64,000 nucleotides of DNA from Chlorokybus atmophyticus (Eukaryota > Plantae > Mesostigma and Chlorokybus algae), in contig RHPI01002955.1 of NCBI GenBank assembly GCA_009103225.1, positions 249,238 to 313,237 on the forward strand, in the 5' to 3' direction. This document shows, piece by piece, positions 1 through 64,000 of the stretch. The translations under genes were made by a program, and so were the position numbers. How positions within the stretch are numbered: the stretch's first letter is position 1; each line of letters begins with the position of its first letter. The notes under the pieces are model-generated. The model did not search any database and was not told the DNA's origin. It saw only the letters and a program-made list of their open reading frames with translations.

Positions 1-303
1 AAAGTGACATTCTACAATTTGCAATACAACCTTTAGCTCCCTAGTTTCTTGTGTGCAAGCTTGGTGGTGGTTAGCAGGGGTTGCTAGCGTGTGCCCACCG
101 GTGTGTGCTTGCTTGTGTGACGATCCAAGGCGCTACACAAGTCGGTGTGTAGCTTCGAGCGCATGCGCGTGCGTACGCGAGTGGCGGGGCGCGTGTGTGT
201 GCTTGGCAGAGGGGGCAAGGTTCCGGTGTGAATACCGTGTCTTGGTGAGAGGGTTGTGGATTGGACCAACTCACAGGTGACAAGGCACGAGCACCGTCAC
301 AAC

Positions 304-315
304 TGGTATCGGAGC
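304..315 (+). promoter_or_regulatory. Primer binding site, tRNA-iMet type
   Basis: TGGTATCGGAGC two bases after the LTR-terminal CA; one base from the canonical TGGTATCAGAGC. Confidence 0.85.
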
Positions 316-344
316 ACGGTTTACGAAGGTGAGAGAGGAAGTGT

Positions 345-1421
345 GTGGGCGTTTACACTTTTCATTCGGAAGCGGAGTGTAGTGTGTTAGTGGAGATGGA
401 GGATGCTCGCATGGAAGAGCTTCAAGCTGCCATCTTGGCACTGAGGGAAGAGCTTCATCACACTCAAGCGGCGGCACAAGCACAACGCGAGGCGTATGAG
501 CATGCGATGGCGCGTGTACAAATTCCCATGGCATCAAGCTCGCGCGTGCATGTGAAGGTGCCAAAGCCCAAGCCATTCAAGGGTCAACGTGATGGAGATG
601 CAGTGGATGAATGGATTTTTCAAGTATCGTCTTGGTTGAAGCTCACGGAGGTGCCCACGCATCTGCACGTGGAGGTTGCAGCGACATTGCTTGAAGGTGC
701 AGCACTTGTGTGGTGGAGGCATCGATGTACGCGTGTTGCAAACGGGTTGGCGCTACTATTGACCACCATGGAAGAGTTGGCACTGGAGGTCAGGCATCAA
801 TTTGTTCCCGTTGAGAGCGTGAAGGCCGCACGCGACAAACTTGCAGCCCTTGTGCAAATGGGGTCGGTGATGGCGTACACGGCCGCGTTTCAGCGATTGG
901 TGATGTCCATACCCAATATGACCGAGGAGGAGCAATTGAACAGGTATACACGTGGTTTAAAACCTTTGGGGCGTAAAGAAGTGGAGCTACGGGACCCGAA
1001 GACACTCGCGGAGGCTATACGCATCGCGGAGCGTCTCGACGCGTTGTACTTCAAGTCCACCACAAGAAACACTGACTGGAGGCAAAGGCATGGTGATCAG
1101 CCCCGGGGAGGCTTTCAACATGCATGGAGACGAGGAGAACCAAGTTCAGCACCTGCCAATGGAGGTGGAGCTGACTCTGGGCCTGCACCAATGGAGGTGG
1201 GTGCCATACACACGCATGGAAGTGAGGCGAAGCACGGCGGACGTGGTGAAAGAGGTAAAGGTGTGCGCAAGTGTTATGCGTGTGGGTCGACGGAGCATTT
1301 GGCGTACGGATGCCCCAAACGAAGCACGCAAAGGCCAACACCGGATGGCAACCCTCGCCGTGATCGTCGCGTCAACACCATGAAGCAAAATGGCGTGGAG
1401 CAGGAAAACGACTTCCCCTAG
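345..1421 (+). CDS. gag: Gag with retrotransposon capsid domain and CCHC zinc knuckle
   Basis: KVPKPKPFKG...DEWIFQV...LLEGAALVWW capsid-like region and CYACGSTEHLAYGC (CX2CX4HX4C). The real start is probably ATG 397 or 409. Confidence 0.9.
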   Translation: MGVYTFHSEAECSVLVEMEDARMEELQAAILALREELHHTQAAAQAQREAYEHAMARVQIPMASSSRVHVKVPKPKPFKGQRDGDAVDEWIFQVSSWLKLTEVPTHLHVEVAATLLEGAALVWWRHRCTRVANGLALLLTTMEELALEVRHQFVPVESVKAARDKLAALVQMGSVMAYTAAFQRLVMSIPNMTEEEQLNRYTRGLKPLGRKEVELRDPKTLAEAIRIAERLDALYFKSTTRNTDWRQRHGDQPRGGFQHAWRRGEPSSAPANGGGADSGPAPMEVGAIHTHGSEAKHGGRGERGKGVRKCYACGSTEHLAYGCPKRSTQRPTPDGNPRRDRRVNTMKQNGVEQENDFP

Positions 1422-1436
1422 TAGAAGCGAGAGGAG

Positions 1437-3707
1437 ATGGCTTTGAACGCGCCAATGGTGGTGAGTTATGCAAACGAGGAGACAACAAAGTACTTCGGGC
1501 TTCGAGCACACATTTGCGATGACCAAGGACGATGGAGAGAGTGTAAGCTCATGATTGATAGCGGTGCCAACAGCAACTTCATGAGTATTGATATCGCGCG
1601 GCGTTACGGTTGGCTTTCGTCATTACGAGGAGGTGAAGTGAAGCTCGCTGATGGAGAGCCACCCTCTGGAGGTGATGGCGCTGCGTTTATGACCAAAGAG
1701 TTGTGCGTTCGCATTGGGAAGATGAAGGAGAGCATGCGATTTTGCTGCATCACCCTACGGAACGGGTTTGATGGGATTTTGGGACTACCGTGGCTATGGC
1801 AACATAATCCAGCCATCAATTGGAGGAAGCGCGTGCTCACCATCGAGCGAAACGGTGGAGAGTCCATTCAAGCTGCATCGGACGTCATTGAGGCGCGGCA
1901 CGCAAAATTAGGTGATACGACAATTGCCCAGATCTCTCATGTGCAATTGAGGAAGTTATTGTCTCCACGGAAGGCAAAGGCTGCATGGTTGTGCGTGGTG
2001 CGCGAAAACACTGCAAAGTCAGCACCGGAGCTGAGTGACGATGTTCAGACGGCTACTATGGACCCCGAGGTGTGTAAACTTGTTAAAGATTACCAAGATA
2101 TCATGGTGAACGGACTTCCATCTGGTCTACCACCTCCACGGAGCGTAGACCACCGTGTGGAGCTGATCGAGGGCGTGCACAAGCCAGCGTATCGACCCGT
2201 ATACAAGTTGTCACCTTTGGAACTGGAAGAGGCCGAGAGGCAGGTGGCGGACTTGCTAAAAAGAGGCTACATCAGGCCTAGTAAGTCCCCCTATGGTGCA
2301 CCTATTTTGTTTGTACGAAAGAAGAACGGGAGCTTGCGCATGTGCGTCGACTACCGAGCTCTCAACAACATCACGAAGAGGAATTGCTTTCCACTCCCAC
2401 GTATCGACGAGTTGCTGGAGCAATTGCAAGGTGCGCAGTACTTCACAACACTTGATCTTGCTGGAGGTTATCACCAAATTCGCATCGCGCCCGAGGATGT
2501 GGAGAAAACAGCTTTTAACACACGTTATGGGCACTACGAGTGGTTGGTCATGTCCTTCGGACTTACAAACGCACCGGCAACATTTCAAACGCTTATAAAC
2601 AGCGTTTTTGCTGACTTGATTGGTAAGGGAGTCCACGTGTACCTCGACGACATTTTGGTGTACGCGACAACAATGGAGGAGCACGTGGCACTTCTACGGC
2701 GCGTGTTGCAGCGTTTGCGCGAACACAAGTTGTACGCCCAGCTACAGAAGTGCAAATTCTTGCTTCGAGAGGTGGAGTACCTAGGCCACATTGTGTCGCA
2801 TGAAGGCATCAAGCCGGACCCCAACAAAGTGCAGGTGGTGCGCGAGTGGGCTGCCCCGACCAATGTAAAGGAGGTGATGTCCTTTTTAGGCCTTGCGGGG
2901 TATTATCGCAAGTTTATTATGGGGTTTTCGCGCATAGCTGCTCCCTTGACTGCCCTACTCAAGAAGGGAAAGCATTGGAGCTGGTCAGCAACAGAGGAAC
3001 ATGCATTTGCTGCGTTGAAGAAGGCGCTGACGGAGGCACCAGTCCTGGCTCACCCCAACATGGAAAAGACATTTATTTTGGCTTGCGACGCGTCCGACAC
3101 AGCCGTAGGAGCTGTTTTGCAGCAAGACCATGGCAACGGCCTTCAACCAGTAGCATTCTTCAGCAAGAAGATGAGTGGTGCGGAGCTGAAGTACCCCGTG
3201 CACGAGAAGGAACTTTTAGCGCAAGTCATGGCGCTACGACAATTGCGTTGTTTTCTTGAAGGCGACATTGTGTTACTTTGCGCGAAGCACGTCCAGGTGC
3301 GTACGGGAGTTCGCAAGCTGAATGAACGCTGGTTGGGACCATTTAAGGTCAGCAAAGTTATCTCGGACGTGGTGTACAAGTTGGAGCTACCCGACACCAT
3401 GCGTGTGCACCCCGTTTTTCACGTCTCCTTTCTAAAAGCATATCGAGGACAACCGCCAGAAAGGCCACCCCCCGAAATTGGCACGGACGGTGAACCCGAG
3501 TGGGAGGTAGAAGACATCCTTGGTGAGAAGTTTGTGCATGGCGTACGCAAGTTCTTAGTGAAATGGAAGGGCTATCCGTTGCATGAAGCATCCTGGGAGC
3601 CAGAGGCACACTTGACTAATGCTCAAGACGTTGTGCGTGCCTATCTTGCTCGACGACACCCTCGCGAGCTTCGAGGACGAAGCTCACCTGGGGGGGGAGG
3701 AGTGTAA
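1437..3707 (+). CDS. pol: Pol: protease, RT, partial RNase H, integrase C-terminus and chromodomain; integrase core missing
   Basis: MIDSGANSNF (PR), [11 protein letters not shown] and YLDDILVY (RT), LACDASDTAVGAVL (RH), then directly WLGPFKV and EWEVEDILGEK...FLVKWKGYPLHEASWEP (chromodomain). No HHCC or DDE motifs. Confidence 0.9.
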   Translation: MALNAPMVVSYANEETTKYFGLRAHICDDQGRWRECKLMIDSGANSNFMSIDIARRYGWLSSLRGGEVKLADGEPPSGGDGAAFMTKELCVRIGKMKESMRFCCITLRNGFDGILGLPWLWQHNPAINWRKRVLTIERNGGESIQAASDVIEARHAKLGDTTIAQISHVQLRKLLSPRKAKAAWLCVVRENTAKSAPELSDDVQTATMDPEVCKLVKDYQDIMVNGLPSGLPPPRSVDHRVELIEGVHKPAYRPVYKLSPLELEEAERQVADLLKRGYIRPSKSPYGAPILFVRKKNGSLRMCVDYRALNNITKRNCFPLPRIDELLEQLQGAQYFTTLDLAGGYHQIRIAPEDVEKTAFNTRYGHYEWLVMSFGLTNAPATFQTLINSVFADLIGKGVHVYLDDILVYATTMEEHVALLRRVLQRLREHKLYAQLQKCKFLLREVEYLGHIVSHEGIKPDPNKVQVVREWAAPTNVKEVMSFLGLAGYYRKFIMGFSRIAAPLTALLKKGKHWSWSATEEHAFAALKKALTEAPVLAHPNMEKTFILACDASDTAVGAVLQQDHGNGLQPVAFFSKKMSGAELKYPVHEKELLAQVMALRQLRCFLEGDIVLLCAKHVQVRTGVRKLNERWLGPFKVSKVISDVVYKLELPDTMRVHPVFHVSFLKAYRGQPPERPPPEIGTDGEPEWEVEDILGEKFVHGVRKFLVKWKGYPLHEASWEPEAHLTNAQDVVRAYLARRHPRELRGRSSPGGGGV

Positions 3708-4374
3708 CAGTCAAGGCCAAATTCTGTGATTTTCATGGCCGTTTTAGGCCTTATTTGTAAGGTACATGTTTTTAATGACTTGTGGCGGATATCGGCGAGT
3801 TATGAGTCTGCCGCGGATATCGACCGGGGCCCCAAGACCAGTCCGGAAGGTGCCAGAAAACGGAGGGCCAGTCGAGAAGGGCTCGACCAGATTTCTGGAA
3901 GGGCCTGGCGCCAAGTAGTATAACTTGACCATATGAGCAGCAAATTAGGAGATCTTTGGTGCGTTGGAAAGGTCTAGAAGTGTACTACAAGATTCTGCAA
4001 GAATATCTTAGCTTCTAGTTCCGTCTAGCGCTAGAATCGTCTAGACAGTAGCATGTGCAGACTGGTAGGTATAAAAGTGACATTCTACAATTTGCAATAC
4101 AACCTTTAGCTCCCTAGTTTCTTGTGTGCAAGCTTGGTGGTGGTTAGCAGGGGTTGCTAGCGTGTGCCCACCGGTGTGTGCTTGCTTGTGTGACGATCCA
4201 AGGCGCTACACAAGTCGGTGTGTAGCTTCGAGCGCATGCGCGTGCGTACGCGAGTGGCGGGGCGCGTGTGTGTGCTTGGCAGAGGGGGCAAGGTTCCGGT
4301 GTGAATACCGTGTCTTGGTGAGAGGGTTGTGGATTGGACCAACTCACAGGTGACAAGGCACGAGCACCGTCACA

Positions 4375-4386
4375 CTTCCCGTTACA
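4375..4386 (-). repeat. Terminal 12 bp of a TRIM family T1 LTR, the apparent target of the young chromovirus
   Basis: CTTCCCGTTACA is the reverse complement of TGTAACGGGAAG, the T1 LTR start seen at 6809 and 7260. Confidence 0.7.
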
Positions 4387-6748
4387 CATGATCACTCTCA
4401 AACTGCTATGTTGACAGCACTACTTTATGGGAGTTCAAGTGCTTAATTTTGGTGCAGTACCCAAGTGGCTCGCTCATGCAGTCAGTCATTTAGCTCATGA
4501 GCCTTGAGCATGATGAACTGTACAAGGCATTGATAAGCAGCTTGCACGGAGCTGGTCAGTGTGCATATGCATGCATAAGCATGCATGCCATTTGTCACTG
4601 TAGGTGACAAGGTGTTCATGGCTTTTTCAAAGGTCCTGTTTGGCCTGTGTGGCCTGTGTTACAAAGATAATTAGATGCGTCAGCACATGATGGGCGAAAA
4701 GGCTTTTCAGCTCTCCTGTGGCCAAGTGGGAAGGCAACAGGGAGAAATATAAAAGTCTAGATCAGCATGGTCTGGGAGGTTTTAGTTTTACACAGCCTAG
4801 TGCTTACTTGCTGTGTGTTTGAGGTGCTTGGCTTAACCATTCAAGGGGCCCTCCTTACCCTCCTGTGTGGGGCGTTTTTTAGCGGTTTACCTTGGGTTTT
4901 GGTGCTATACGTCGGAGTTAACCCCTATACTAAAGAACAGGCGCCTACCTATGTTTACAGGGTGGTTTATATCTAGTAGTTGGCGCCTGCACTAAAAGAG
5001 AGGCGCCTGGCTAGGGGTTTGGGTGGTTTAGCTCATGATTGACTGTATTGGGGAGGAGGCGCCTCCCACGTCCTGCTATTGCTGGTGGCGTTGTTGGTGG
5101 TCATCCTTAACTACCTGTAGTTGTGGACAACCCCTGCTTAGCTGGAACTGCCGTTGTGTATTGCTAAGAGTGCATGCATTTGTATGTGCATGCTGTAGCC
5201 TTGCACACTTGTCAGTGTGCATGCATGTATATGTGCATGCTGTAGCCTTATACATTGTTGGTGTATGTGTATGCCTCTTGTATATTGAGGATGAGCATGG
5301 CCTGTGTGCATGCACAATAGCCTTGCACTTGTGTGCACGTGTGGTTGCAGCCTTCTACGGGCATACTGCATGCTCACACATGTGTGAGTCATTGTCGGCG
5401 AAGTCACAAGCTTAGGCGGTTACAGGTTGAGAGTGGCTTGACCACCCTATTTGTGGTTCGTTATTGGCGAGGACGCTATAGGACTATTGCATTAATGCAC
5501 TGACTTGCACTAAGTGGTTTACATCACACTGAGGTGGTGGTTGTGACAGTGGTATCGGCGCTTGCTTGTGTAGTGGGCCTTGTGTTTCTGTGTGCTCTGA
5601 GTAATAGTGTACATATTGCTTTTCCTTGTCAAGCAGACATGGAAGGCAATGCTGGGCAAGCAGACCTTTGCCAAGTTGCGTTCTGATACGGAGATGATAA
5701 AACAACGCCATGCAGAGTAGCTAGCCAAGATGGCAGCTGTGCATGCCAATGAATCCATGCTGCCCCGCCTTGAGCTCCTTATAGGCACCTCTGATGAGAA
5801 GGGCCAGAACATTGGCACGCTACTGCGTGACTTGTTGTTCATGATATCGTCTGAGGTGAACCTCACGCGCACATGTTAGGATAAGTGAAATCAAGGAGGC
5901 TTGTGGGATTACACAACAGTTTGCTAGCCCATATCTCATGCAAAATGCATTAAAAGTCGGTGGCATATTGGCAGCTGACAAAGCTAGAGCGGTGGCCCTA
6001 ATGGCATTGTACTTGAGAGGGAATGCTGCCCGCATGTGGCAGGTGGCTGAACCCCGGTTCAATGCAAAGGGTATCAACACGGAAACACCGAATGTCTTTG
6101 AGAACGCCCTTCTGCAGGCATTCGGGGGTATGAATCCTTCACTCAAGGTTCGTAACAAGTTGGCAGCATTGCGCATGCGCTTCAACCACTCGGTTGAAGA
6201 GTTATAAGCGTTTGCTGCCTGCAATTGTGCAAGAGCAGTTGATCTTTAAGCCTGGTGTACATGGGCTTGAAGCATACACAGACCGGAACTTTGACCCGAA
6301 GGTCAAAACGGCTATTAATACAATAATCAGTCGCATAATTGTTCAGACAAACAAGCTGACTGTCTGTGAACGCCCAACCATATTTGCCAAAACTGAAAAG
6401 CGCACCTTAAAGCATGTGGCTAAAGGCAAATAGGAAGGCAAAGGCAAGAAGCCTTGAGAGGTCAATGGCAATGGCAAGAGGCCTCGAACTGCTACTGAGG
6501 TCGTGAACATCCCCATTGATGTAAAAAATAAGAGATTTAAGGCAGGGGAGTGCTCAAGTGTGGAGTCCACACTGTGAACAGAAGGGGCACCGGATGGCGG
6601 CATGCCCCAACCCGGCAAAAACTTATGACACCACATAAGGGTGCCGGGTGGAAAGCTGTGAAGACTTAGACGCGACACCCACAAATAGTAATGCTACTTT
6701 CGATATTGTGCTTGCTTCTGAACATAAGTTTGACATCGAGACACTTGT

Positions 6749-7800
6749 TGTCACATCCCACTTGACCAGAAAAGACTTGGTGCTTTTATGGTCGATTTGT
6801 GGTTATATTGTAACGGGAAGGTACATTAAATTACCGCAAATCGACCATAAAAGCACTAAGTCTTTTATGGTTGGGTGGGCTGTCACATTGGCCATCGGAG
6901 CTTGAGACCCGGGTTCAATTCTTGAATTGCACACGAATTCCGCGGTCGTTGTTTCTCAATCAAATAACATCGTCAATGGTCACTTTATAAGTGCCATCAT
7001 CGATAGGTCGCGACTTGCCTAATGGTAGTCGCGTTAGACTGACCAGTTCAGTCGGCACGGCAAGACGCGACCTGCCTGTCGTGATGCGACCTGTGGGGTC
7101 GGCAGCGGTGCGCCATGCGCGCATTGACCGGTATGGGCATAAATTGGCTGATCCTTAGGTGGTGGGGCCGGTGACCGACCCTAATCAGACCCCTGGGATG
7201 ATCCCCCAGCTGCTGGGAGCTAGCTGTCGAGGACGTCAGCGTTCTTAAGTTGGGGGGAATGTAACGGGAAGGTACATTATATTACCGCAAATCGACCATA
7301 AAAGCATCAAGTCTTTTATGGTCGAGTGGGCTGTGACATATATAATATACCTTCCCATTCCATTTCCCCCCACTTAAGAACGCTGACGTCCTCGGCAGCT
7401 GGCTCCCATTAGCTGGGGAATCATCCCAGGGGTTTGCTAGGGTCAGTCAACGGCCCCCCCACCCAAGGATCGGTCAATTTTGGCCCATACCGGTCAACGC
7501 GCGCACAGCGCGCCGCTATCGGCCCCACAGGTCGCATCGCTACAGGCAGGTCGCGTCCTGCCGCGCCAATTAAACGCCAGCGCGACTGCCATTGGGCAAG
7601 TCGCGACCCATCGATGATGGCACTTATGACCATTTACGATAATCTTAAATCGAGAAACAACGACCGCGGAATTTGTGTGCAAGGCATGAATCAAACCCGG
7701 GTCTCAAGCTCCGATGACCAATGTCACAGCCCACTCGACAACAAAAGACTATGTGCTTTTATGATCGATTTGTGGTCATATAATGTACCTTCCCATTACG
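6749..7800 (-). mobile_element. TRIM family T1 copy whose 3' LTR is split by a second T1 copy
   Basis: 5' LTR 7722-7800; PBS-like TGGTCATCGGAGC and B-box GGTTTGATTC on the minus strand; 3' LTR in two pieces, 6749-6808 and 7344-7362. Confidence 0.85.
6809..7338 (+). mobile_element. Complete TRIM family T1 (79-bp LTRs, 530 bp, non-coding)
   Basis: LTRs 6809-6887 and 7260-7338 (TGTAAC...GT[C/G]ACA), 5-bp TSD TATAT on both sides, PBS-like TGGCCATCGGAGC 6889-6901, PPT GGGGGGAA 7252-7259. Confidence 0.93.
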
Positions 7801-7804
7801 TTGA

Positions 7805-7928
7805 ACAGGGCAGCTGCCGAGGACGTCAGCATTCTTAAGTGAGGGGGAATGTAATGGGAAGGTACATTAATTAACCCAAAATCGACCATAAAAGCATCAA
7901 GTCTTTTATGGTCGAGTGGGTTGTGACA
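7805..7928 (+). mobile_element. TRIM family T1 3' fragment (PPT plus LTR 7850-7928)
   Basis: Matches 7215-7338. Confidence 0.85.
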
Positions 7929-10900
7929 CTTGCCAAGGTTGGTAATGGAAGAATGCTATCTACCTGCCATATTGCAGTGCACGACAATGATATGGGTGTA
8001 CCTGCTGACAAAATTCTTGTTGCATGATTGTGCTAGAAAACATTTGCTGTTAAATGCGCGTGCCAGTCATCTCAAGTACCATGTGAGGTGCAAGAGTGCA
8101 AGTGCTAACAACACCAACGCGTGTGTAGTTGTGTCTTGGTGCGCTACTTGAAAGACATGCAAGTGATATATGAGGTCAACAGGGGTGCGAAGGTTCCACA
8201 ATCTATGCGGGTCACGTATAATCCTCAAGTGTTTCACCGTGTATGTAAGTTGAACTTAACACGGTTGCTTACAGCAACCGTGGCAAAGGTACCTGTCATC
8301 ATGATGATTGACATTGGCACGCCAAAGAACTTTGTAAGTGAATCTTTGGTGCGACTTCTTGGCAGACATGTCAATGCATGCAATGAGCAAGTCGCTTTAC
8401 TTGACGACTATGCTCTACCTGTGCATGAAATAGTGCGATTGTCACTGCGTATGCAAGGGTATCATGCTCAACTCCGGTTCATGGCAATTCTGGTGGAAGT
8501 GTCATGGGTTAATGTAATTGTGCCAGTGGGAGAGAGCAGTTGGCTTACGCACTGATGCTAACACCAAGTTGTGTAGCGTGAGGAAAGGAGAAAAGGCAGA
8601 GTGGTCTTGAAGGCAAATGGGTGAGCACTGATCTGTCATGGTTGCTTAATGACCATCAGACGTCTCAATGCTTCTGAGTACTATGCAGGTAAAAAGAGAA
8701 TTTAAGCGAGGAGCTACTCCACTGTTGGTGCTTGTGCGTGAAGGGCCTGTCGCCAGTAAGGGAGACAACTCTACATCTGGTACGCCGACAAATGGCACAA
8801 TTGATGCTGCAATGCATGCAGTTTGGGATGAGTATGCTAACGTATTCATGGATGAGTTGCCTACTATGCCACCTGAGAGGGAAGTGTGGCATACTATCCC
8901 TCTGGTGCAAGAAGCACAACCTTCATTTAGATGCACATCTGACTACAGGATGAGCCTTGCAAAGCATGCTGCCATGGAAGGGCAAATTAAGCAATTGCTC
9001 ACAAAGGGGTTGATCGAGCTGAGTAGCTCTTCCTTTAGTGCCTATTCACTTTGTACCAAAGAAACTTGGCAAGCTCCGCATGTGTGTGGACTACCGTGCC
9101 TTTAACAAGCTTACCATCAAGAACAGGTACTCATTACCAAGGATAGATGATCTGTTAGACCAATTGTAAGGTACGACTATATTCAATTCCTTAGATCTTG
9201 GGTTGGATTACCATCAGATTCGAATAATATCGGAAAATGCCAAACACAGCATTTAGGACACCTGTTGGCCACTTCCAGTACAAGGTGTTGCCATTTGGAT
9301 TGATCAATTAACCAGCCACCTTTCGATTGCAACAATGAACCAGGTGTTCTCAAAGCTTATTGGTAAGACAGTACTTGTGTACTTGGATGATATCCTCATG
9401 TTTAGCAAGGACGAGGCTTCACATGTCGCACATGTGCGCATGATGTTGCAAACACTGCGAGAGCACAAGTTTTATGCTGTAGTGGAGAAGTTTGAGTCTG
9501 GGAAGCATGAGTTAGCCTTTTTGGGTCACATAATCAGCAAGGATGGCGTCCATGTTAATATTAAAAATGTATGTGCAGTAAAGGATTGGCCCGTGCTTGT
9601 GAAAGTACATGAGTTGCATTCTTTCCTTAGGTTGTGCAATTACTTTTGCAAGTTCACTCTGAGGTACTCTGGTAGAGTTGCCCCTCTTACTAATCTGACC
9701 AATGAAAAGATCAGGTGTGCTTTGACACGAACACGAAGGCAACGAGATGCCTTTAAGTCAGTCAAAGAGGCTTTGATGCAAGCGCCTGTGTTAAGGTTCC
9801 CTGACTTCAGTCAGCCCTTTACTTGTGGGTGATGCATCTATAGCTGGCACATGTGCCATATTAATACAGGGTGGTCATCCTCTTGCATACCTGATTAAGA
9901 AGTTATCTGCAGCTGAGAAGAACTACACTACCACAGAGCGAGAGCATTGGGGAATGGTGCACGCGCTCACAAAGTGCTGCTACTTAAAGGGTGGAAGGCG
10001 GTTCACAGTAGTAACCGACCACAAACCACTCACTTTCTGTCAGACCCTAACAACTTTGTCATGAAGATAAGCCAGGTGGGCAGAGTTTCAGTTCCGCTTC
10101 AACTTTACTTGGGTTTACAAGCCTAAAAGAGTGAATGTGACAGATCCCCTTAGCCACTCGCCGCTGTTGTTGGCAGTAATGGCGCGGGCACGCGGGGTAT
10201 CTGCAAGTGCGAACCCTTCAAAAAGGGAGCACAACCTTAGCAATGGGAGCAACAACTAGGTCCCAAATATGGAAACAGTTTCAGTCATTGCCGACTGACA
10301 CATCTAAATATGACTTATTGCAGATTGATGTCCAACCAGGGGGGGGGGGGTATTGGTGAGCCAAGAATGCATATTAAGGGAAGGGCCAATCCCCGGTGGG
10401 GAGGACCTTAACAACCAGTCATCAAGCACAGTTATTGAAGTTGATGCACTTGATATGTTGGAGCGATCGTCTCAAGCATACTCAACAGACCTCTGGTTCC
10501 TTAGCTTATTGAGAAAAGCAGATGCGGACTTGGTGTGCCATAATGGTTTGTGGTACTACAAAGGGAAGCTAGTTGTGCCTGACATGCTTAGCCTACGACA
10601 GGACTGCATGTATGAAGCATACAATGCTGTGTATAGCGGGCATATGGGCATGAGGAAGACCGTCAAGCAATGGAGCGCTTCTATTGGTGGCCAAGCATGG
10701 CATCTGATGCAACAAAGTATGTTCGTATCTGTGACATGTGTCAGCGCAATAAAGCCTCGCGTAGTAAGCCCGTAGGTCTATTGAAGCCACTAGAGGTACC
10801 GAAGTACCAGTGGCAAAGTGTTAGTATGGATCTGATTGCTGACTTGTCGGTAACAAAGAAAAGACAAAGCGCTGTTATTGTCTTTAGCGATAGCTTGACT

Positions 10901-13329
10901 AAGATGATGAGGCTGTAGCCTTGCCGCACTGATATTAATGCATGTGAGTTTGCATTCTGCTTTATTAATGCAGTGTAGTTCAAGTCTCACGGGGTGCCAT
11001 ATAAGTTGGTATTTGATAGAGACCCAAAATTTGTTAATAAGGTTTGCAAGCCGTGTGCAAGTACATGGGCACGAAGCATACCTAAGTACAGCATACCATC
11101 CTAAATCAACCGGTCAGACACAGAGAGCAAATTAAGTGTTGGAAGACGTGCTGCGCAACTACACTTCGCCAAGGTATGACACCTAAGATGAGTATTTATC
11201 TTTTGATAGAGTTTGCTATTAACAATGCCTGGCATAAGTTCACGCAGAGCACGCCGATCTTCTTGAACTATAGGCGGCATCCATTGACCCCCATGACTTT
11301 GAAACTTCAAGCATTTACTTAGGTACCTGCTGCTAAGAAATTCATTGCTTAACATGCATTCATGTTCAAAGCATGCTAAGCTGTGCATCAGAGCTACACA
11401 TGACAAGGCTATGATGTATGCTCACAAGCATTGCAAGCCTGGTGAGGGTCTCAAGGTCGGGGGCTATGTGCTGTTGAGCTCAAATGAATGTGAAGCTCAA
11501 GATAACAGCCCCTCGCAAGCTGTTGCCCAAATGGTTGGGACCATTCAAGGTAATCACAGTAGCTGGCGATAGAGCTTTGCATGTAAAAAAACTGCCTGCA
11601 AGCATGAGAATACAGGATGTGTTTCATGTGTAATTGCTAAGACCACATTGAAGTGATGGTGCAGTGCAGCTCCTCCAATCAAGGTTGAAGGAGAGGAAGG
11701 GTATGAGGTTGAGGCCATACTTAGTAAGCGGTTCCGAAAGCACACAAGAATATCTTTCAAATCGAGTACTTGATCAAGTGGCATGGTTATGGCGAAGAGC
11801 TTAACCTCTAGGAGCCTTAAGCCAATATGTCAACTTGTGCGAACATAACAGCAGAGTTTGATAGTGAACTCACATCTACAGGGGTCGCTTAAAGAAGCAA
11901 CACGCGGTGCTTTGCTTAATACTGTCAAACACGTGCACATGTCGACAGGTGAACTCTTTTATAATTACTATCAGTGCGAACTCACTGTAAGATGGTTATT
12001 TACTCCCGTGACTTGTAAGTTTTCATGCATGGAGCACAGAGGCTACAGCAGAATTGGCCATCCCGGTCTGGCAGGCGCTGTGCGGGGCAGGACCCAGCCT
12101 GTTACGGGAAGTTGCAAAGCAAATGGGGAGAAATGTCACGCCTAGCAGGCAAGGCATGATCACTCTCAGGTTGCTATGTTGATAGCATGGTTGTATGGGA
12201 GTTCAACTGCTTATGTTGGTGCAGTATCTAAATGGTTTGTGTATGCAATCTTTAAGCTCATGAGCCTTAGGCATGATGAACTGTACAAGGCATTGATAAG
12301 CAGCTTGCAAATAGCTGGTTAGTGTGCATATGCATGCATAAGCATGCATGCCATTGGTCATTGTAGGTGACAAGGTGTTTATGGCTTTTATAAAGGTTTT
12401 TGTTAGCTTTTGTGGCCTGCGTCACAAAAAGAATAATATGTGTCAGCATAGGATGGGCGAAAAGGCTGTTCAGCTCTCCTGTGACCAAGTGGGAAGGCAA
12501 CAGGAAGAAGTATAAAAGTATAAAGTATACAAGTCTAGAGCAGCATGGTATTGGGAGTTCAGTTGTAGTCAGCGCCGTGCTTGCTTGCTGTGTGTTTGGG
12601 GTGCTTGGGTTAAATGATTTAGGGGCCTTCCTTACCCTCTTGTGTGGGGCGTTCGTGAGTGGTTTACCTCGGGTTTTGGTGCTGTACCTTGAATTTAACG
12701 CGTTTACTGAAGAACAGGCGCCTATCTAGGGTTTTAATATGGTATCACCTAGTAGTTGGCGCTTGCACTAACGGAGAGGCGCCTGGCTAGGGGTTTGAGT
12801 GGTTTAACTTCTGGTTGACGCCTATACTGAGGATGAGGCGCCTCCCACGTCCTGCTATTGCTAGCCTTATCTGTAGCCTTCCTTGACTACCTGTAGTTGT
12901 GGACAACCCCTGCTTAGTTGGATCTGCCGATGTGTATTGCTAGGAGTGCATGCATGCGTATGTGCATGCTGCAGCCTTACACGCTTCTCAGTGTGCATGC
13001 TGTAGCCTTATACAGTATTTGTGTATGTGTATGCCTCTTGTATGTTGAGGATGTGCATGGCCTGAGTGCATGTATAGTAGCGTTGCATTTGTGTGCATGT
13101 GTGGCTGCATCTTTCCACGGGCACACTGCATGCTCCCGCATGCGAGAGCCATTATTAGTAAAGTCACAAGCTTAGGCGGCTACAGGTGGGGAGTGGCTTG
13201 ATCACCATATTTATGGTTTGCTAATGGCGACGATGCTACAGGGCTATTGCATTATTGCACTTACTTGCACTAAATGGTTTACATCACACTGATGTGGTGG
13301 TTGTGACAATAGCATGTCAACAAAAGCAC

Positions 13330-15180
13330 AAAATAACCCAGCTTTTATGGGACAAGTGCTTATAGGAGCTTGTCCACTGCTGAGTACTAGAGACTTGGGG
13401 AGTTGTGCTCCATTATCATATACATGCTGTGTTGTAGGGCACACAGTCAACGAGCCATACCCCCCGAGCTTTTGTGAAGGTTCAAGCTTTAGAGCTCAGC
13501 ATCTGACACAAGTGTGCAGGTCCGTTAGTGTGGCAATTATTGCACTAATACTCCACCACTAATACCTCAACCAAAGGAGGGCTTAAGACAGTAGCATTGC
13601 AGCCCTTTGCAAAGGGCTGCAGTGCTATCAATGGCTATAACAAGTGTTACAGTCATTACAAAGTTGTACGAGTGGGTCATCGACGGTATTGCCGCAGCGC
13701 TCACAATGTGCCGCGGGCGGGGCGTGGGTGCTTGATACGCCCGAAGCCAGCCATGCAAAGGAGGTGACTTGATGCGCAGTTCACCATGTTGTTCATCAAC
13801 CTCTTGCCGTTCTGGCCGAAGAGGTCCAACACCCCTTTGGGGTGTACCTTAAGCACTTTAGAAAAATTGCGGCCAATGGAACTGTTGCGCGTATCTTTTA
13901 TGGCCTCCATGCAATTGGGAAAGTCCCTTGCTTAGAACCGACATTGATGCTCCTTGTAGAAGCCACTGCGCACACGCTCATAGCGCAGCGTGTCGCAGTG
14001 CTGCGCAATGCGCAAGTTCATGAAGGCCTTGAGAACATTGAGCTTAAAGAGTGCTGCGAAAGATAGTGTCGTGATGTATGCAGTTGGGGTCATTGAGATT
14101 GTCCACCATACAATCCACCTTCAACTGTGCACAAAAAAGAAGCAGTGGCGGTCACTTGAGCAGCAAGGTATAAGGGCTATACTCGCGCAAAGCTGCTTGC
14201 TTTGATAGCCGGTATTCGAGGGCCACCCATGGCAGGTGGTCATCCCAGGTATTCCTCTCATACTTCAGCATGTGCTTGCGCAGTGCCTTCTTAATGGTCT
14301 GTACTGTGCGCTCGGCAAGACCATCGGCCAAAGGGTGGTCACGCGAGGTACGTCAACGATTAATATGGCACCTGTGCAAAAGGGTGTCGAACTCCCCTTT
14401 GAACTCAGTGCCTTGGTCGATGATGACCTCAGCGCAACTATTGTGCCGGCTGAAAACATGAGAGGAAGGCTTGAGACACCCCGCTGCTGCTTTTGTCGGC
14501 CAATGGCACCAGCTCCACCCACTTGGAAAAGTTCTCAATCGTTACAAAGATGTAGCGGTTGCCGCGTGTCAAGGGTGACAAGTCTCCCAAAATGTTGAGC
14601 CCCTACCAATAGAAGAGACCGAGGATAAGGGGAGGGTTCATTATGGCTCTGCGCGTGTTGAGGCTGGTGCGCACCATGTTATACTACTGGTAGTAGCTTA
14701 CGAGCTCCTGCACCTACTTGTACAATCCATGCCACCAATATTGTGCCCTCATAAAGCTGTTTGCTTTGGTGTCCGAGCTCCGTGCAAAAGGCAGCAATTA
14801 TGCCCTCGCGTGTGGCTGGTGTTGGCACCTCCTTGTCTTCACCATGGAGGCGGCGATGCAGCTCGTTATGCCCAATGATAGTGCTAAGTGCATTGGAATG
14901 ATGCGGTCCTTCTCGCGTGCACTCATGCCGGTGGGAAGCTAGCCACTGCAAAGGAAGGAGAGGGATGGCTCTTTTAGCCATAAGTCCTACCTGGTATCGG
15001 TGGGTACCACCTCTTGTCGACCTCGATGTTGATAATGCGGGTGTCCCCTACGGGTGTGTTCATGGCGGGGCCCGTTGGCTTAAGAGCAGACATCTCCCAA
15101 GCTGTTGCTGTGGCAGTGCACCACATCAGCTGCACCCAGCCTATAAGCATGAAGATCCGCGCGCGTCACTGACCACTAGC
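13330..15180 (-). pseudogene. Degenerate second copy of the integrase-PHD-PPT-LTR end of the methyltransferase-bearing Gypsy family
   Basis: KVLKVHPKGVLDLFGQNGKRLMNNMVNCA...KHPRP aligns with KVLKVHPTGVLDLLGQRGERMKDNMVNCA...QHPRP of ORF 55861-57435. The minus-strand GGGGGG...GTTGACTGTGTGC near 13440-13465 matches 57475-57500. Confidence 0.88.
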
Positions 15181-16264
15181 TAAATCACAACTCTAGACCG
15201 GCTCATTTTATGACCCTAGCCTACATAAGCACCGCGCATAGCTATTCAGCTGTGAATTCATGTATAAGTTGTGTTTTGCATCTAGTGAAGGTTTCTTTGA
15301 AAACCCTGATATGACCGCTAGCTCATGTTCTTATCAATCATAGTTATTTGACTTGTATAAGTAGTCACAGTGTTCACCGGATTAGCTGGTGACACTATGT
15401 GTGAGAAAGTCAGAGCTTTTGAAGCAACTTGAACCATGAAACACACCGTCCCGGTTTCGAAGAATCTTTTCACCATTTAAAAGCCTGTGCATGCTCTCGT
15501 GCACTGTGCTTGTCATCGCCGTGAGCTTGCAGTTGGTGTGTGCTTAGTTGCGGTGTGCTTGGTGGCATTGGTTAGGGCATAGCATCCACATGTTGCTTGC
15601 TCAATTACCTCATTTAATAGTGTAACACATGTTCCACTTATGCAGAAAACTATGTAAATAGGGCAAACTATAGTAGTGGCTTGTCGACTCACAGTGTCAC
15701 CCTCTTTGCCCAAGTGAGTGTGGTTACATTCCGTATATCATAAGTGCACCTTGGAGATTGATACATCTTAATGCATTGTTATCACTTATATCGCAAAGTG
15801 CGCACAAACACTAGTGTGTTGCGTGATAGCAGCGTTGAGTTAGCCTTGTAGAGCACAAGCACTCTACCTTCAAACACTTTCACCATTAGCTGTATTAGCA
15901 GGCCCACCCCGTTCTCGCGAATAGGCGAGGGGAGCCTCAGCAGCTGGAGCCCAACTTTCAACCTCACCTACGAACAAGCAAGTGAAAGAAGCAATTATGT
16001 TTGTGCAGTGTTGATGACGAGATAGAGCCTTCCAGCTCGATAAACTTGCTGCGCTTGTTTGAACGTGCTGGCACTAACATACTTATATATACTGAGTTCA
16101 TCATCAAATTTCACTTCAAGATGCGTCTGCAAGCTCTCCAAAGCAAGGACTGGTAACCTATTGTGTCATTTCATGTCATGGCTTTGTACCTTGATTTTGA
16201 GGCACATAATATGTGGACATCCATTTTTGAGCTGTACAATGTTAATGGCTATGGCGAGCTCGCC

Positions 16265-16819
16265 TGTAATGCCGGTTAATGTGGATTAGGCTAAGAAGGG
16301 CTTATGAAGCATTGATAAGCAATACACAACCTCTCATGGCAGCGACTTTTGCTACCATGGCTTAGTCGGCTAAGCCCCGCGTTACATTGGTAATCGGAGC
16401 TCTAAAGGTCGCGGGATCAAATCCCACCGGGCGCAAGATGCGCGCGAGTGGGTAGATTTTCGGCGACCGTCGGAAACGATCCAAGGCAGTTAGTGTGATT
16501 GGTTAACAATAAGCTGCGAGGTGAAGCTGACTGAGTCGGCGCGCAGGGTCGCTCCTGCGCGCGGCAACGTGGCAAGTCGCCGCGGAAAACTACGCGGCAT
16601 GACCGGTAATGGCTGGTCATGACTGGATGCGAGCAAGTCCTGCCGGTTATGAAGGGCCAAGATGTGCAGGTAAAATCGCGGTTAAAGCCGGGTTGAATGT
16701 AATGCCGGTTAATGTGGAATAGGCTAAGAAGGGCTTCTAAAGCATTAATAAGCAATACACAACCTCTCATGGCAGCGACTTTTGCTACCATGGCTTAGTC
16801 GGCTAAGCCCCGCGTTACA
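16265..16819 (+). mobile_element. Complete TRIM family T2 (122-bp LTRs, 555 bp, non-coding)
   Basis: Near-identical LTRs 16265-16386 and 16698-16819 (TGTAA...TTACA), perfect 5-bp TSD TCGCC, PBS-like TGGTAATCGGAGC 16388-16400. Confidence 0.95.
16358..16425 (+). promoter_or_regulatory. Putative RNA polymerase III type-2 promoter (A-box plus B-box) spanning the LTR/PBS junction
   Basis: A-box TGGCTTAGTCGG 16358-16369 inside the LTR; B-box GGATCAAATCC 16414-16424 within the tRNA-like AAGGTCGCGGGATCAAATCCCACCGGGCGCA. Equivalent sites in T1 (6868/6912) and T3 (19331/19385). Confidence 0.7.
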
Positions 16820-17303
16820 TCGCCAGCACCATAGCATCCACTGCGTTGCACAGCCCTGCAATTTTTACCCCTGTCACAGTGTGCTCTCCAGCTTCAACCA
16901 CTGGCCTTGCTCTAGCTGCAGCTATGCAAACAGTGCAAACGAAGAGGGTGAGATGATTGTCACCTCGTTAACCCCTGCAGAGATCGAGGTCAACACATCC
17001 GACTGCCGTATCAGGGTACTCAAACAGACCACTGCCATCATCGAGCAACAGCAAGATGAGCAGCAAGATGCAGCATCGAAGATGTGTGCGTTACCAATGC
17101 TAATGCTGGGGTTGCGTGCACCAGCAAGAGGCAGTGTCTTCACCCTCGGGTCGGTGGCACTGCGCGCACCAGCCATTGTCGTTGGTGCTGCGATGTTAGA
17201 CTCTCCACTCAAGAATCTCTACGCTGCACTGCAAATTACCTTCCCATCTCAAATCGACAGCTAGATGAAAGAGCGTAGACGCTTCCAATTGAAAGTATCG
17301 CTA

Positions 17304-17357
17304 AAGAGGGTCCTCGTTGGGCTTTCATTGCAATAAAAGCCCAACGAGGACCCTCTT
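17304..17357. repeat. Perfect 22-bp inverted repeat with 10-nt spacer
   Basis: AAGAGGGTCCTCGTTGGGCTTT-cattgcaata-AAAGCCCAACGAGGACCCTCTT. Confidence 0.95.
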
Positions 17358-17444
17358 CGGCAATAATCGTGACTGGAAAGACTGCTGACAAACACTGTGT
17401 ACAAGACTGCCAGCAATGAGGCAGCCGCAGTGGTATATGAGATC

Positions 17445-17633
17445 ATTAAGCGCGTGAAATGCGCGCCCATGAACTCAAGAACTTGGTAATGAGTAATGAG
17501 ACTCTTGTGCCCCTAGTGCCGTAGGCACTTGGGGGCACAAGCACTCATTAAAGTGAGGTATGAGTCACAAGCTCCTCATCTAGTCGCTTGAAGCCTTAGC
17601 ACGGCGGCGCCACCCTTGACGTGGGTGGCAAGT
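17445..17633 (+). repeat. Isolated DIRS terminal A repeat
   Basis: Homologous to 22559-22765 and 28146-28350. Confidence 0.8.
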
Positions 17634-18120
17634 TGTTGAGAACTAGTGATGCGCCTAGTGTGTGTGTATGTGCCTCTCACATACAAGTGTGCACACACTA
17701 AGGACAAGTGCAGCAAGCACGCTAATTATAGAGACAACATGACCCACTGTATTGAACAGTATACAATGTCTTATGCATTATGCTACTAAGCACTAGTCAA
17801 CACTAGTTAATGGTCAAAGTCAATGGTTAATGTTGGGTATGGTTGACCATAATTGCTATACCTCCTATAACTCTCGGAAAGCCTGTGACTATGAACGTTA
17901 AGCTGATCGTACCAACTACATGTAGGCGCCGCCTATACATGTAAATTCTACAACCTATAACCTTTAACACTCCCATGCGGGCAACTTGACCTTGAACTCC
18001 AAGTTCTTCTTGTAAGCTTACCCACATTGGCTTATTCCATTGAACACGCCCGCGGATGTGTTGCTCTCACGAACTTGATGCTTGTCTCCATGACATAATC
18101 CTTCTCCTCGTGCTGCCAGC
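17634..18120 (-). mobile_element. Copia family A 3' LTR (17634-17969) plus 3' UTR fragment
   Basis: Matches LTR A and the adjoining CTCCCA(C/T)GCG...CTTGACCTTGAACTCC region of complete copies. Confidence 0.85.
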
Positions 18121-18122
18121 AG

Positions 18123-19172
18123 AACTCATACACGAGTTACATGCGACACACATCTCATGCTGAGGGGTCGCTATGAGTCGGTAGCATGGTGGCTACGCCC
18201 AGCACCGAAGTGCATTACAATACAATATCTAAGTGTACAGATACCGGCTGATCTATATACAAGTTCGCACTAGGGTGATAGGCTACAATTGTTAATTGTT
18301 ATTGCTTGTTGGAAGTACATATATAGGTGGCGCCTACATGTAATTAGTACGATCAGCTTAACCTTTGTAGTTACGAGAGTTAGGAGAGTTACGGCAGTTA
18401 CGGCAGTTATGGCCAACCATGGTCAACTTTGACTTTGACCGTTGACTTTGACCATTGACTAGTGTTGATTAGTGTTGACTTTGACTAGAGTTGACTAGAG
18501 TTGACTAGTACTTAGTAGCATAGTATATAAGACACTGTATACTGCTTAATATAGTGGGTCGCACATTATCTCTATAGTTGGCGTGCTTGCTGCACTTGTC
18601 CTTAGTGTGTGCACACTTGTATGTAAGAGGCAAATACACACACACTAGGTGCATCACTAGTTCTCAACAACAATTATGGAAACTACTTCTTCACATCAGG
18701 TGCAAAAGTCACGCGCTTTTTCGGTCTTCGTGTTGATGGCGCCATGGCTGCTGACGCAAAAATCGAAGCCTATACACATGCAAAGTAAACCACACTCGCC
18801 ACCCACGTCAAGGATGGCGCCGCCGTGCTAGAATTTCAAGCGACTAAAAATGGAGCTTGTAACTCACAACTCGCTCAAGTGAGTGCTTGTGGCCCCAAGT
18901 GCCCAAGGCACTAGGGGCACAAGAGTCTCATGGAGGTTGACCGCCTATCCTTCCTCCAAACCACACTCGCCACCCACGCCAAAGATGGCGCCGCCGTCCT
19001 AGGGTTTCAAGCAACGAGATAAGGAGCATGTGACTCACAACTCACTCTAGTGAATGCTTGTGCCCCCAAGTGCCCAAGGCACGAGGGGCACAAGAGTCTC
19101 ATAACTCATGAGCGAGTTCTTGAGTTCATGGGCGCGCATTTCATGCGCTTCATGATCTCATATGACTACAAG
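18123..19172 (-). mobile_element. Right end of a second DIRS copy (B repeat, spacer, A repeats) interrupted by a solo LTR
   Basis: Reverse complement matches 28150-28650; a further A repeat lies at ~18960-19172. Confidence 0.8.
18290..18669 (+). mobile_element. Copia family A solo LTR
   Basis: TGTTAA...TCTCAACA flanked by 5-bp TSD ACAAT. Confidence 0.92.
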
Positions 19173-19174
19173 GT

Positions 19175-20508
19175 TCAAATACTCCTTGTTTCCTACTTAC
19201 AACTGTCGCATTATGTTCCACCACGCAATGCCTGACCTTGCTCAGGTGGTTCTAAAGATTCGATGGCAAACTGTCACGAATTGGGATAAATTGTGACAGA
19301 CCTCACTCATGGTATTGTCTTTTACTAACATAGCCTAGTGGTCGGGCCCCAATTGATACAATGATTTCGGAGCTTGACGTCTCAGGTTCAATTCCCGTAG
19401 GGGACTGAGGCAAATCCAATGCAAAAACAAAAACATTTGGGGCGGCTTGCAGTAGGCTGGGCGCGGGATCACGACCTGCGCGCCGAGCTAGTTCAACCTA
19501 AGGCCGTGTGAGCGGTCGCGCTGTGATGGCAGGTCGCGCGGTGAGGATGGCCGTTTGGTCGGTCAGGACCGTTCGTGGGCCGGATCCAACACGCCGCGGG
19601 CAGACCAATTGTGGTACGGCCGCGAAAACGGCGACATGGGCTAGTGCCTCATTGGATTATGAGGAACTCATGGGTTAAATTGGGGAGGAATGTCACGAAT
19701 TGGGATAAATTGTGTCAGACCTCACTCATGGTAGTGTCTTTTACTACCATAGCTTAGTGGTCGGGCCCCAATTGTTACCCAAATTGTGCTATAAACTACA
19801 TTGAGTTCTATACCTTAGCAGTGCTGTACCAGAGTGTAGGCCGTGCAAGGGTTGATCAGACCCTTCTACCAAGAAAAGCACCCCTCCCATCTCCTATTAG
19901 GTAGCTATACAACTCAGTCCTTGCATGCCAACTAAGTGAAGTGCTTTAACCCATACCGTAGACATGTGTGCTACAATGTATGCAGCTCTACACCAGCAAC
20001 TACTCATAGGCTAGCCGTGACTCTCACAGACCTTGATGTCTGCGACCTCCGTCTACGCATATCCTTCACGCGCCCTTGCAGTGGGAGAAGAAGGACGAAC
20101 ACCATTTATTGCAACTTCTTGAGGTCCTCACCAATTATAAGAAGCAATCGCTATCGTGGCATGCTCCTTGGTTTCCTCCTCGTGGATCCTCTTCTGGCAC
20201 TCGCGCATGAAGTGGCCGTTCATCTTGCAGTAGTGACACTCTTTGTCACGTGGTGGCTTCCCACCGCCTGCTTTGCTCCTGCTTTGTGTGTGTTGAGGAG
20301 ATGAGGCAGCAAGTGCGATAGGTTCTCCACCGTTCTCTATCTCCTCAACATCCAACTTGCCTTCCACAGCTAGCAGCTTAGGCACTACATTAGCGAACTT
20401 CAACACCACATAAAAAGACTCCATCACTGTCACTAGCGTAGCAAAACTCTTCCCTAAGCCACCTGGAACTGCCCACATCACCTCCTCTTCCTTCACATCG
20501 CGGCCCAC
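19175..20508 (-). pseudogene. gag: Internal fragment of a gag-only Copia family A element, interrupted by TRIM T3
   Basis: ORF 20128-20508 (DVKEEEVMWAV...CHYCKMNGHFMREC) matches the family A gag; sequence resumes after the TRIM. Confidence 0.85.
19272..19779 (+). mobile_element. Complete TRIM family T3 (89-bp LTRs, 508 bp, non-coding)
   Basis: LTRs 19272-19360 and 19691-19779, TSD CAAAC/CAAAT, degenerate PBS ATGATTTCGGAGC, PPT GGGGAGGAA 19682-19690, A-box TAGCCTAGTGG 19331, B-box GGTTCAATTCC 19385. Confidence 0.9.
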
Positions 20509-21399
20509 TCAATCATGCCAACCGATGCGTGCTCAGCAAATTATCTTCGAGCTCTCGCCATTTGACCCACTCGGACTTTGGCGTCATTCTGTGCAAGACC
20601 TCGTAGTGACCACATTAGACATGTCGCTTAGCGCTAACCCAGCACTTTGTGGGCTTGTTTAAGGGAGCCAACAAGAACGCTTTTTTGTCCCAAAGCACGC
20701 ATAATGCTACTGACTGGATCAAGCGGCACAAGTACATGCGCGACGGCAGGCATATGAAGCATCACGCGCTGCTGCTAGCCAACTTGCAGGGGCATTTGGC
20801 ATCGCTGGTGCCTCCACCACATTTGAGACGATGCCACCTTTCGCAATCGCGATCACTCCGCAGGGGCACACAACTGCTAGTTACCAAGCGAGGGCGTTGG
20901 CATATCAGTTGATCGGGGTAAGCGCTGCTTCCTTCCTTGTTCGAGGATATGCCGGAAGACCAGCGTGATGATGCAGGGCGAGTTTACCTCACCCAACAAG
21001 GGGACACCACACATTAGGGTGGAACTAGTATGGTGGGAGAGTAACAACTCCGTATCGCGCTCGAATGACAAGCAGTTATGCTGCACGGGCCGGAGCGCAA
21101 TGCAAAAAAACAAGTGATGGGGATGCGAGGGCGCAGCGCAGCTTGAGCACGGCTAGTGACGTGGCTCATTGCAAACCACTCTACCGGACCCATGTTTGCT
21201 TGCTACGACAGAGCATAAAGCATATCACACAATCCCGGGGGACATTTTGTATGCAATGTTAATGGAGCTTCTTGTGGTTTTTAACTCATCTTATGAACTA
21301 TTTGCATGCTTTAAGGCCTCTTGCACCTACTAAGTTAAGGAAACTTAATTAACTCTCGCGTCTGCTAGCACGGTATAGTCCTCCGCTTCAAGGTGGCAA

Positions 21400-22558
21400 A
21401 ATCTTGATATTCCAATGGTCTACTCTGAAATCTGCAACGGGCATTTGATGAGGCACCATGTGCCAGCAAAGTTGTTGGCCCGTGTATATGGCAAGCTACA
21501 GTCCATGTTCATGATATCGAGCCCTGTCATTAAACTCGTGACTTGGCATACACGCCGTTTTTAAGAAAAGGAGTTCACACATGGTGCGCTACGCGGAGCG
21601 GAGATTGATGAGCTTACATGGATGCGAGACCACTTTGAGGAGCGCATTACGTGGCGCGCATATGGTCTATAGTGCAGCCGAACATCGTGCAGTTTGTAGA
21701 CATTAGCGGCACTGATTGGGGACTAGTGCGCCGTGGCACGGCTACCACAATAGCAAAGGGCACATTCACGTCTAAGGAGTGCCTCACTTCATCAACATGT
21801 CGTGAGCGTATGTGCCTTGAGCGTGCACTGCTCACTGTAGAGGCGGTGTCACAGCCCACTCGACCACAAGAGACTTGGTGCTTTTATGGGCGATTTGTGG
21901 TAACTTAATGTAACTTCCCATTACACTCCCCCCACTTAAGAACGCTGATGTCCTCGGCAGATGTGTATGCTCAGGTGGGAAATTATCCCAGGGATTTATT
22001 GGGTCGGTCACCGGCCCCACGGTTGAGGTTCGGCCAATTTAGGCCCAAACCAGTTAACGCGCGCATAGCGCACCGCTGCCGGCCCCACAGGTCGCATCAC
22101 GACAGGCAAGTCACATCCTGCCGCGCCAACTGAACATTGGCGCGACTGCCACTCGGCAAGTCGTGCCAACGACCCATCGATGATGGCACTTATGAAGTGA
22201 CCATTTACAATGTTATTGGATCGAGAAACAACGATCGCGAAATTCGTGTGCATGGCAGGAATCGAACCCGGGTTTGAAGCTGCGATGACCAATGTCACAA
22301 CCCACTCGAGCACAAAAGACTTGGTGCTTTTATGGTCAATTTGTGGTAATCTAATGCACCTTCCCATGATAACCGGAGCTATGTGGGTAGGATTATGCTA
22401 TGCTATGGCAATGCCCGCAGTGTATACTGCATCATGTGCAAAGATGGCAGTGAGGCCGCACACTTGCAGCAAGTGGCATATCGCATCCGTTGACATTGCT
22501 ACCGCCATTGCATCCGCTTACGCGTGGAATGGTTGCCATGCGAGTTTGACGAAGAGGC
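21400..22558 (+). pseudogene. DIRS RT/RNase H remnant interrupted by a TRIM
   Basis: Nucleotide similarity to 25900-26560, e.g. IWSIVQPNIVQFVDISGTDWG versus IWPIAQPDIVQFVDASGTDGG. Confidence 0.8.
21847..22371 (-). mobile_element. Complete TRIM family T1 copy
   Basis: 79-bp LTRs 21847-21925 and 22293-22371; minus-strand B-box GGGTTCGATTCC at 22258-22269; decayed TSD GGCGG/ACCGG. Confidence 0.88.
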
Positions 22559-25105
22559 ATATGAGTTCATGAAGCGCATGACATGCGCGCCCATGAACTC
22601 AAGAACTTGTGAATGAGTTATGAGACTCTTGTGCCCCTAGTGCCCTAGGCACTTGGGGGCACAAGCCCTCATTAGAGTGAGTTGTGAGTCACAAGCTCCT
22701 TATCTAATTGCTTCCCACGTCAAGCACGGCGGCGCCATCCTTGACGTGGGTGGTGAGTGTGGTGAGAAGGTGTGGACGGAGGCGGCCCTCCACCATGGTC
22801 ACACGGTCACAAGCGAGTGCCCACGATAATGGAAAGGAGGTGGCGGCCACGGCCGCAATGGCGTTGCTAGCCGCCAATTGCTCATTGCGGCCTAAGAGTC
22901 CGCGTCGTGAGGTGGAGGAGGGAAGGATGGAGAGAGAGGAGGGAGAGGTGCGCCCCGCCGGCGGTGGGAGAGAAGAGGAGGTGAATAAGGAGGGTGGTGG
23001 TGGAGGCGAGGATGAGGAGTTCGATGAGGAGTTGGATGAGGGCTTTCGCCCAAAGCGCCCAAATCGGGCTCCAAGTCCAAATCGCTCTACCACCCCGTCC
23101 ATGATGTCCGTGGAGGACATGGCGAGGAGGCTGGAGGTGTTGGAGGCGGAGAACATTCGCTTAAAGCATGGGAAGGTGCCGGTCATCCCTTATAAGCCCG
23201 TCGCCAACGAGCCCACCCACCCCCTACTTGTGAGCATCTTTCGCCGCTATAATGGCGACTCCACTAACCCCAAAGCTCGAGTGGGAGCTATGGCCACCCG
23301 CTTCAGCGAGCCCGTGACCCCTTGGAAGGAGAACTTGAAGAAGCGGGCTCGACAACACCTTGAGGTGGCGGCTCATCCCGGCTCGGCGGCATCCTCTTTC
23401 GTCAGGGTGCCTGCGCACCTTGCCGAGGACCCCCACTTCGCCAAGGCCGAAAGTTGAAAGGTGGGCTCATTTTTTGTTGAGCACCGCCATATGCACGCAC
23501 ATCCGGCTCCGGACTTCGCCCACGCACGCTTGCACATGCGTGCATTATGGGCCTTATGAAGGCGCCAGCCCAGATAGCTACACACTCATTCAATTAGCTA
23601 CATGCGTTCCGCATCCCTCCTCCCCCCATGTCCGGAGGGGGGGGAGGGGCCCGCACTTAACACCATTATATGTTCACCTCTGCATTCACATTATAACTAC
23701 CCCACAGCAAAGGAACGAGCACAACAGGGCACAACATCTGCATTTGCATGCGCATATGCATATAATAGGTATGGGAACGGATTGTGGTGCACTTGGCGCT
23801 AGACCCAGTGGCTTTGAGCCCGTAGGAACATGCAATGTGTGTTGCTCATGTGTGCTCTGTGCGCAGCATTGGATGAGGTGTGTAAGCAATTCCACTATGT
23901 GGAAATGGCCAACAAGCATGAATGGAAGGTCGTAGACGAGCTGGTGCGCAACCCCCTCGCCATGGATGATGATGAGGCAAAGCGCCTACAGAAGGCGTTA
24001 AAGGATGTGGCTGCGGCGCAGCCCAAGCCCAAGGCAAAGCCTGCCTACCATCCCAACAAGGGGCGGGGCCAGTACCCCCCCCCGCTACTTGGGGTCCTAT
24101 GCATCGGGTGCGGGGCAGACCAGTTACCGGACCGCTCCTATGCAGTCTCAGGCAGCTTCTACTGGGGGCCAGCGGGATGTCCGCACCTGCTACAACTGTG
24201 GGAAGCCCGGGCACCTGCGTGCCTATTGCCGTGAGCCTGCAGGGCGTGGGGGCCATTAGCTCTCATAGTAGCCCCGTAGCTGTGTTATAACAGCCTAGTA
24301 GCTGTACACTTGTACGCATATATTGCATGTACTTGCTTTTGACGTCTTAAATGACCCTCGAATGGAATTACTCTGAGTTCATGATTATGACGCAATGACG
24401 CTGAAGTAGAGCCAAAGAACGTGCAATTTTAACACGGTTTGCTATGGTTGCGACTTGTTTGGCTCATAACTTTCGGTTGATACCCCGGCCAGACGAAAGT
24501 TTCTTGATATTTAGAGACTCCTCGGCTTAAGCGCCGAGAAACGCTTCCTTCTGAACGTTTCCATCGAACATCGTTTGCAAAAGTTATGACCTTGCCAAGA
24601 TGAGAGTGCATGCACTCACTTCGTGCGTATACGGGGTGCAGAAACGGCGGCAGCGTGCATAGTGGCACTTGACTACACTTTAATTGAGTCGGTGGTGGAG
24701 GACTGGATGAAACACCATGTGTTTGCACGAGCACCTAGCAATTTGGTGGTGGAAGGCTTATATATGAGGCACCGCTTATGGCGGGCCCTGCCAGCATGGC
24801 AGCAGTTGTGTGAGTCTGCCATGGTGCTCGCGTGGGTGGAGTACGGGTACAAGCTACCTTGGGCGACTGACCCACCCCCGGAATGGGCATTCACCAACCA
24901 CAAGGGTGTACATGAGTTTGCGGACTTCACTGCGGCTGCCATTGCCAACCTAGTGCATAGTGGGGCCGCACAAGAGTGTGTGACACCCTACCTCGTGGTG
25001 AGCCCTCTCAACGTGGTTGACAATGGCCGCAAGCTGCGCCTCATTATGGACTTGCGCTATGTCACCTCCTACTTGGTTGACACGCCATTGAAGTATAAGG
25101 ATGTG

Positions 25106-25494
25106 TGTTGAGAACTAGTGATGCGCCTAGTGTGTGTGTATTTGCCTCCTACATACAAGTGTGCACACTCTCAGGACAAGTGCAGCAAGCACGCCAACTA
25201 TAAAGACAATGTGCGACCCACTGTATTAAGCAGTATACAGTGTCTTATACACTATGCTACTAAGTACTAGTCAACTCTAGTCAACTCTAGTCAAAGTCAA
25301 CACTAGTGAACACTAGTCAATGGTCAAAGTCAACGGTCAAAGTCAAAGTTGACCATGGTTGACCATAACTGCCGTAACTCCCGTAACTCTCCTAACTCTC
25401 GTAACTCCCGTAACTATAAAGGTTAAGCTAATCGTACCAACTACATGTAGGCGCCACCTATACATGTACTTTCAACAAGCTATAACATTTAACA
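25106..25494 (-). mobile_element. Copia family A solo LTR inserted in the DIRS RT
   Basis: 389 bp, 5-bp TSD ATGTG; RT reading resumes as LKYKDV|RSIPDLL. Confidence 0.95.
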
Positions 25495-26589
25495 ATGTGC
25501 GCAGCATTCCAGACTTGCTGCAGCCCGAGGACTGGTTGTTCTCTACGGACTTGAAGTCCGGATACCATCATGTAGACATACACCCCACCTTCTGGGGCTA
25601 CTTGGGGTTCTCATTTGCGGGCAAAGTGTACAACTTTTGCTCCCTGCCGTTTGGGTTGAGCACATTTTGCTTTTTATTCACTAAGCTGTTGAAGCAATTG
25701 GTGCGCCGTTAGCGTGTACAATGCATCCGCGTCCTGCCATACATTGACGATATCCTGTTTGCTGCTAGCTCCAAGGCTGCGCATGCCTCCACCCTGGCCG
25801 TAGTGAAAGCAGATGCAGCATGGTGCGGTTTGGTGATCAATGCCAAGGCGCAAACGGTGTTCAGTCGAGTGATTGTATTCCTGGGCTTTGTATGGGATAC
25901 ACACGCTGGCGTGGTACGTGTTCCTGGCAAGAGATGGTTTGCTCCGAGATCTGCAGCGTGCTTTTGGTGAGAGGCGCCATGTCCCAGTAAAGTTGCAGGC
26001 CAGGATTTGTGGCAAGCTACAATCTATGTTCTTAATGTTAGGGCCTGCAGTCAAACTCATGACTTGGCATACACGCCGCTTGATTGAGACGCGCCGCTCC
26101 TGAAATTCACACATGGTGCTGCGCAAGGCGGAGATTGATAAGTTTACGTGGTTGCTAGACCACTTCGAGGAGCTGAACATGGCACCTATTTGGCCAATAG
26201 CGCAGCCGGATATAGTGCAATTTGTGGATGCTAGCGGCACCGATGGGGGACTAGTGCGCCATGGCACAGCTACCCCCGTGGCGAAAGGCACACTCACACC
26301 GGCTGAGTGCTTGACTTCATCCACATATTTATTGCGAGCTACTCGGACTTGAGCGTGCCCTACTCACTGTGGAGGAGGAGCTACATGGACGCACGGTGCT
26401 CTGCTATGGCGATGCCCGCAATGTGTAGTACATTATGCGTCAAGGGGGCAGTGAGGCCGAGCACTTGCAGCAAGGGGCATGCCGTATTTTCTTACATTGC
26501 TACCGGCATTGCATCCTCTTGCATGTGGAGTGGTTACCACGTGAGCTCAATGAGGAGGCGGACGCGCTTTTCAAAGCACTGAATTGGAA

Positions 26590-27040
26590 CGGTTGGACCT
26601 TGCAAACCCCATGGGTCAGCTTGCTCGCCCGCAAGTGGGGCGCCTTTGATGTAGACCGCTTCGCCACGGATGCCAACATTGTGTGTGTGGCCTTCAACTC
26701 GGTGTTGCCATGTCCGGGCTCATGCGGCAATGCCTTTCACTCTGACTGGAGTGGTTGCAACAACCGGTGCCATCCCCCACCACACCATGTTGGCACTGTC
26801 CTGCACCATGCCCGCGAAGGCAAGGCTCACATGTGCCTCATTGTGCCCGAGTGGACAACCCAAACTTGGTGGCCCGTGCTCTGCCCCGGTGGGGTGTGGG
26901 CACCATTTGTTACACATGTTGTGAGCATACCCAGAGGCCCAGCCTGCTTGTGGCCTAGCCCTCAAGCCACGCAACTGCAAGGGGGCTTGCCCAATAGTCG
27001 CATGTGGGCATTGCGGATTGACTTGTGTCCTGGCCATTGA
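26590..27040 (+). CDS. DIRS-type DNA N6-adenine methyltransferase-like domain (degenerate)
   Basis: WGAFDVDRFATDAN...AFHSDWSG...HPPP...LIVPEWTTQTWWPVL, the usual D-x-FA / (N)PP / P-W-x-W pattern after DIRS RNase H. The catalytic NPPF appears as HPPP. Confidence 0.8.
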
Positions 27041-27089
27041 CACATGTTGTGTGCAGCTGCTATTAAGCGTACCTATAATTGCTCATGCC

Positions 27090-28040
27090 CAACGTCTTCG
27101 GAGACTAGGAGATTGAGCGCGTGCGCACCTTATACCCGGCAGTGGCAACGGCGTCACGTGCTACTAGCACCCTCCGCGGCCATGAGGGCTACTGGCGCCG
27201 CTTTGTGGAGTTCTGCACGCCTCGTGGTTGGGCTGCCCTACCAGCAGACCCTGGCACAGTGGCCCTTTTTTTGACCAAGGTGTTGGTGGATTCCACCACC
27301 CCGGCATCTGTGAAACATGCCTCTTCGGCCATACATGCTGCGCATAACATGGCAGGCTAGGCCTCTGCCACTACGCATGCACTCATTGATGTGGTGCGTG
27401 AGGCCGCTGCTAGGCTGCTCCCATCGAACACGCGGAAGAAGGACGCCTACGCGCCTGAGCTCTTGCGAGCCATGGTCTCGCACTTTGCACGCAACGGGTG
27501 GGACTTGGTAGCCAGGTTGCAAACGGTGGCGGTGCTGTTGCGGTTTGCAGGTATTATGCGGTATTTCGACGTGGTGGAGGTCAACACGGCGGACATTGTC
27601 TTTCACCCAGGCCGCATGGATATCATCATCCCGCGCAGCAAAACCGATCAACACGGTGTGGGCGCCACAGTGCATATAGCTGCTGTGGGTGGTGATTTGT
27701 GCCCTGTGATGCACACCAAAAAGTTGTTATTTGCCTAGGGATATCGGCACGCGGGCTCGCGCAAGTTGCTGCGCTCCATTATACAGGTGGGGGGAACGTG
27801 CATTATACGCAACACCGTGGTACCATATGGCACCATCTTTGGGAGAAGGCAGCCATTAAGGCGGCAGGGGAGGACCCCACGCGCTTTGGCACACATTTTG
27901 CCCGTTCGAGAGATGCGACCCAAGCCGTGAAAGCTGGTGTGCCCTAGCACATGTGGCAGCAATTCGGGCGTTGGAAGCCTGCCACTGCAGCTAAGGGCTA
28001 TGTGTGCGCCGCGTTGCTTGAGTTGCACAAGCTAACAAGG
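27090..28040 (+). pseudogene. Tyrosine recombinase of the DIRS element, with stops
   Basis: N-terminal SAM-like region (YWRRFVEFC...VALFL), then IMRYFDV, IPRSKTDQHGVG, GTHFAR, FGRWK. Confidence 0.85.
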
Positions 28041-29612
28041 AGCCTCACCTTAGGTGGTACGCGCTCAAACTGTTTTTATCCATCTATCGACCCATAGCGA
28101 CCCCCCAACATGAGTTGTGTGTTGCCTATAACTCGTGTGTGAGTTATATGAGTTCATGAAGCGCATGACATGCGCGCCCATGATATCAAAAACTCGTTAA
28201 TGAGTTATGAGACTCTTGTGCCCCCGAGTGCCCTAGGCACTTGGGGGCACACGCATTCACTAGAGTGAGTTGTCAGTCACAAGCTCCTTATCTAGTCGCT
28301 TGAAACCCTAGCACGGTGGCGCCATCCTTGGTGTGGGTGGCGAGTGTGGTTTACTATTCAGGTGTACAGGCTTCTCAGGCTTCGACCTTTGCATCAGCGG
28401 CAATGGCGCCGTCACTAAGTCGAAGACCGAAGAAGCGCGTAACTTTCGCACATGCCGTGAAGAAATAGTTCCCAAAGTTGTAGCCTAGCACCCTAGTGCA
28501 GACGTTGTTTATAGGTCAGCTTGTATCTGTACACTTGCGCATTTGTATTATGCTGCACTTGGGTGATGGGTGTAGCCACCGTGCTATTGACCCATAACGA
28601 TCCCCCAGCATGAGCTGTGTGTCGCATATAACTCGTGTGTGAGTTCTCCTCGCCTAGGGCGATGCGCTCTTCAAGCCACCAAATAGAATGGTTGGACTCT
28701 ATAAACCCCTTGGGTCTACTTGCTCGCCCGCAAGTGGGGCCCCTTTCATGTTAACCATTTTGCCACAAACGCCAACACTGTTGTTAACGGTACTGGGCTA
28801 GGCTCCTTAGGTAAATTTCTATGATCATCTTCACCTTGACTATTACAGTCAACAGCCATTATGGCAGTTGTAGTTCACTATGGTCGATAATGACTTGGAC
28901 CCTTGACTTTGGCTTTGACCGTTGATTTTTACATTGACTAGTGTTGACTAGCACTCACTAGTGTACAATATATTTAAGATACTGTATGTTGTGCAATACA
29001 GTAAAATCCACTCTGCTCTACTTTTTAACGCCACTAGTGCGTGTGCATTGCTACTACTGTGCAATCTCAATGGCGTATGTGCCAATACTAGCGCTTGTTG
29101 CACGATGCAAGTCTGCTAAAGAGTTGTGGCAAAAGTTTGCAGTTGTGTATAATCAAAAATTATGCTAGGAAGTTGCAGTTGAGGAAGCAGTTAAATGCTT
29201 TGAGGAATTTCCTAAACTTGTCCTCAAGTTCATCTCGCGACCTAGGCAATTGTGGGATGACTTGCTCGTCATTGGTCATAGAGCGAAGGAGGTGGAGGTC
29301 GTTTGGGCAATCCTCGCTGGCCTACCCAAGGAGTACGAGATTATTGTCACCATGAAGTCATCTAGTGAGGAGTTCACCCTTAAAGCGGTCACCCCACGCA
29401 TGTGACAAGTCGAAAACGGGCATGCACTTCACGCCATAATGATGCTGAAGCTGTGGCATTCATGACACAATCCAACCCACGCCCCAACAACAACAATAGT
29501 GGTGGGAAGAAGGAAACGCGTGCTTGCCAGTATTGCGACAAAAGGGACACCTGAAAAAGAATTGTCAAAAGTTGAAGCGCGATCAGCAACAAAAACAAGG
29601 TTTTGATAGGTA

Positions 29613-31933
29613 CGTTGAGAACTAGTGATGCGCCTAGTGTGTGTGTATTTGCCTTCTACATACAAGTGTGCACACACTAACACAAGTGTAGCAAGCACGC
29701 CAACTATAGAGACAATGTGCGACCCACTGTATTAAGCAGTGTACAGTGTCTTATATACTATGCTACTAAGTACTAGTCAACACTAGTCAACTCTAGTCAA
29801 AGTCAACACTAGTCAACACTAGTCAATGGTCAAAGTCAATGGTCAAAGTCAAAATTGACCATGGTTGACCATAGTTGCCGTAACTGCCGTAACTCTCCTA
29901 ACTCTCGTAACTCCTGTAACTGTAAAGGTTAAGCTGATCGTACCAACTAAATGTAGGCGCCGCCTATACATGTACTTTCAACAAGCTATACCATGTAATA
30001 CTCCCACGCGAGCAGCTTGACCTTGAATTCCAAGTTCTTCTTGAAAGCTTACCCACATTAACTTACTCTATTGATCACTCCCATGGATGTGTTGCTCCCA
30101 CGGACTTAATGCTTGTCTCCATGACACCATCCTTCTCCTTGTGTTGCTAGCAGGACTTCAAGGTTCCAATACTCCTTGTTTCCTCCTCATATTTGTCGTA
30201 TCAGGTTCAACCACACCACGCCTAACCTTGCTCAGGTGGTTTTGAAGACTCCCTCAATGGCAAACTATGCTAAAAACCACACTGAGTTCTCTACCTTAGC
30301 AATGCTGTACCAGAGTGTAGGCCGTGCAAGGGTTGATCAGACCCTTCATCCAAGGAAAGCACCCCTCCCATCTCCTGTTAGCTAGCTATACAATTCAGTC
30401 CTTGCATGCCAATCAAATGAAGTATTCTAACCAGTACCGCACACCTGTGTGCTACCAGAAGAAACAACTCCACAGCAATGCAACCTCTAGTGTATGTAGC
30501 TCAACACCAGCAACAGATCATAGGCTAGCAGTAATTCTCACAGACCTTTATGTTTGCAACCTCCGTCTACACATGTCCTTCACGCCCTTGTAGTGGGAGA
30601 GGACGGACGAACACCATCCACTGCAACTCCTTGAGGTCCTCACCAATATCAGAAAGCAATTGCCATCGTGGCGTGCTTCTCCTTGGTTGCCTCATCGTGG
30701 ATCCTCTTTTGGCACTCGCGAATGAAGTGGCCCTTCATCTTGCAGTAGTGACACTCTTTGTCACGTGATGGCTTCCCACCCACTGCTTTGCTCCTGCTTC
30801 GTGTGTGTTCAGAAGATGAGGCGGCAAGTGCGATAGGTTCTCCACCATTCTCTATCTCCTGAACATCCAACTTGCCTTCCACAGCTAGCAGCTTAGGCAC
30901 TACATCAGCAAACTTCAAAACCACATCTGAGGACCCAAACACAGTCACTAGCGTAGCAAAGCTCTTTCCTAAGCCAGCTAAGACTGCCCACAGGACCTCC
31001 TCTTCCTTCACATCGTGGCCCACTGCTGCAAGGTCTTGCCAAAGCTCCCTTGCACGCCAGATGTACTTCTGAATTGGCTTTTTGTGCTCCATCTTCAGAA
31101 TTGTCAGCTTGCGTCTCAGCTACAACTTGCGCGAGTTGCTGTTGGCCTTAAGGAGGGTGTCGAAGACCTCCCACGCCTCACGTCTAGTTTTGCAATCCGC
31201 GATAAGAGGGAGATGGAAGTCTTTGGCGTGCAAGCCTATCAGCGTAAAAGCTGATTGTGAGTTCTCTGTCCAGCTACCAGCGTCACCAGTTCTTGACAAT
31301 GATGTGGAGGAGGTGGGGTTGACAAAACTTTGGAGCTTTTTGCGGATCAGCACCAACTTCATCTTCAGCGACCATGAAGCGTAGTTGTGCAGATCAAGGG
31401 ACTCAATGGGCATCTTATCTGTGTCAGCCATTGCTTGCTACACAATAGTACAACTCACCCTCTCCCAAAGAACACTCTACTAGTAGGCGCCTATGCTCAA
31501 CACTTTCTCTCACTAGCACAAGCTATCACACAAGCGAGTGTGGGCCCATAACCTGTTGAGAACTAGTGATGCACCTAGTGTGTGTGTATTTGCCTCCTAC
31601 ATACAAGTGTGCACACACTAAGGACAAGTGCAGCAAGCACTCCAACTATAGAGACAATGTGCAACCCACTGTATTAAGCAGTATACAGTGTCTTATATAC
31701 TATGCTACTAAGCACTAGTCAACTCTAGTCAACTCAGGTCAAAGTCAACACTAGTCAACACTAGTCAATGGTTAAAGTCAATGGTCAAAGTCAAAGTTGA
31801 TCATGGTTAACCATAACTGCCGTAACCCACGTGACTCTCGTAACTCCCATAACTGTAAAGGTTAAGCTGATCGTAGCAACTACATGTAGGCGCCGCCTAT
31901 ACATGTACTTTCAACAAGCTATAACATTTAACA
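29613..31933 (-). mobile_element. Gag-only Copia family A element (TR-GAG-like), complete
   Basis: LTRs 29613-30000 and 31554-31933, TSD AGGTA, PBS GGTTATGGGCCCAC 31540-31553, gag 30649-31431 with one stop, no pol. Confidence 0.93.
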
Positions 31934-32190
31934 AGGTAGGCTATAGCACTTGCTGCCAGCACCATTGCTATCGAGAGTGCTTGGTTGGTTGTTTGGTTTT
32001 GCGTGCACACAGCACATGACCCCACACAGCCATGAGGTCTAAAGAACATCATAATCTGAGCGCTGTTGCTGGTGTGAAAATGAGCTTTGGCAACAAGCTA
32101 CACTCGCGAGCTGTGGGAGTAGGCTCCGTCATCCTACACACTATGTGGGCGGATACTACATATAAAGTGGCCATGGAGGAGGTAATCCAC

Positions 32191-32560
32191 TGTTGAGAAC
32201 TAGTGATGCGCCTGGTGTATGTGTATGCGCCTCTCACATACAAGTGTGCACACACTAAGGACAAGTGCAGCAAGCACGCCTGCTATAGCGACAATGTGCG
32301 ACCCACTGTATTAAACAGTATACAGTGTCTTATACATTATGCTACCAAGCACTATTCAACTTTAATCAACTCTAGTCGAAGTCAACACTAGTCAATGGTC
32401 AAAGTCAATGGTCAAAGTTGAAGTTGACCATGGTTGACCATAACTGCCGTAACTCTAATAATTCTCATAACTCCCATAGTTATAAAAGTTAAGCTGATGG
32501 TACCAACTAAATGTAGACGCCGCTTATACATGTACATTCAACAACTTATAACCTTTAACA
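32191..32560 (-). mobile_element. Copia family A solo LTR
   Basis: 370 bp flanked by TSD TCCAC. Confidence 0.93.
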
Positions 32561-35500
32561 TCCACGTGCCGGGACTAGCCTCCAGCCTGTTCTTTGTCCA
32601 AAGAGATACAAGTGCAGGCGCCGAGGTTGACTTCACTGCTAAGAGGAGTCGAGTCAAGGTGAACAACATTGTTGTTGCAGAAGGCACATTGTGGGAGAGT
32701 GTGTACTGCATTACACTAGATTGCTAGCATGCGATGTGTGCGACAGTCAGTGCATCCGCTATAGCTCATCCTTAGCATCGAAGTTAGGACATCTTTAGTG
32801 GGACAACCTGGCTGGACTGGTTGCTGAGGACATGGTGGAAGGAATTGACATTAAAGAGGAGGACATCAAGGCAGCAAAGGTGCCCTTTGCGAGACCTGCG
32901 TGTTGAGCAAGATGCGTAGGCAGCCTTTTTCTACCTCCAACCGCACCACTTCAGCACCGTTGCAGCTTGTGCACATGGACATGTGCGGTCCCACGCCAGT
33001 CGCGTCTATTGGAGGAAGTTGGTATGTTGCCACCTTCTTGAAAGACTTCATCAAGATATCAGCCATCGTTTCAGATCTGCCAAGTTGAATGTTGCCGCTG
33101 TTGTGAAAAAGACGCTTACTTTCTTTGCAACACACGCAAAGATCAAGGTATTGGCATTGAGGAGTGATAGGAGTGATATTTTTTTATTTTTTTTATTTTT
33201 TTTTTTTTGCCGAGCACCTAAACCAAACCTTGAACAGCTATTTGGAGGAGCACGGCATCAAGCATAAAAATTACGGCATCTTACACACCTGAGCAAATTG
33301 GTGCAACTAAGAGCCTCAATCGCACACTTGTGGAGCGTGTGCGTGCCATGCTTATTTATGCAGAGCTTGGCAAAGCCTTATGGGCTGAAGCATTTATTAC
33401 GGCCAGTTACATTCGCAACAGGTCACTTACGCGCAACAAAGCCAAGACCCCGTGGGAGTTTATCTATGGGGAGAAGCCCAATGTGACGCACATGCGTGTG
33501 TTCAGCCAAGGCTTGCCCACACATCCCCAAGCACCTAAGGAGAAAGCTTGAGAATGTGAAGAAGACAAGCGCCTTCATGGGATACGAGCTTAACTGCAAG
33601 GCATGTAGGATCTTGCTTGAGGGTGGCAACGTTGTGGTTCGACGGGATGTTGTCTTCGACGAGACAGTGAAGCCGATAACACCTCAACACCTGTGAAGAA
33701 TGACATAGCAGAGCTTGAGGTTAGTATTGCGCCCATAAACATGGTTGTTTGTGAGGAGGTCATTTGTGAAGAGGTTGTTCCTAGCATTGCACCACACCAT
33801 GAGGAGAAGTTAGTTGCACCCATGGAACAGTTTGATAGGCGCTGCCCTGTGAGACACAGAGCGCCACCACACTTCACATAGCGTTTTTTGTCTTCAAGCG
33901 CTGCAACCAGCGAAGAGCAGGAGCCGACCACCTATCGTGAGGCGACCACAGCTCCAGATGCAGAGTTGTGGCATAAGGCCATGGATGAGGAGATTGCTTC
34001 GCTACATGCCAACACGACTTGGGTACTCGAGCAGGTTGTACAAGGCGTCAAGCCTATACCTGTCAAGTGGGTGTACAAGATCAATGGGGACGGCAAGGGC
34101 AACGTTGAGCGCTATAAGGCGTGACTTGTAGCAAAGGGCTTCTTTCAACAGGAGGGAGTTGACTATAAGGTATGTGCACTTGCTAACAAACACACAACCT
34201 TCAGGGCACTACTTGCCAAGGTTGCTGTGAAAAATTTGGAGCTGCACCTTCTCAATGCGAAGACTGCCTGTTGTAATGAAGACTTGGACGAGCAGATATT
34301 CGTGCAGCAGCCTTAAGGGTACGAGGAGGGAGACTCGGGTAAGGCATGCTTGCTGCATAAAGCTTTATATGGGCTTAGGCAAGCGCCGCGAGTTTGGCAC
34401 ATTTGACTCAGCAAGGAACTGGAGAAGATAGGCGACAGCAGTCTACTTTAGACCCAGGGCTCTTCATTAATGAAGACGGACAGGTGTGGCTGTTGGTGTA
34501 CATGGACGACATCGTCTTGGCATCTGTAAGTGTTTCGGCACAATAGCAAATGCTGGTGGCATTGATGTCTGCAGTTGAGATGCGCAATTTTGGAGATGCA
34601 CACTTGTTCCTTGGCATCATCGTCACTAGGGATAGAGATGCAAAGACAATTGGAACAACTCAGAAGCAGATAGTACTCGACTTGCTCAAAAAGTTAAAGG
34701 TATACGCAAAGGGCAAGGCTACACCACTGAGTGTGAAAGTTTAGCTACTCACAGCAGAGACACTACCTCTGTGCTTGACAGTGCTATCTACCCTTATGGT
34801 GAACTTGCTGGGAGCCTGATCTACTTGTCCAGTGCCACGAGGCCTGACATTGCATAAGTCGTGGGAGTCTTGGCGAGACACGAGTCAGCACCCACCGTAA
34901 AGCATTAGACGGCAGCAAAAGGAGTTCTTCGCTGTCTTAAAAGCATACATAACATGGGTATTGTTTCGGGATGAAAACGGACATCACATTATAGGGCTAT
35001 TGTGTTGCAAACTATGCTAAGGACCTCGACACAAGGAGGTCTACCATAGGTTACACTTTATCAATGGGAGCAGGCGTTGTAAGCGGGAACAGCCGACTAC
35101 AACCAACCGTCGCTGCATCTACCACGAAGGCCGAGTATATGGGGTTTTCATCTGCAGTGAAGGAAGCATTGTGGCTTCGCAAGTTGGTCCTAAACCTTAG
35201 ACATGCACTAGAATGTGTCACCATTGCATGCGACAACCAAGGAGCGCTCAAGTTGAGCTTGCACCCCATCCCACCCGTCAGGTCGAAACATGTTGACATT
35301 ATGCGCGAATTGGTGAGAGAGACAGTTTCATGAGGGGAAGTGGAGCTTATGTACTGCCGCATGAAGGACATGCTCGCAGATTGCATGACCAAGCCATTAA
35401 CACCCACGAAGTTCCAGACATGTTGCATGGAGCTCAGAGTTAAAGGCTAAAGATGCTTTCGTGGAAGTGTTAAAGGTACTTAACTAGGCGCCTTAGCTAA

Positions 35501-38486
35501 ACTTCTACAATCATCTTCACCTTGACAATTGGAGTCAACTTCTGTTATGGCAGTTGTAGTCCACTATGGTTAACATTGACTTTATGCTTTGACTTTGACC
35601 ATTAACTTTGACTTCAACTAGTGTTAATTGGTGTTGTCTTTAACTAGGGTTGACTAGTGTTGACTAGCACTCACTAATGTACTATATAAAACACTGGTTG
35701 TTGTGCAATACAATAAGATCCACTCTGCTCTATTTGTCAGCGCCACACTAGTGCGTGTGCATTGTTGCTGCTGTGCAATCTCAACAGCTGTGTGTGTGGA
35801 CTTCAACTCAGCATTGCCATATTTGGGCTCATCCAGTAATGCCATTACTGTAATTGGAGTAGCTGCAGCAACTGGTGCCACCCCCCTGTACACCGTGTTG
35901 GCATTTTCTCGCAATATGCTCACGAATGCAAGTGCCTAGTTGTACGTGAATGGACAACCCAGACCTGGTGACCTTGTCTGTGCCCAGAAGGGGTGTGGGC
36001 ACTAGTTGTTACAGATGTTGAGTGCCTACTCAACAGCCCAGCCTAGATATGGCCTAGCTCACAAGATATGGAACTCCAAGAGGGCTTGGCAAGCAATCGC
36101 ATGTGAGCATTGAGGATTAACATGCGTCCTAACGATTACAATGGTGTATGCAGCTGCCATTGAGCGCAGCCTACATGCACTCTATTAAAAACTAGTGTGC
36201 ATGTATGCGCCCTACCTCATACGCTAACATTAGGGGAACAACAAGTGCAATAGCATGTCAACAACAAAGAGAAGTATGTTCCTATTGCAGTTCCACCTGT
36301 ATGCGCCACATACAGTGACTTATATATTAAGCTAGTCAACATTAGAAGAGACTAGTCAACCCTAGTCAAAGTCAACTCCAGTCAACATTGGTCAACCCTA
36401 GTCAATTATCAAAGTCAAAGTTGACCGTAACTCTTGTAACTCCCGTAACTCCTGTTGACTGTAACTCCCATTGCGTAACCGCCGCACATGCTCCAAGTAA
36501 CATCAACAAGCTGAGTGTACTATAAGCATACTATACCAGCAAACCTCATATGCTTAACCTTCAACATGCACTATAAGCGTACTATACTAGCAAACCTCAT
36601 ATGCTTAACCTTCAACATTCTCACGCAGGCAGCTTGTTGTTCGCATCTGCATATCAGCATGCACAAGCTCCCACGCCTTCATTGCCTTCAAGTTGACTTG
36701 GAACTTCTCGCTCCAATACATAACGTTAGCACCTCGAGCTGCTCGCTCACATTGCTTGTCACCCTGCAAACTGCTCGCTTGCATATAGTATACCTTGAGC
36801 ACTATACCATGCTCGCAGAGTGTAACCTCCACGCTTCTCGCGCTCAGCTACTCCTCTCATATCCATGTTTAAGCATCACGCTCAATCATCATGCTGTTGA
36901 GCAGACAGCAACCACGCGCTCTTGGTACGCCCCGCAAGTACTTCACGCACTGCAACACTCCAATCCGAAATACACCAGGTCCCACGTATGAAAGACGCCT
37001 CCTCCACCAAGTACTACTCGCACTCGGCACCAAGCTAGATCCTCCCAGCTTTATTACAAGAAGATTGCCACCATCTCCTCCTCCTTCTCCAACCTACATC
37101 ATAGCCCTAGAGTGCAATTCTCTCACCCTTCTTGCTATTGGTGCTCGTGTTGGTGGACGTCTTCATTTGGGGACATTGATACTTGAAGTGACCACGCTCG
37201 CCGCAAGGCCAACACTCCTTGCCGCTACCATGAGTGCCTTTCTTTACCATAAAAGCCGTAGCGGCATCTGGTCTTTCTTCCCAACCTTCCTTTTGCAAGC
37301 GCTGCTTTTCTTGAAGAAGCCGTGGCATTTCGCCATCAAGTGTCAACTCCTCCGTTGCAGACGTCATAATGGTCACCACCACCATGTACTCCTTTGGCAA
37401 CCCTGAAAGCACAACCCACACCACTTTTTGCTCTTTTAACTCGTGCCCTACACCCAGCAAGTCCTTCCACAACGCCTTTGCACGCGCCACAAATTTTGTG
37501 ATTGGCTGTCCACTCTCCTTCCGCAATGCGTTCAGCTCTTGCCTCAACTGTAGCCTCCTCGCCATGTTGCGGGCTTTGAAGTGGCTCTCAAGCTTTGCCC
37601 AAAACTCCTTTGCACCTTTGCACTGTCTCACCATAATCAAGTTATGCTCAGCAACGTGCAAACCCAGCGATGCCAAAGCTTGCTTCCCTTCTTTCTCTCA
37701 GGTTGCCTCCTTTTCCGAAGGCACATCCTCCGCGGGGTCCACATACTTCCACATGTCCTTGTGTACCAGCAATAGCTCCATCTTTATGCTCCAGGTGCTA
37801 TAGTTGTCCACGTCCAGCGGCTCACTCATGATCTTCATGTTGTCCATGCTTCCTTGGCGTTGCTTGCCCTTCTGCTACACACAGAGCCCGCAACATACTC
37901 CCCTTAAGCAACCACAACTTCATACACGACCACAACACACTTACACTCAAAGCATGTGTGGGCCCATAACCTGTTAAGAACTAGTGTGCATGTATGCGCA
38001 CTACCTCATACATGCGCTAACACTAGGGGAACAAAAAGTGCAATAGCATGTCAACAACAAAGAGAAGTATGTCCTATTGCAGTTCCACCTGTATGTGTTA
38101 GATGTTATAGCTTGTTGAAAGTACATGTATAGGCGGCGCCTACATGTAGTTGGTACGATCAGTTTAACCTTTATAGTTACGAGAGTTACGAGAGTTACGA
38201 GAGTTATGGGAGTTACGGCAGTTATGGTCAACCATGGTCAACTTTGACTTTGACCGTTGACTTTAACCATTGACTAGTGTTGACTAGTGTTGACTTTGAC
38301 CAGAGGTGACTAGAGTTGACTAGTGCTTAGTAGCATAGTATATAAGACACTGTATACTGCTTAATACAGTGGGTCGCACATTGTCTCTATAGTTGGCGTG
38401 CTTGCTGCACTTGTCCTTGGTGTGTGCACACTTGTATGTAGGAGGCAAATACACACACACACTAGGCGCATCACTAGTTCTCAACA

Positions 38487-38500
38487 GGTTATGGGCCCAC
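38487..38500 (+). promoter_or_regulatory. Half-tRNA-iMet primer binding site
   Basis: GGTTATGGGCCCAC complements the anticodon arm of initiator tRNA, the priming mode of Drosophila copia and Volvox Osser. Also at 31540, 37958, 44053, 45070 and 48936. Confidence 0.85.
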
Positions 38501-38608
38501 ACTCGCTTGTGTGATTGCTTGTGCTAGTGAGAGAGAGTGTTGAGCATAGGCGCCTACTAGTAGAGTGTTCTTGGGGAGAGGGTGAGTTGTACTATTGTGT
38601 AGCAAGCA

Positions 38609-39394
38609 ATGGCTGACACAGATAGGATGCCCATCGAGTCCCTTGATCTGCACAACTACGCTTCATGGTCACTGAAGATGAAGTTGGTGCTGATCCGCAA
38701 GAAGCTCTGGAGTTTTGTCGATCCCACCTCCTCCACATCGTTGCGGCCAAGAACAGGTGACACTGGTACCTGGACAGAGAACTCACAATCAGCTTTTGCG
38801 CTGATAGGCTTGCACGTCAAAGACGTCCATCTCCCTCTTATTGCGGATTGCAAGACTGGACGTAAGGCGTGGGAGGTCTTCGACACCCTCTTCAAGGCCA
38901 ATAGCAACTCGCACAAGTTGCAGCTGAGACGCAAGCTGACACTTTTGAAGATGGAGCACAAAGAGCCAATCCAGAAGTACATATCACGTGCAAGGGAGCT
39001 TTGGCAAAACCTTGCAGCAGTGGGCCACGATGTGAAGGAAGAGGAGGTGATGTGGGCAGTCTTAGCTGGCTTAGAAAAGAGCTTTGCTACGCTAGTGACT
39101 GTGTTGGAGTCCTCAGATGTGGTTTTAAAGTTTGCTGATGTAGTGCCTAAGCTGCTAGCTGTGGAAGGCAAGTTGGATGTTCAGGAGATAGAGAATGGTG
39201 GAGAACCTATTGCACTTTCCGCCTCATCTTCTCAACACACACGAAGCAGGAGCAAAGTAGGTGGTGGGAAGCCATCACGTGACAAAGAGTGTCACTACTG
39301 CAAAATGAAGGGCCACTTCATTCGCGAGTGCCAGAAGAGGATCCACGATGAGGCAACCAAGGAGGAGCACGCCACGATGGCGATTGCTTTCTAG
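38609..39394 (+). CDS. gag: Copia-type Gag, 261 aa, intact
   Basis: LDLHNYASWSLKMKLVL N-terminus, UBN2-like core (KLQLRRKLTLLKM), CHYCKMKGHFIREC knuckle. Confidence 0.92.
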   Translation: MADTDRMPIESLDLHNYASWSLKMKLVLIRKKLWSFVDPTSSTSLRPRTGDTGTWTENSQSAFALIGLHVKDVHLPLIADCKTGRKAWEVFDTLFKANSNSHKLQLRRKLTLLKMEHKEPIQKYISRARELWQNLAAVGHDVKEEEVMWAVLAGLEKSFATLVTVLESSDVVLKFADVVPKLLAVEGKLDVQEIENGGEPIALSASSSQHTRSRSKVGGGKPSRDKECHYCKMKGHFIRECQKRIHDEATKEEHATMAIAF

Positions 39395-40679
39395 CATTGG
39401 TGAGGACCTCAAGGAGTTGCAGTGGATGGTGTTTGTCCGTCCTCTCCCACTGCAAGGGCGCGTGAAGGACATGCGTAGACGGAGGTCGCAGACACAAAGG
39501 TCTGTGACAGTTACTGCTAGCCTATGAGTAGTTGCTGGTATTGAGCTACATACACTAGAGGTTGCATTGCTTTGGAGTTGTTTCTTTTGGTAGCACACAG
39601 GTGTGCGTTACTAGTTAGAACACTTCATTTGATTGGCATGCAAGGACTAAGTTGTATAGCTAGCTAACAGGAGATGGGAGGGGTGCTTTCCTTGGTAGAA
39701 GGGTCTGATCAACCCTTGCACGGCCTACACTCTAGTACAGCATTGCTAAGGTAGAGAACTCAGTGTATTTTATAGCATAGTTTGCCATTAAGGGAGTCTT
39801 CGAAACCACCTGAGCAAGGTCAGGCGTGGCGTGGTGGAACCTGATGCGACAACTATGAGGAGGAAACAAGGAGTATTGGAACCTTGTAGTCTTGCTGGCA
39901 GCACGAGGAGAACGATGGTGTCATGGAGACAAGCATCAAGTCCGTGGGAGCAACACATCCGTGGGAGTGTTCAAAGGAGTAAGTTACTGTGGGTAAGCTT
40001 GCTAGAAGATCTCGAAGTTCAAGGTCAAGCTGCTCGCGTGGGAGTGTTAGATGTTATAGCTTGTTGAAAGTACATGTATAGGCGGCGCCTACATGTAGTT
40101 GGTACGATCAGCTTAACCTTTATAGTTACGGGAGTTACGAGAGTTACGAGAGTTACGTGAGTTATGGGAGTTACGGCAGTTATGGTCAACCATGGTCAAC
40201 TTTGACTTTGACCGTTGACTTTGACCATTAACTAGTGTTGACTAGTGTTGACTTTGACCAGAGGTGACTAGAGTTGACTAGTGCTTAGTAGCATAGTATA
40301 TAAGACACTGTATACTGTTTAATACAGTGGGTCGCACATTGTCTCTATAGTTGGCGTGCTTGCTGCACTTGTCCTTGGTGTGTGCACACTTGTATGTAGG
40401 AGGCAAATACACACACACACTAGGCGCATCACTAGTTCTCAACAGTATGCGCCACATACAATGACTTATATACTAAGCTAGTCAACACTAAAAAAGACTA
40501 GTCAACCCTAGTCAAAGTCAACTCCAGTCAACACTAGTCAATGGTCAAAGTTAACCCTAGTCAACCCTAGTCAATGGTCAAAGTCAAAGTTGACCGTAAC
40601 TCTCGTAACTCCCGTAACTCCTGTTGGCTGTAACTCCCATTGCATAACCGCCGCACATGATCCAAGTAACATGCACACA

Positions 40680-42090
40680 TTAAGGCCCAGTGCAGCAAGC
40701 ACGCCAACCATAGAGACAACGTGCGACCCACTGTATCAAACAGTATACAATGTCTTATATACTATGGTACTAAGCACTAGTCAACTCTAGTCAACTCTGG
40801 TCAAAGTCATCACTAGTCAACACTAATCAATGGTCAAAGTCAATGGTCAAAGTCAAAGTTAATTATGGTTGAACATAACTGCCGTAACTCCCATAACTTT
40901 CGTAACTCCCGTAACAATAAAGGTTAAGCTGATCGTACCAACTACGTGTAGGCGCCGCCTATACATGTGCTTTCAACAAGCTATAACATTCAACCCTCCC
41001 ACGCGAGCAGCTTGACCTTGAACTCCAAGTTCTTCTCGCAAGCTTACCCATATTAACATACTCCATTGAACACTCCCACGGATGTGTTGCTTTTCCTCGT
41101 GCTGCCAGCAAGACTACAAGGTTCCAATACTCCTTATTTCCTCCTCATAGTTGTCGCATCAGGTTCCACCACGCCACGCCTGACCTTGCTCAGGTGGTTT
41201 CAAAGACTCTCTCAATGGCAAACTATGCTATAAACTACACTGAGTTCTCTACCTTAGCAATGCTGTACCAGAGTGTAGGCCGTGCAAGGGTTGATCAGAC
41301 CCTTCTACCAAGGAAAGCACCCCTCCCATCTCCTGTTAGCTAGCTATACAACTCAGTCCTTGCATGCCAACCAAATGAAGTGTTCTAACTAGTACCGCAC
41401 ACCTGTGTGCTACCAAAAAAAACGACTCCACAGCAATGCAACCTCTAGTGTATGTAGCTCAACACCAGCAACTACTCATAGGCTAGCAGTAACTCTCACA
41501 GACCTTTGTGTCTGCGACCTCCGTCTACGCATGTCCTTCACGCGCCCTTGCAGTGGGAGACGACGGACGAACACCATCCACTGCAACTCCTTGAGGTCCT
41601 TACCAATGCTAGAAAGCAATCGCCATCATGGCGTGCATCTTCTTGGTTGCCTCATCGTGGATCCCTTTCTGGCATTCGCGAATGAAGTGGCCCTTCATCT
41701 TGCAGTAGTGACACTCTTTGCCACGTGTTGGCTTCCCACCACCTGCTTTACTCCTGCTTCGTGTGTGTTGAGAAGATGAGGCGGCAAGTGCGATAGGTTC
41801 TCCACCATTCTCTATCTCCTGACCATCCAACTTGCCTTCCACAGCTAGCAGCTTAGGCACTACATCAGCAAACTTCAAAACTACATCTGAGGACCCTAAT
41901 ACAGTCACTAGCGTAGCAAAGCTCTTTCCTAAGCCAGCTAAGACTGCCCACAGGACCTCCTCTTCCTTCACGTCGTGGCCCACTGCTGCAAGGTCTTGCC
42001 AAAGCTCCCTTGCACGCGAGATGTACTTTTGGATTGGCTCTTTGTGCTCCATCTTTAGAAGTGTCAGCTTGCGTCTCAGCTGCAACTTGT
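40680..42090 (-). mobile_element. Truncated gag-only family A copy
   Basis: Partial 3' LTR, 3' UTR and gag C-terminal half (41609-42085). Confidence 0.85.
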
Positions 42091-42164
42091 GCGGCGGTTA
42101 CGCTATGGGAGTTACAATCAACAGGAGTTATGGGAGTTACGAGAGTTATGGTCAACTTTGTCTT

Positions 42165-44465
42165 TGTTGAGAACTAGTGATGCGCCTAGTGTGTGTGTGT
42201 TTGCCTCCTACATACAAGTGTGCACACACTAAGGACAAGTGCAGAAAGCACGCCAACTATAGAGACAATGTGCGACCCACTGTATTAAGCAGTATACAGT
42301 GTCTTATATACTATGCTACTAAGTACTAGTCAACTCTAGTCAACTCTAGTCAAAGTCAGCACTGGTCAACACTGGTCAATGGTCAAAGTCAACGGTTAAA
42401 GTCAAAGTTGACCATGGTTGACCATAACTGCCATAACTGCCGTAACTTTCATAACTCCCGTAACTATAAAGGTTAAGCTGATCGTACCAACTACATGTAG
42501 GCGCCGCCTATACATGTACTTTCAACAAGCTATAACATTTAACACTCCCACGCGAGCAGCTTGACCTTGAACTCCAAGTTGTTCTCGCAAGCTTATGTGT
42601 TGCTCCCACGGACTTGATGCTTGTCTCCATAACACCATCTGTCTTCTCGTGCTGCCAGCAGGACTACAAGGTTCCAATACTCCTTATTTCCTCCTCATAG
42701 TTGTCGCATCAGGTTCCACCACGCCACGCCTGACCTTGCTCAGGTGGTTTTGAAGACTCCCTTGATGGCAAACTATGCTATAAACTACACTGATTTCTCT
42801 ACCTTAGCAATGCTGTACCAGAGTGTAGGCCGTGCAAGGGTTGAATAGACCCTTCTACCAAGGAAAGCACCCCTCCCATCTCCTGTTAGCTAGCTATACA
42901 ACTCAGTCCTTGCATGCCAACCAAATGAAGTGTTCTAACTAGTACCGCACACCTGTGTGCTACCAAAAAAAACAACTCCACAGCAATGCAACCTCTAGTG
43001 TATGTAGCTCAACACCAGCAACTACTCATAGGCTAGCAGTAACTCTCACAGACCTTTGTGTCTGCGACCTCCGTCTACGCATGTCCTTCACGCGCCCTTG
43101 CAGTGGGAGAGGACGGACGAACACCATCCACTGCAACTTCTTGAGGTCCTCACCAATGCTAGAAAGCAGTCGCCATCGTGGCGTGCTCCTCCTTGGTTGC
43201 CTTATCGTGGATCCTCTTCTGGCATTCGCGAATGAAGTGGCCCTTCATCTTGCAGTAGTGACACTCTTTGTCACGTGATGGCTTCCCACCACCTGCTTTG
43301 CTCCTGCTTCGTGTGTGTTGAGAAGATAAGGCAGCAAGTGCGATAGGTTCTCCACCATTCTCTATCTCCTGAACATCCAACTTGCCTTTCACAGCTAGCA
43401 GCTTAGGCACTACATCAGCAAACTTCAAAACCACATCTGAGGATTCCAACACAGTCACTAACGTAGCAAAGCTCTTTCCTAAGCCAGCTAAGACTGCCCA
43501 CATCACCTCCTCTTCCTTCACATCGTGGCCCACTGCTGCAAGGTCTTGCCAAAGCTCCCTTGCATGTGAGATGTACTTCAGGATTGGCTCTTTGTGCTCC
43601 ATCTTCAGAAGTGTCAGCTTGCGTCTCAGCTGCAACTTGCGCGAGTTGCTGTTGGCCTTGAAGAGGGTGTCGAGGACCTCCCACACCTCACGTCCAGTCT
43701 TGCAATCCGCAATAAGAGAGAGATGGAAGTCTTTGGCGTGCAAGCCTATCAGCGCAAAAGCTGATTGTGAGTTTTCTGTCCAGATACCACTGTCACCTGT
43801 TCTTGGTCGCAATGATGTGGAGGAGGTGGGATCGACAAAACTCCAGAGCTTCTTGCGGATCAGCACCAACTTCATCTTCAGCGACGATGAAGCGTAGTTG
43901 TGCAGATCAAGGGACTCAATGGGCATCCTATTTGTATCAGCCATTGCTTGCTACACAATAGTACAATACACCCTCTCCCCAAGAACACTCTACTACTAGG
44001 CGCCTATGCTCAACACTTTCTCTCACTAGCACAAGCGATCACACAAGCGAGTGTGGGCCCATAACCTGTTGAGAACTAGCGATGCGCCTAGAGTGTGTGT
44101 ATTTGCCTCTTACATACAAGTGTGCACACATTAAGGACAAGTGCAGCAAGCATGCCAACTATAGAGACAATGTGCGACCCACTGTATCAAGCAGTATACA
44201 ATGTCTTATATACTATGCTACTACGTACTAGTCAACTCTAGTCAACTTTAGTCAAAGTCAACACTAGTCAACACTAGTCAACACTAGCCAATGGTCAAAG
44301 TCAACGGTCAAAGTCAAAGTTGACCACGGTTGACCATAACTGCCGTAACTGCCGTAACTCTCCTAACTCTCGTAACTCCTGTAATTGTAAAGGTTAAGCT
44401 GATTGTACCAACTACATGTAGGCGCCACCTATACATGTACTTTCAACAAGCTATAACATTTAATA
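42165..44465 (-). mobile_element. Gag-only family A element with two LTRs
   Basis: LTRs 42165-42544 and 44067-44465, PBS 44053-44066. No matching TSD, so the left junction may be rearranged. Confidence 0.9.
43159..43944 (-). CDS. gag: Copia-type Gag, 261 aa, intact
   Basis: Same length as, and highly similar to, 38609-39394. Confidence 0.92.
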   Translation of the reverse strand: MADTNRMPIESLDLHNYASSSLKMKLVLIRKKLWSFVDPTSSTSLRPRTGDSGIWTENSQSAFALIGLHAKDFHLSLIADCKTGREVWEVLDTLFKANSNSRKLQLRRKLTLLKMEHKEPILKYISHARELWQDLAAVGHDVKEEEVMWAVLAGLGKSFATLVTVLESSDVVLKFADVVPKLLAVKGKLDVQEIENGGEPIALAALSSQHTRSRSKAGGGKPSRDKECHYCKMKGHFIRECQKRIHDKATKEEHATMATAF

Positions 44466-45408
44466 GTGATGGCCTCGAGGGTGAGCTCCTCACTGGTTGA
44501 CTCCATGATGGTGACAGTCATCTCGAACTCCTTGAGTGAGCCAGCAAGGATGACCCAGACTACCTCCACCTCCTTCACTTCATGTCCAATGGCAAGCAAG
44601 TCGTCCCACAGCTGCCTGGCTTGTGAGATGAACTTGATGACAGGTTCAGCAACATCCTTCCTCAAAGCATTTAACTGCTTCCTCAAGTGCAACTTCCTAG
44701 CATTGTTCTTAGCCTTGTAAACCTCAGCAAACTTTCTGCCACAACTCTCTAGCAGACTTGCAACGTGCAACAAGCGCTAAATGATGCTGTACCACATTCA
44801 ATCCTATCAACGCAAGTGCCTGATTGGACTTTTTCTCTGTGGGTGCGTCCTCCAAGTCGAGAGGGCGCTCCGTGGGATCCACCACCGACCATAAATCCTT
44901 ATGCATGAGTAGCATCTGCATCCGGATGCTCCATGTCCCATAGTTGTCGAGGTCCAGTGGCTCAATGTTGACCTTGTCATAGCTGGTCGCCATGCTTCCT
45001 TTGCTAGCCTGCAATGAAGACGGCGCCTCCCCAAGCTACACCACCTTGTACTTGCTATGCTAGCGCCAGTGTGGGCGCATAACCTATCGAGATTACACAG
45101 TAGCAACAATAACAAGCACAAGTGTGGCGCTGATAATAGAGCAGAGTGGATCTTACTGTATTGCACAACATACAGTGTCTTATATAGTATACTAGTGAGT
45201 GCTAGTCAACACTAGTCAACGCTAGTCAAAGTCAACACTAGTCAACACTAGTCAACGGTCAAAGTCAAAGTCAATGGTCAAAGTCAAAGGTCAAAGTCAA
45301 TGTTGACCATAGTGGACTGTAACTCCCATAACGGCAGTTGACCGTAACTCCCAAGGTGAAGATGATTGTAGAAGGTTAGCTAAGGCGCCTAGCAAAGTAC
45401 CTTTAACA
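44466..45408 (-). mobile_element. Copia family C 5' LTR (45085-45408) and partial gag
   Basis: EPLDLDNYGTWSIRMQMLL; PBS variant at 45070-45083; LTR matches 35468-35786. Confidence 0.85.
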
Positions 45409-45413
45409 GTAGG

Positions 45414-47066
45414 TTGCGAGCTCTGTGTGTAGCAGAAGGGCAACCAACGCCAATGAAGCATGATCAACATGAAGATCACAATCGAGCCGCTGGACGTGGA
45501 TGACTACAGCACCTGGAGCATCAAGATGGAGCTGTTGCTGGTACACAAGGACATGTGGAAGTATGTGGACCCCGCGGAGGATGTGCCTTCGGGAAAGGAG
45601 GCAACCTTGGAGAAAAAAGGGAAGAAAGCTTTGGCATTGCTGGGTTTGCACGTTGCTGAGCATCACTTGACTATGATGAGAGAGTGCAAAGGTGCAAAGG
45701 AGTTTTGGGCAAGCCGTGGCGCGTGCAATTTGTGGCGCGTGCAAAGGCGTTGTGGAAGGACTTGCTGGGTGTAGGGCACGAGTTGAAAGAGCAAAATGTG
45801 GTGTGGGTTGTGCTTTCAGGGTTGCCAAAGGAGTACATGGTGGTGGTGACCGTTATGGAGTCTGCAGCGGAGGAGTTGACACTTAATGGCGTAATACCAC
45901 AGCTTCTTTTGAAAGAGCAGCGCTTGCAGCAGGAAGGTTGGGAAGAAAGACCAGATGCAGCTACGGCTTTTATAATAAAGAAAGGCACTCATGGTAGCGG
46001 CAAGGAGTGTTGGCGTTGCGGCGAGCGTGGTCACTTCAAGTATCAATGTCCTCAAATGAAGATGTCCACCTCCGGGAGCACCAATAGCAAGAAGGGTGAG
46101 AGAATTGCACTCTAGGGCTATGATGTAGGTTGGAGAAGGAGGAGGAGATGGTGGCAATCTTCTTGTAATAAAGCTGGGAGGATCCAGCTTGGTGCCGAGT
46201 GCGAGTAGTACTTGGTGGAGGAGGCGTCCTTCATACGTGGGAGCTGGTGTATTTCAGCTTGGAGTGTTGCGGTGCGTGAAGTACTTGCGGGGCGTGCCAA
46301 GAGCGCGTGGTTGCTGTCTACTCAACAGCATGGTGTTTGAGCGTGATGCTTGAACATGGATATGAGAGGAGTAGCTGAGCGCGAGAAGCGTGGAGGTTAC
46401 ACTCTGCGAGCATGGTATAGTGCTCAAGGTATACTATATGCAAGCGAGCAGTTTGCAGGGTGATGAGCATTGGGAGCGAGCAGCTCGAGGTGCTAGCATC
46501 ATATATTGGAGCGAGAAGTTTCAAGTCAACTTGAAGGCGATGAAGGCGTGGGAGCTTGTGCATGCTGATATGCAGATGCGGACAAAAAGCTGCTTGCGTG
46601 GGAGTGTTGAAGGTTAAGCATATGAGGTTTGCTAGTATAGCATGCTTATAGTACATGTTGAAGGTTAAGCATATGAGGTTTGCTAGTATAGTATGCTTAT
46701 AGTACAGTCAGCTTGTGGATGTTACTTGGAGCATGTGCGGCGGTTACGTAATGGGAGTTACAGTCAACAAGAGTTACGGGAGTTGTGAGAGTTACGGTCA
46801 ACTTTGACTTTGACCATTGATTAGGGTTGACTAGGGTCGACTTTGACCGTTAACTAGTGTTGATTATAGTGAACTTTGACTAGGGTTGACTAGTCTTTTC
46901 TAGTGTTGACTAGCTTAGTATATAAGTCATTGTATGTGGCGCATACAGGTGGAATTGCAATAGGAACATACTTCTCTTTGCTGTTGACATGCTATTGCAC
47001 TTGTTGTTCCCCTAGTGTTAGCACATGCATGAGGTAGGGCGCATACATGCACACTAGTTCTTAACA
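45414..47066 (+). mobile_element. Gag-only family B copy lacking its 5' LTR
   Basis: Gag 45460-46115 with frameshift near 45715 (CWRCGERGHFKYQC); PPT GTGGGAG; 3' LTR 46605-47066. Confidence 0.87.
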
Positions 47067-47329
47067 GGGTTGACTAGTGTTTGTGAATGCTAGTCAACAG
47101 ACTAGCATTCACTGGTGTACCACAAAACACTGTATGTTGTGCAATTCAGTTAGATCCACTCTGCTCTACTTGTTAGCGCCACATTAGTGCGTGTGCATTG
47201 TTGCTACTGTGCAATCTCAACAACGTGCATCATACACAACGCCGCTGTGCCATATGGCACCGTGCGCAATTTGGAGAACACAGCCATCCTGGCGGCGGGG
47301 GAGGACCCCACGCGTTTTTGCACATGAGC

Positions 47330-48643
47330 TATATGTTGCATATTCTGGTGTGCGTCTACGCGCCCGCCGAGCGCGTTGAGAGAATTGACTTCTTCACCTC
47401 CCTCCCTCCGATCCTCCCGGCAGCTGACTGGGCACTGCTTGGAGGAGATTGGAATGTCGTCAAGGACCCCTCCTTCGACAGGTCGCCCCCTGCTTATTCC
47501 CATCACGAGTCGCCAACTGTTCTCCAGCTATGCGAGGAACTTCGGTTGAAGGATGTTTACCGTGCTCTCCACCCCACGGGGCGCTCATTTACTTGAGACA
47601 TGACTCAACCGAGCTCCTCCCATCGAGCTGGCAGGCTTGACAGGTTCTACCTAAGCTTGAATCTTTGCATCTGGGTAGACGACATCTCAACTATTAGCAT
47701 TGAGATACTATACGGACCACAGGCCAGTACATCTGAAACTTGCCCTTCCAAGCTCTTTTTCTCCCTCACCTCAGCTTTATAAATGCTGCCCCTCCCTTCT
47801 CACGAACCTGGTGTTCTTCGCTGCAGCAGAGCAGCTCTAGGACTCGCGCATCCCGTCAATTCCCGTCTCTTTATCCCACTTGATTCATTAGTTTAAAAAC
47901 GGACTGCAGGCGCTGGTTGACCTTGCTAAACAGCATAACCATCGCAACGACGAGCTTGGGCGCAGTTTTAGCGCCGTCTCCGGGCGGACTTCTCCCCTGC
48001 ACGTGCTCAGCTGGATGCATCCCCGCAAGATCCTATCATACAGGTGAAGGCTGCCAGGCTGTCCAACCTTGCCACTGCGGAAGAGGACGATGACACGGCT
48101 AGCAAAATACGTGCTCACTAAAGGCTGCACCGTAAACAGATATAAGTACTTACTTTTCTCGCGCATTAAGTCACCGCAACACTCGTCTTCTCTTTGTGCT
48201 CTCTCCTTTTCAACAACCTCTCATTCCGCCGCCGATTATTCAGCATGAGATAGTTGCAGCTCGCGAGGGGTTTTATAGGTCCTTGCTCACCTTCTCTCTT
48301 GATCCCAAACCAACAAAGCAGGCGGCAATGGTTGCTTGTAGCTCGGCTATGCATCAAAGGCTTTGTGAGGAGCTGGCTATTCAGTTAGACTTACCTCCTT
48401 GTAGCGTTGCTGCGGGCGGTGCTGTCATAAAAATGCCTCACCATTGCCTCAGGCGTGACGGCCTTACTGCAGCATTTATACAAGAGGCTCTGGCCAGTCT
48501 TAAGCTCAAACCTTTACCTCTATTGTCTCTAGGTGCTTTGTTGTGGTAGCCTAAGTGCTTCGCAGAGAGTTGGGGTCATCTCTTTCATCCACAAAGATGG
48601 CGAGCTGGGGGACCTTCGCAATTGAAGGCCCATTACCCTCTTT
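47330..48643 (+). pseudogene. L1-like non-LTR retrotransposon fragment (AP endonuclease and start of RT)
   Basis: VCVYAP...LLGGDWNVV...DVYRALHP...RLDRFYLS endonuclease motifs; RN*RPITL at ~48615-48640, cut by a Copia C LTR. Confidence 0.82.
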
Positions 48644-49272
48644 TGCTAAAGGTACTTTTATTGGGCGCCCTAGCTAAACTTCTACGATTATCTTCACCTT
48701 GAGAGTTACGGTCAGTCAATGTTATTGCAGTTACAGTCCACTATAGTCAACTTTGACTTTGACCTTTGATCATGACTTTGACTATGACCGTTGACTAGCG
48801 TTGACCAATGTTTACTAGCACTTGCCAGTGTACTATGTAAGATAATGTATGTTGTGCAATACAGTAAGATCCACTCTGCTTTATTGTCAGCGCCACACTT
48901 GTGCTTGTCATTATTGCTACTGGGCAATCTCAATAGGTTATGAGCCCACACTAGCGCTAGCATAGCAAGTACAAGTTGGTGTAGCTTGAGAAGGCGCCGT
49001 CTTTATTGCAAGCTAGCATAGGAAGCATGGCAAACAGCTATAACAAGGATTACATCGAGCCTTTGAACTTCGACAACTATGGGACATGGAGCATCCGGAT
49101 GCAGATGGTACTCATGCATAAAGATCTATGGTCGGTGGTGGATCCCACAGCGCGCCCTCTCGACTTGGAAGACGCACCAACAAAGAAAAGTTCCATTCAA
49201 GCACTTGCGTTGATAGGATTGAATGTGGTACAGCATCATTTAGCGCTTGTTGCACATTGCAAGTCTGCTAAA
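48644..49272 (+). mobile_element. Copia family C 5' LTR (48644-48935), PBS and truncated gag
   Basis: PBS GGTTATGAGCCCAC; EPLNFDNYGTWSIRMQM; similarity ends abruptly at ~49272. Confidence 0.87.
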
Positions 49273-49337
49273 ACTCCAGACTGGAAGGGCTGCTGAAGGA
49301 CACTGACTACAAGATTGTCAGTGAGGAGGCTGCTGCA

Positions 49338-50738
49338 GTGATATACGTCAATGAGTTGGATGCTGCTCTGAGCGAGTCGACACGCCTGACTCTGAACTAC
49401 AGCAGGCCCCTTGGCTACACCCTCAAAGAAGCCTTCGAGACTGCACAAGCCATCCACAAGCGCTTGGTGTATGAGAAGGCAGTGCTGGACACCAACCGCA
49501 GCGCCGTACGGCCTGTAGTCAGCACGACAACTGAGCCTCCTCGCCGCGACCGTGGCCGGGACGCTCCACCAGCACGCGACAAAGGGAAACGGTCAGCTCA
49601 TGCTGCACTTGCTGCCCCTGTGCTGTGTCATCGCTGTGGACGGCATGGGCACTACCAAAAGGAGTGCACCGAAGAATACTCAACTTTGGTTTGCGACCAC
49701 TGTCACAAGACTGGTCATTTAGAGTCAGTCTGCTGGCTCAAGTTCCCAGAGTTGAGGCCCGCCAACAGCTACAACCACAACTACCTCGGTGGCTACAACA
49801 GCAACAACACTGGGGGCCACACTGGCAACAACTTCAGTGGCTACAACAGCAACAACGCTGGGGGCCACACTGGCAACCACTTCAGTGGCTACAATAGCAA
49901 CAACACTGGAGCCCACAACAGCAACAACGCTGGTGGCAGTAACAACAACAGCAACGCCAGTGTTCGCAAGGAAGAGCAAGGCTACAGGGGGAAGAACAGA
50001 CCTCCTCAGCGTAGGGGACCAGAAACACGTCCGCGCGCTGCTGCTGTTGCCGCCAAGGCTTCAGCCAACCCACCAGCTGATGACCATATGGCAGCCCTCA
50101 TGGCGCGTATGGCGCGTTTGGAGGAAGACAAGGAGCAGGACTACCGCGCCTGCTACGCTGCCCGATGGGCGCTGATGGCTGCAAAACGCGAGAGAGCCAG
50201 GAACACTCCGTCCCGCGTGCAACCATCACGACGAGCACGAGGGGAAGCTGCAACAACATCAGCAGGCACCTCCTCCGAAGCCACCAGTGGTGCTGTCTCC
50301 GCAGCAACAGCCACACCGGCTACAACGTCGACTCCACCAACGTCAACAGCACCCACTCCAGTTGCACCACACCCTGGTACACCGATGGGCACCGTGACGC
50401 CGACGCTGGTGAGTACACTGGCAGCAGCCGCCATCTCTACCGAATCTGCACCAGTGGGCGGTGCACTTCCCACTGCAGCAGTGCCTCTGTCCGTAGGCGT
50501 TGAGACAACTCTTGCACCACCGACTGATACCGTCGCAACTGCCACAATGGCCATCGTCGAGCCCGCTGTCTCTGCAGCGACGCGCGCAGCCACTCTGCCC
50601 GCTCTCGACGTCACTCAGGCTGTCCCAACTGGTCAGCAAGCTGAACGAGCATGGGAAACCATCCTGCGCGGAGCAGACCCCACTACCATCGCCTTCGGTC
50701 GGGGGGGGGGAGCGCACCACGCGTGTCGCCCGCGATGA
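49338..50738 (+). CDS. gag: Gag-like protein with two zinc knuckles and low-complexity tail (5'-truncated)
   Basis: CHRCGRHGHYQKEC and CDHCHKTGHLESVC; Asn/Gly repeats; Ala/Thr/Pro-rich tail; ends just after a G10 run at 50701-50710. Confidence 0.8.
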   Translation: MIYVNELDAALSESTRLTLNYSRPLGYTLKEAFETAQAIHKRLVYEKAVLDTNRSAVRPVVSTTTEPPRRDRGRDAPPARDKGKRSAHAALAAPVLCHRCGRHGHYQKECTEEYSTLVCDHCHKTGHLESVCWLKFPELRPANSYNHNYLGGYNSNNTGGHTGNNFSGYNSNNAGGHTGNHFSGYNSNNTGAHNSNNAGGSNNNSNASVRKEEQGYRGKNRPPQRRGPETRPRAAAVAAKASANPPADDHMAALMARMARLEEDKEQDYRACYAARWALMAAKRERARNTPSRVQPSRRARGEAATTSAGTSSEATSGAVSAATATPATTSTPPTSTAPTPVAPHPGTPMGTVTPTLVSTLAAAAISTESAPVGGALPTAAVPLSVGVETTLAPPTDTVATATMAIVEPAVSAATRAATLPALDVTQAVPTGQQAERAWETILRGADPTTIAFGRGGGAHHACRPR

Positions 50739-52400
50739 TCGCGTCTTCCCGCTACCAGAGGTTCACACCCTTCCAGCACTCACTCAACACCAGTTGGAAG
50801 ATGAGATCCTTGCTGGCACTGCACCTCCGATGCGTGAGAGGGTGTTTTTGATCAGCTACAGCCCACCTGTAGTGTTGGAGTTGGCCCTGCAACTGTTCTG
50901 GGCGTTGCACAACAACATGCAGACCGCCCCGCGCCAGCCTGCACGCAGGCCAACCACCACCTTTGAACCCAGCCCGTTGGACACGTATCGGGACCGCCGA
51001 GACGCCGTCCAGCAGCGCATCGCCGACGTAGCCGACCTGCCTTTGGGCACTGATGAAGCACTCGGACCTCCTACAACCGCTCGTCTTCATCAGCGCTACC
51101 ACGCACTGGAACAAGCATATCATTGGCGACAGGATCAAGCTGCCGCCATTGCTGCACGTGAACAAGCTCTTGAAGCTACACGTGCACCAATACCTCAGTC
51201 ACCAACTGCTGGTCCATCCTCTAGCACCACTCCGCTTTTCGGCGAGACCAACTCTGACCAAGCGAGGGCGTTGGCTCAACAAACCAGGGGGGTGATCGCC
51301 CCGTTGCTGCCTGCGCTGGTGGAGGATCTACCTGAGGACCAAAGGGAGCCAGGGAGGGGCTACCTTACACCACAAGGGTGTACACAAAGAGATGGAGCAG
51401 GACTGGTTGGAGAGCAACAACTACGCACTGCTCTGTTGCGACAAGCAACCATGCTGCATCGGCAAGAAGGCATCGGACTCCGGCAGATGCTTGGGATGCG
51501 AGACAATGGCAACGCGGCACGCGCACGGTTAGTGACGTGGCTGGTCACCAACCATCCCGCAGTCCCGTTGTTCGCTTTTGGCGCCAGAATAGCGTGGGTG
51601 GACGCATTCCTTCGCTCCATACGGCAAGCCTATGATGAAGTGGCTTCCGCCGCCACTGACACTCTGGAGGGAGCTCTGGAGGTTATACTGAGTTTGCCAG
51701 GAGTGGAGGCAGGACGTCAGCGCAGGCGCATCGCCGCTGCTTACGAGCAGCATGTTCAACAGCCAGAGACCCGCCTCACTTTACGCACACGAGCAATAAC
51801 AGTGCTGGAAGTGGGAGTGGTCAACGGCAGATGGGATGCTTACATGGCAGGGATCCTCAGGGTGCCTACCGTCACTCACGACATGAGGGCGCGGCTCCTA
51901 CGCGCAGTGTACGTGCAGCCCATGCCTCAGAACCATCGCTATATAGACGTGGACAACAATGCGACGGCGACATGGGAAGGTACACTAGTCAGAGAGGCAG
52001 CCCATGCTGCGCGATGGACCTATGCAGAGGAGCAGGCTGCACGAGAGGCAGTCCCGCAAACACCAGGTCCTCCAGGGTTCCCGCCACAGCCACTGGCCAC
52101 TCCTCCTGGCATGACAACAGCTGCACAGAGGGTCAACCCTCCTGCACCTCCACTTGGACAGGTTGCAGCAGCACCTCCAGTGCCTAGGCCACCACGCGTG
52201 TACCAGCAACCGCGACAAGGACGGTTTGGACAAAGCCGAGGACAAGGAGGCCCACAAGATCCATCAGGCAGAGGAGCCCTGGCTGCCCTACGGTCAGGCC
52301 CCGCAGATGAGAGTAAAGCAACAGTCTCTCCACGCAAGAGGTTCCATCGCTGCAAGAGGCTGCGCATCAACGCCAATGCAGCCATGATCGCCAACCAAGG
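50711..52400 (+). CDS. Uncharacterised ~550-aa region between Gag and protease
   Basis: Open frame (ORF 50500-52461) that runs into the protease motif VMLDTRA; no motif recognised. Confidence 0.6.
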
Positions 52401-52770
52401 CAAGCACGTGACCGTCAATGGGCGGGCACCCAAATGCGTGATGCTGGACACTAGAGCATAGCCTGTCATCATTGGGCGCTATCTCGCACGAGATCTCGGC
52501 ATCACCAGCGCTGAGCTGCTTCCCTGTCCCTACCAGCTGGACACCGCAACCGGCAACCGCGACAAGGTGCTCGGCCTTATCAAGCAGGCTGTGAGCATTC
52601 GCCTCACAGGACTAAACCCTTCCCACAGCACCGAGATTATACAACGGTGTGTGGTCCAATGCCGGGTCCTTTGACCTACTGCTGGGACAGGATTGCAACT
52701 TCCCTGTCGGCATGGGGATGGACTGCTGGACTGAGCAGGCATGGTTTCGACCGCATTGGGATGAGGACGA
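52400..52770 (+). pseudogene. Aspartic protease, disrupted
   Basis: VMLDTRA*PVIIG (DTG to DTR, plus a stop) followed, after a frameshift, by SFDLLLGQD. Confidence 0.8.
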
Positions 52771-53176
52771 TGGAGAGGAGCAGGGATTCCTACCTCTCGA
52801 ACTGGTGGCCAAGGACCGCTCGCAACGAAGAGCGGCGGCAGCAGCCACCTACAGTCTTACAAAAAGCTCACGTGTGCCGCGTGCCCGGACGCAGCCGATG
52901 ACAACTGCAACGAGCTCGAGCCCGAGCCTAAACGCTGGAGAGGACTCTTCTACACCGTACGATGAGTCTCAGGAAACCGTCACCAAAGAAGTGGCCTTTC
53001 AGGAGCCAACCGAGCGTCGCTGGAGCGCACAAGTAGCAGCACACATGCTGCTGACCAGGCCTCAGCTCACTGCACACTTCCCTGTCTACAAAGACCAGGC
53101 TACAGTGCAGGAGCAGTACCACATAGCTACGGGAGTTGTGGAGTTCCACATGTTCCGCCGACAATAAGGCATCACC

Positions 53177-55630
53177 GTGCTGAAGCTGTTCGGAGGCATA
53201 GGCAGTGGGCTTGCGGCTGTCCTCAACACAGGAAGAACAGTCACCAAGTACCTCTACTGTGACCCTGACCCTCATGCACAGGAGGCTCTGAGCCATCATT
53301 TACAACAGCTGCACCAGCGCTACCCGCAGCAGCTACCACTGTCGGCACTGCAAGGGAGCCAGAAAGCTCTACCGCAGGACATCCGCTGGATTACCAAGGA
53401 TCACCTGCAGGCAGTCGGCAACGTTGACCTGCTGATAGAAGGATGGGAGTGTCAAGGGCACTCCAGGGCAGGCAGAGGCCAAGGGCTCTCTGATCCTCGC
53501 TCACAGCTGTTCTGGGAGCTAATGAGAGTCATCAAACTCCTACAGACCAGTCAGATCGCTAGGCCTTTGGGGTACATCATCGAGAATGTGCACGCCGAGG
53601 ATGACAAGCGGCATCACGTCGCTAAGGCCTATTGCCAAGTATGCTCCTTGCTGGGGCATCCTCTCAAGATCAACGCCGCGCGTCATGGATCTCGCGCACA
53701 CCGCGTCCGTGCCAAGTGGACCAACCTGGCCATTGTGGAAGACCTGTTTCTGGCAGAGTACCTATACAGCAATCGGCCACGAAATCTCGTCGTCGATGAC
53801 ATCCTGGACCCTGGACGCACAGCGCAACCAGTCACACGCCTTGACCACCACCACTTCTACCAGTGCAACCAGCCTGGTCAGCCGCGCCGCGCCCTACCCA
53901 CGCTTGTATCCTATCCAGGCTCCTACGCGTTCCGCAATGGAGGCGACGGCATGGTGTTGGACTCCAACACTGGACAGCTGAACGAACCCAACGCTCGTGA
54001 GCGCGAGCGTGCTATGGGATTCTTTCCAGGCAGCATCACAGGCTCCACGCTGACAACCAGTCAACAATGTCAGTTGTTAGGACGCGCCATGGATCAGAAC
54101 AGCATGGTGTGGTACTTGGAAATGTGCTTTGCTCTCCAGGACCGCCATGTGTCCTTCCAGGAGCTCGAACACCTGGCTGGGGGGTGGATTGCTCGCTTTT
54201 CAGAGACCAAAGCAGCATACACCGCCCTCGAGACCGCCCACATGGAGGAGCAGGCAGCAGTCACTGTGGAAGACATTCCAGTGGTCGCCAACGCTACCTC
54301 GTGGTCCCACGCCATTGGACCGCTGGCCACAGGCCAGACTCAAGAGCAACTCGAGGCTCTCCTCAACAAGTGGAGGAGCCAATTCAGCTTCAGTGTGAAG
54401 GAGCTGGGCATCTGCTCAGCATACCAGATGGACATTGAACTAGTGGACACCGAACCGGTGTTCAGAAGACAGTACCGCCTCTCCAAGCTAGAAGAAGACT
54501 TGGTGGAACAGAGGTGCAAGGCGCTGCTAGATGCAGGCCTGATCGAGGAGTCCACATCGGACTTTGCGGCCGCGACCGTCATGCCCCTGAAGAAAGATTC
54601 AGCAGGCAACTGGACAGACCGGCGCATGTGTGGCGACTATCGCCCCCTCAACAACAAGACCAAGCAGGACAGGTATCCAATGCCTACCGCAGAAGGCATC
54701 TTTGACGATGTAGGAGACTGCACGGTCTTTAGTATCCTGGATATGCGCCAAGGGTACAACCAGATCGCCATCAAGGAGGAGGACAAGCACAAGACTTCCT
54801 TCTGGGGAAACCGGCAGCTGTACCAGTGGAAGGTCATGCCCTTCGGACTGAAGAACGCTCCGGCCAAGTTCCAGCGCGTCATGGATAAAGCCCTCAAGGG
54901 GTTGGACTTCGCACGCTGCTACATCGATGACATCCTCATCTTCAGTCACGGCAATGAGGAGCATCTCCAGCACATCGAAGAGGTGCTACAGAGGCTGAAG
55001 GAAGTCGGGATGACGGTACACCCTGACAAGTGCACCTTCTTCACCCACAAGGTACCCTACCTAGGACACACGATTGTGCCCCATGGTGTGTACGTACAGC
55101 AGGCCAAAGTGGAGGCACTGGTGGCTATCCCTGCCCCCACAGACCTCACGCGGCTGCGGGCCTTCCTCGGCCTTGCCAACTATTACCGACGGTTTGTCAA
55201 AGACTTTGCCAAGATCGCAAGGCCTCTCAACGAACTACTGAAGAACGACACCGAGTTCGTGTGGAAGGAGGCACAACAGGAGGCCTTTCAGGAGCTGAAG
55301 CTCCGCCTCACCACAGCTCCCATTCTGCAACGCCCTGACTACACCAGGTCGTTCATCCTGCACACAGACTGGAGCAAGCTCGGCATGGGGGCCGTGCTCG
55401 TACAGCACGACAACAACAAGAAGGAGCGCGTAGTGTCGTACGCCAGCCGCAGCAACAACAGTGCTGAGGCCAACTACAGCAGTTACGAAGGAGAGTGTCT
55501 CGCCGCAGTGTGGGCCATCTCCTTCTTCCGACCCTTCCTGTTTGGACGGCAGTTCCAACTGGTCACTGACCATCAACCCCTCAAGTGGCTAATGAACAAC
55601 CAGCACTTGACAGGAAAGTTAGCACGATGA
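53177..55630 (+). CDS. Pol segment: DNMT3-like C5 methyltransferase fused to RT and RNase H
   Basis: VLKLFGGIGSG (motif I), DLLIEGWECQG (IV), IENV (VI), AHRVR (VIII), ERERAMGF...LLGRAMD (IX-X), then RMCGDYRPLN, YIDDILIF, LHTDWS, EGECLAAVWA in one uninterrupted 817-codon frame. Confidence 0.93.
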   Translation: MLKLFGGIGSGLAAVLNTGRTVTKYLYCDPDPHAQEALSHHLQQLHQRYPQQLPLSALQGSQKALPQDIRWITKDHLQAVGNVDLLIEGWECQGHSRAGRGQGLSDPRSQLFWELMRVIKLLQTSQIARPLGYIIENVHAEDDKRHHVAKAYCQVCSLLGHPLKINAARHGSRAHRVRAKWTNLAIVEDLFLAEYLYSNRPRNLVVDDILDPGRTAQPVTRLDHHHFYQCNQPGQPRRALPTLVSYPGSYAFRNGGDGMVLDSNTGQLNEPNARERERAMGFFPGSITGSTLTTSQQCQLLGRAMDQNSMVWYLEMCFALQDRHVSFQELEHLAGGWIARFSETKAAYTALETAHMEEQAAVTVEDIPVVANATSWSHAIGPLATGQTQEQLEALLNKWRSQFSFSVKELGICSAYQMDIELVDTEPVFRRQYRLSKLEEDLVEQRCKALLDAGLIEESTSDFAAATVMPLKKDSAGNWTDRRMCGDYRPLNNKTKQDRYPMPTAEGIFDDVGDCTVFSILDMRQGYNQIAIKEEDKHKTSFWGNRQLYQWKVMPFGLKNAPAKFQRVMDKALKGLDFARCYIDDILIFSHGNEEHLQHIEEVLQRLKEVGMTVHPDKCTFFTHKVPYLGHTIVPHGVYVQQAKVEALVAIPAPTDLTRLRAFLGLANYYRRFVKDFAKIARPLNELLKNDTEFVWKEAQQEAFQELKLRLTTAPILQRPDYTRSFILHTDWSKLGMGAVLVQHDNNKKERVVSYASRSNNSAEANYSSYEGECLAAVWAISFFRPFLFGRQFQLVTDHQPLKWLMNNQHLTGKLAR

Positions 55631-55860
55631 GCGCTGCTGCTCCAGGAGTACGACTTCGAGGTGGAACACCGCGCAGGCCTGGCCAACCAGGATGCGGATG
55701 GCCTCAGCCGTAACCCCCACCTCAGCACCAACGACGCTACAGGCGCCCGACATGAGTTGGGTCCTACAGCTGCACCTTCAGGTGTGGCCACCATGTTCGC
55801 TGTCGCTGCGCTACGCTCGGACGCAGGACTCAGACCTCTGAGGCAGTAGCAGACAGGGAC

Positions 55861-57435
55861 ATGCCCACTCTCGAGCCCGCCATCACCACCAAAGATCCTT
55901 TATCAGAAGAAGCAATCGCTGCCGACCCTGAGGTGGATGATGAGGAGCTGGCACCCACCGACACACGACAAGACATCTGGCTGGACGAACCATCCCTCGC
56001 ACTGCTTCAGACTGGACAACTTCCAGCAGGCATGAGCGCACGCGAGAAGGACCGCGTCCGACAACGCACTCAGCGTTACCGCTGGGCCAACGACAGGCTG
56101 TATCGACGGATACAAGATGCAGATCAGGAGGTCCCCACACCAGCTGCACGTAAAGGCATCATCTCCTCCCTTCACACCGAGCTCGGGCACTTCGGTGTCA
56201 AGCGCACGGTCAGCCTGGTCAGGACCCAGTACTGGTGGTATGGGGTGCACAGACAGGTGCGGGAGTTCGTCAGCAACTGTCAGCAGTGTGACATGGTTTG
56301 CGCCTGCCTCAACACGCGCAATGCCACCTTGCATCCCCTTCCCATTTCCGGGTTGTTCTACCGCTGGGGACTGGACATCCTCGGAGACCTAGCGCCCTCA
56401 GCGCGAGGCAACCGCTACATCCTCGTCATGATCGAGCACTTCTCCAAGTGGGTGGAGCTGGTGCCCCTGCCCGACAAGAGCAGTGAGGGAGTAGCCCAGG
56501 CTTTCCTCTCCCATGTACTCGGACGCTTCGGCAGCTGCGCTGAAGTCATCACCGACCAGGGTACGGAGTTCAGAGGAGCTTTCGACAAGCTTATCGACAG
56601 ATGCTTCATCGACCACCGTCGCACCTCACGCAACCACCCGCCGGCCGACGGCCTCGCCGAGCGTACCGTGCAGACCATCAAGAAGGCACTGCGCAAGTAC
56701 GTCCTTGCCTACGAGAAGAATACCTGGGATGATCACCTCCCATGGGTAGCAATGGGCTACCGGCTGTCCAAGCAGGCAGCCCTGCGAGAGTACAGCCCAT
56801 ACTATCTACTGTTCGGAAGGCAGCCATTGCTCCCTTTCCGCGCACAGCAGGAGGTCGACAGAGTGGTGGACAATCTCGACAACCCCGACGAGATGTTGTA
56901 TGATCTGACAGTGCGCAGTGCGCTGTTCGAACACACAGTCCCCATGGCCTTCAACAACCTGCGCATCGCGCAGCACCGCGACACGCTGCGTTATGAGCGT
57001 GTGCGCAGTGGTTTCTACAAGGAGCGGGAGCGCCGCTTCGAGTCAGGAGACTTCGTCTACCGTATGGCGTCTACACGCGACACCCTCGATACCTCCGTCG
57101 GGCGTGCTGTCTACAAAGTATTGAAGGTGCACCCCACAGGGGTACTGGACCTGTTGGGACAACGAGGTGAGCGCATGAAGGACAACATGGTCAACTGTGC
57201 GCCCTGTCATCTCCCCTACATTGCTGGCTTCACCAAGATCCAGCACCCGCGTCCGCTGCGCAGCACCCGATGCGAGAAGTGTGGCAGCGCCGACGACGAC
57301 CCATTGATGATGTTATGCGATGGCTGTAATCAAGGCATGCACTGCTACTGCCTTGACCCTCCACTGGACGCAGTACCCTTGTGGGAGTACTGGTGCGATG
57401 ACTGCCGCATCAACGGTCCCCCACACAGTCGGTAG
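55861..57435 (+). CDS. Integrase with C-terminal PHD finger
   Basis: HTELGH...CQQC (HHCC); WGLDILG, TDQGTEF, AERTV (DDE); CEKC...CDGC...HCYC...YWCDDC (C4HC3 PHD) at ~57271-57405. Confidence 0.93.
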   Translation: MPTLEPAITTKDPLSEEAIAADPEVDDEELAPTDTRQDIWLDEPSLALLQTGQLPAGMSAREKDRVRQRTQRYRWANDRLYRRIQDADQEVPTPAARKGIISSLHTELGHFGVKRTVSLVRTQYWWYGVHRQVREFVSNCQQCDMVCACLNTRNATLHPLPISGLFYRWGLDILGDLAPSARGNRYILVMIEHFSKWVELVPLPDKSSEGVAQAFLSHVLGRFGSCAEVITDQGTEFRGAFDKLIDRCFIDHRRTSRNHPPADGLAERTVQTIKKALRKYVLAYEKNTWDDHLPWVAMGYRLSKQAALREYSPYYLLFGRQPLLPFRAQQEVDRVVDNLDNPDEMLYDLTVRSALFEHTVPMAFNNLRIAQHRDTLRYERVRSGFYKERERRFESGDFVYRMASTRDTLDTSVGRAVYKVLKVHPTGVLDLLGQRGERMKDNMVNCAPCHLPYIAGFTKIQHPRPLRSTRCEKCGSADDDPLMMLCDGCNQGMHCYCLDPPLDAVPLWEYWCDDCRINGPPHSR

Positions 57436-58647
57436 GAACTGAGTTCTGGAGCAGAGGGCTACCCCAGAATCTCAGGGGGGGTGGCTTGTTGACTGTGTGC
57501 ACTACGACACAGTCTGTACACAAAGGTGGCGAGCGGCATCGGCTCGTCCACTGCACTAAACACCGCGTAGGCTCATCTTCAAGCCTATGCCCACGATTGG
57601 GGGGTTGTCTTTTGCTTGCATGACTCCAATGCAGTGCACGGCACTAGCATGCGTGCAGCACTAGCACTCCTCCGCAGCCTGTCCGAGACAAGGTTGCCCT
57701 CGACCATGGCAGGCACGACACCCTCTCATCCCATGTGGGGTTGTGATGTCCATGGCAGCTTTGCACATGTGTGTGAGGTGTGCTTGAGTGTGTGAGTGTG
57801 TGGGAGCTGAGTAGAGAGGTTGGTGTCATCCTCTCCTTCCTCCTTGGTGCGGTGCTGTGGCTTCCTCTGCAAGGTACTGCACCAGTGACGCTGGTAGGGC
57901 TGTGGCTTCCAGTAGTAAGTCCTTGTGCATAAGTTCGCCAAGCCGCCCAGCAAGTAAGTGAGTGGTATCGTTACAACTGTAAAGCAAGCAGCCAATGTTT
58001 GAGAGCAACTTGATATAATGACACCACCATTGAAAAACACACATATCTTGCATGTTGCACCCTATTGTAATATATGTTTATATACTATGAAAGACCTTAC
58101 AACATGCATATTATGCATAATGTGCATTGAACCAAGCCCCAAAACGGTGATACATTCAATGCTGCTCAATCTCGCATGATTATCAAATAAACAAGTGTGC
58201 TCTGCGTGTAGTGAGCAAGGCATCATATCGTCTTCGTCACTCAACATTTGTTAGTAAACCCTTCCAATAGGTACAAACGACCGGTACCACCATCGTAGCA
58301 GCAAGCACGCAAAAAATAGCACGTGCATATGTGTGTGTTTAAGCAGCTCAGCAAAACATTGCAGCAACTAGTAGTGTTCAACTAAGAAACTATCGAGCGT
58401 TGGTGGTAGCCAACGCGAATGACTCTAACTATGTACATCAGAAAGTATGATCTAATAATGTACACCGTATACAATCGCTCACCTTAAGAGCGTGCCTAAA
58501 CATCAACATATGTCACAGCACATGGATTGTACTATGCAAGTCCTGTTCAAAAATTTCAACCTTCACTCTTGAATGAGGTTTTATCACAGCACTCCCTTGT
58601 TGGAAGCTCAAGGGATGCCGTGCCAAATGAATGCTTCCTCATCCTTA

Positions 58648-58842
58648 CTACTCGGCGACGTTTTGTAGCAATACTTGCCGCTGAGCGACGAGAACAATAG
58701 CAGCAGCACCAGGCACAGGGGCGTAAAACACCACATAAGTACCATACGTGCCACCTTACGTGTGTCATAGCCGAGACGCGCGATCTGCACGAGTACGCAC
58801 GCGTGTTGTATGTGAACATATGAGTATTCATGCAGATGTTGT

Positions 58843-58902
<60 letters not shown>

Positions 58903-60799
58903 GATGTCAGTGCACGCACCAAAACGATGCAAGGGAGGGAGATAATGTGCAGGCCAAGCAGGGACGCCGCGACGATGATAGCCTTCTTGGGCTCATGCAA
59001 CTGTCAAACAACAACTTCACTGTCAGGTATACAACACGGCGGATGAGTTGGTGCATGCATTTCTGCGTGTGTGTGTGTGTCTGCACCTGTGCGTTGTATG
59101 CAACCCTCACATGCATGCTGCTTACCGATGACCAGCATCTGAAGAGCCCTCCAGCTGCAGTAAACAGCCCAACCTCCCACACGATAAAGAAGACGCAGAT
59201 CAATGCGAGTACGCCACCAGCTTTAGAACAGCTGCATTGAGGGCATGTTTAGTTCAGAGAGGGTTTGGGTTTGCCCAAAAACTGCAAGACGGGTGTGCCG
59301 TTACACACATACGCACACGCACACGCACACGCACACGCACACGCACACGCACACACACACACACACACCATTCTATGGAAAGAAGATTCATCCAAGGAGA
59401 ATTGTAGTTGTTCACGCCTGCCGTGGTGGCGTTGTTGTTGACATTGAAGTTGATGGCTCTTCCGGCAAACAGCATTACATCGGCCGTGCGGATGTTGGCA
59501 ACTATCTGTCCACATATCTCGCACTTGTGTGTTCTGCGCTTGGCGAGCCAGCGCAGCGCGCACACGTAGTGCGCAACCGCCATGCCGCCACGACAACTGC
59601 ACCTGCGCACGTGCATGTGCATGTGCCACAATGAAAACGTGCTCCTGCGCGTGTAGATATGTGCGCGTATATGTGCCCTCGCAAACGAAGACGAGACACA
59701 TGTGTGCACCTGCGCCTTCGAGTGCACACTCCAATGCTGCGTGTGTGTGCGTACATATGCTGCAAGCAGGACACACAAACAAGCGGAACAGATACAGATA
59801 CAGATATAGATACGGATACGGATACGGATACAGATACACTCACCAGTGGGCATATGCATACACAGACACATACACGCACACAAACTACTTACCTCAGCTG
59901 CGTAGGGCTTGTAGCGCACTCGCCCGCTGGCTTGGCGCAGTGCGGCCCGCACGCCATGAAGTGACGCAGGTCGAGACCCTCCTCCTGTGTGCGTGTGCTC
60001 GTGTGAATGTGCGTGTACACATGACCTTGGCCACAACAACAGCAACAGCAACAACAACAACAACAACAACAACAGCACTTCACGCCACCTGCAGGGACTG
60101 TATTGCTGCGTGCGGCATCAGCGAGGCAGGTTCGCACCCTTCGAGGTCCACATTTAGGCATATGCGGCAAGGCAGGGGATAGGCCTGCACGTTGTATTGT
60201 GTTGTGTTGTCGTATCGTAAAGCTCAACAACGCACGCTCTGATCTATGTACCTTGCAGCTAAACAAGTTGCAATCAGCATGTACCACGTGTATTGAAATT
60301 TGCAACTAGACCTTAGACGGGGCTGCATGTAGCAAGATTGAGTTTGCTTTGCCATTTGGTGTCAACCATGATTGACAGTCGGGTGGTAACAACAGTCCCC
60401 AACTTGAGACGCTTATAACCATAAGACGACACAAAACGGCTGATGCAGCCACATGACAGTGGAGGCATATTTAGCAAGGCATACTATGTGCAATGCCCTG
60501 TCTACCTGCAAATGTTGTGCCTGCGGGCGTATGGACGTCTGTGTGTGAGTGTGTGTGCGATCATGCAGCTGTGCATTTGCAGCCCCCACCGTTTTGTGCT
60601 TGCTCTGCTCAGAGTCTTCCGCCGCCTTGCTGTCCTCCGCCTCCTTGCCGCTGGAACTGGCGGTGGCGGCGGCGGCGGCGGCGCCCTGGCCAGCATAGTT
60701 GTTGGGATTGCTGGCGTCATTGTCGCCGTCGCTGTTGTCGCCTGCAGGCGCTTGGGGGCGGACGGCGCTGCTGAGGGGGTCGTCCTGCGTTGTCAGCAT
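58648..60799 (-). CDS. Host gene: membrane-associated RING-CH (RINGv/MARCH-like) E3 ubiquitin ligase, multi-exon
   Basis: Phase-compatible GT-AG exons 60590-60799, 60089-60184, 59893-59984, 59369-59602, 59126-59231, 58920-59000, 58755-58784, 58648-58680 give CRIC...CSCRGGMAVAHYVCALRW...CEIC followed by two hydrophobic segments. First and last exons are less certain. Confidence 0.8.
58856..60075. repeat. Intronic microsatellites
   Basis: (GA)n 58856-58898, (CACACG)n/(CA)n ~59309-59368, (CAGATA/CGGATA)n ~59787-59836, (CAA)n ~60031-60075. Confidence 0.95.
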
Positions 60800-61639
60800 G
60801 CTTATGTGGTTGTGGTTGTGTTTGTCGTTGTTGTCAACGACAACCACGACAATGCTGTTGCTGCACTCCCCCGCCTGCCCATATCACAGGACGATCATCG
60901 ACGTGGTGGGTGTGCAGCTGTGTCTGAGTCAGCAGCAGCAGGCCGTACGGCCTCCTTATTGGGAGGGCGGTGGAGGAAGGGCTCCTGAGGAAAAGGGTAA
61001 ACATAACGTGACATGTACCCATGTGACACATGACATGTTCTGGGCATGTTCGTGGTCATGTACACACAGGCGGGTTCCCGTTCTGCAACATCGGTACACT
61101 ACGTTCAAACGCGTCACGCACTGCACAGTGCCCAATGCATGACGTAATGGACTGTGGACAGTCTCACCTCCCCCTGTATGTGCACTCTAACTATGCACAC
61201 CCTCTATGTATGCACATATCGCAAGGAACACGTGTACCACCAGCTAAATTTTACTCTATGTAAGCACATGCACGCTCTGTCTAAGCACAACTAAAATGGC
61301 TCATTTATGCATATAAAGAGGGAGAATGCATGGTATTTCAATGATGTACAGGATATATATGGCGTAAGCAATTAGATGATATCAAACTTATATGAATGTA
61401 TCTTTCATATACTGATATCAAATATCAGCAATGTACTCGTTATCAACATTTTCAGCACACACATTGTGCATACGTTGCAATATGTTTTCCCTGCCGGCCG
61501 ACTAAATATTGGCAACGGCCGTGCACCTGAGGATGCTAATTTAGACTGTCGTGGCTCAGGCCACCTATAATCTTGATACAGGGACCTAATAGTAACTTTC
61601 GTTATTGTAAGGCCCTTTTAGTTACAATTTAGTCTTTAA

Positions 61640-61950
61640 CAGTTGACTATGCCTAACTAACAGGCGCCTGTTAGTTACCTATCAGGCCTTAACAGGTGAC
61701 TTTATATAATTAACAGGCACCTGTTAGTCACACACTAGGCCTTAACAAATGACTTTGTGTAATTTACAGGCAACTGTTAGTTACACATTAGGCCTTATTA
61801 GGTGGCTACAACTAATCAACGGGCACCTGTAAGTTACACATCAGTCTTACCTAGATGACTCGGCCTGTGTGACAGGCACCTGCAGGTTACACACCAGTCC
61901 AGCGCAGGCGACTAAGCCTAATTCACAAGCACCAACTAAGTAATTATCGA
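61640..61950. repeat. Imperfect 53-bp tandem array, 6 units, each with a palindromic core
   Basis: TAACAGGCRCCTGTTA-like cores start at 61658, 61711, 61764, 61817, 61870 and 61923. Confidence 0.9.
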
Positions 61951-62291
61951 CAAAATAAGGCATTCTTTAACAACTGAAGGTGACCAATGCCTAACTGTCG
62001 TCATATGTATTTGCATAGCTTGACTACACGCGACTGTCACTGACTTCCAGCATTGTTATGTGCCTGTGCTGTGTACATGTACCTGAAATGTGTACAGTGT
62101 CTCTCAGTCACTTGCCAAGGCTTGTAGTTCGATTATGTGACTCGAATGCAGTTCTGTTGTATATCATAGGGACGCAAGTATTGATGTGCATGAGCATAAT
62201 GACGATTGACTGCTGGTTTAAGATGCACAACACTCAGTCACAAGAGCCTTGTAGCTATGTACACTACCAGCTAAACGTACTACCAACTGCG

Positions 62292-63583
62292 CTACAGCTC
62301 CTCTCCATCATCGCTGGTCTCGTCATTACGGAACAAAGCACCACGCGCTGGGGCCTGTGGAGGAGACGCCGGAGCTTGCTCTTCCTCCTCAAACGGTTGT
62401 GCCAGCCAATCAAATGCCGCTTCTGCCTCAGCGAGTGGGTCACGAGCTGCTGTCTCTTGCGGCCGGCGCCGATTGGGATCTTTCAGGTATTCGACACAAG
62501 ATGCAGTGCGGCGTTTCACAAGGGTGAATGGCTGGAGGGCTGCGTACCGTTGCCTCATCTCCCGCTTCATTGACATGATCATGGTGTTGATTTCGCTGAG
62601 GTACTCTTCATGTGTGTCTATGCTGGCAGCTAGGAGAGGGTCTCCATCCTTGCCCTTTAGGATGCGCTCCACCTGCGTAGTTTACAGGCATGTCTTAGTG
62701 GCATCGAAAGCCACTATGATCTGCAACGCGTCTGCAAGCCTGTAGTTTGGGGCTACAGCGTTCCTGAATCGCTAATGATGGAGTTCAGAGTGCTCACCGT
62801 AAGCAACAGGTATGCGAGGTGGTTGACTGTCAGCTGCCGGCGACCAGGTGTAGTGACGGCGTAAGACCAGCATTGCACGATCATTTGCCAGATTATGGGA
62901 TTGCCCCATTCATGGATGTATCTCCTCCGCTCCGGGTCTGCAGTGTCGGTCACCTCAAATCTCCGCCATGACTTGTCTGCGACAGTCATATCGACAAGGC
63001 ATTAGTCACGAAATAGATAGTTCAAGTTGAGCCTGCACCAGGCTAGAATAGTGCCTGTGACTTACTTTGGAGCGCGTTGCGCATCTGGGCTTTTTGGGTC
63101 TCGGGGTCCATTAGGGCGTCGATGTGCCTGATTGAATCGGTTACAATAGGCGAGATGAGTACGTGTGTATGGAGGCTGAGTAAGAAGGCAGTGTTGCATA
63201 GCAGACATGGTGGTGAGGGACCCAACTCACTTGCGCTTGTTGCTGTTAAACAGTGTCCACTTGTACTCCTTCTCAAGGACATGCTTGATCTTGGTGACGT
63301 TCTCAGACCGGACCTGCGTAGCTTTCTTCAGGGCGACACTCCAGTGGAAGGGGCACTCCTTGGGAGTCCAGTACACCTCATAGAACTTGGCCGCATCGGC
63401 CTCGTCGTCATGGTCGAAGCCAACTACCTGTCACGGGCAGGTTGGTCAGTGTCACGGTGCAGTGCGGTCATGAAGCATTCACAGCACCTGACACATGACG
63501 TTACGAATAGTGTCCTCCTTGGGATAAACGTGGCTCTCTACCCAGTGGCCGTTTATGATTTCAACGACGGCATCTCGCAAATG
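62292..63583 (-). CDS. Spliced gene of unknown function with short introns (partial model; may extend beyond the window)
   Basis: Phase-compatible exons 63488-63583, 63231-63427, 63066-63175, 62798-62976 with 55-89 nt GT-AG introns; acidic terminal ORF 62292-62672. The join to the last exon is unresolved. Confidence 0.6.
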
Positions 63584-64000
63584 CTGTCCACAGAAGAACA
63601 ATCCGTTACACACAGTGTCACAGTGTCACAGTGTCACACAGTGCTTACCTCGTTGCCAATCTTCCACTTGCTTGGGGAAGGGTTGCTGACGGCCGAGGTT
63701 GCCACGTCACGGCCAAATGCGTTTGGGTTGGGGGTTCCAATCGACCCTCTGCAAGCACAACCACATGAGTCATGCTGCCAGCCATGAAAGATGCAACCCT
63801 CACAGTTGCAAAAGAAGAACAACGTGCACAGTGTATCCAGAACGCATGCAGTGAGTCACTGTGCTAGTCATGATAGAAGCAAGCATCCAAGTTAGAAGTT
63901 GAGCAAGAAGCGACGTGTGTTGAGAGTCATTCCTACATACGATCAGCATCGACCCTCCACACAGGAGTAGAAGGTCGTAAGGACGAGCACTAGGTCCGGA

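Follow-up and report, generated by a model that had tools for sequence, protein, structure and literature searches.

The window analysed here, a 64-kb stretch of Chlorokybus atmophyticus DNA, contains a decayed Ty3/Gypsy retrotransposon copy that spans position 49273 to about 57975 of the forward strand and carries a cytosine methyltransferase domain within its Pol region (Table 1). From its 5' to its 3' end, the copy reads gag with a zinc knuckle, a region that belongs to no known family, protease (PR), DNA methyltransferase (DNMT), reverse transcriptase (RT), RNase H (RH), integrase with a PHD finger (IN-PHD), polypurine tract (PPT), and 3' repeat region. The PR-RT-RH-IN order, with a DDE integrase following the RNase H, is that of Ty3/Gypsy elements. 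A Pfam search of the 654-codon frame between gag and protease gave no match to a known family.

Table 1. Features of the Gypsy copy and its surroundings, with positions counted from the first nucleotide of the window.
Feature	Position	Strand	Evidence or remark
Copia gag remnant adjoining the 5' edge of the Gypsy copy	48985-49272		PF14223
gag region with zinc knuckle	49273-50738	+	zf-CCHC E 0.0011
654-codon frame between gag and protease	50497-52461	+	contains protease start; stops at TAG 52459-52461
Aspartic protease and linker	52399-53167	+	three-frame translation; similarity to PF13650-bearing homologues P0003, P0049
DNMT3-like C5 cytosine methyltransferase domain	53168-54145	+	Pfam, motifs, profile, predicted fold
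Motif I	53189-53203	+	
Motif IV, GWECQGHS	53441-53464	+	catalytic Cys codon 53450
Motif VI, ENV	53582-53590	+	
Motif VIII, AHRVR	53696-53710	+	
Motif IX, ERERAMG	53999-54019	+	
Motif X, LLGRAMD	54074-54094	+	
Reverse transcriptase	54410-55123	+	PF00078 (RVT_1) E 1.4e-34; YIDD at 54920-54931
RNase H	55262-55720	+	PF17919, PF17917; E 4.8e-34; interrupted by TGA 55628-55630
Integrase (H2C2 finger and core)	55756-57435	+	PF17921 E 2e-15, PF00665 E 1.6e-8
PHD finger, C-terminal on integrase	57271-57405	+	PF00628 E 4.5e-7
Polypurine tract	57474-57481	+	sequence; same position in loci L126 and L089
3' terminal repeat region (TG...CA)	57487-57975	+	read depth, junctions, comparison with relatives
RING-variant gene, 1.5 kb downstream of the element	59413-60799	-	three exons 95-100% identical to one predicted Chlorokybus protein

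The copy is interrupted by stop codons at 52459, 53165, and 55628 and by frameshifts in the gag region, in the protease, and before the integrase. A stop codon and a frameshift (near 52655) break up the protease, its linker ends at the TAA at 53165-53167, and the integrase-PHD part is frameshifted relative to RT-RH near 55818. Moreover, the 5' end of the Gypsy copy is missing and replaced by the Copia gag remnant, and four contigs of sequencing run X2 extend upstream of 49273 into other sequence. Owing to the three stops, the frameshifts, and the lost 5' end, the window copy is almost certainly inactive and unable to make its polyprotein. The first-pass annotation, which had called the activity of this copy uncertain, understated this. 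Its connection of the methyltransferase frame, past the TAA, with the protease is valid for the latter's second half, which lies in the same frame, but not for the first half, which lies in another frame with the TAG at 52459. Its placement of the DNA in a chlorophyte-like genome was wrong, because the flanking RING-variant gene matches Chlorokybus, a streptophyte alga; all four matches in a search with one of its exons were Chlorokybus proteins. The copy sits inside a nest of broken elements. A second, older relative also lies in the window, in which no DNMT was seen, but of which the integrase end alone remains.

The methyltransferase domain and the element ends

An uninterrupted frame of 820 codons (53168-55630) runs from the DNMT through the RT into the RNase H, and the C5 methyltransferase motifs that had been noticed in order along it (I, IV, VI, VIII, IX, and X) were all located. 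The PF00145 search that had been proposed as a check returned a DNA_methylase match over residues 70-152 (E 2.6e-10, 40.7 bits versus a cut-off of 22), and the catalytic Cys, the Glu-Asn-Val, and the Arg-x-Arg are all retained in the window domain. The suspected resemblance to DNMT3 was borne out at several levels. Upon searching among solved proteins, DNMT3C, DNMT3A, and DNMT3B were closest to the window domain, and a profile built from 64 family members scored DNMT3A at 93 bits and DNMT3B/C at 83, compared to 56 for DRM, 40 for M.HhaI, and 22 for DNMT2. An AlphaFold model of the domain (pLDDT 96.4) could be aligned over its residues 1-325 to DNMT3A/B with a Z score of 29.0 and an rmsd of 2.7 (271-272 residues aligned), compared to a Z score of 25.5 for M.HhaI, while a Foldseek search with the model likewise placed DNMT3A/B best (E 5e-20). 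The domain is, with near certainty, a DNMT3-like C5 cytosine methyltransferase within a Gypsy Pol, where the kinship to DNMT3 is that of nearest solved relatives by profile and fold.

While the domain shares its fold and catalytic motifs with host DNMT3A/3B/3C and plant DRM2, it differs from these in its low identity (about 25%), in the lack of PWWP, ADD, or UBA domains, in the GW[EP]C that the element family carries at motif IV, and in a longer target-recognition region (about 325 versus about 277 residues for the domain). Its motifs run unpermuted from I to X, unlike those of DRM enzymes, in which motifs VI-X precede I-V.

The 3' repeat region has no second copy within the window, and we found no LTR pair there. 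Its first part, 57487-57720, may correspond to a B unit in a split-repeat layout. Among related loci, L126 has a complete DIRS-like layout, with an A unit (1676-2017), the coding part, the PPT, and then B (10238-10350), A (10350-10691), and B (10693-10805) units, and L142 carries B-A-B repeats; terminal repeats are present in both L126 and L089. Read depth in the run contigs is about doubled over the 230 bases that follow the PPT in the window, and one X2 contig diverges at 57720, where its own sequence completes the L089 junction motif. We take the doubled depth and this junction as no more than a hint of a split repeat in the window itself; the L089 junction motif has no intact occurrence there and was found exactly in 1 of 160 loci.

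Other copies in Chlorokybus and beyond

As a stand-in for genomic copies, we used contigs from the public sequencing runs X1-X3, which come from two samples, one of which could be that from which the window derives. The DNMT part was covered at a read depth like that of the rest of the element (43-79 per bin in X1, 83-96 in X2), which fits a repeated family, although depth is no copy number. Single contigs span the junctions from protease to DNMT (52769-53266) and from DNMT to the RT linker (53999-54574). Run contigs were found that have neither the stops at 52459 and 53165 nor the frameshifts of the window copy and that differ from it at domain residues 6 and 91, and one X1 contig across motif IV had three differences, none of them at the Glu-Cys codons.

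Beyond Chlorokybus, 241 clusters among 1.84 billion representatives matched at E values up to 1e-30. Of the 177 cluster representatives examined, 114 also bear PR, RT, RH, or IN, a figure in which the protease is underestimated, as its query was out of frame over the initial third. Two polyproteins, P0001 and P0003, are free of stops over 2,350 residues and read PR-DNMT-RT-RH-IN(-PHD). Among 44 metagenome loci spanning 4 kb or more, the DNMT was followed by the RT in 34 and preceded by RT-RH in 2, while the remaining 8 were cut short or carried deletions. The DNMT is hence a feature of the element family and not of a single copy. The expectation of a further case of a retrotransposon DNMT has thus held, its kind having been published for a charophyte and the domain recurring in other copies and organisms, and no outcome that had been named in advance as refuting it was encountered.

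That the window shows a one-off capture of a host gene fragment, or an assembly chimera, might be suspected from its place among broken elements, from the fusion of its 5' end to a Copia gag, and from the older relative that shows no DNMT, even though this relative is reduced to its integrase end. Against this stand the single open frame, the bridging contigs in two samples, and the recurrence of this order across many unrelated contigs as well as in the stop-free P0001 and P0003, and we rejected this explanation, to which we assign practically no probability, on the strength of the homologous polyproteins, the bridging run contigs, and the metagenome loci in the same order.

A viral origin of the domain was likewise rejected, as no close donor was found among the retained viral loci or phages: among 80 retained viral loci, the closest had only about 27-35% identity over the first 143-216 residues, annotated phages reached 28-29% identity, and a viral scan with RT-RH found nothing. 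A search of 185,579 prokaryotic species genomes returned one locus, a 9 kb contig bearing the whole PR-DNMT-RT-RH-IN-PHD element, which we read as contamination, and a prokaryotic origin was rejected on this basis.

Domain orders, known systems, and the age of the capture

Across the family, two domain orders occur. In order A, found in 24 of the 177 cluster representatives, the DNMT follows the protease or precedes the RT, whereas in order B (69/177), it follows the RT or RNase H; a DNMT directly before the integrase was seen in 21 and a DNMT alone in 63. Named hosts of order A are Closterium (three proteins) and, with the window copy, Chlorokybus, while those of order B are Hariotina, Tetradesmus, and Haematococcus; a Cymbomonas protein that lacks an RT groups with order B. 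No Klebsormidium-labelled protein was among the homologue matches. The split between the orders is weak in the RT tree (support 83), in which order A appears as a grade when rooted on a single outgroup, and strong in the DNMT tree (support 98). Upon rooting the DNMT tree with 10 phage methyltransferases, using 12 order A sequences (the long-branch P0180 was left out) and 20 of the 48 order B sequences, A (97/92) and B (96/81) came out as sister clades joined at 100/100. Host DNMT3, DNMT-less relatives, and Klebsormidium sequences were not part of these trees.

Of the published systems, the nearest is KnitGypsy-Dnmt3 of Klebsormidium nitens (de Mendoza et al. 2018, PMC5890265), which, like the window element, has an intronless, unpermuted DNMT3-type domain in the Gypsy Pol frame, resides in a streptophyte alga, and is under purifying selection; its DIRS-like A-coding-B-A-B repeats are mirrored by the relatives L126 and L142 of the window element. 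It differs in that the host here is Chlorokybus, an earlier branch, and that the window copy is dead. By the defining features that we compared, the window element appears to be a Gypsy-DNMT3 of this kind, an assignment made from domain features. SymbioDIRS-Dnmt3 of Symbiodiniaceae also carries a DNMT3 in Pol and comes in two domain orders, but it is a tyrosine-recombinase element that the same paper attributes to a separate capture, whereas the Chlorokybus element has a DDE integrase and a PHD finger (PMC5890265). The EpiLTRs/DAM-LTRs described in bioRxiv 10.64898/2026.05.21.726589 are likewise green-algal LTR elements with DNA methyltransferases; their cytosine enzyme, however, is sister to DNMT4 and is placed at the 3' end of Pol together with Dam and a chromodomain, a combination that the window element does not have, its copy in the window giving no Dam or chromodomain match in Pfam. 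Gypsy-7a_cRei of Chlamydomonas resembles our element by description, as a Gag-Pol with a PHD finger in a green alga, but its legend lists no methyltransferase domain (PMC9940879).

The Gypsy-DNMT3 design is hence known from a related alga, and what is new is the host genus Chlorokybus. While PMC5890265 assigns the capture to the lineage of K. nitens, the homologues found here include Closterium and chlorophytes, and relatives on either side of the main division of green algae suggest an origin much older than published. Gypsy-DNMT3 is listed for streptophytes only in bioRxiv 10.64898/2026.05.21.726589 (2026), and PMC12344493 likewise names streptophytes; our literature search, which covered few subscription papers, found no report from Chlorokybus or from chlorophytes, although the per-species table of PMC12344493 may list chlorophyte copies. 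As the sister clades A and B match the streptophyte/chlorophyte split among the named hosts, the trees suggest a single old capture before the green-plant split, followed by a move of the domain. The same pattern may instead reflect the capture of related host genes on two occasions, or a transfer of the module between elements.

In its full form, our scenario is a tentative one, which we hold slightly more apt to fail than to stand: a Gypsy element with a PHD-tipped integrase would have captured a DNMT3 once before the split and left two surviving sister lineages, PR-DNMT-RT-RH-IN-PHD (Chlorokybus, Closterium, and probably Klebsormidium) and RT-RH-DNMT-IN-PHD (Hariotina, Tetradesmus, Haematococcus, and Cymbomonas), about half of whose members carry a Glu-Cys catalytic loop. 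In the chlorophytes of a 12-genome survey, DNMT3/DRM was reported missing (PMC9861306), and in chlorophytes reported to lack a host DNMT3, the element enzyme may represent the sole de novo methyltransferase of DNMT3 type. The main interest of the locus lies in this family-wide picture of two sister lineages across green plants with a common Glu-Cys loop, and a member in Chlorokybus together with a chlorophyte sister clade of another domain order would make Gypsy-DNMT3 an ancient green-plant trait.

Catalytic residues and possible function

We found the catalytic residues to be strongly conserved. In 141 near-full-length homologues, picked by similarity to the window domain, the catalytic Cys and the motif VI Glu, whose loss had been named as a possible refutation, were each present in all 141, the two motif VIII Arg residues in 140 and 138, and the motif I Gly in 140, at an average identity among homologues of only 36-44%. 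The Pro-Cys dipeptide of motif IV is absent in the window, which has Glu-Cys instead, and the first-pass annotation had taken this as a reason to doubt activity. That reason falls away: Glu precedes the Cys in 72 homologues and Pro in 59, both kinds occur in both domain orders, and at least 9 switches between them fall on the DNMT tree. Glu-Cys is therefore, judged from these sequence comparisons, a family trait and no sign of decay. It would also be compatible with activity by analogy with active DNMT5, which has Ser439 and likewise no proline before its catalytic Cys (bioRxiv 10.1101/2021.10.01.462825), while a literature search found no tested precedent for Glu at this position. Five other residues of the window domain do look like decay, namely Lys6, Glu91, Asn169, and Ile290, each shared with none of the 141 homologues, and Gln300, shared with one; the earlier suspicion about the KLFGG of motif I, which contains this Lys, is thereby upheld.

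In related loci, which served here in place of Chlorokybus copies, dN/dS was 0.12 for the DNMT and 0.04 for the RT in the stop-free pair L081/L083, the DNMT median across 19 pairs (dS 1-2.5, drawn from 14 loci) was 0.20, and close, mostly decayed pairs gave 0.50 for the DNMT and 0.62 for the RT. With dN/dS well below 1, the DNMT domain is under purifying selection, yet it is less constrained than the RT. From its sequence record, the domain of intact copies is probably catalytically active; the conserved catalytic residues point to activity on some substrate and do not indicate which.

We propose newly synthesised element DNA as the substrate that the domain methylates in intact copies, a reading to which we incline slightly. 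Ty3/Gypsy Pol enters the virus-like particle and is cleaved by the protease, and a domain carried in it is produced in small numbers and does not leave the particle. Because Pol is packed and processed in this way, the methyltransferase would come to lie beside RT and integrase just as double-stranded cDNA arises, and by this analogy, the chances that the element's own cDNA is the selected substrate appear evenly balanced. The enzyme would act de novo on unmethylated cytosines, most likely in CG, as its DNMT3 kinship and the activity of SymbioDIRS-Dnmt3 suggest; the new copy would integrate already carrying a host-like mark, and chromatin at the target would be recognised by the PHD finger of the integrase. 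In yeast, SymbioDIRS-Dnmt3 domains showed de novo CG methylation, while KnitGypsy-Dnmt3, the nearest tested enzyme, gave no methylation, a result described by its authors as inconclusive, and in K. nitens, both transposons and the bodies of active genes carry CG methylation (PMC5890265). Within our window, CpG depletion and mutation context gave no signal of self-methylation for the element: its CpG observed/expected ratio was 0.63-0.85, compared to 0.92-0.96 for a DNMT-less chromovirus and 0.53 for DNMT-less Copia and DIRS pieces, and 6 of 23 selected C-to-T-type differences (from 39 differences listed) lay in CG versus a background of 21%.

An active domain could instead restrain the element or mark its neighbourhood, methylating integrated copies or their flanks and thereby damping transposition or shaping chromatin. 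A slowing-down role was raised in PMC5890265, where KnitGypsy-Dnmt3 copies are reported to bear silencing CHG/CHH marks. In addition, the PHD-tipped integrase links the complex to chromatin, and order B sets the domain beside the integrase. From what is known of Ty3/Gypsy biology, however, a few-copy Pol domain kept in the particle favours a substrate in cis, and self-restraint over very long times requires selection at the level of the host, and we consider this role unlikely. Less probable again, in our estimate, is that the integration complex retains the domain, at least in the Glu-Cys lineages, as a module for DNA binding or structure, its enzymatic activity being weak or lost. The frequency of Glu-Cys and its repeated switching would be in keeping with such a module, as would the negative yeast assay of the Klebsormidium domain (PMC5890265) and the lack of a CpG signature in the window element, but a nucleophile is needless for binding, and both the Cys and the motif VI Glu have been kept throughout at such a low mean identity. 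Methylation of the element's RNA, or of an RNA-DNA intermediate, would account for the negative DNA assay and has a parallel in the RNA substrate proposed for SymbioLINE-Dnmt (PMC5890265); as sequence and fold are DNMT3-like and distant from DNMT2 (93 versus 22 bits), we hold it to be very unlikely.

Many stop-free natural domains, of both the Pro-Cys type, as in the Hariotina protein P0005, and the Glu-Cys type, as in P0003, occur in culturable algae, which makes the question posed in 2018, whether the Gypsy enzyme is active and on what, directly testable. Gypsy-DNMT3 elements also inflate the DNMT3 counts of algal proteomes and contaminate prokaryotic genome bins.

Split repeats and dispersed relatives of the element

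Among the numbered loci carrying relatives of the DNMT3-bearing Gypsy element, L126 displays split repeats in the order A-coding-B-A-B, located at 1676-2017 and 10238-10805. The B/A junction of another such locus, L089 (14599-14615), corresponds to the 8 bases that close the B-like unit of the window (57713-57720) continued by the loose end, at 57720, of one contig from the public sequencing run X2. This match between L089, the window and a single X2 contig, made post hoc, hints that the junction is conserved between distant hosts.

Elements of the family were also found inside genome-bin records whose labels are cyanobacterial or related (locus L161, 1584-6596, and protein P0055), where they most likely represent eukaryotic contamination. 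Derivatives in L103 (9290-11554) and P0011 contain protease, DNMT and integrase parts and are devoid of RT and RNase H.

Unassigned frame and older related fragments

A Pfam search of the 654-codon frame between gag and protease yielded zero matches, and a portion of this frame is conserved in a second fragment within the window. The frame is possibly an extra domain of the DNMT3-carrying Gypsy family. No DNMT or RT remains in the three older fragments related to the main element.

Features in the window
Feature	Position	Strand	Details
Chromovirus	333-3707	+	gag and pol frames open; chromodomain present
Older relative: integrase-PHD fragment with PPT end	13421-15016	-	~70% DNA identity
Older relative: gag piece	17371-17437	+	
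Older relative: counterpart of post-gag region lacking Pfam matches	20519-21200	+	35-56% protein identity
Decayed DIRS-like element	24002-27037	+	zinc knuckle, RT pieces, weak Dam adenine methyltransferase match
654-codon frame of main element	50497-52461	+	
Host RING-variant gene	59413-60799	-	exons match predicted Chlorokybus protein

Neighboring repeats and host gene

As the Dam match in the DIRS-like element, though weak, is to a methyltransferase (PF05869, E 0.0021, below the cut-off), the window may hold a second methyltransferase-bearing retroelement. The chromovirus, in which no integrase core was matched, is apparently internally deleted. Repeats bearing Copia gag, many of them 90-97% alike, are densely clustered in both orientations at ~17600-49270. 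The protein matched by the RING-variant gene has three paralogues in the Chlorokybus proteome.
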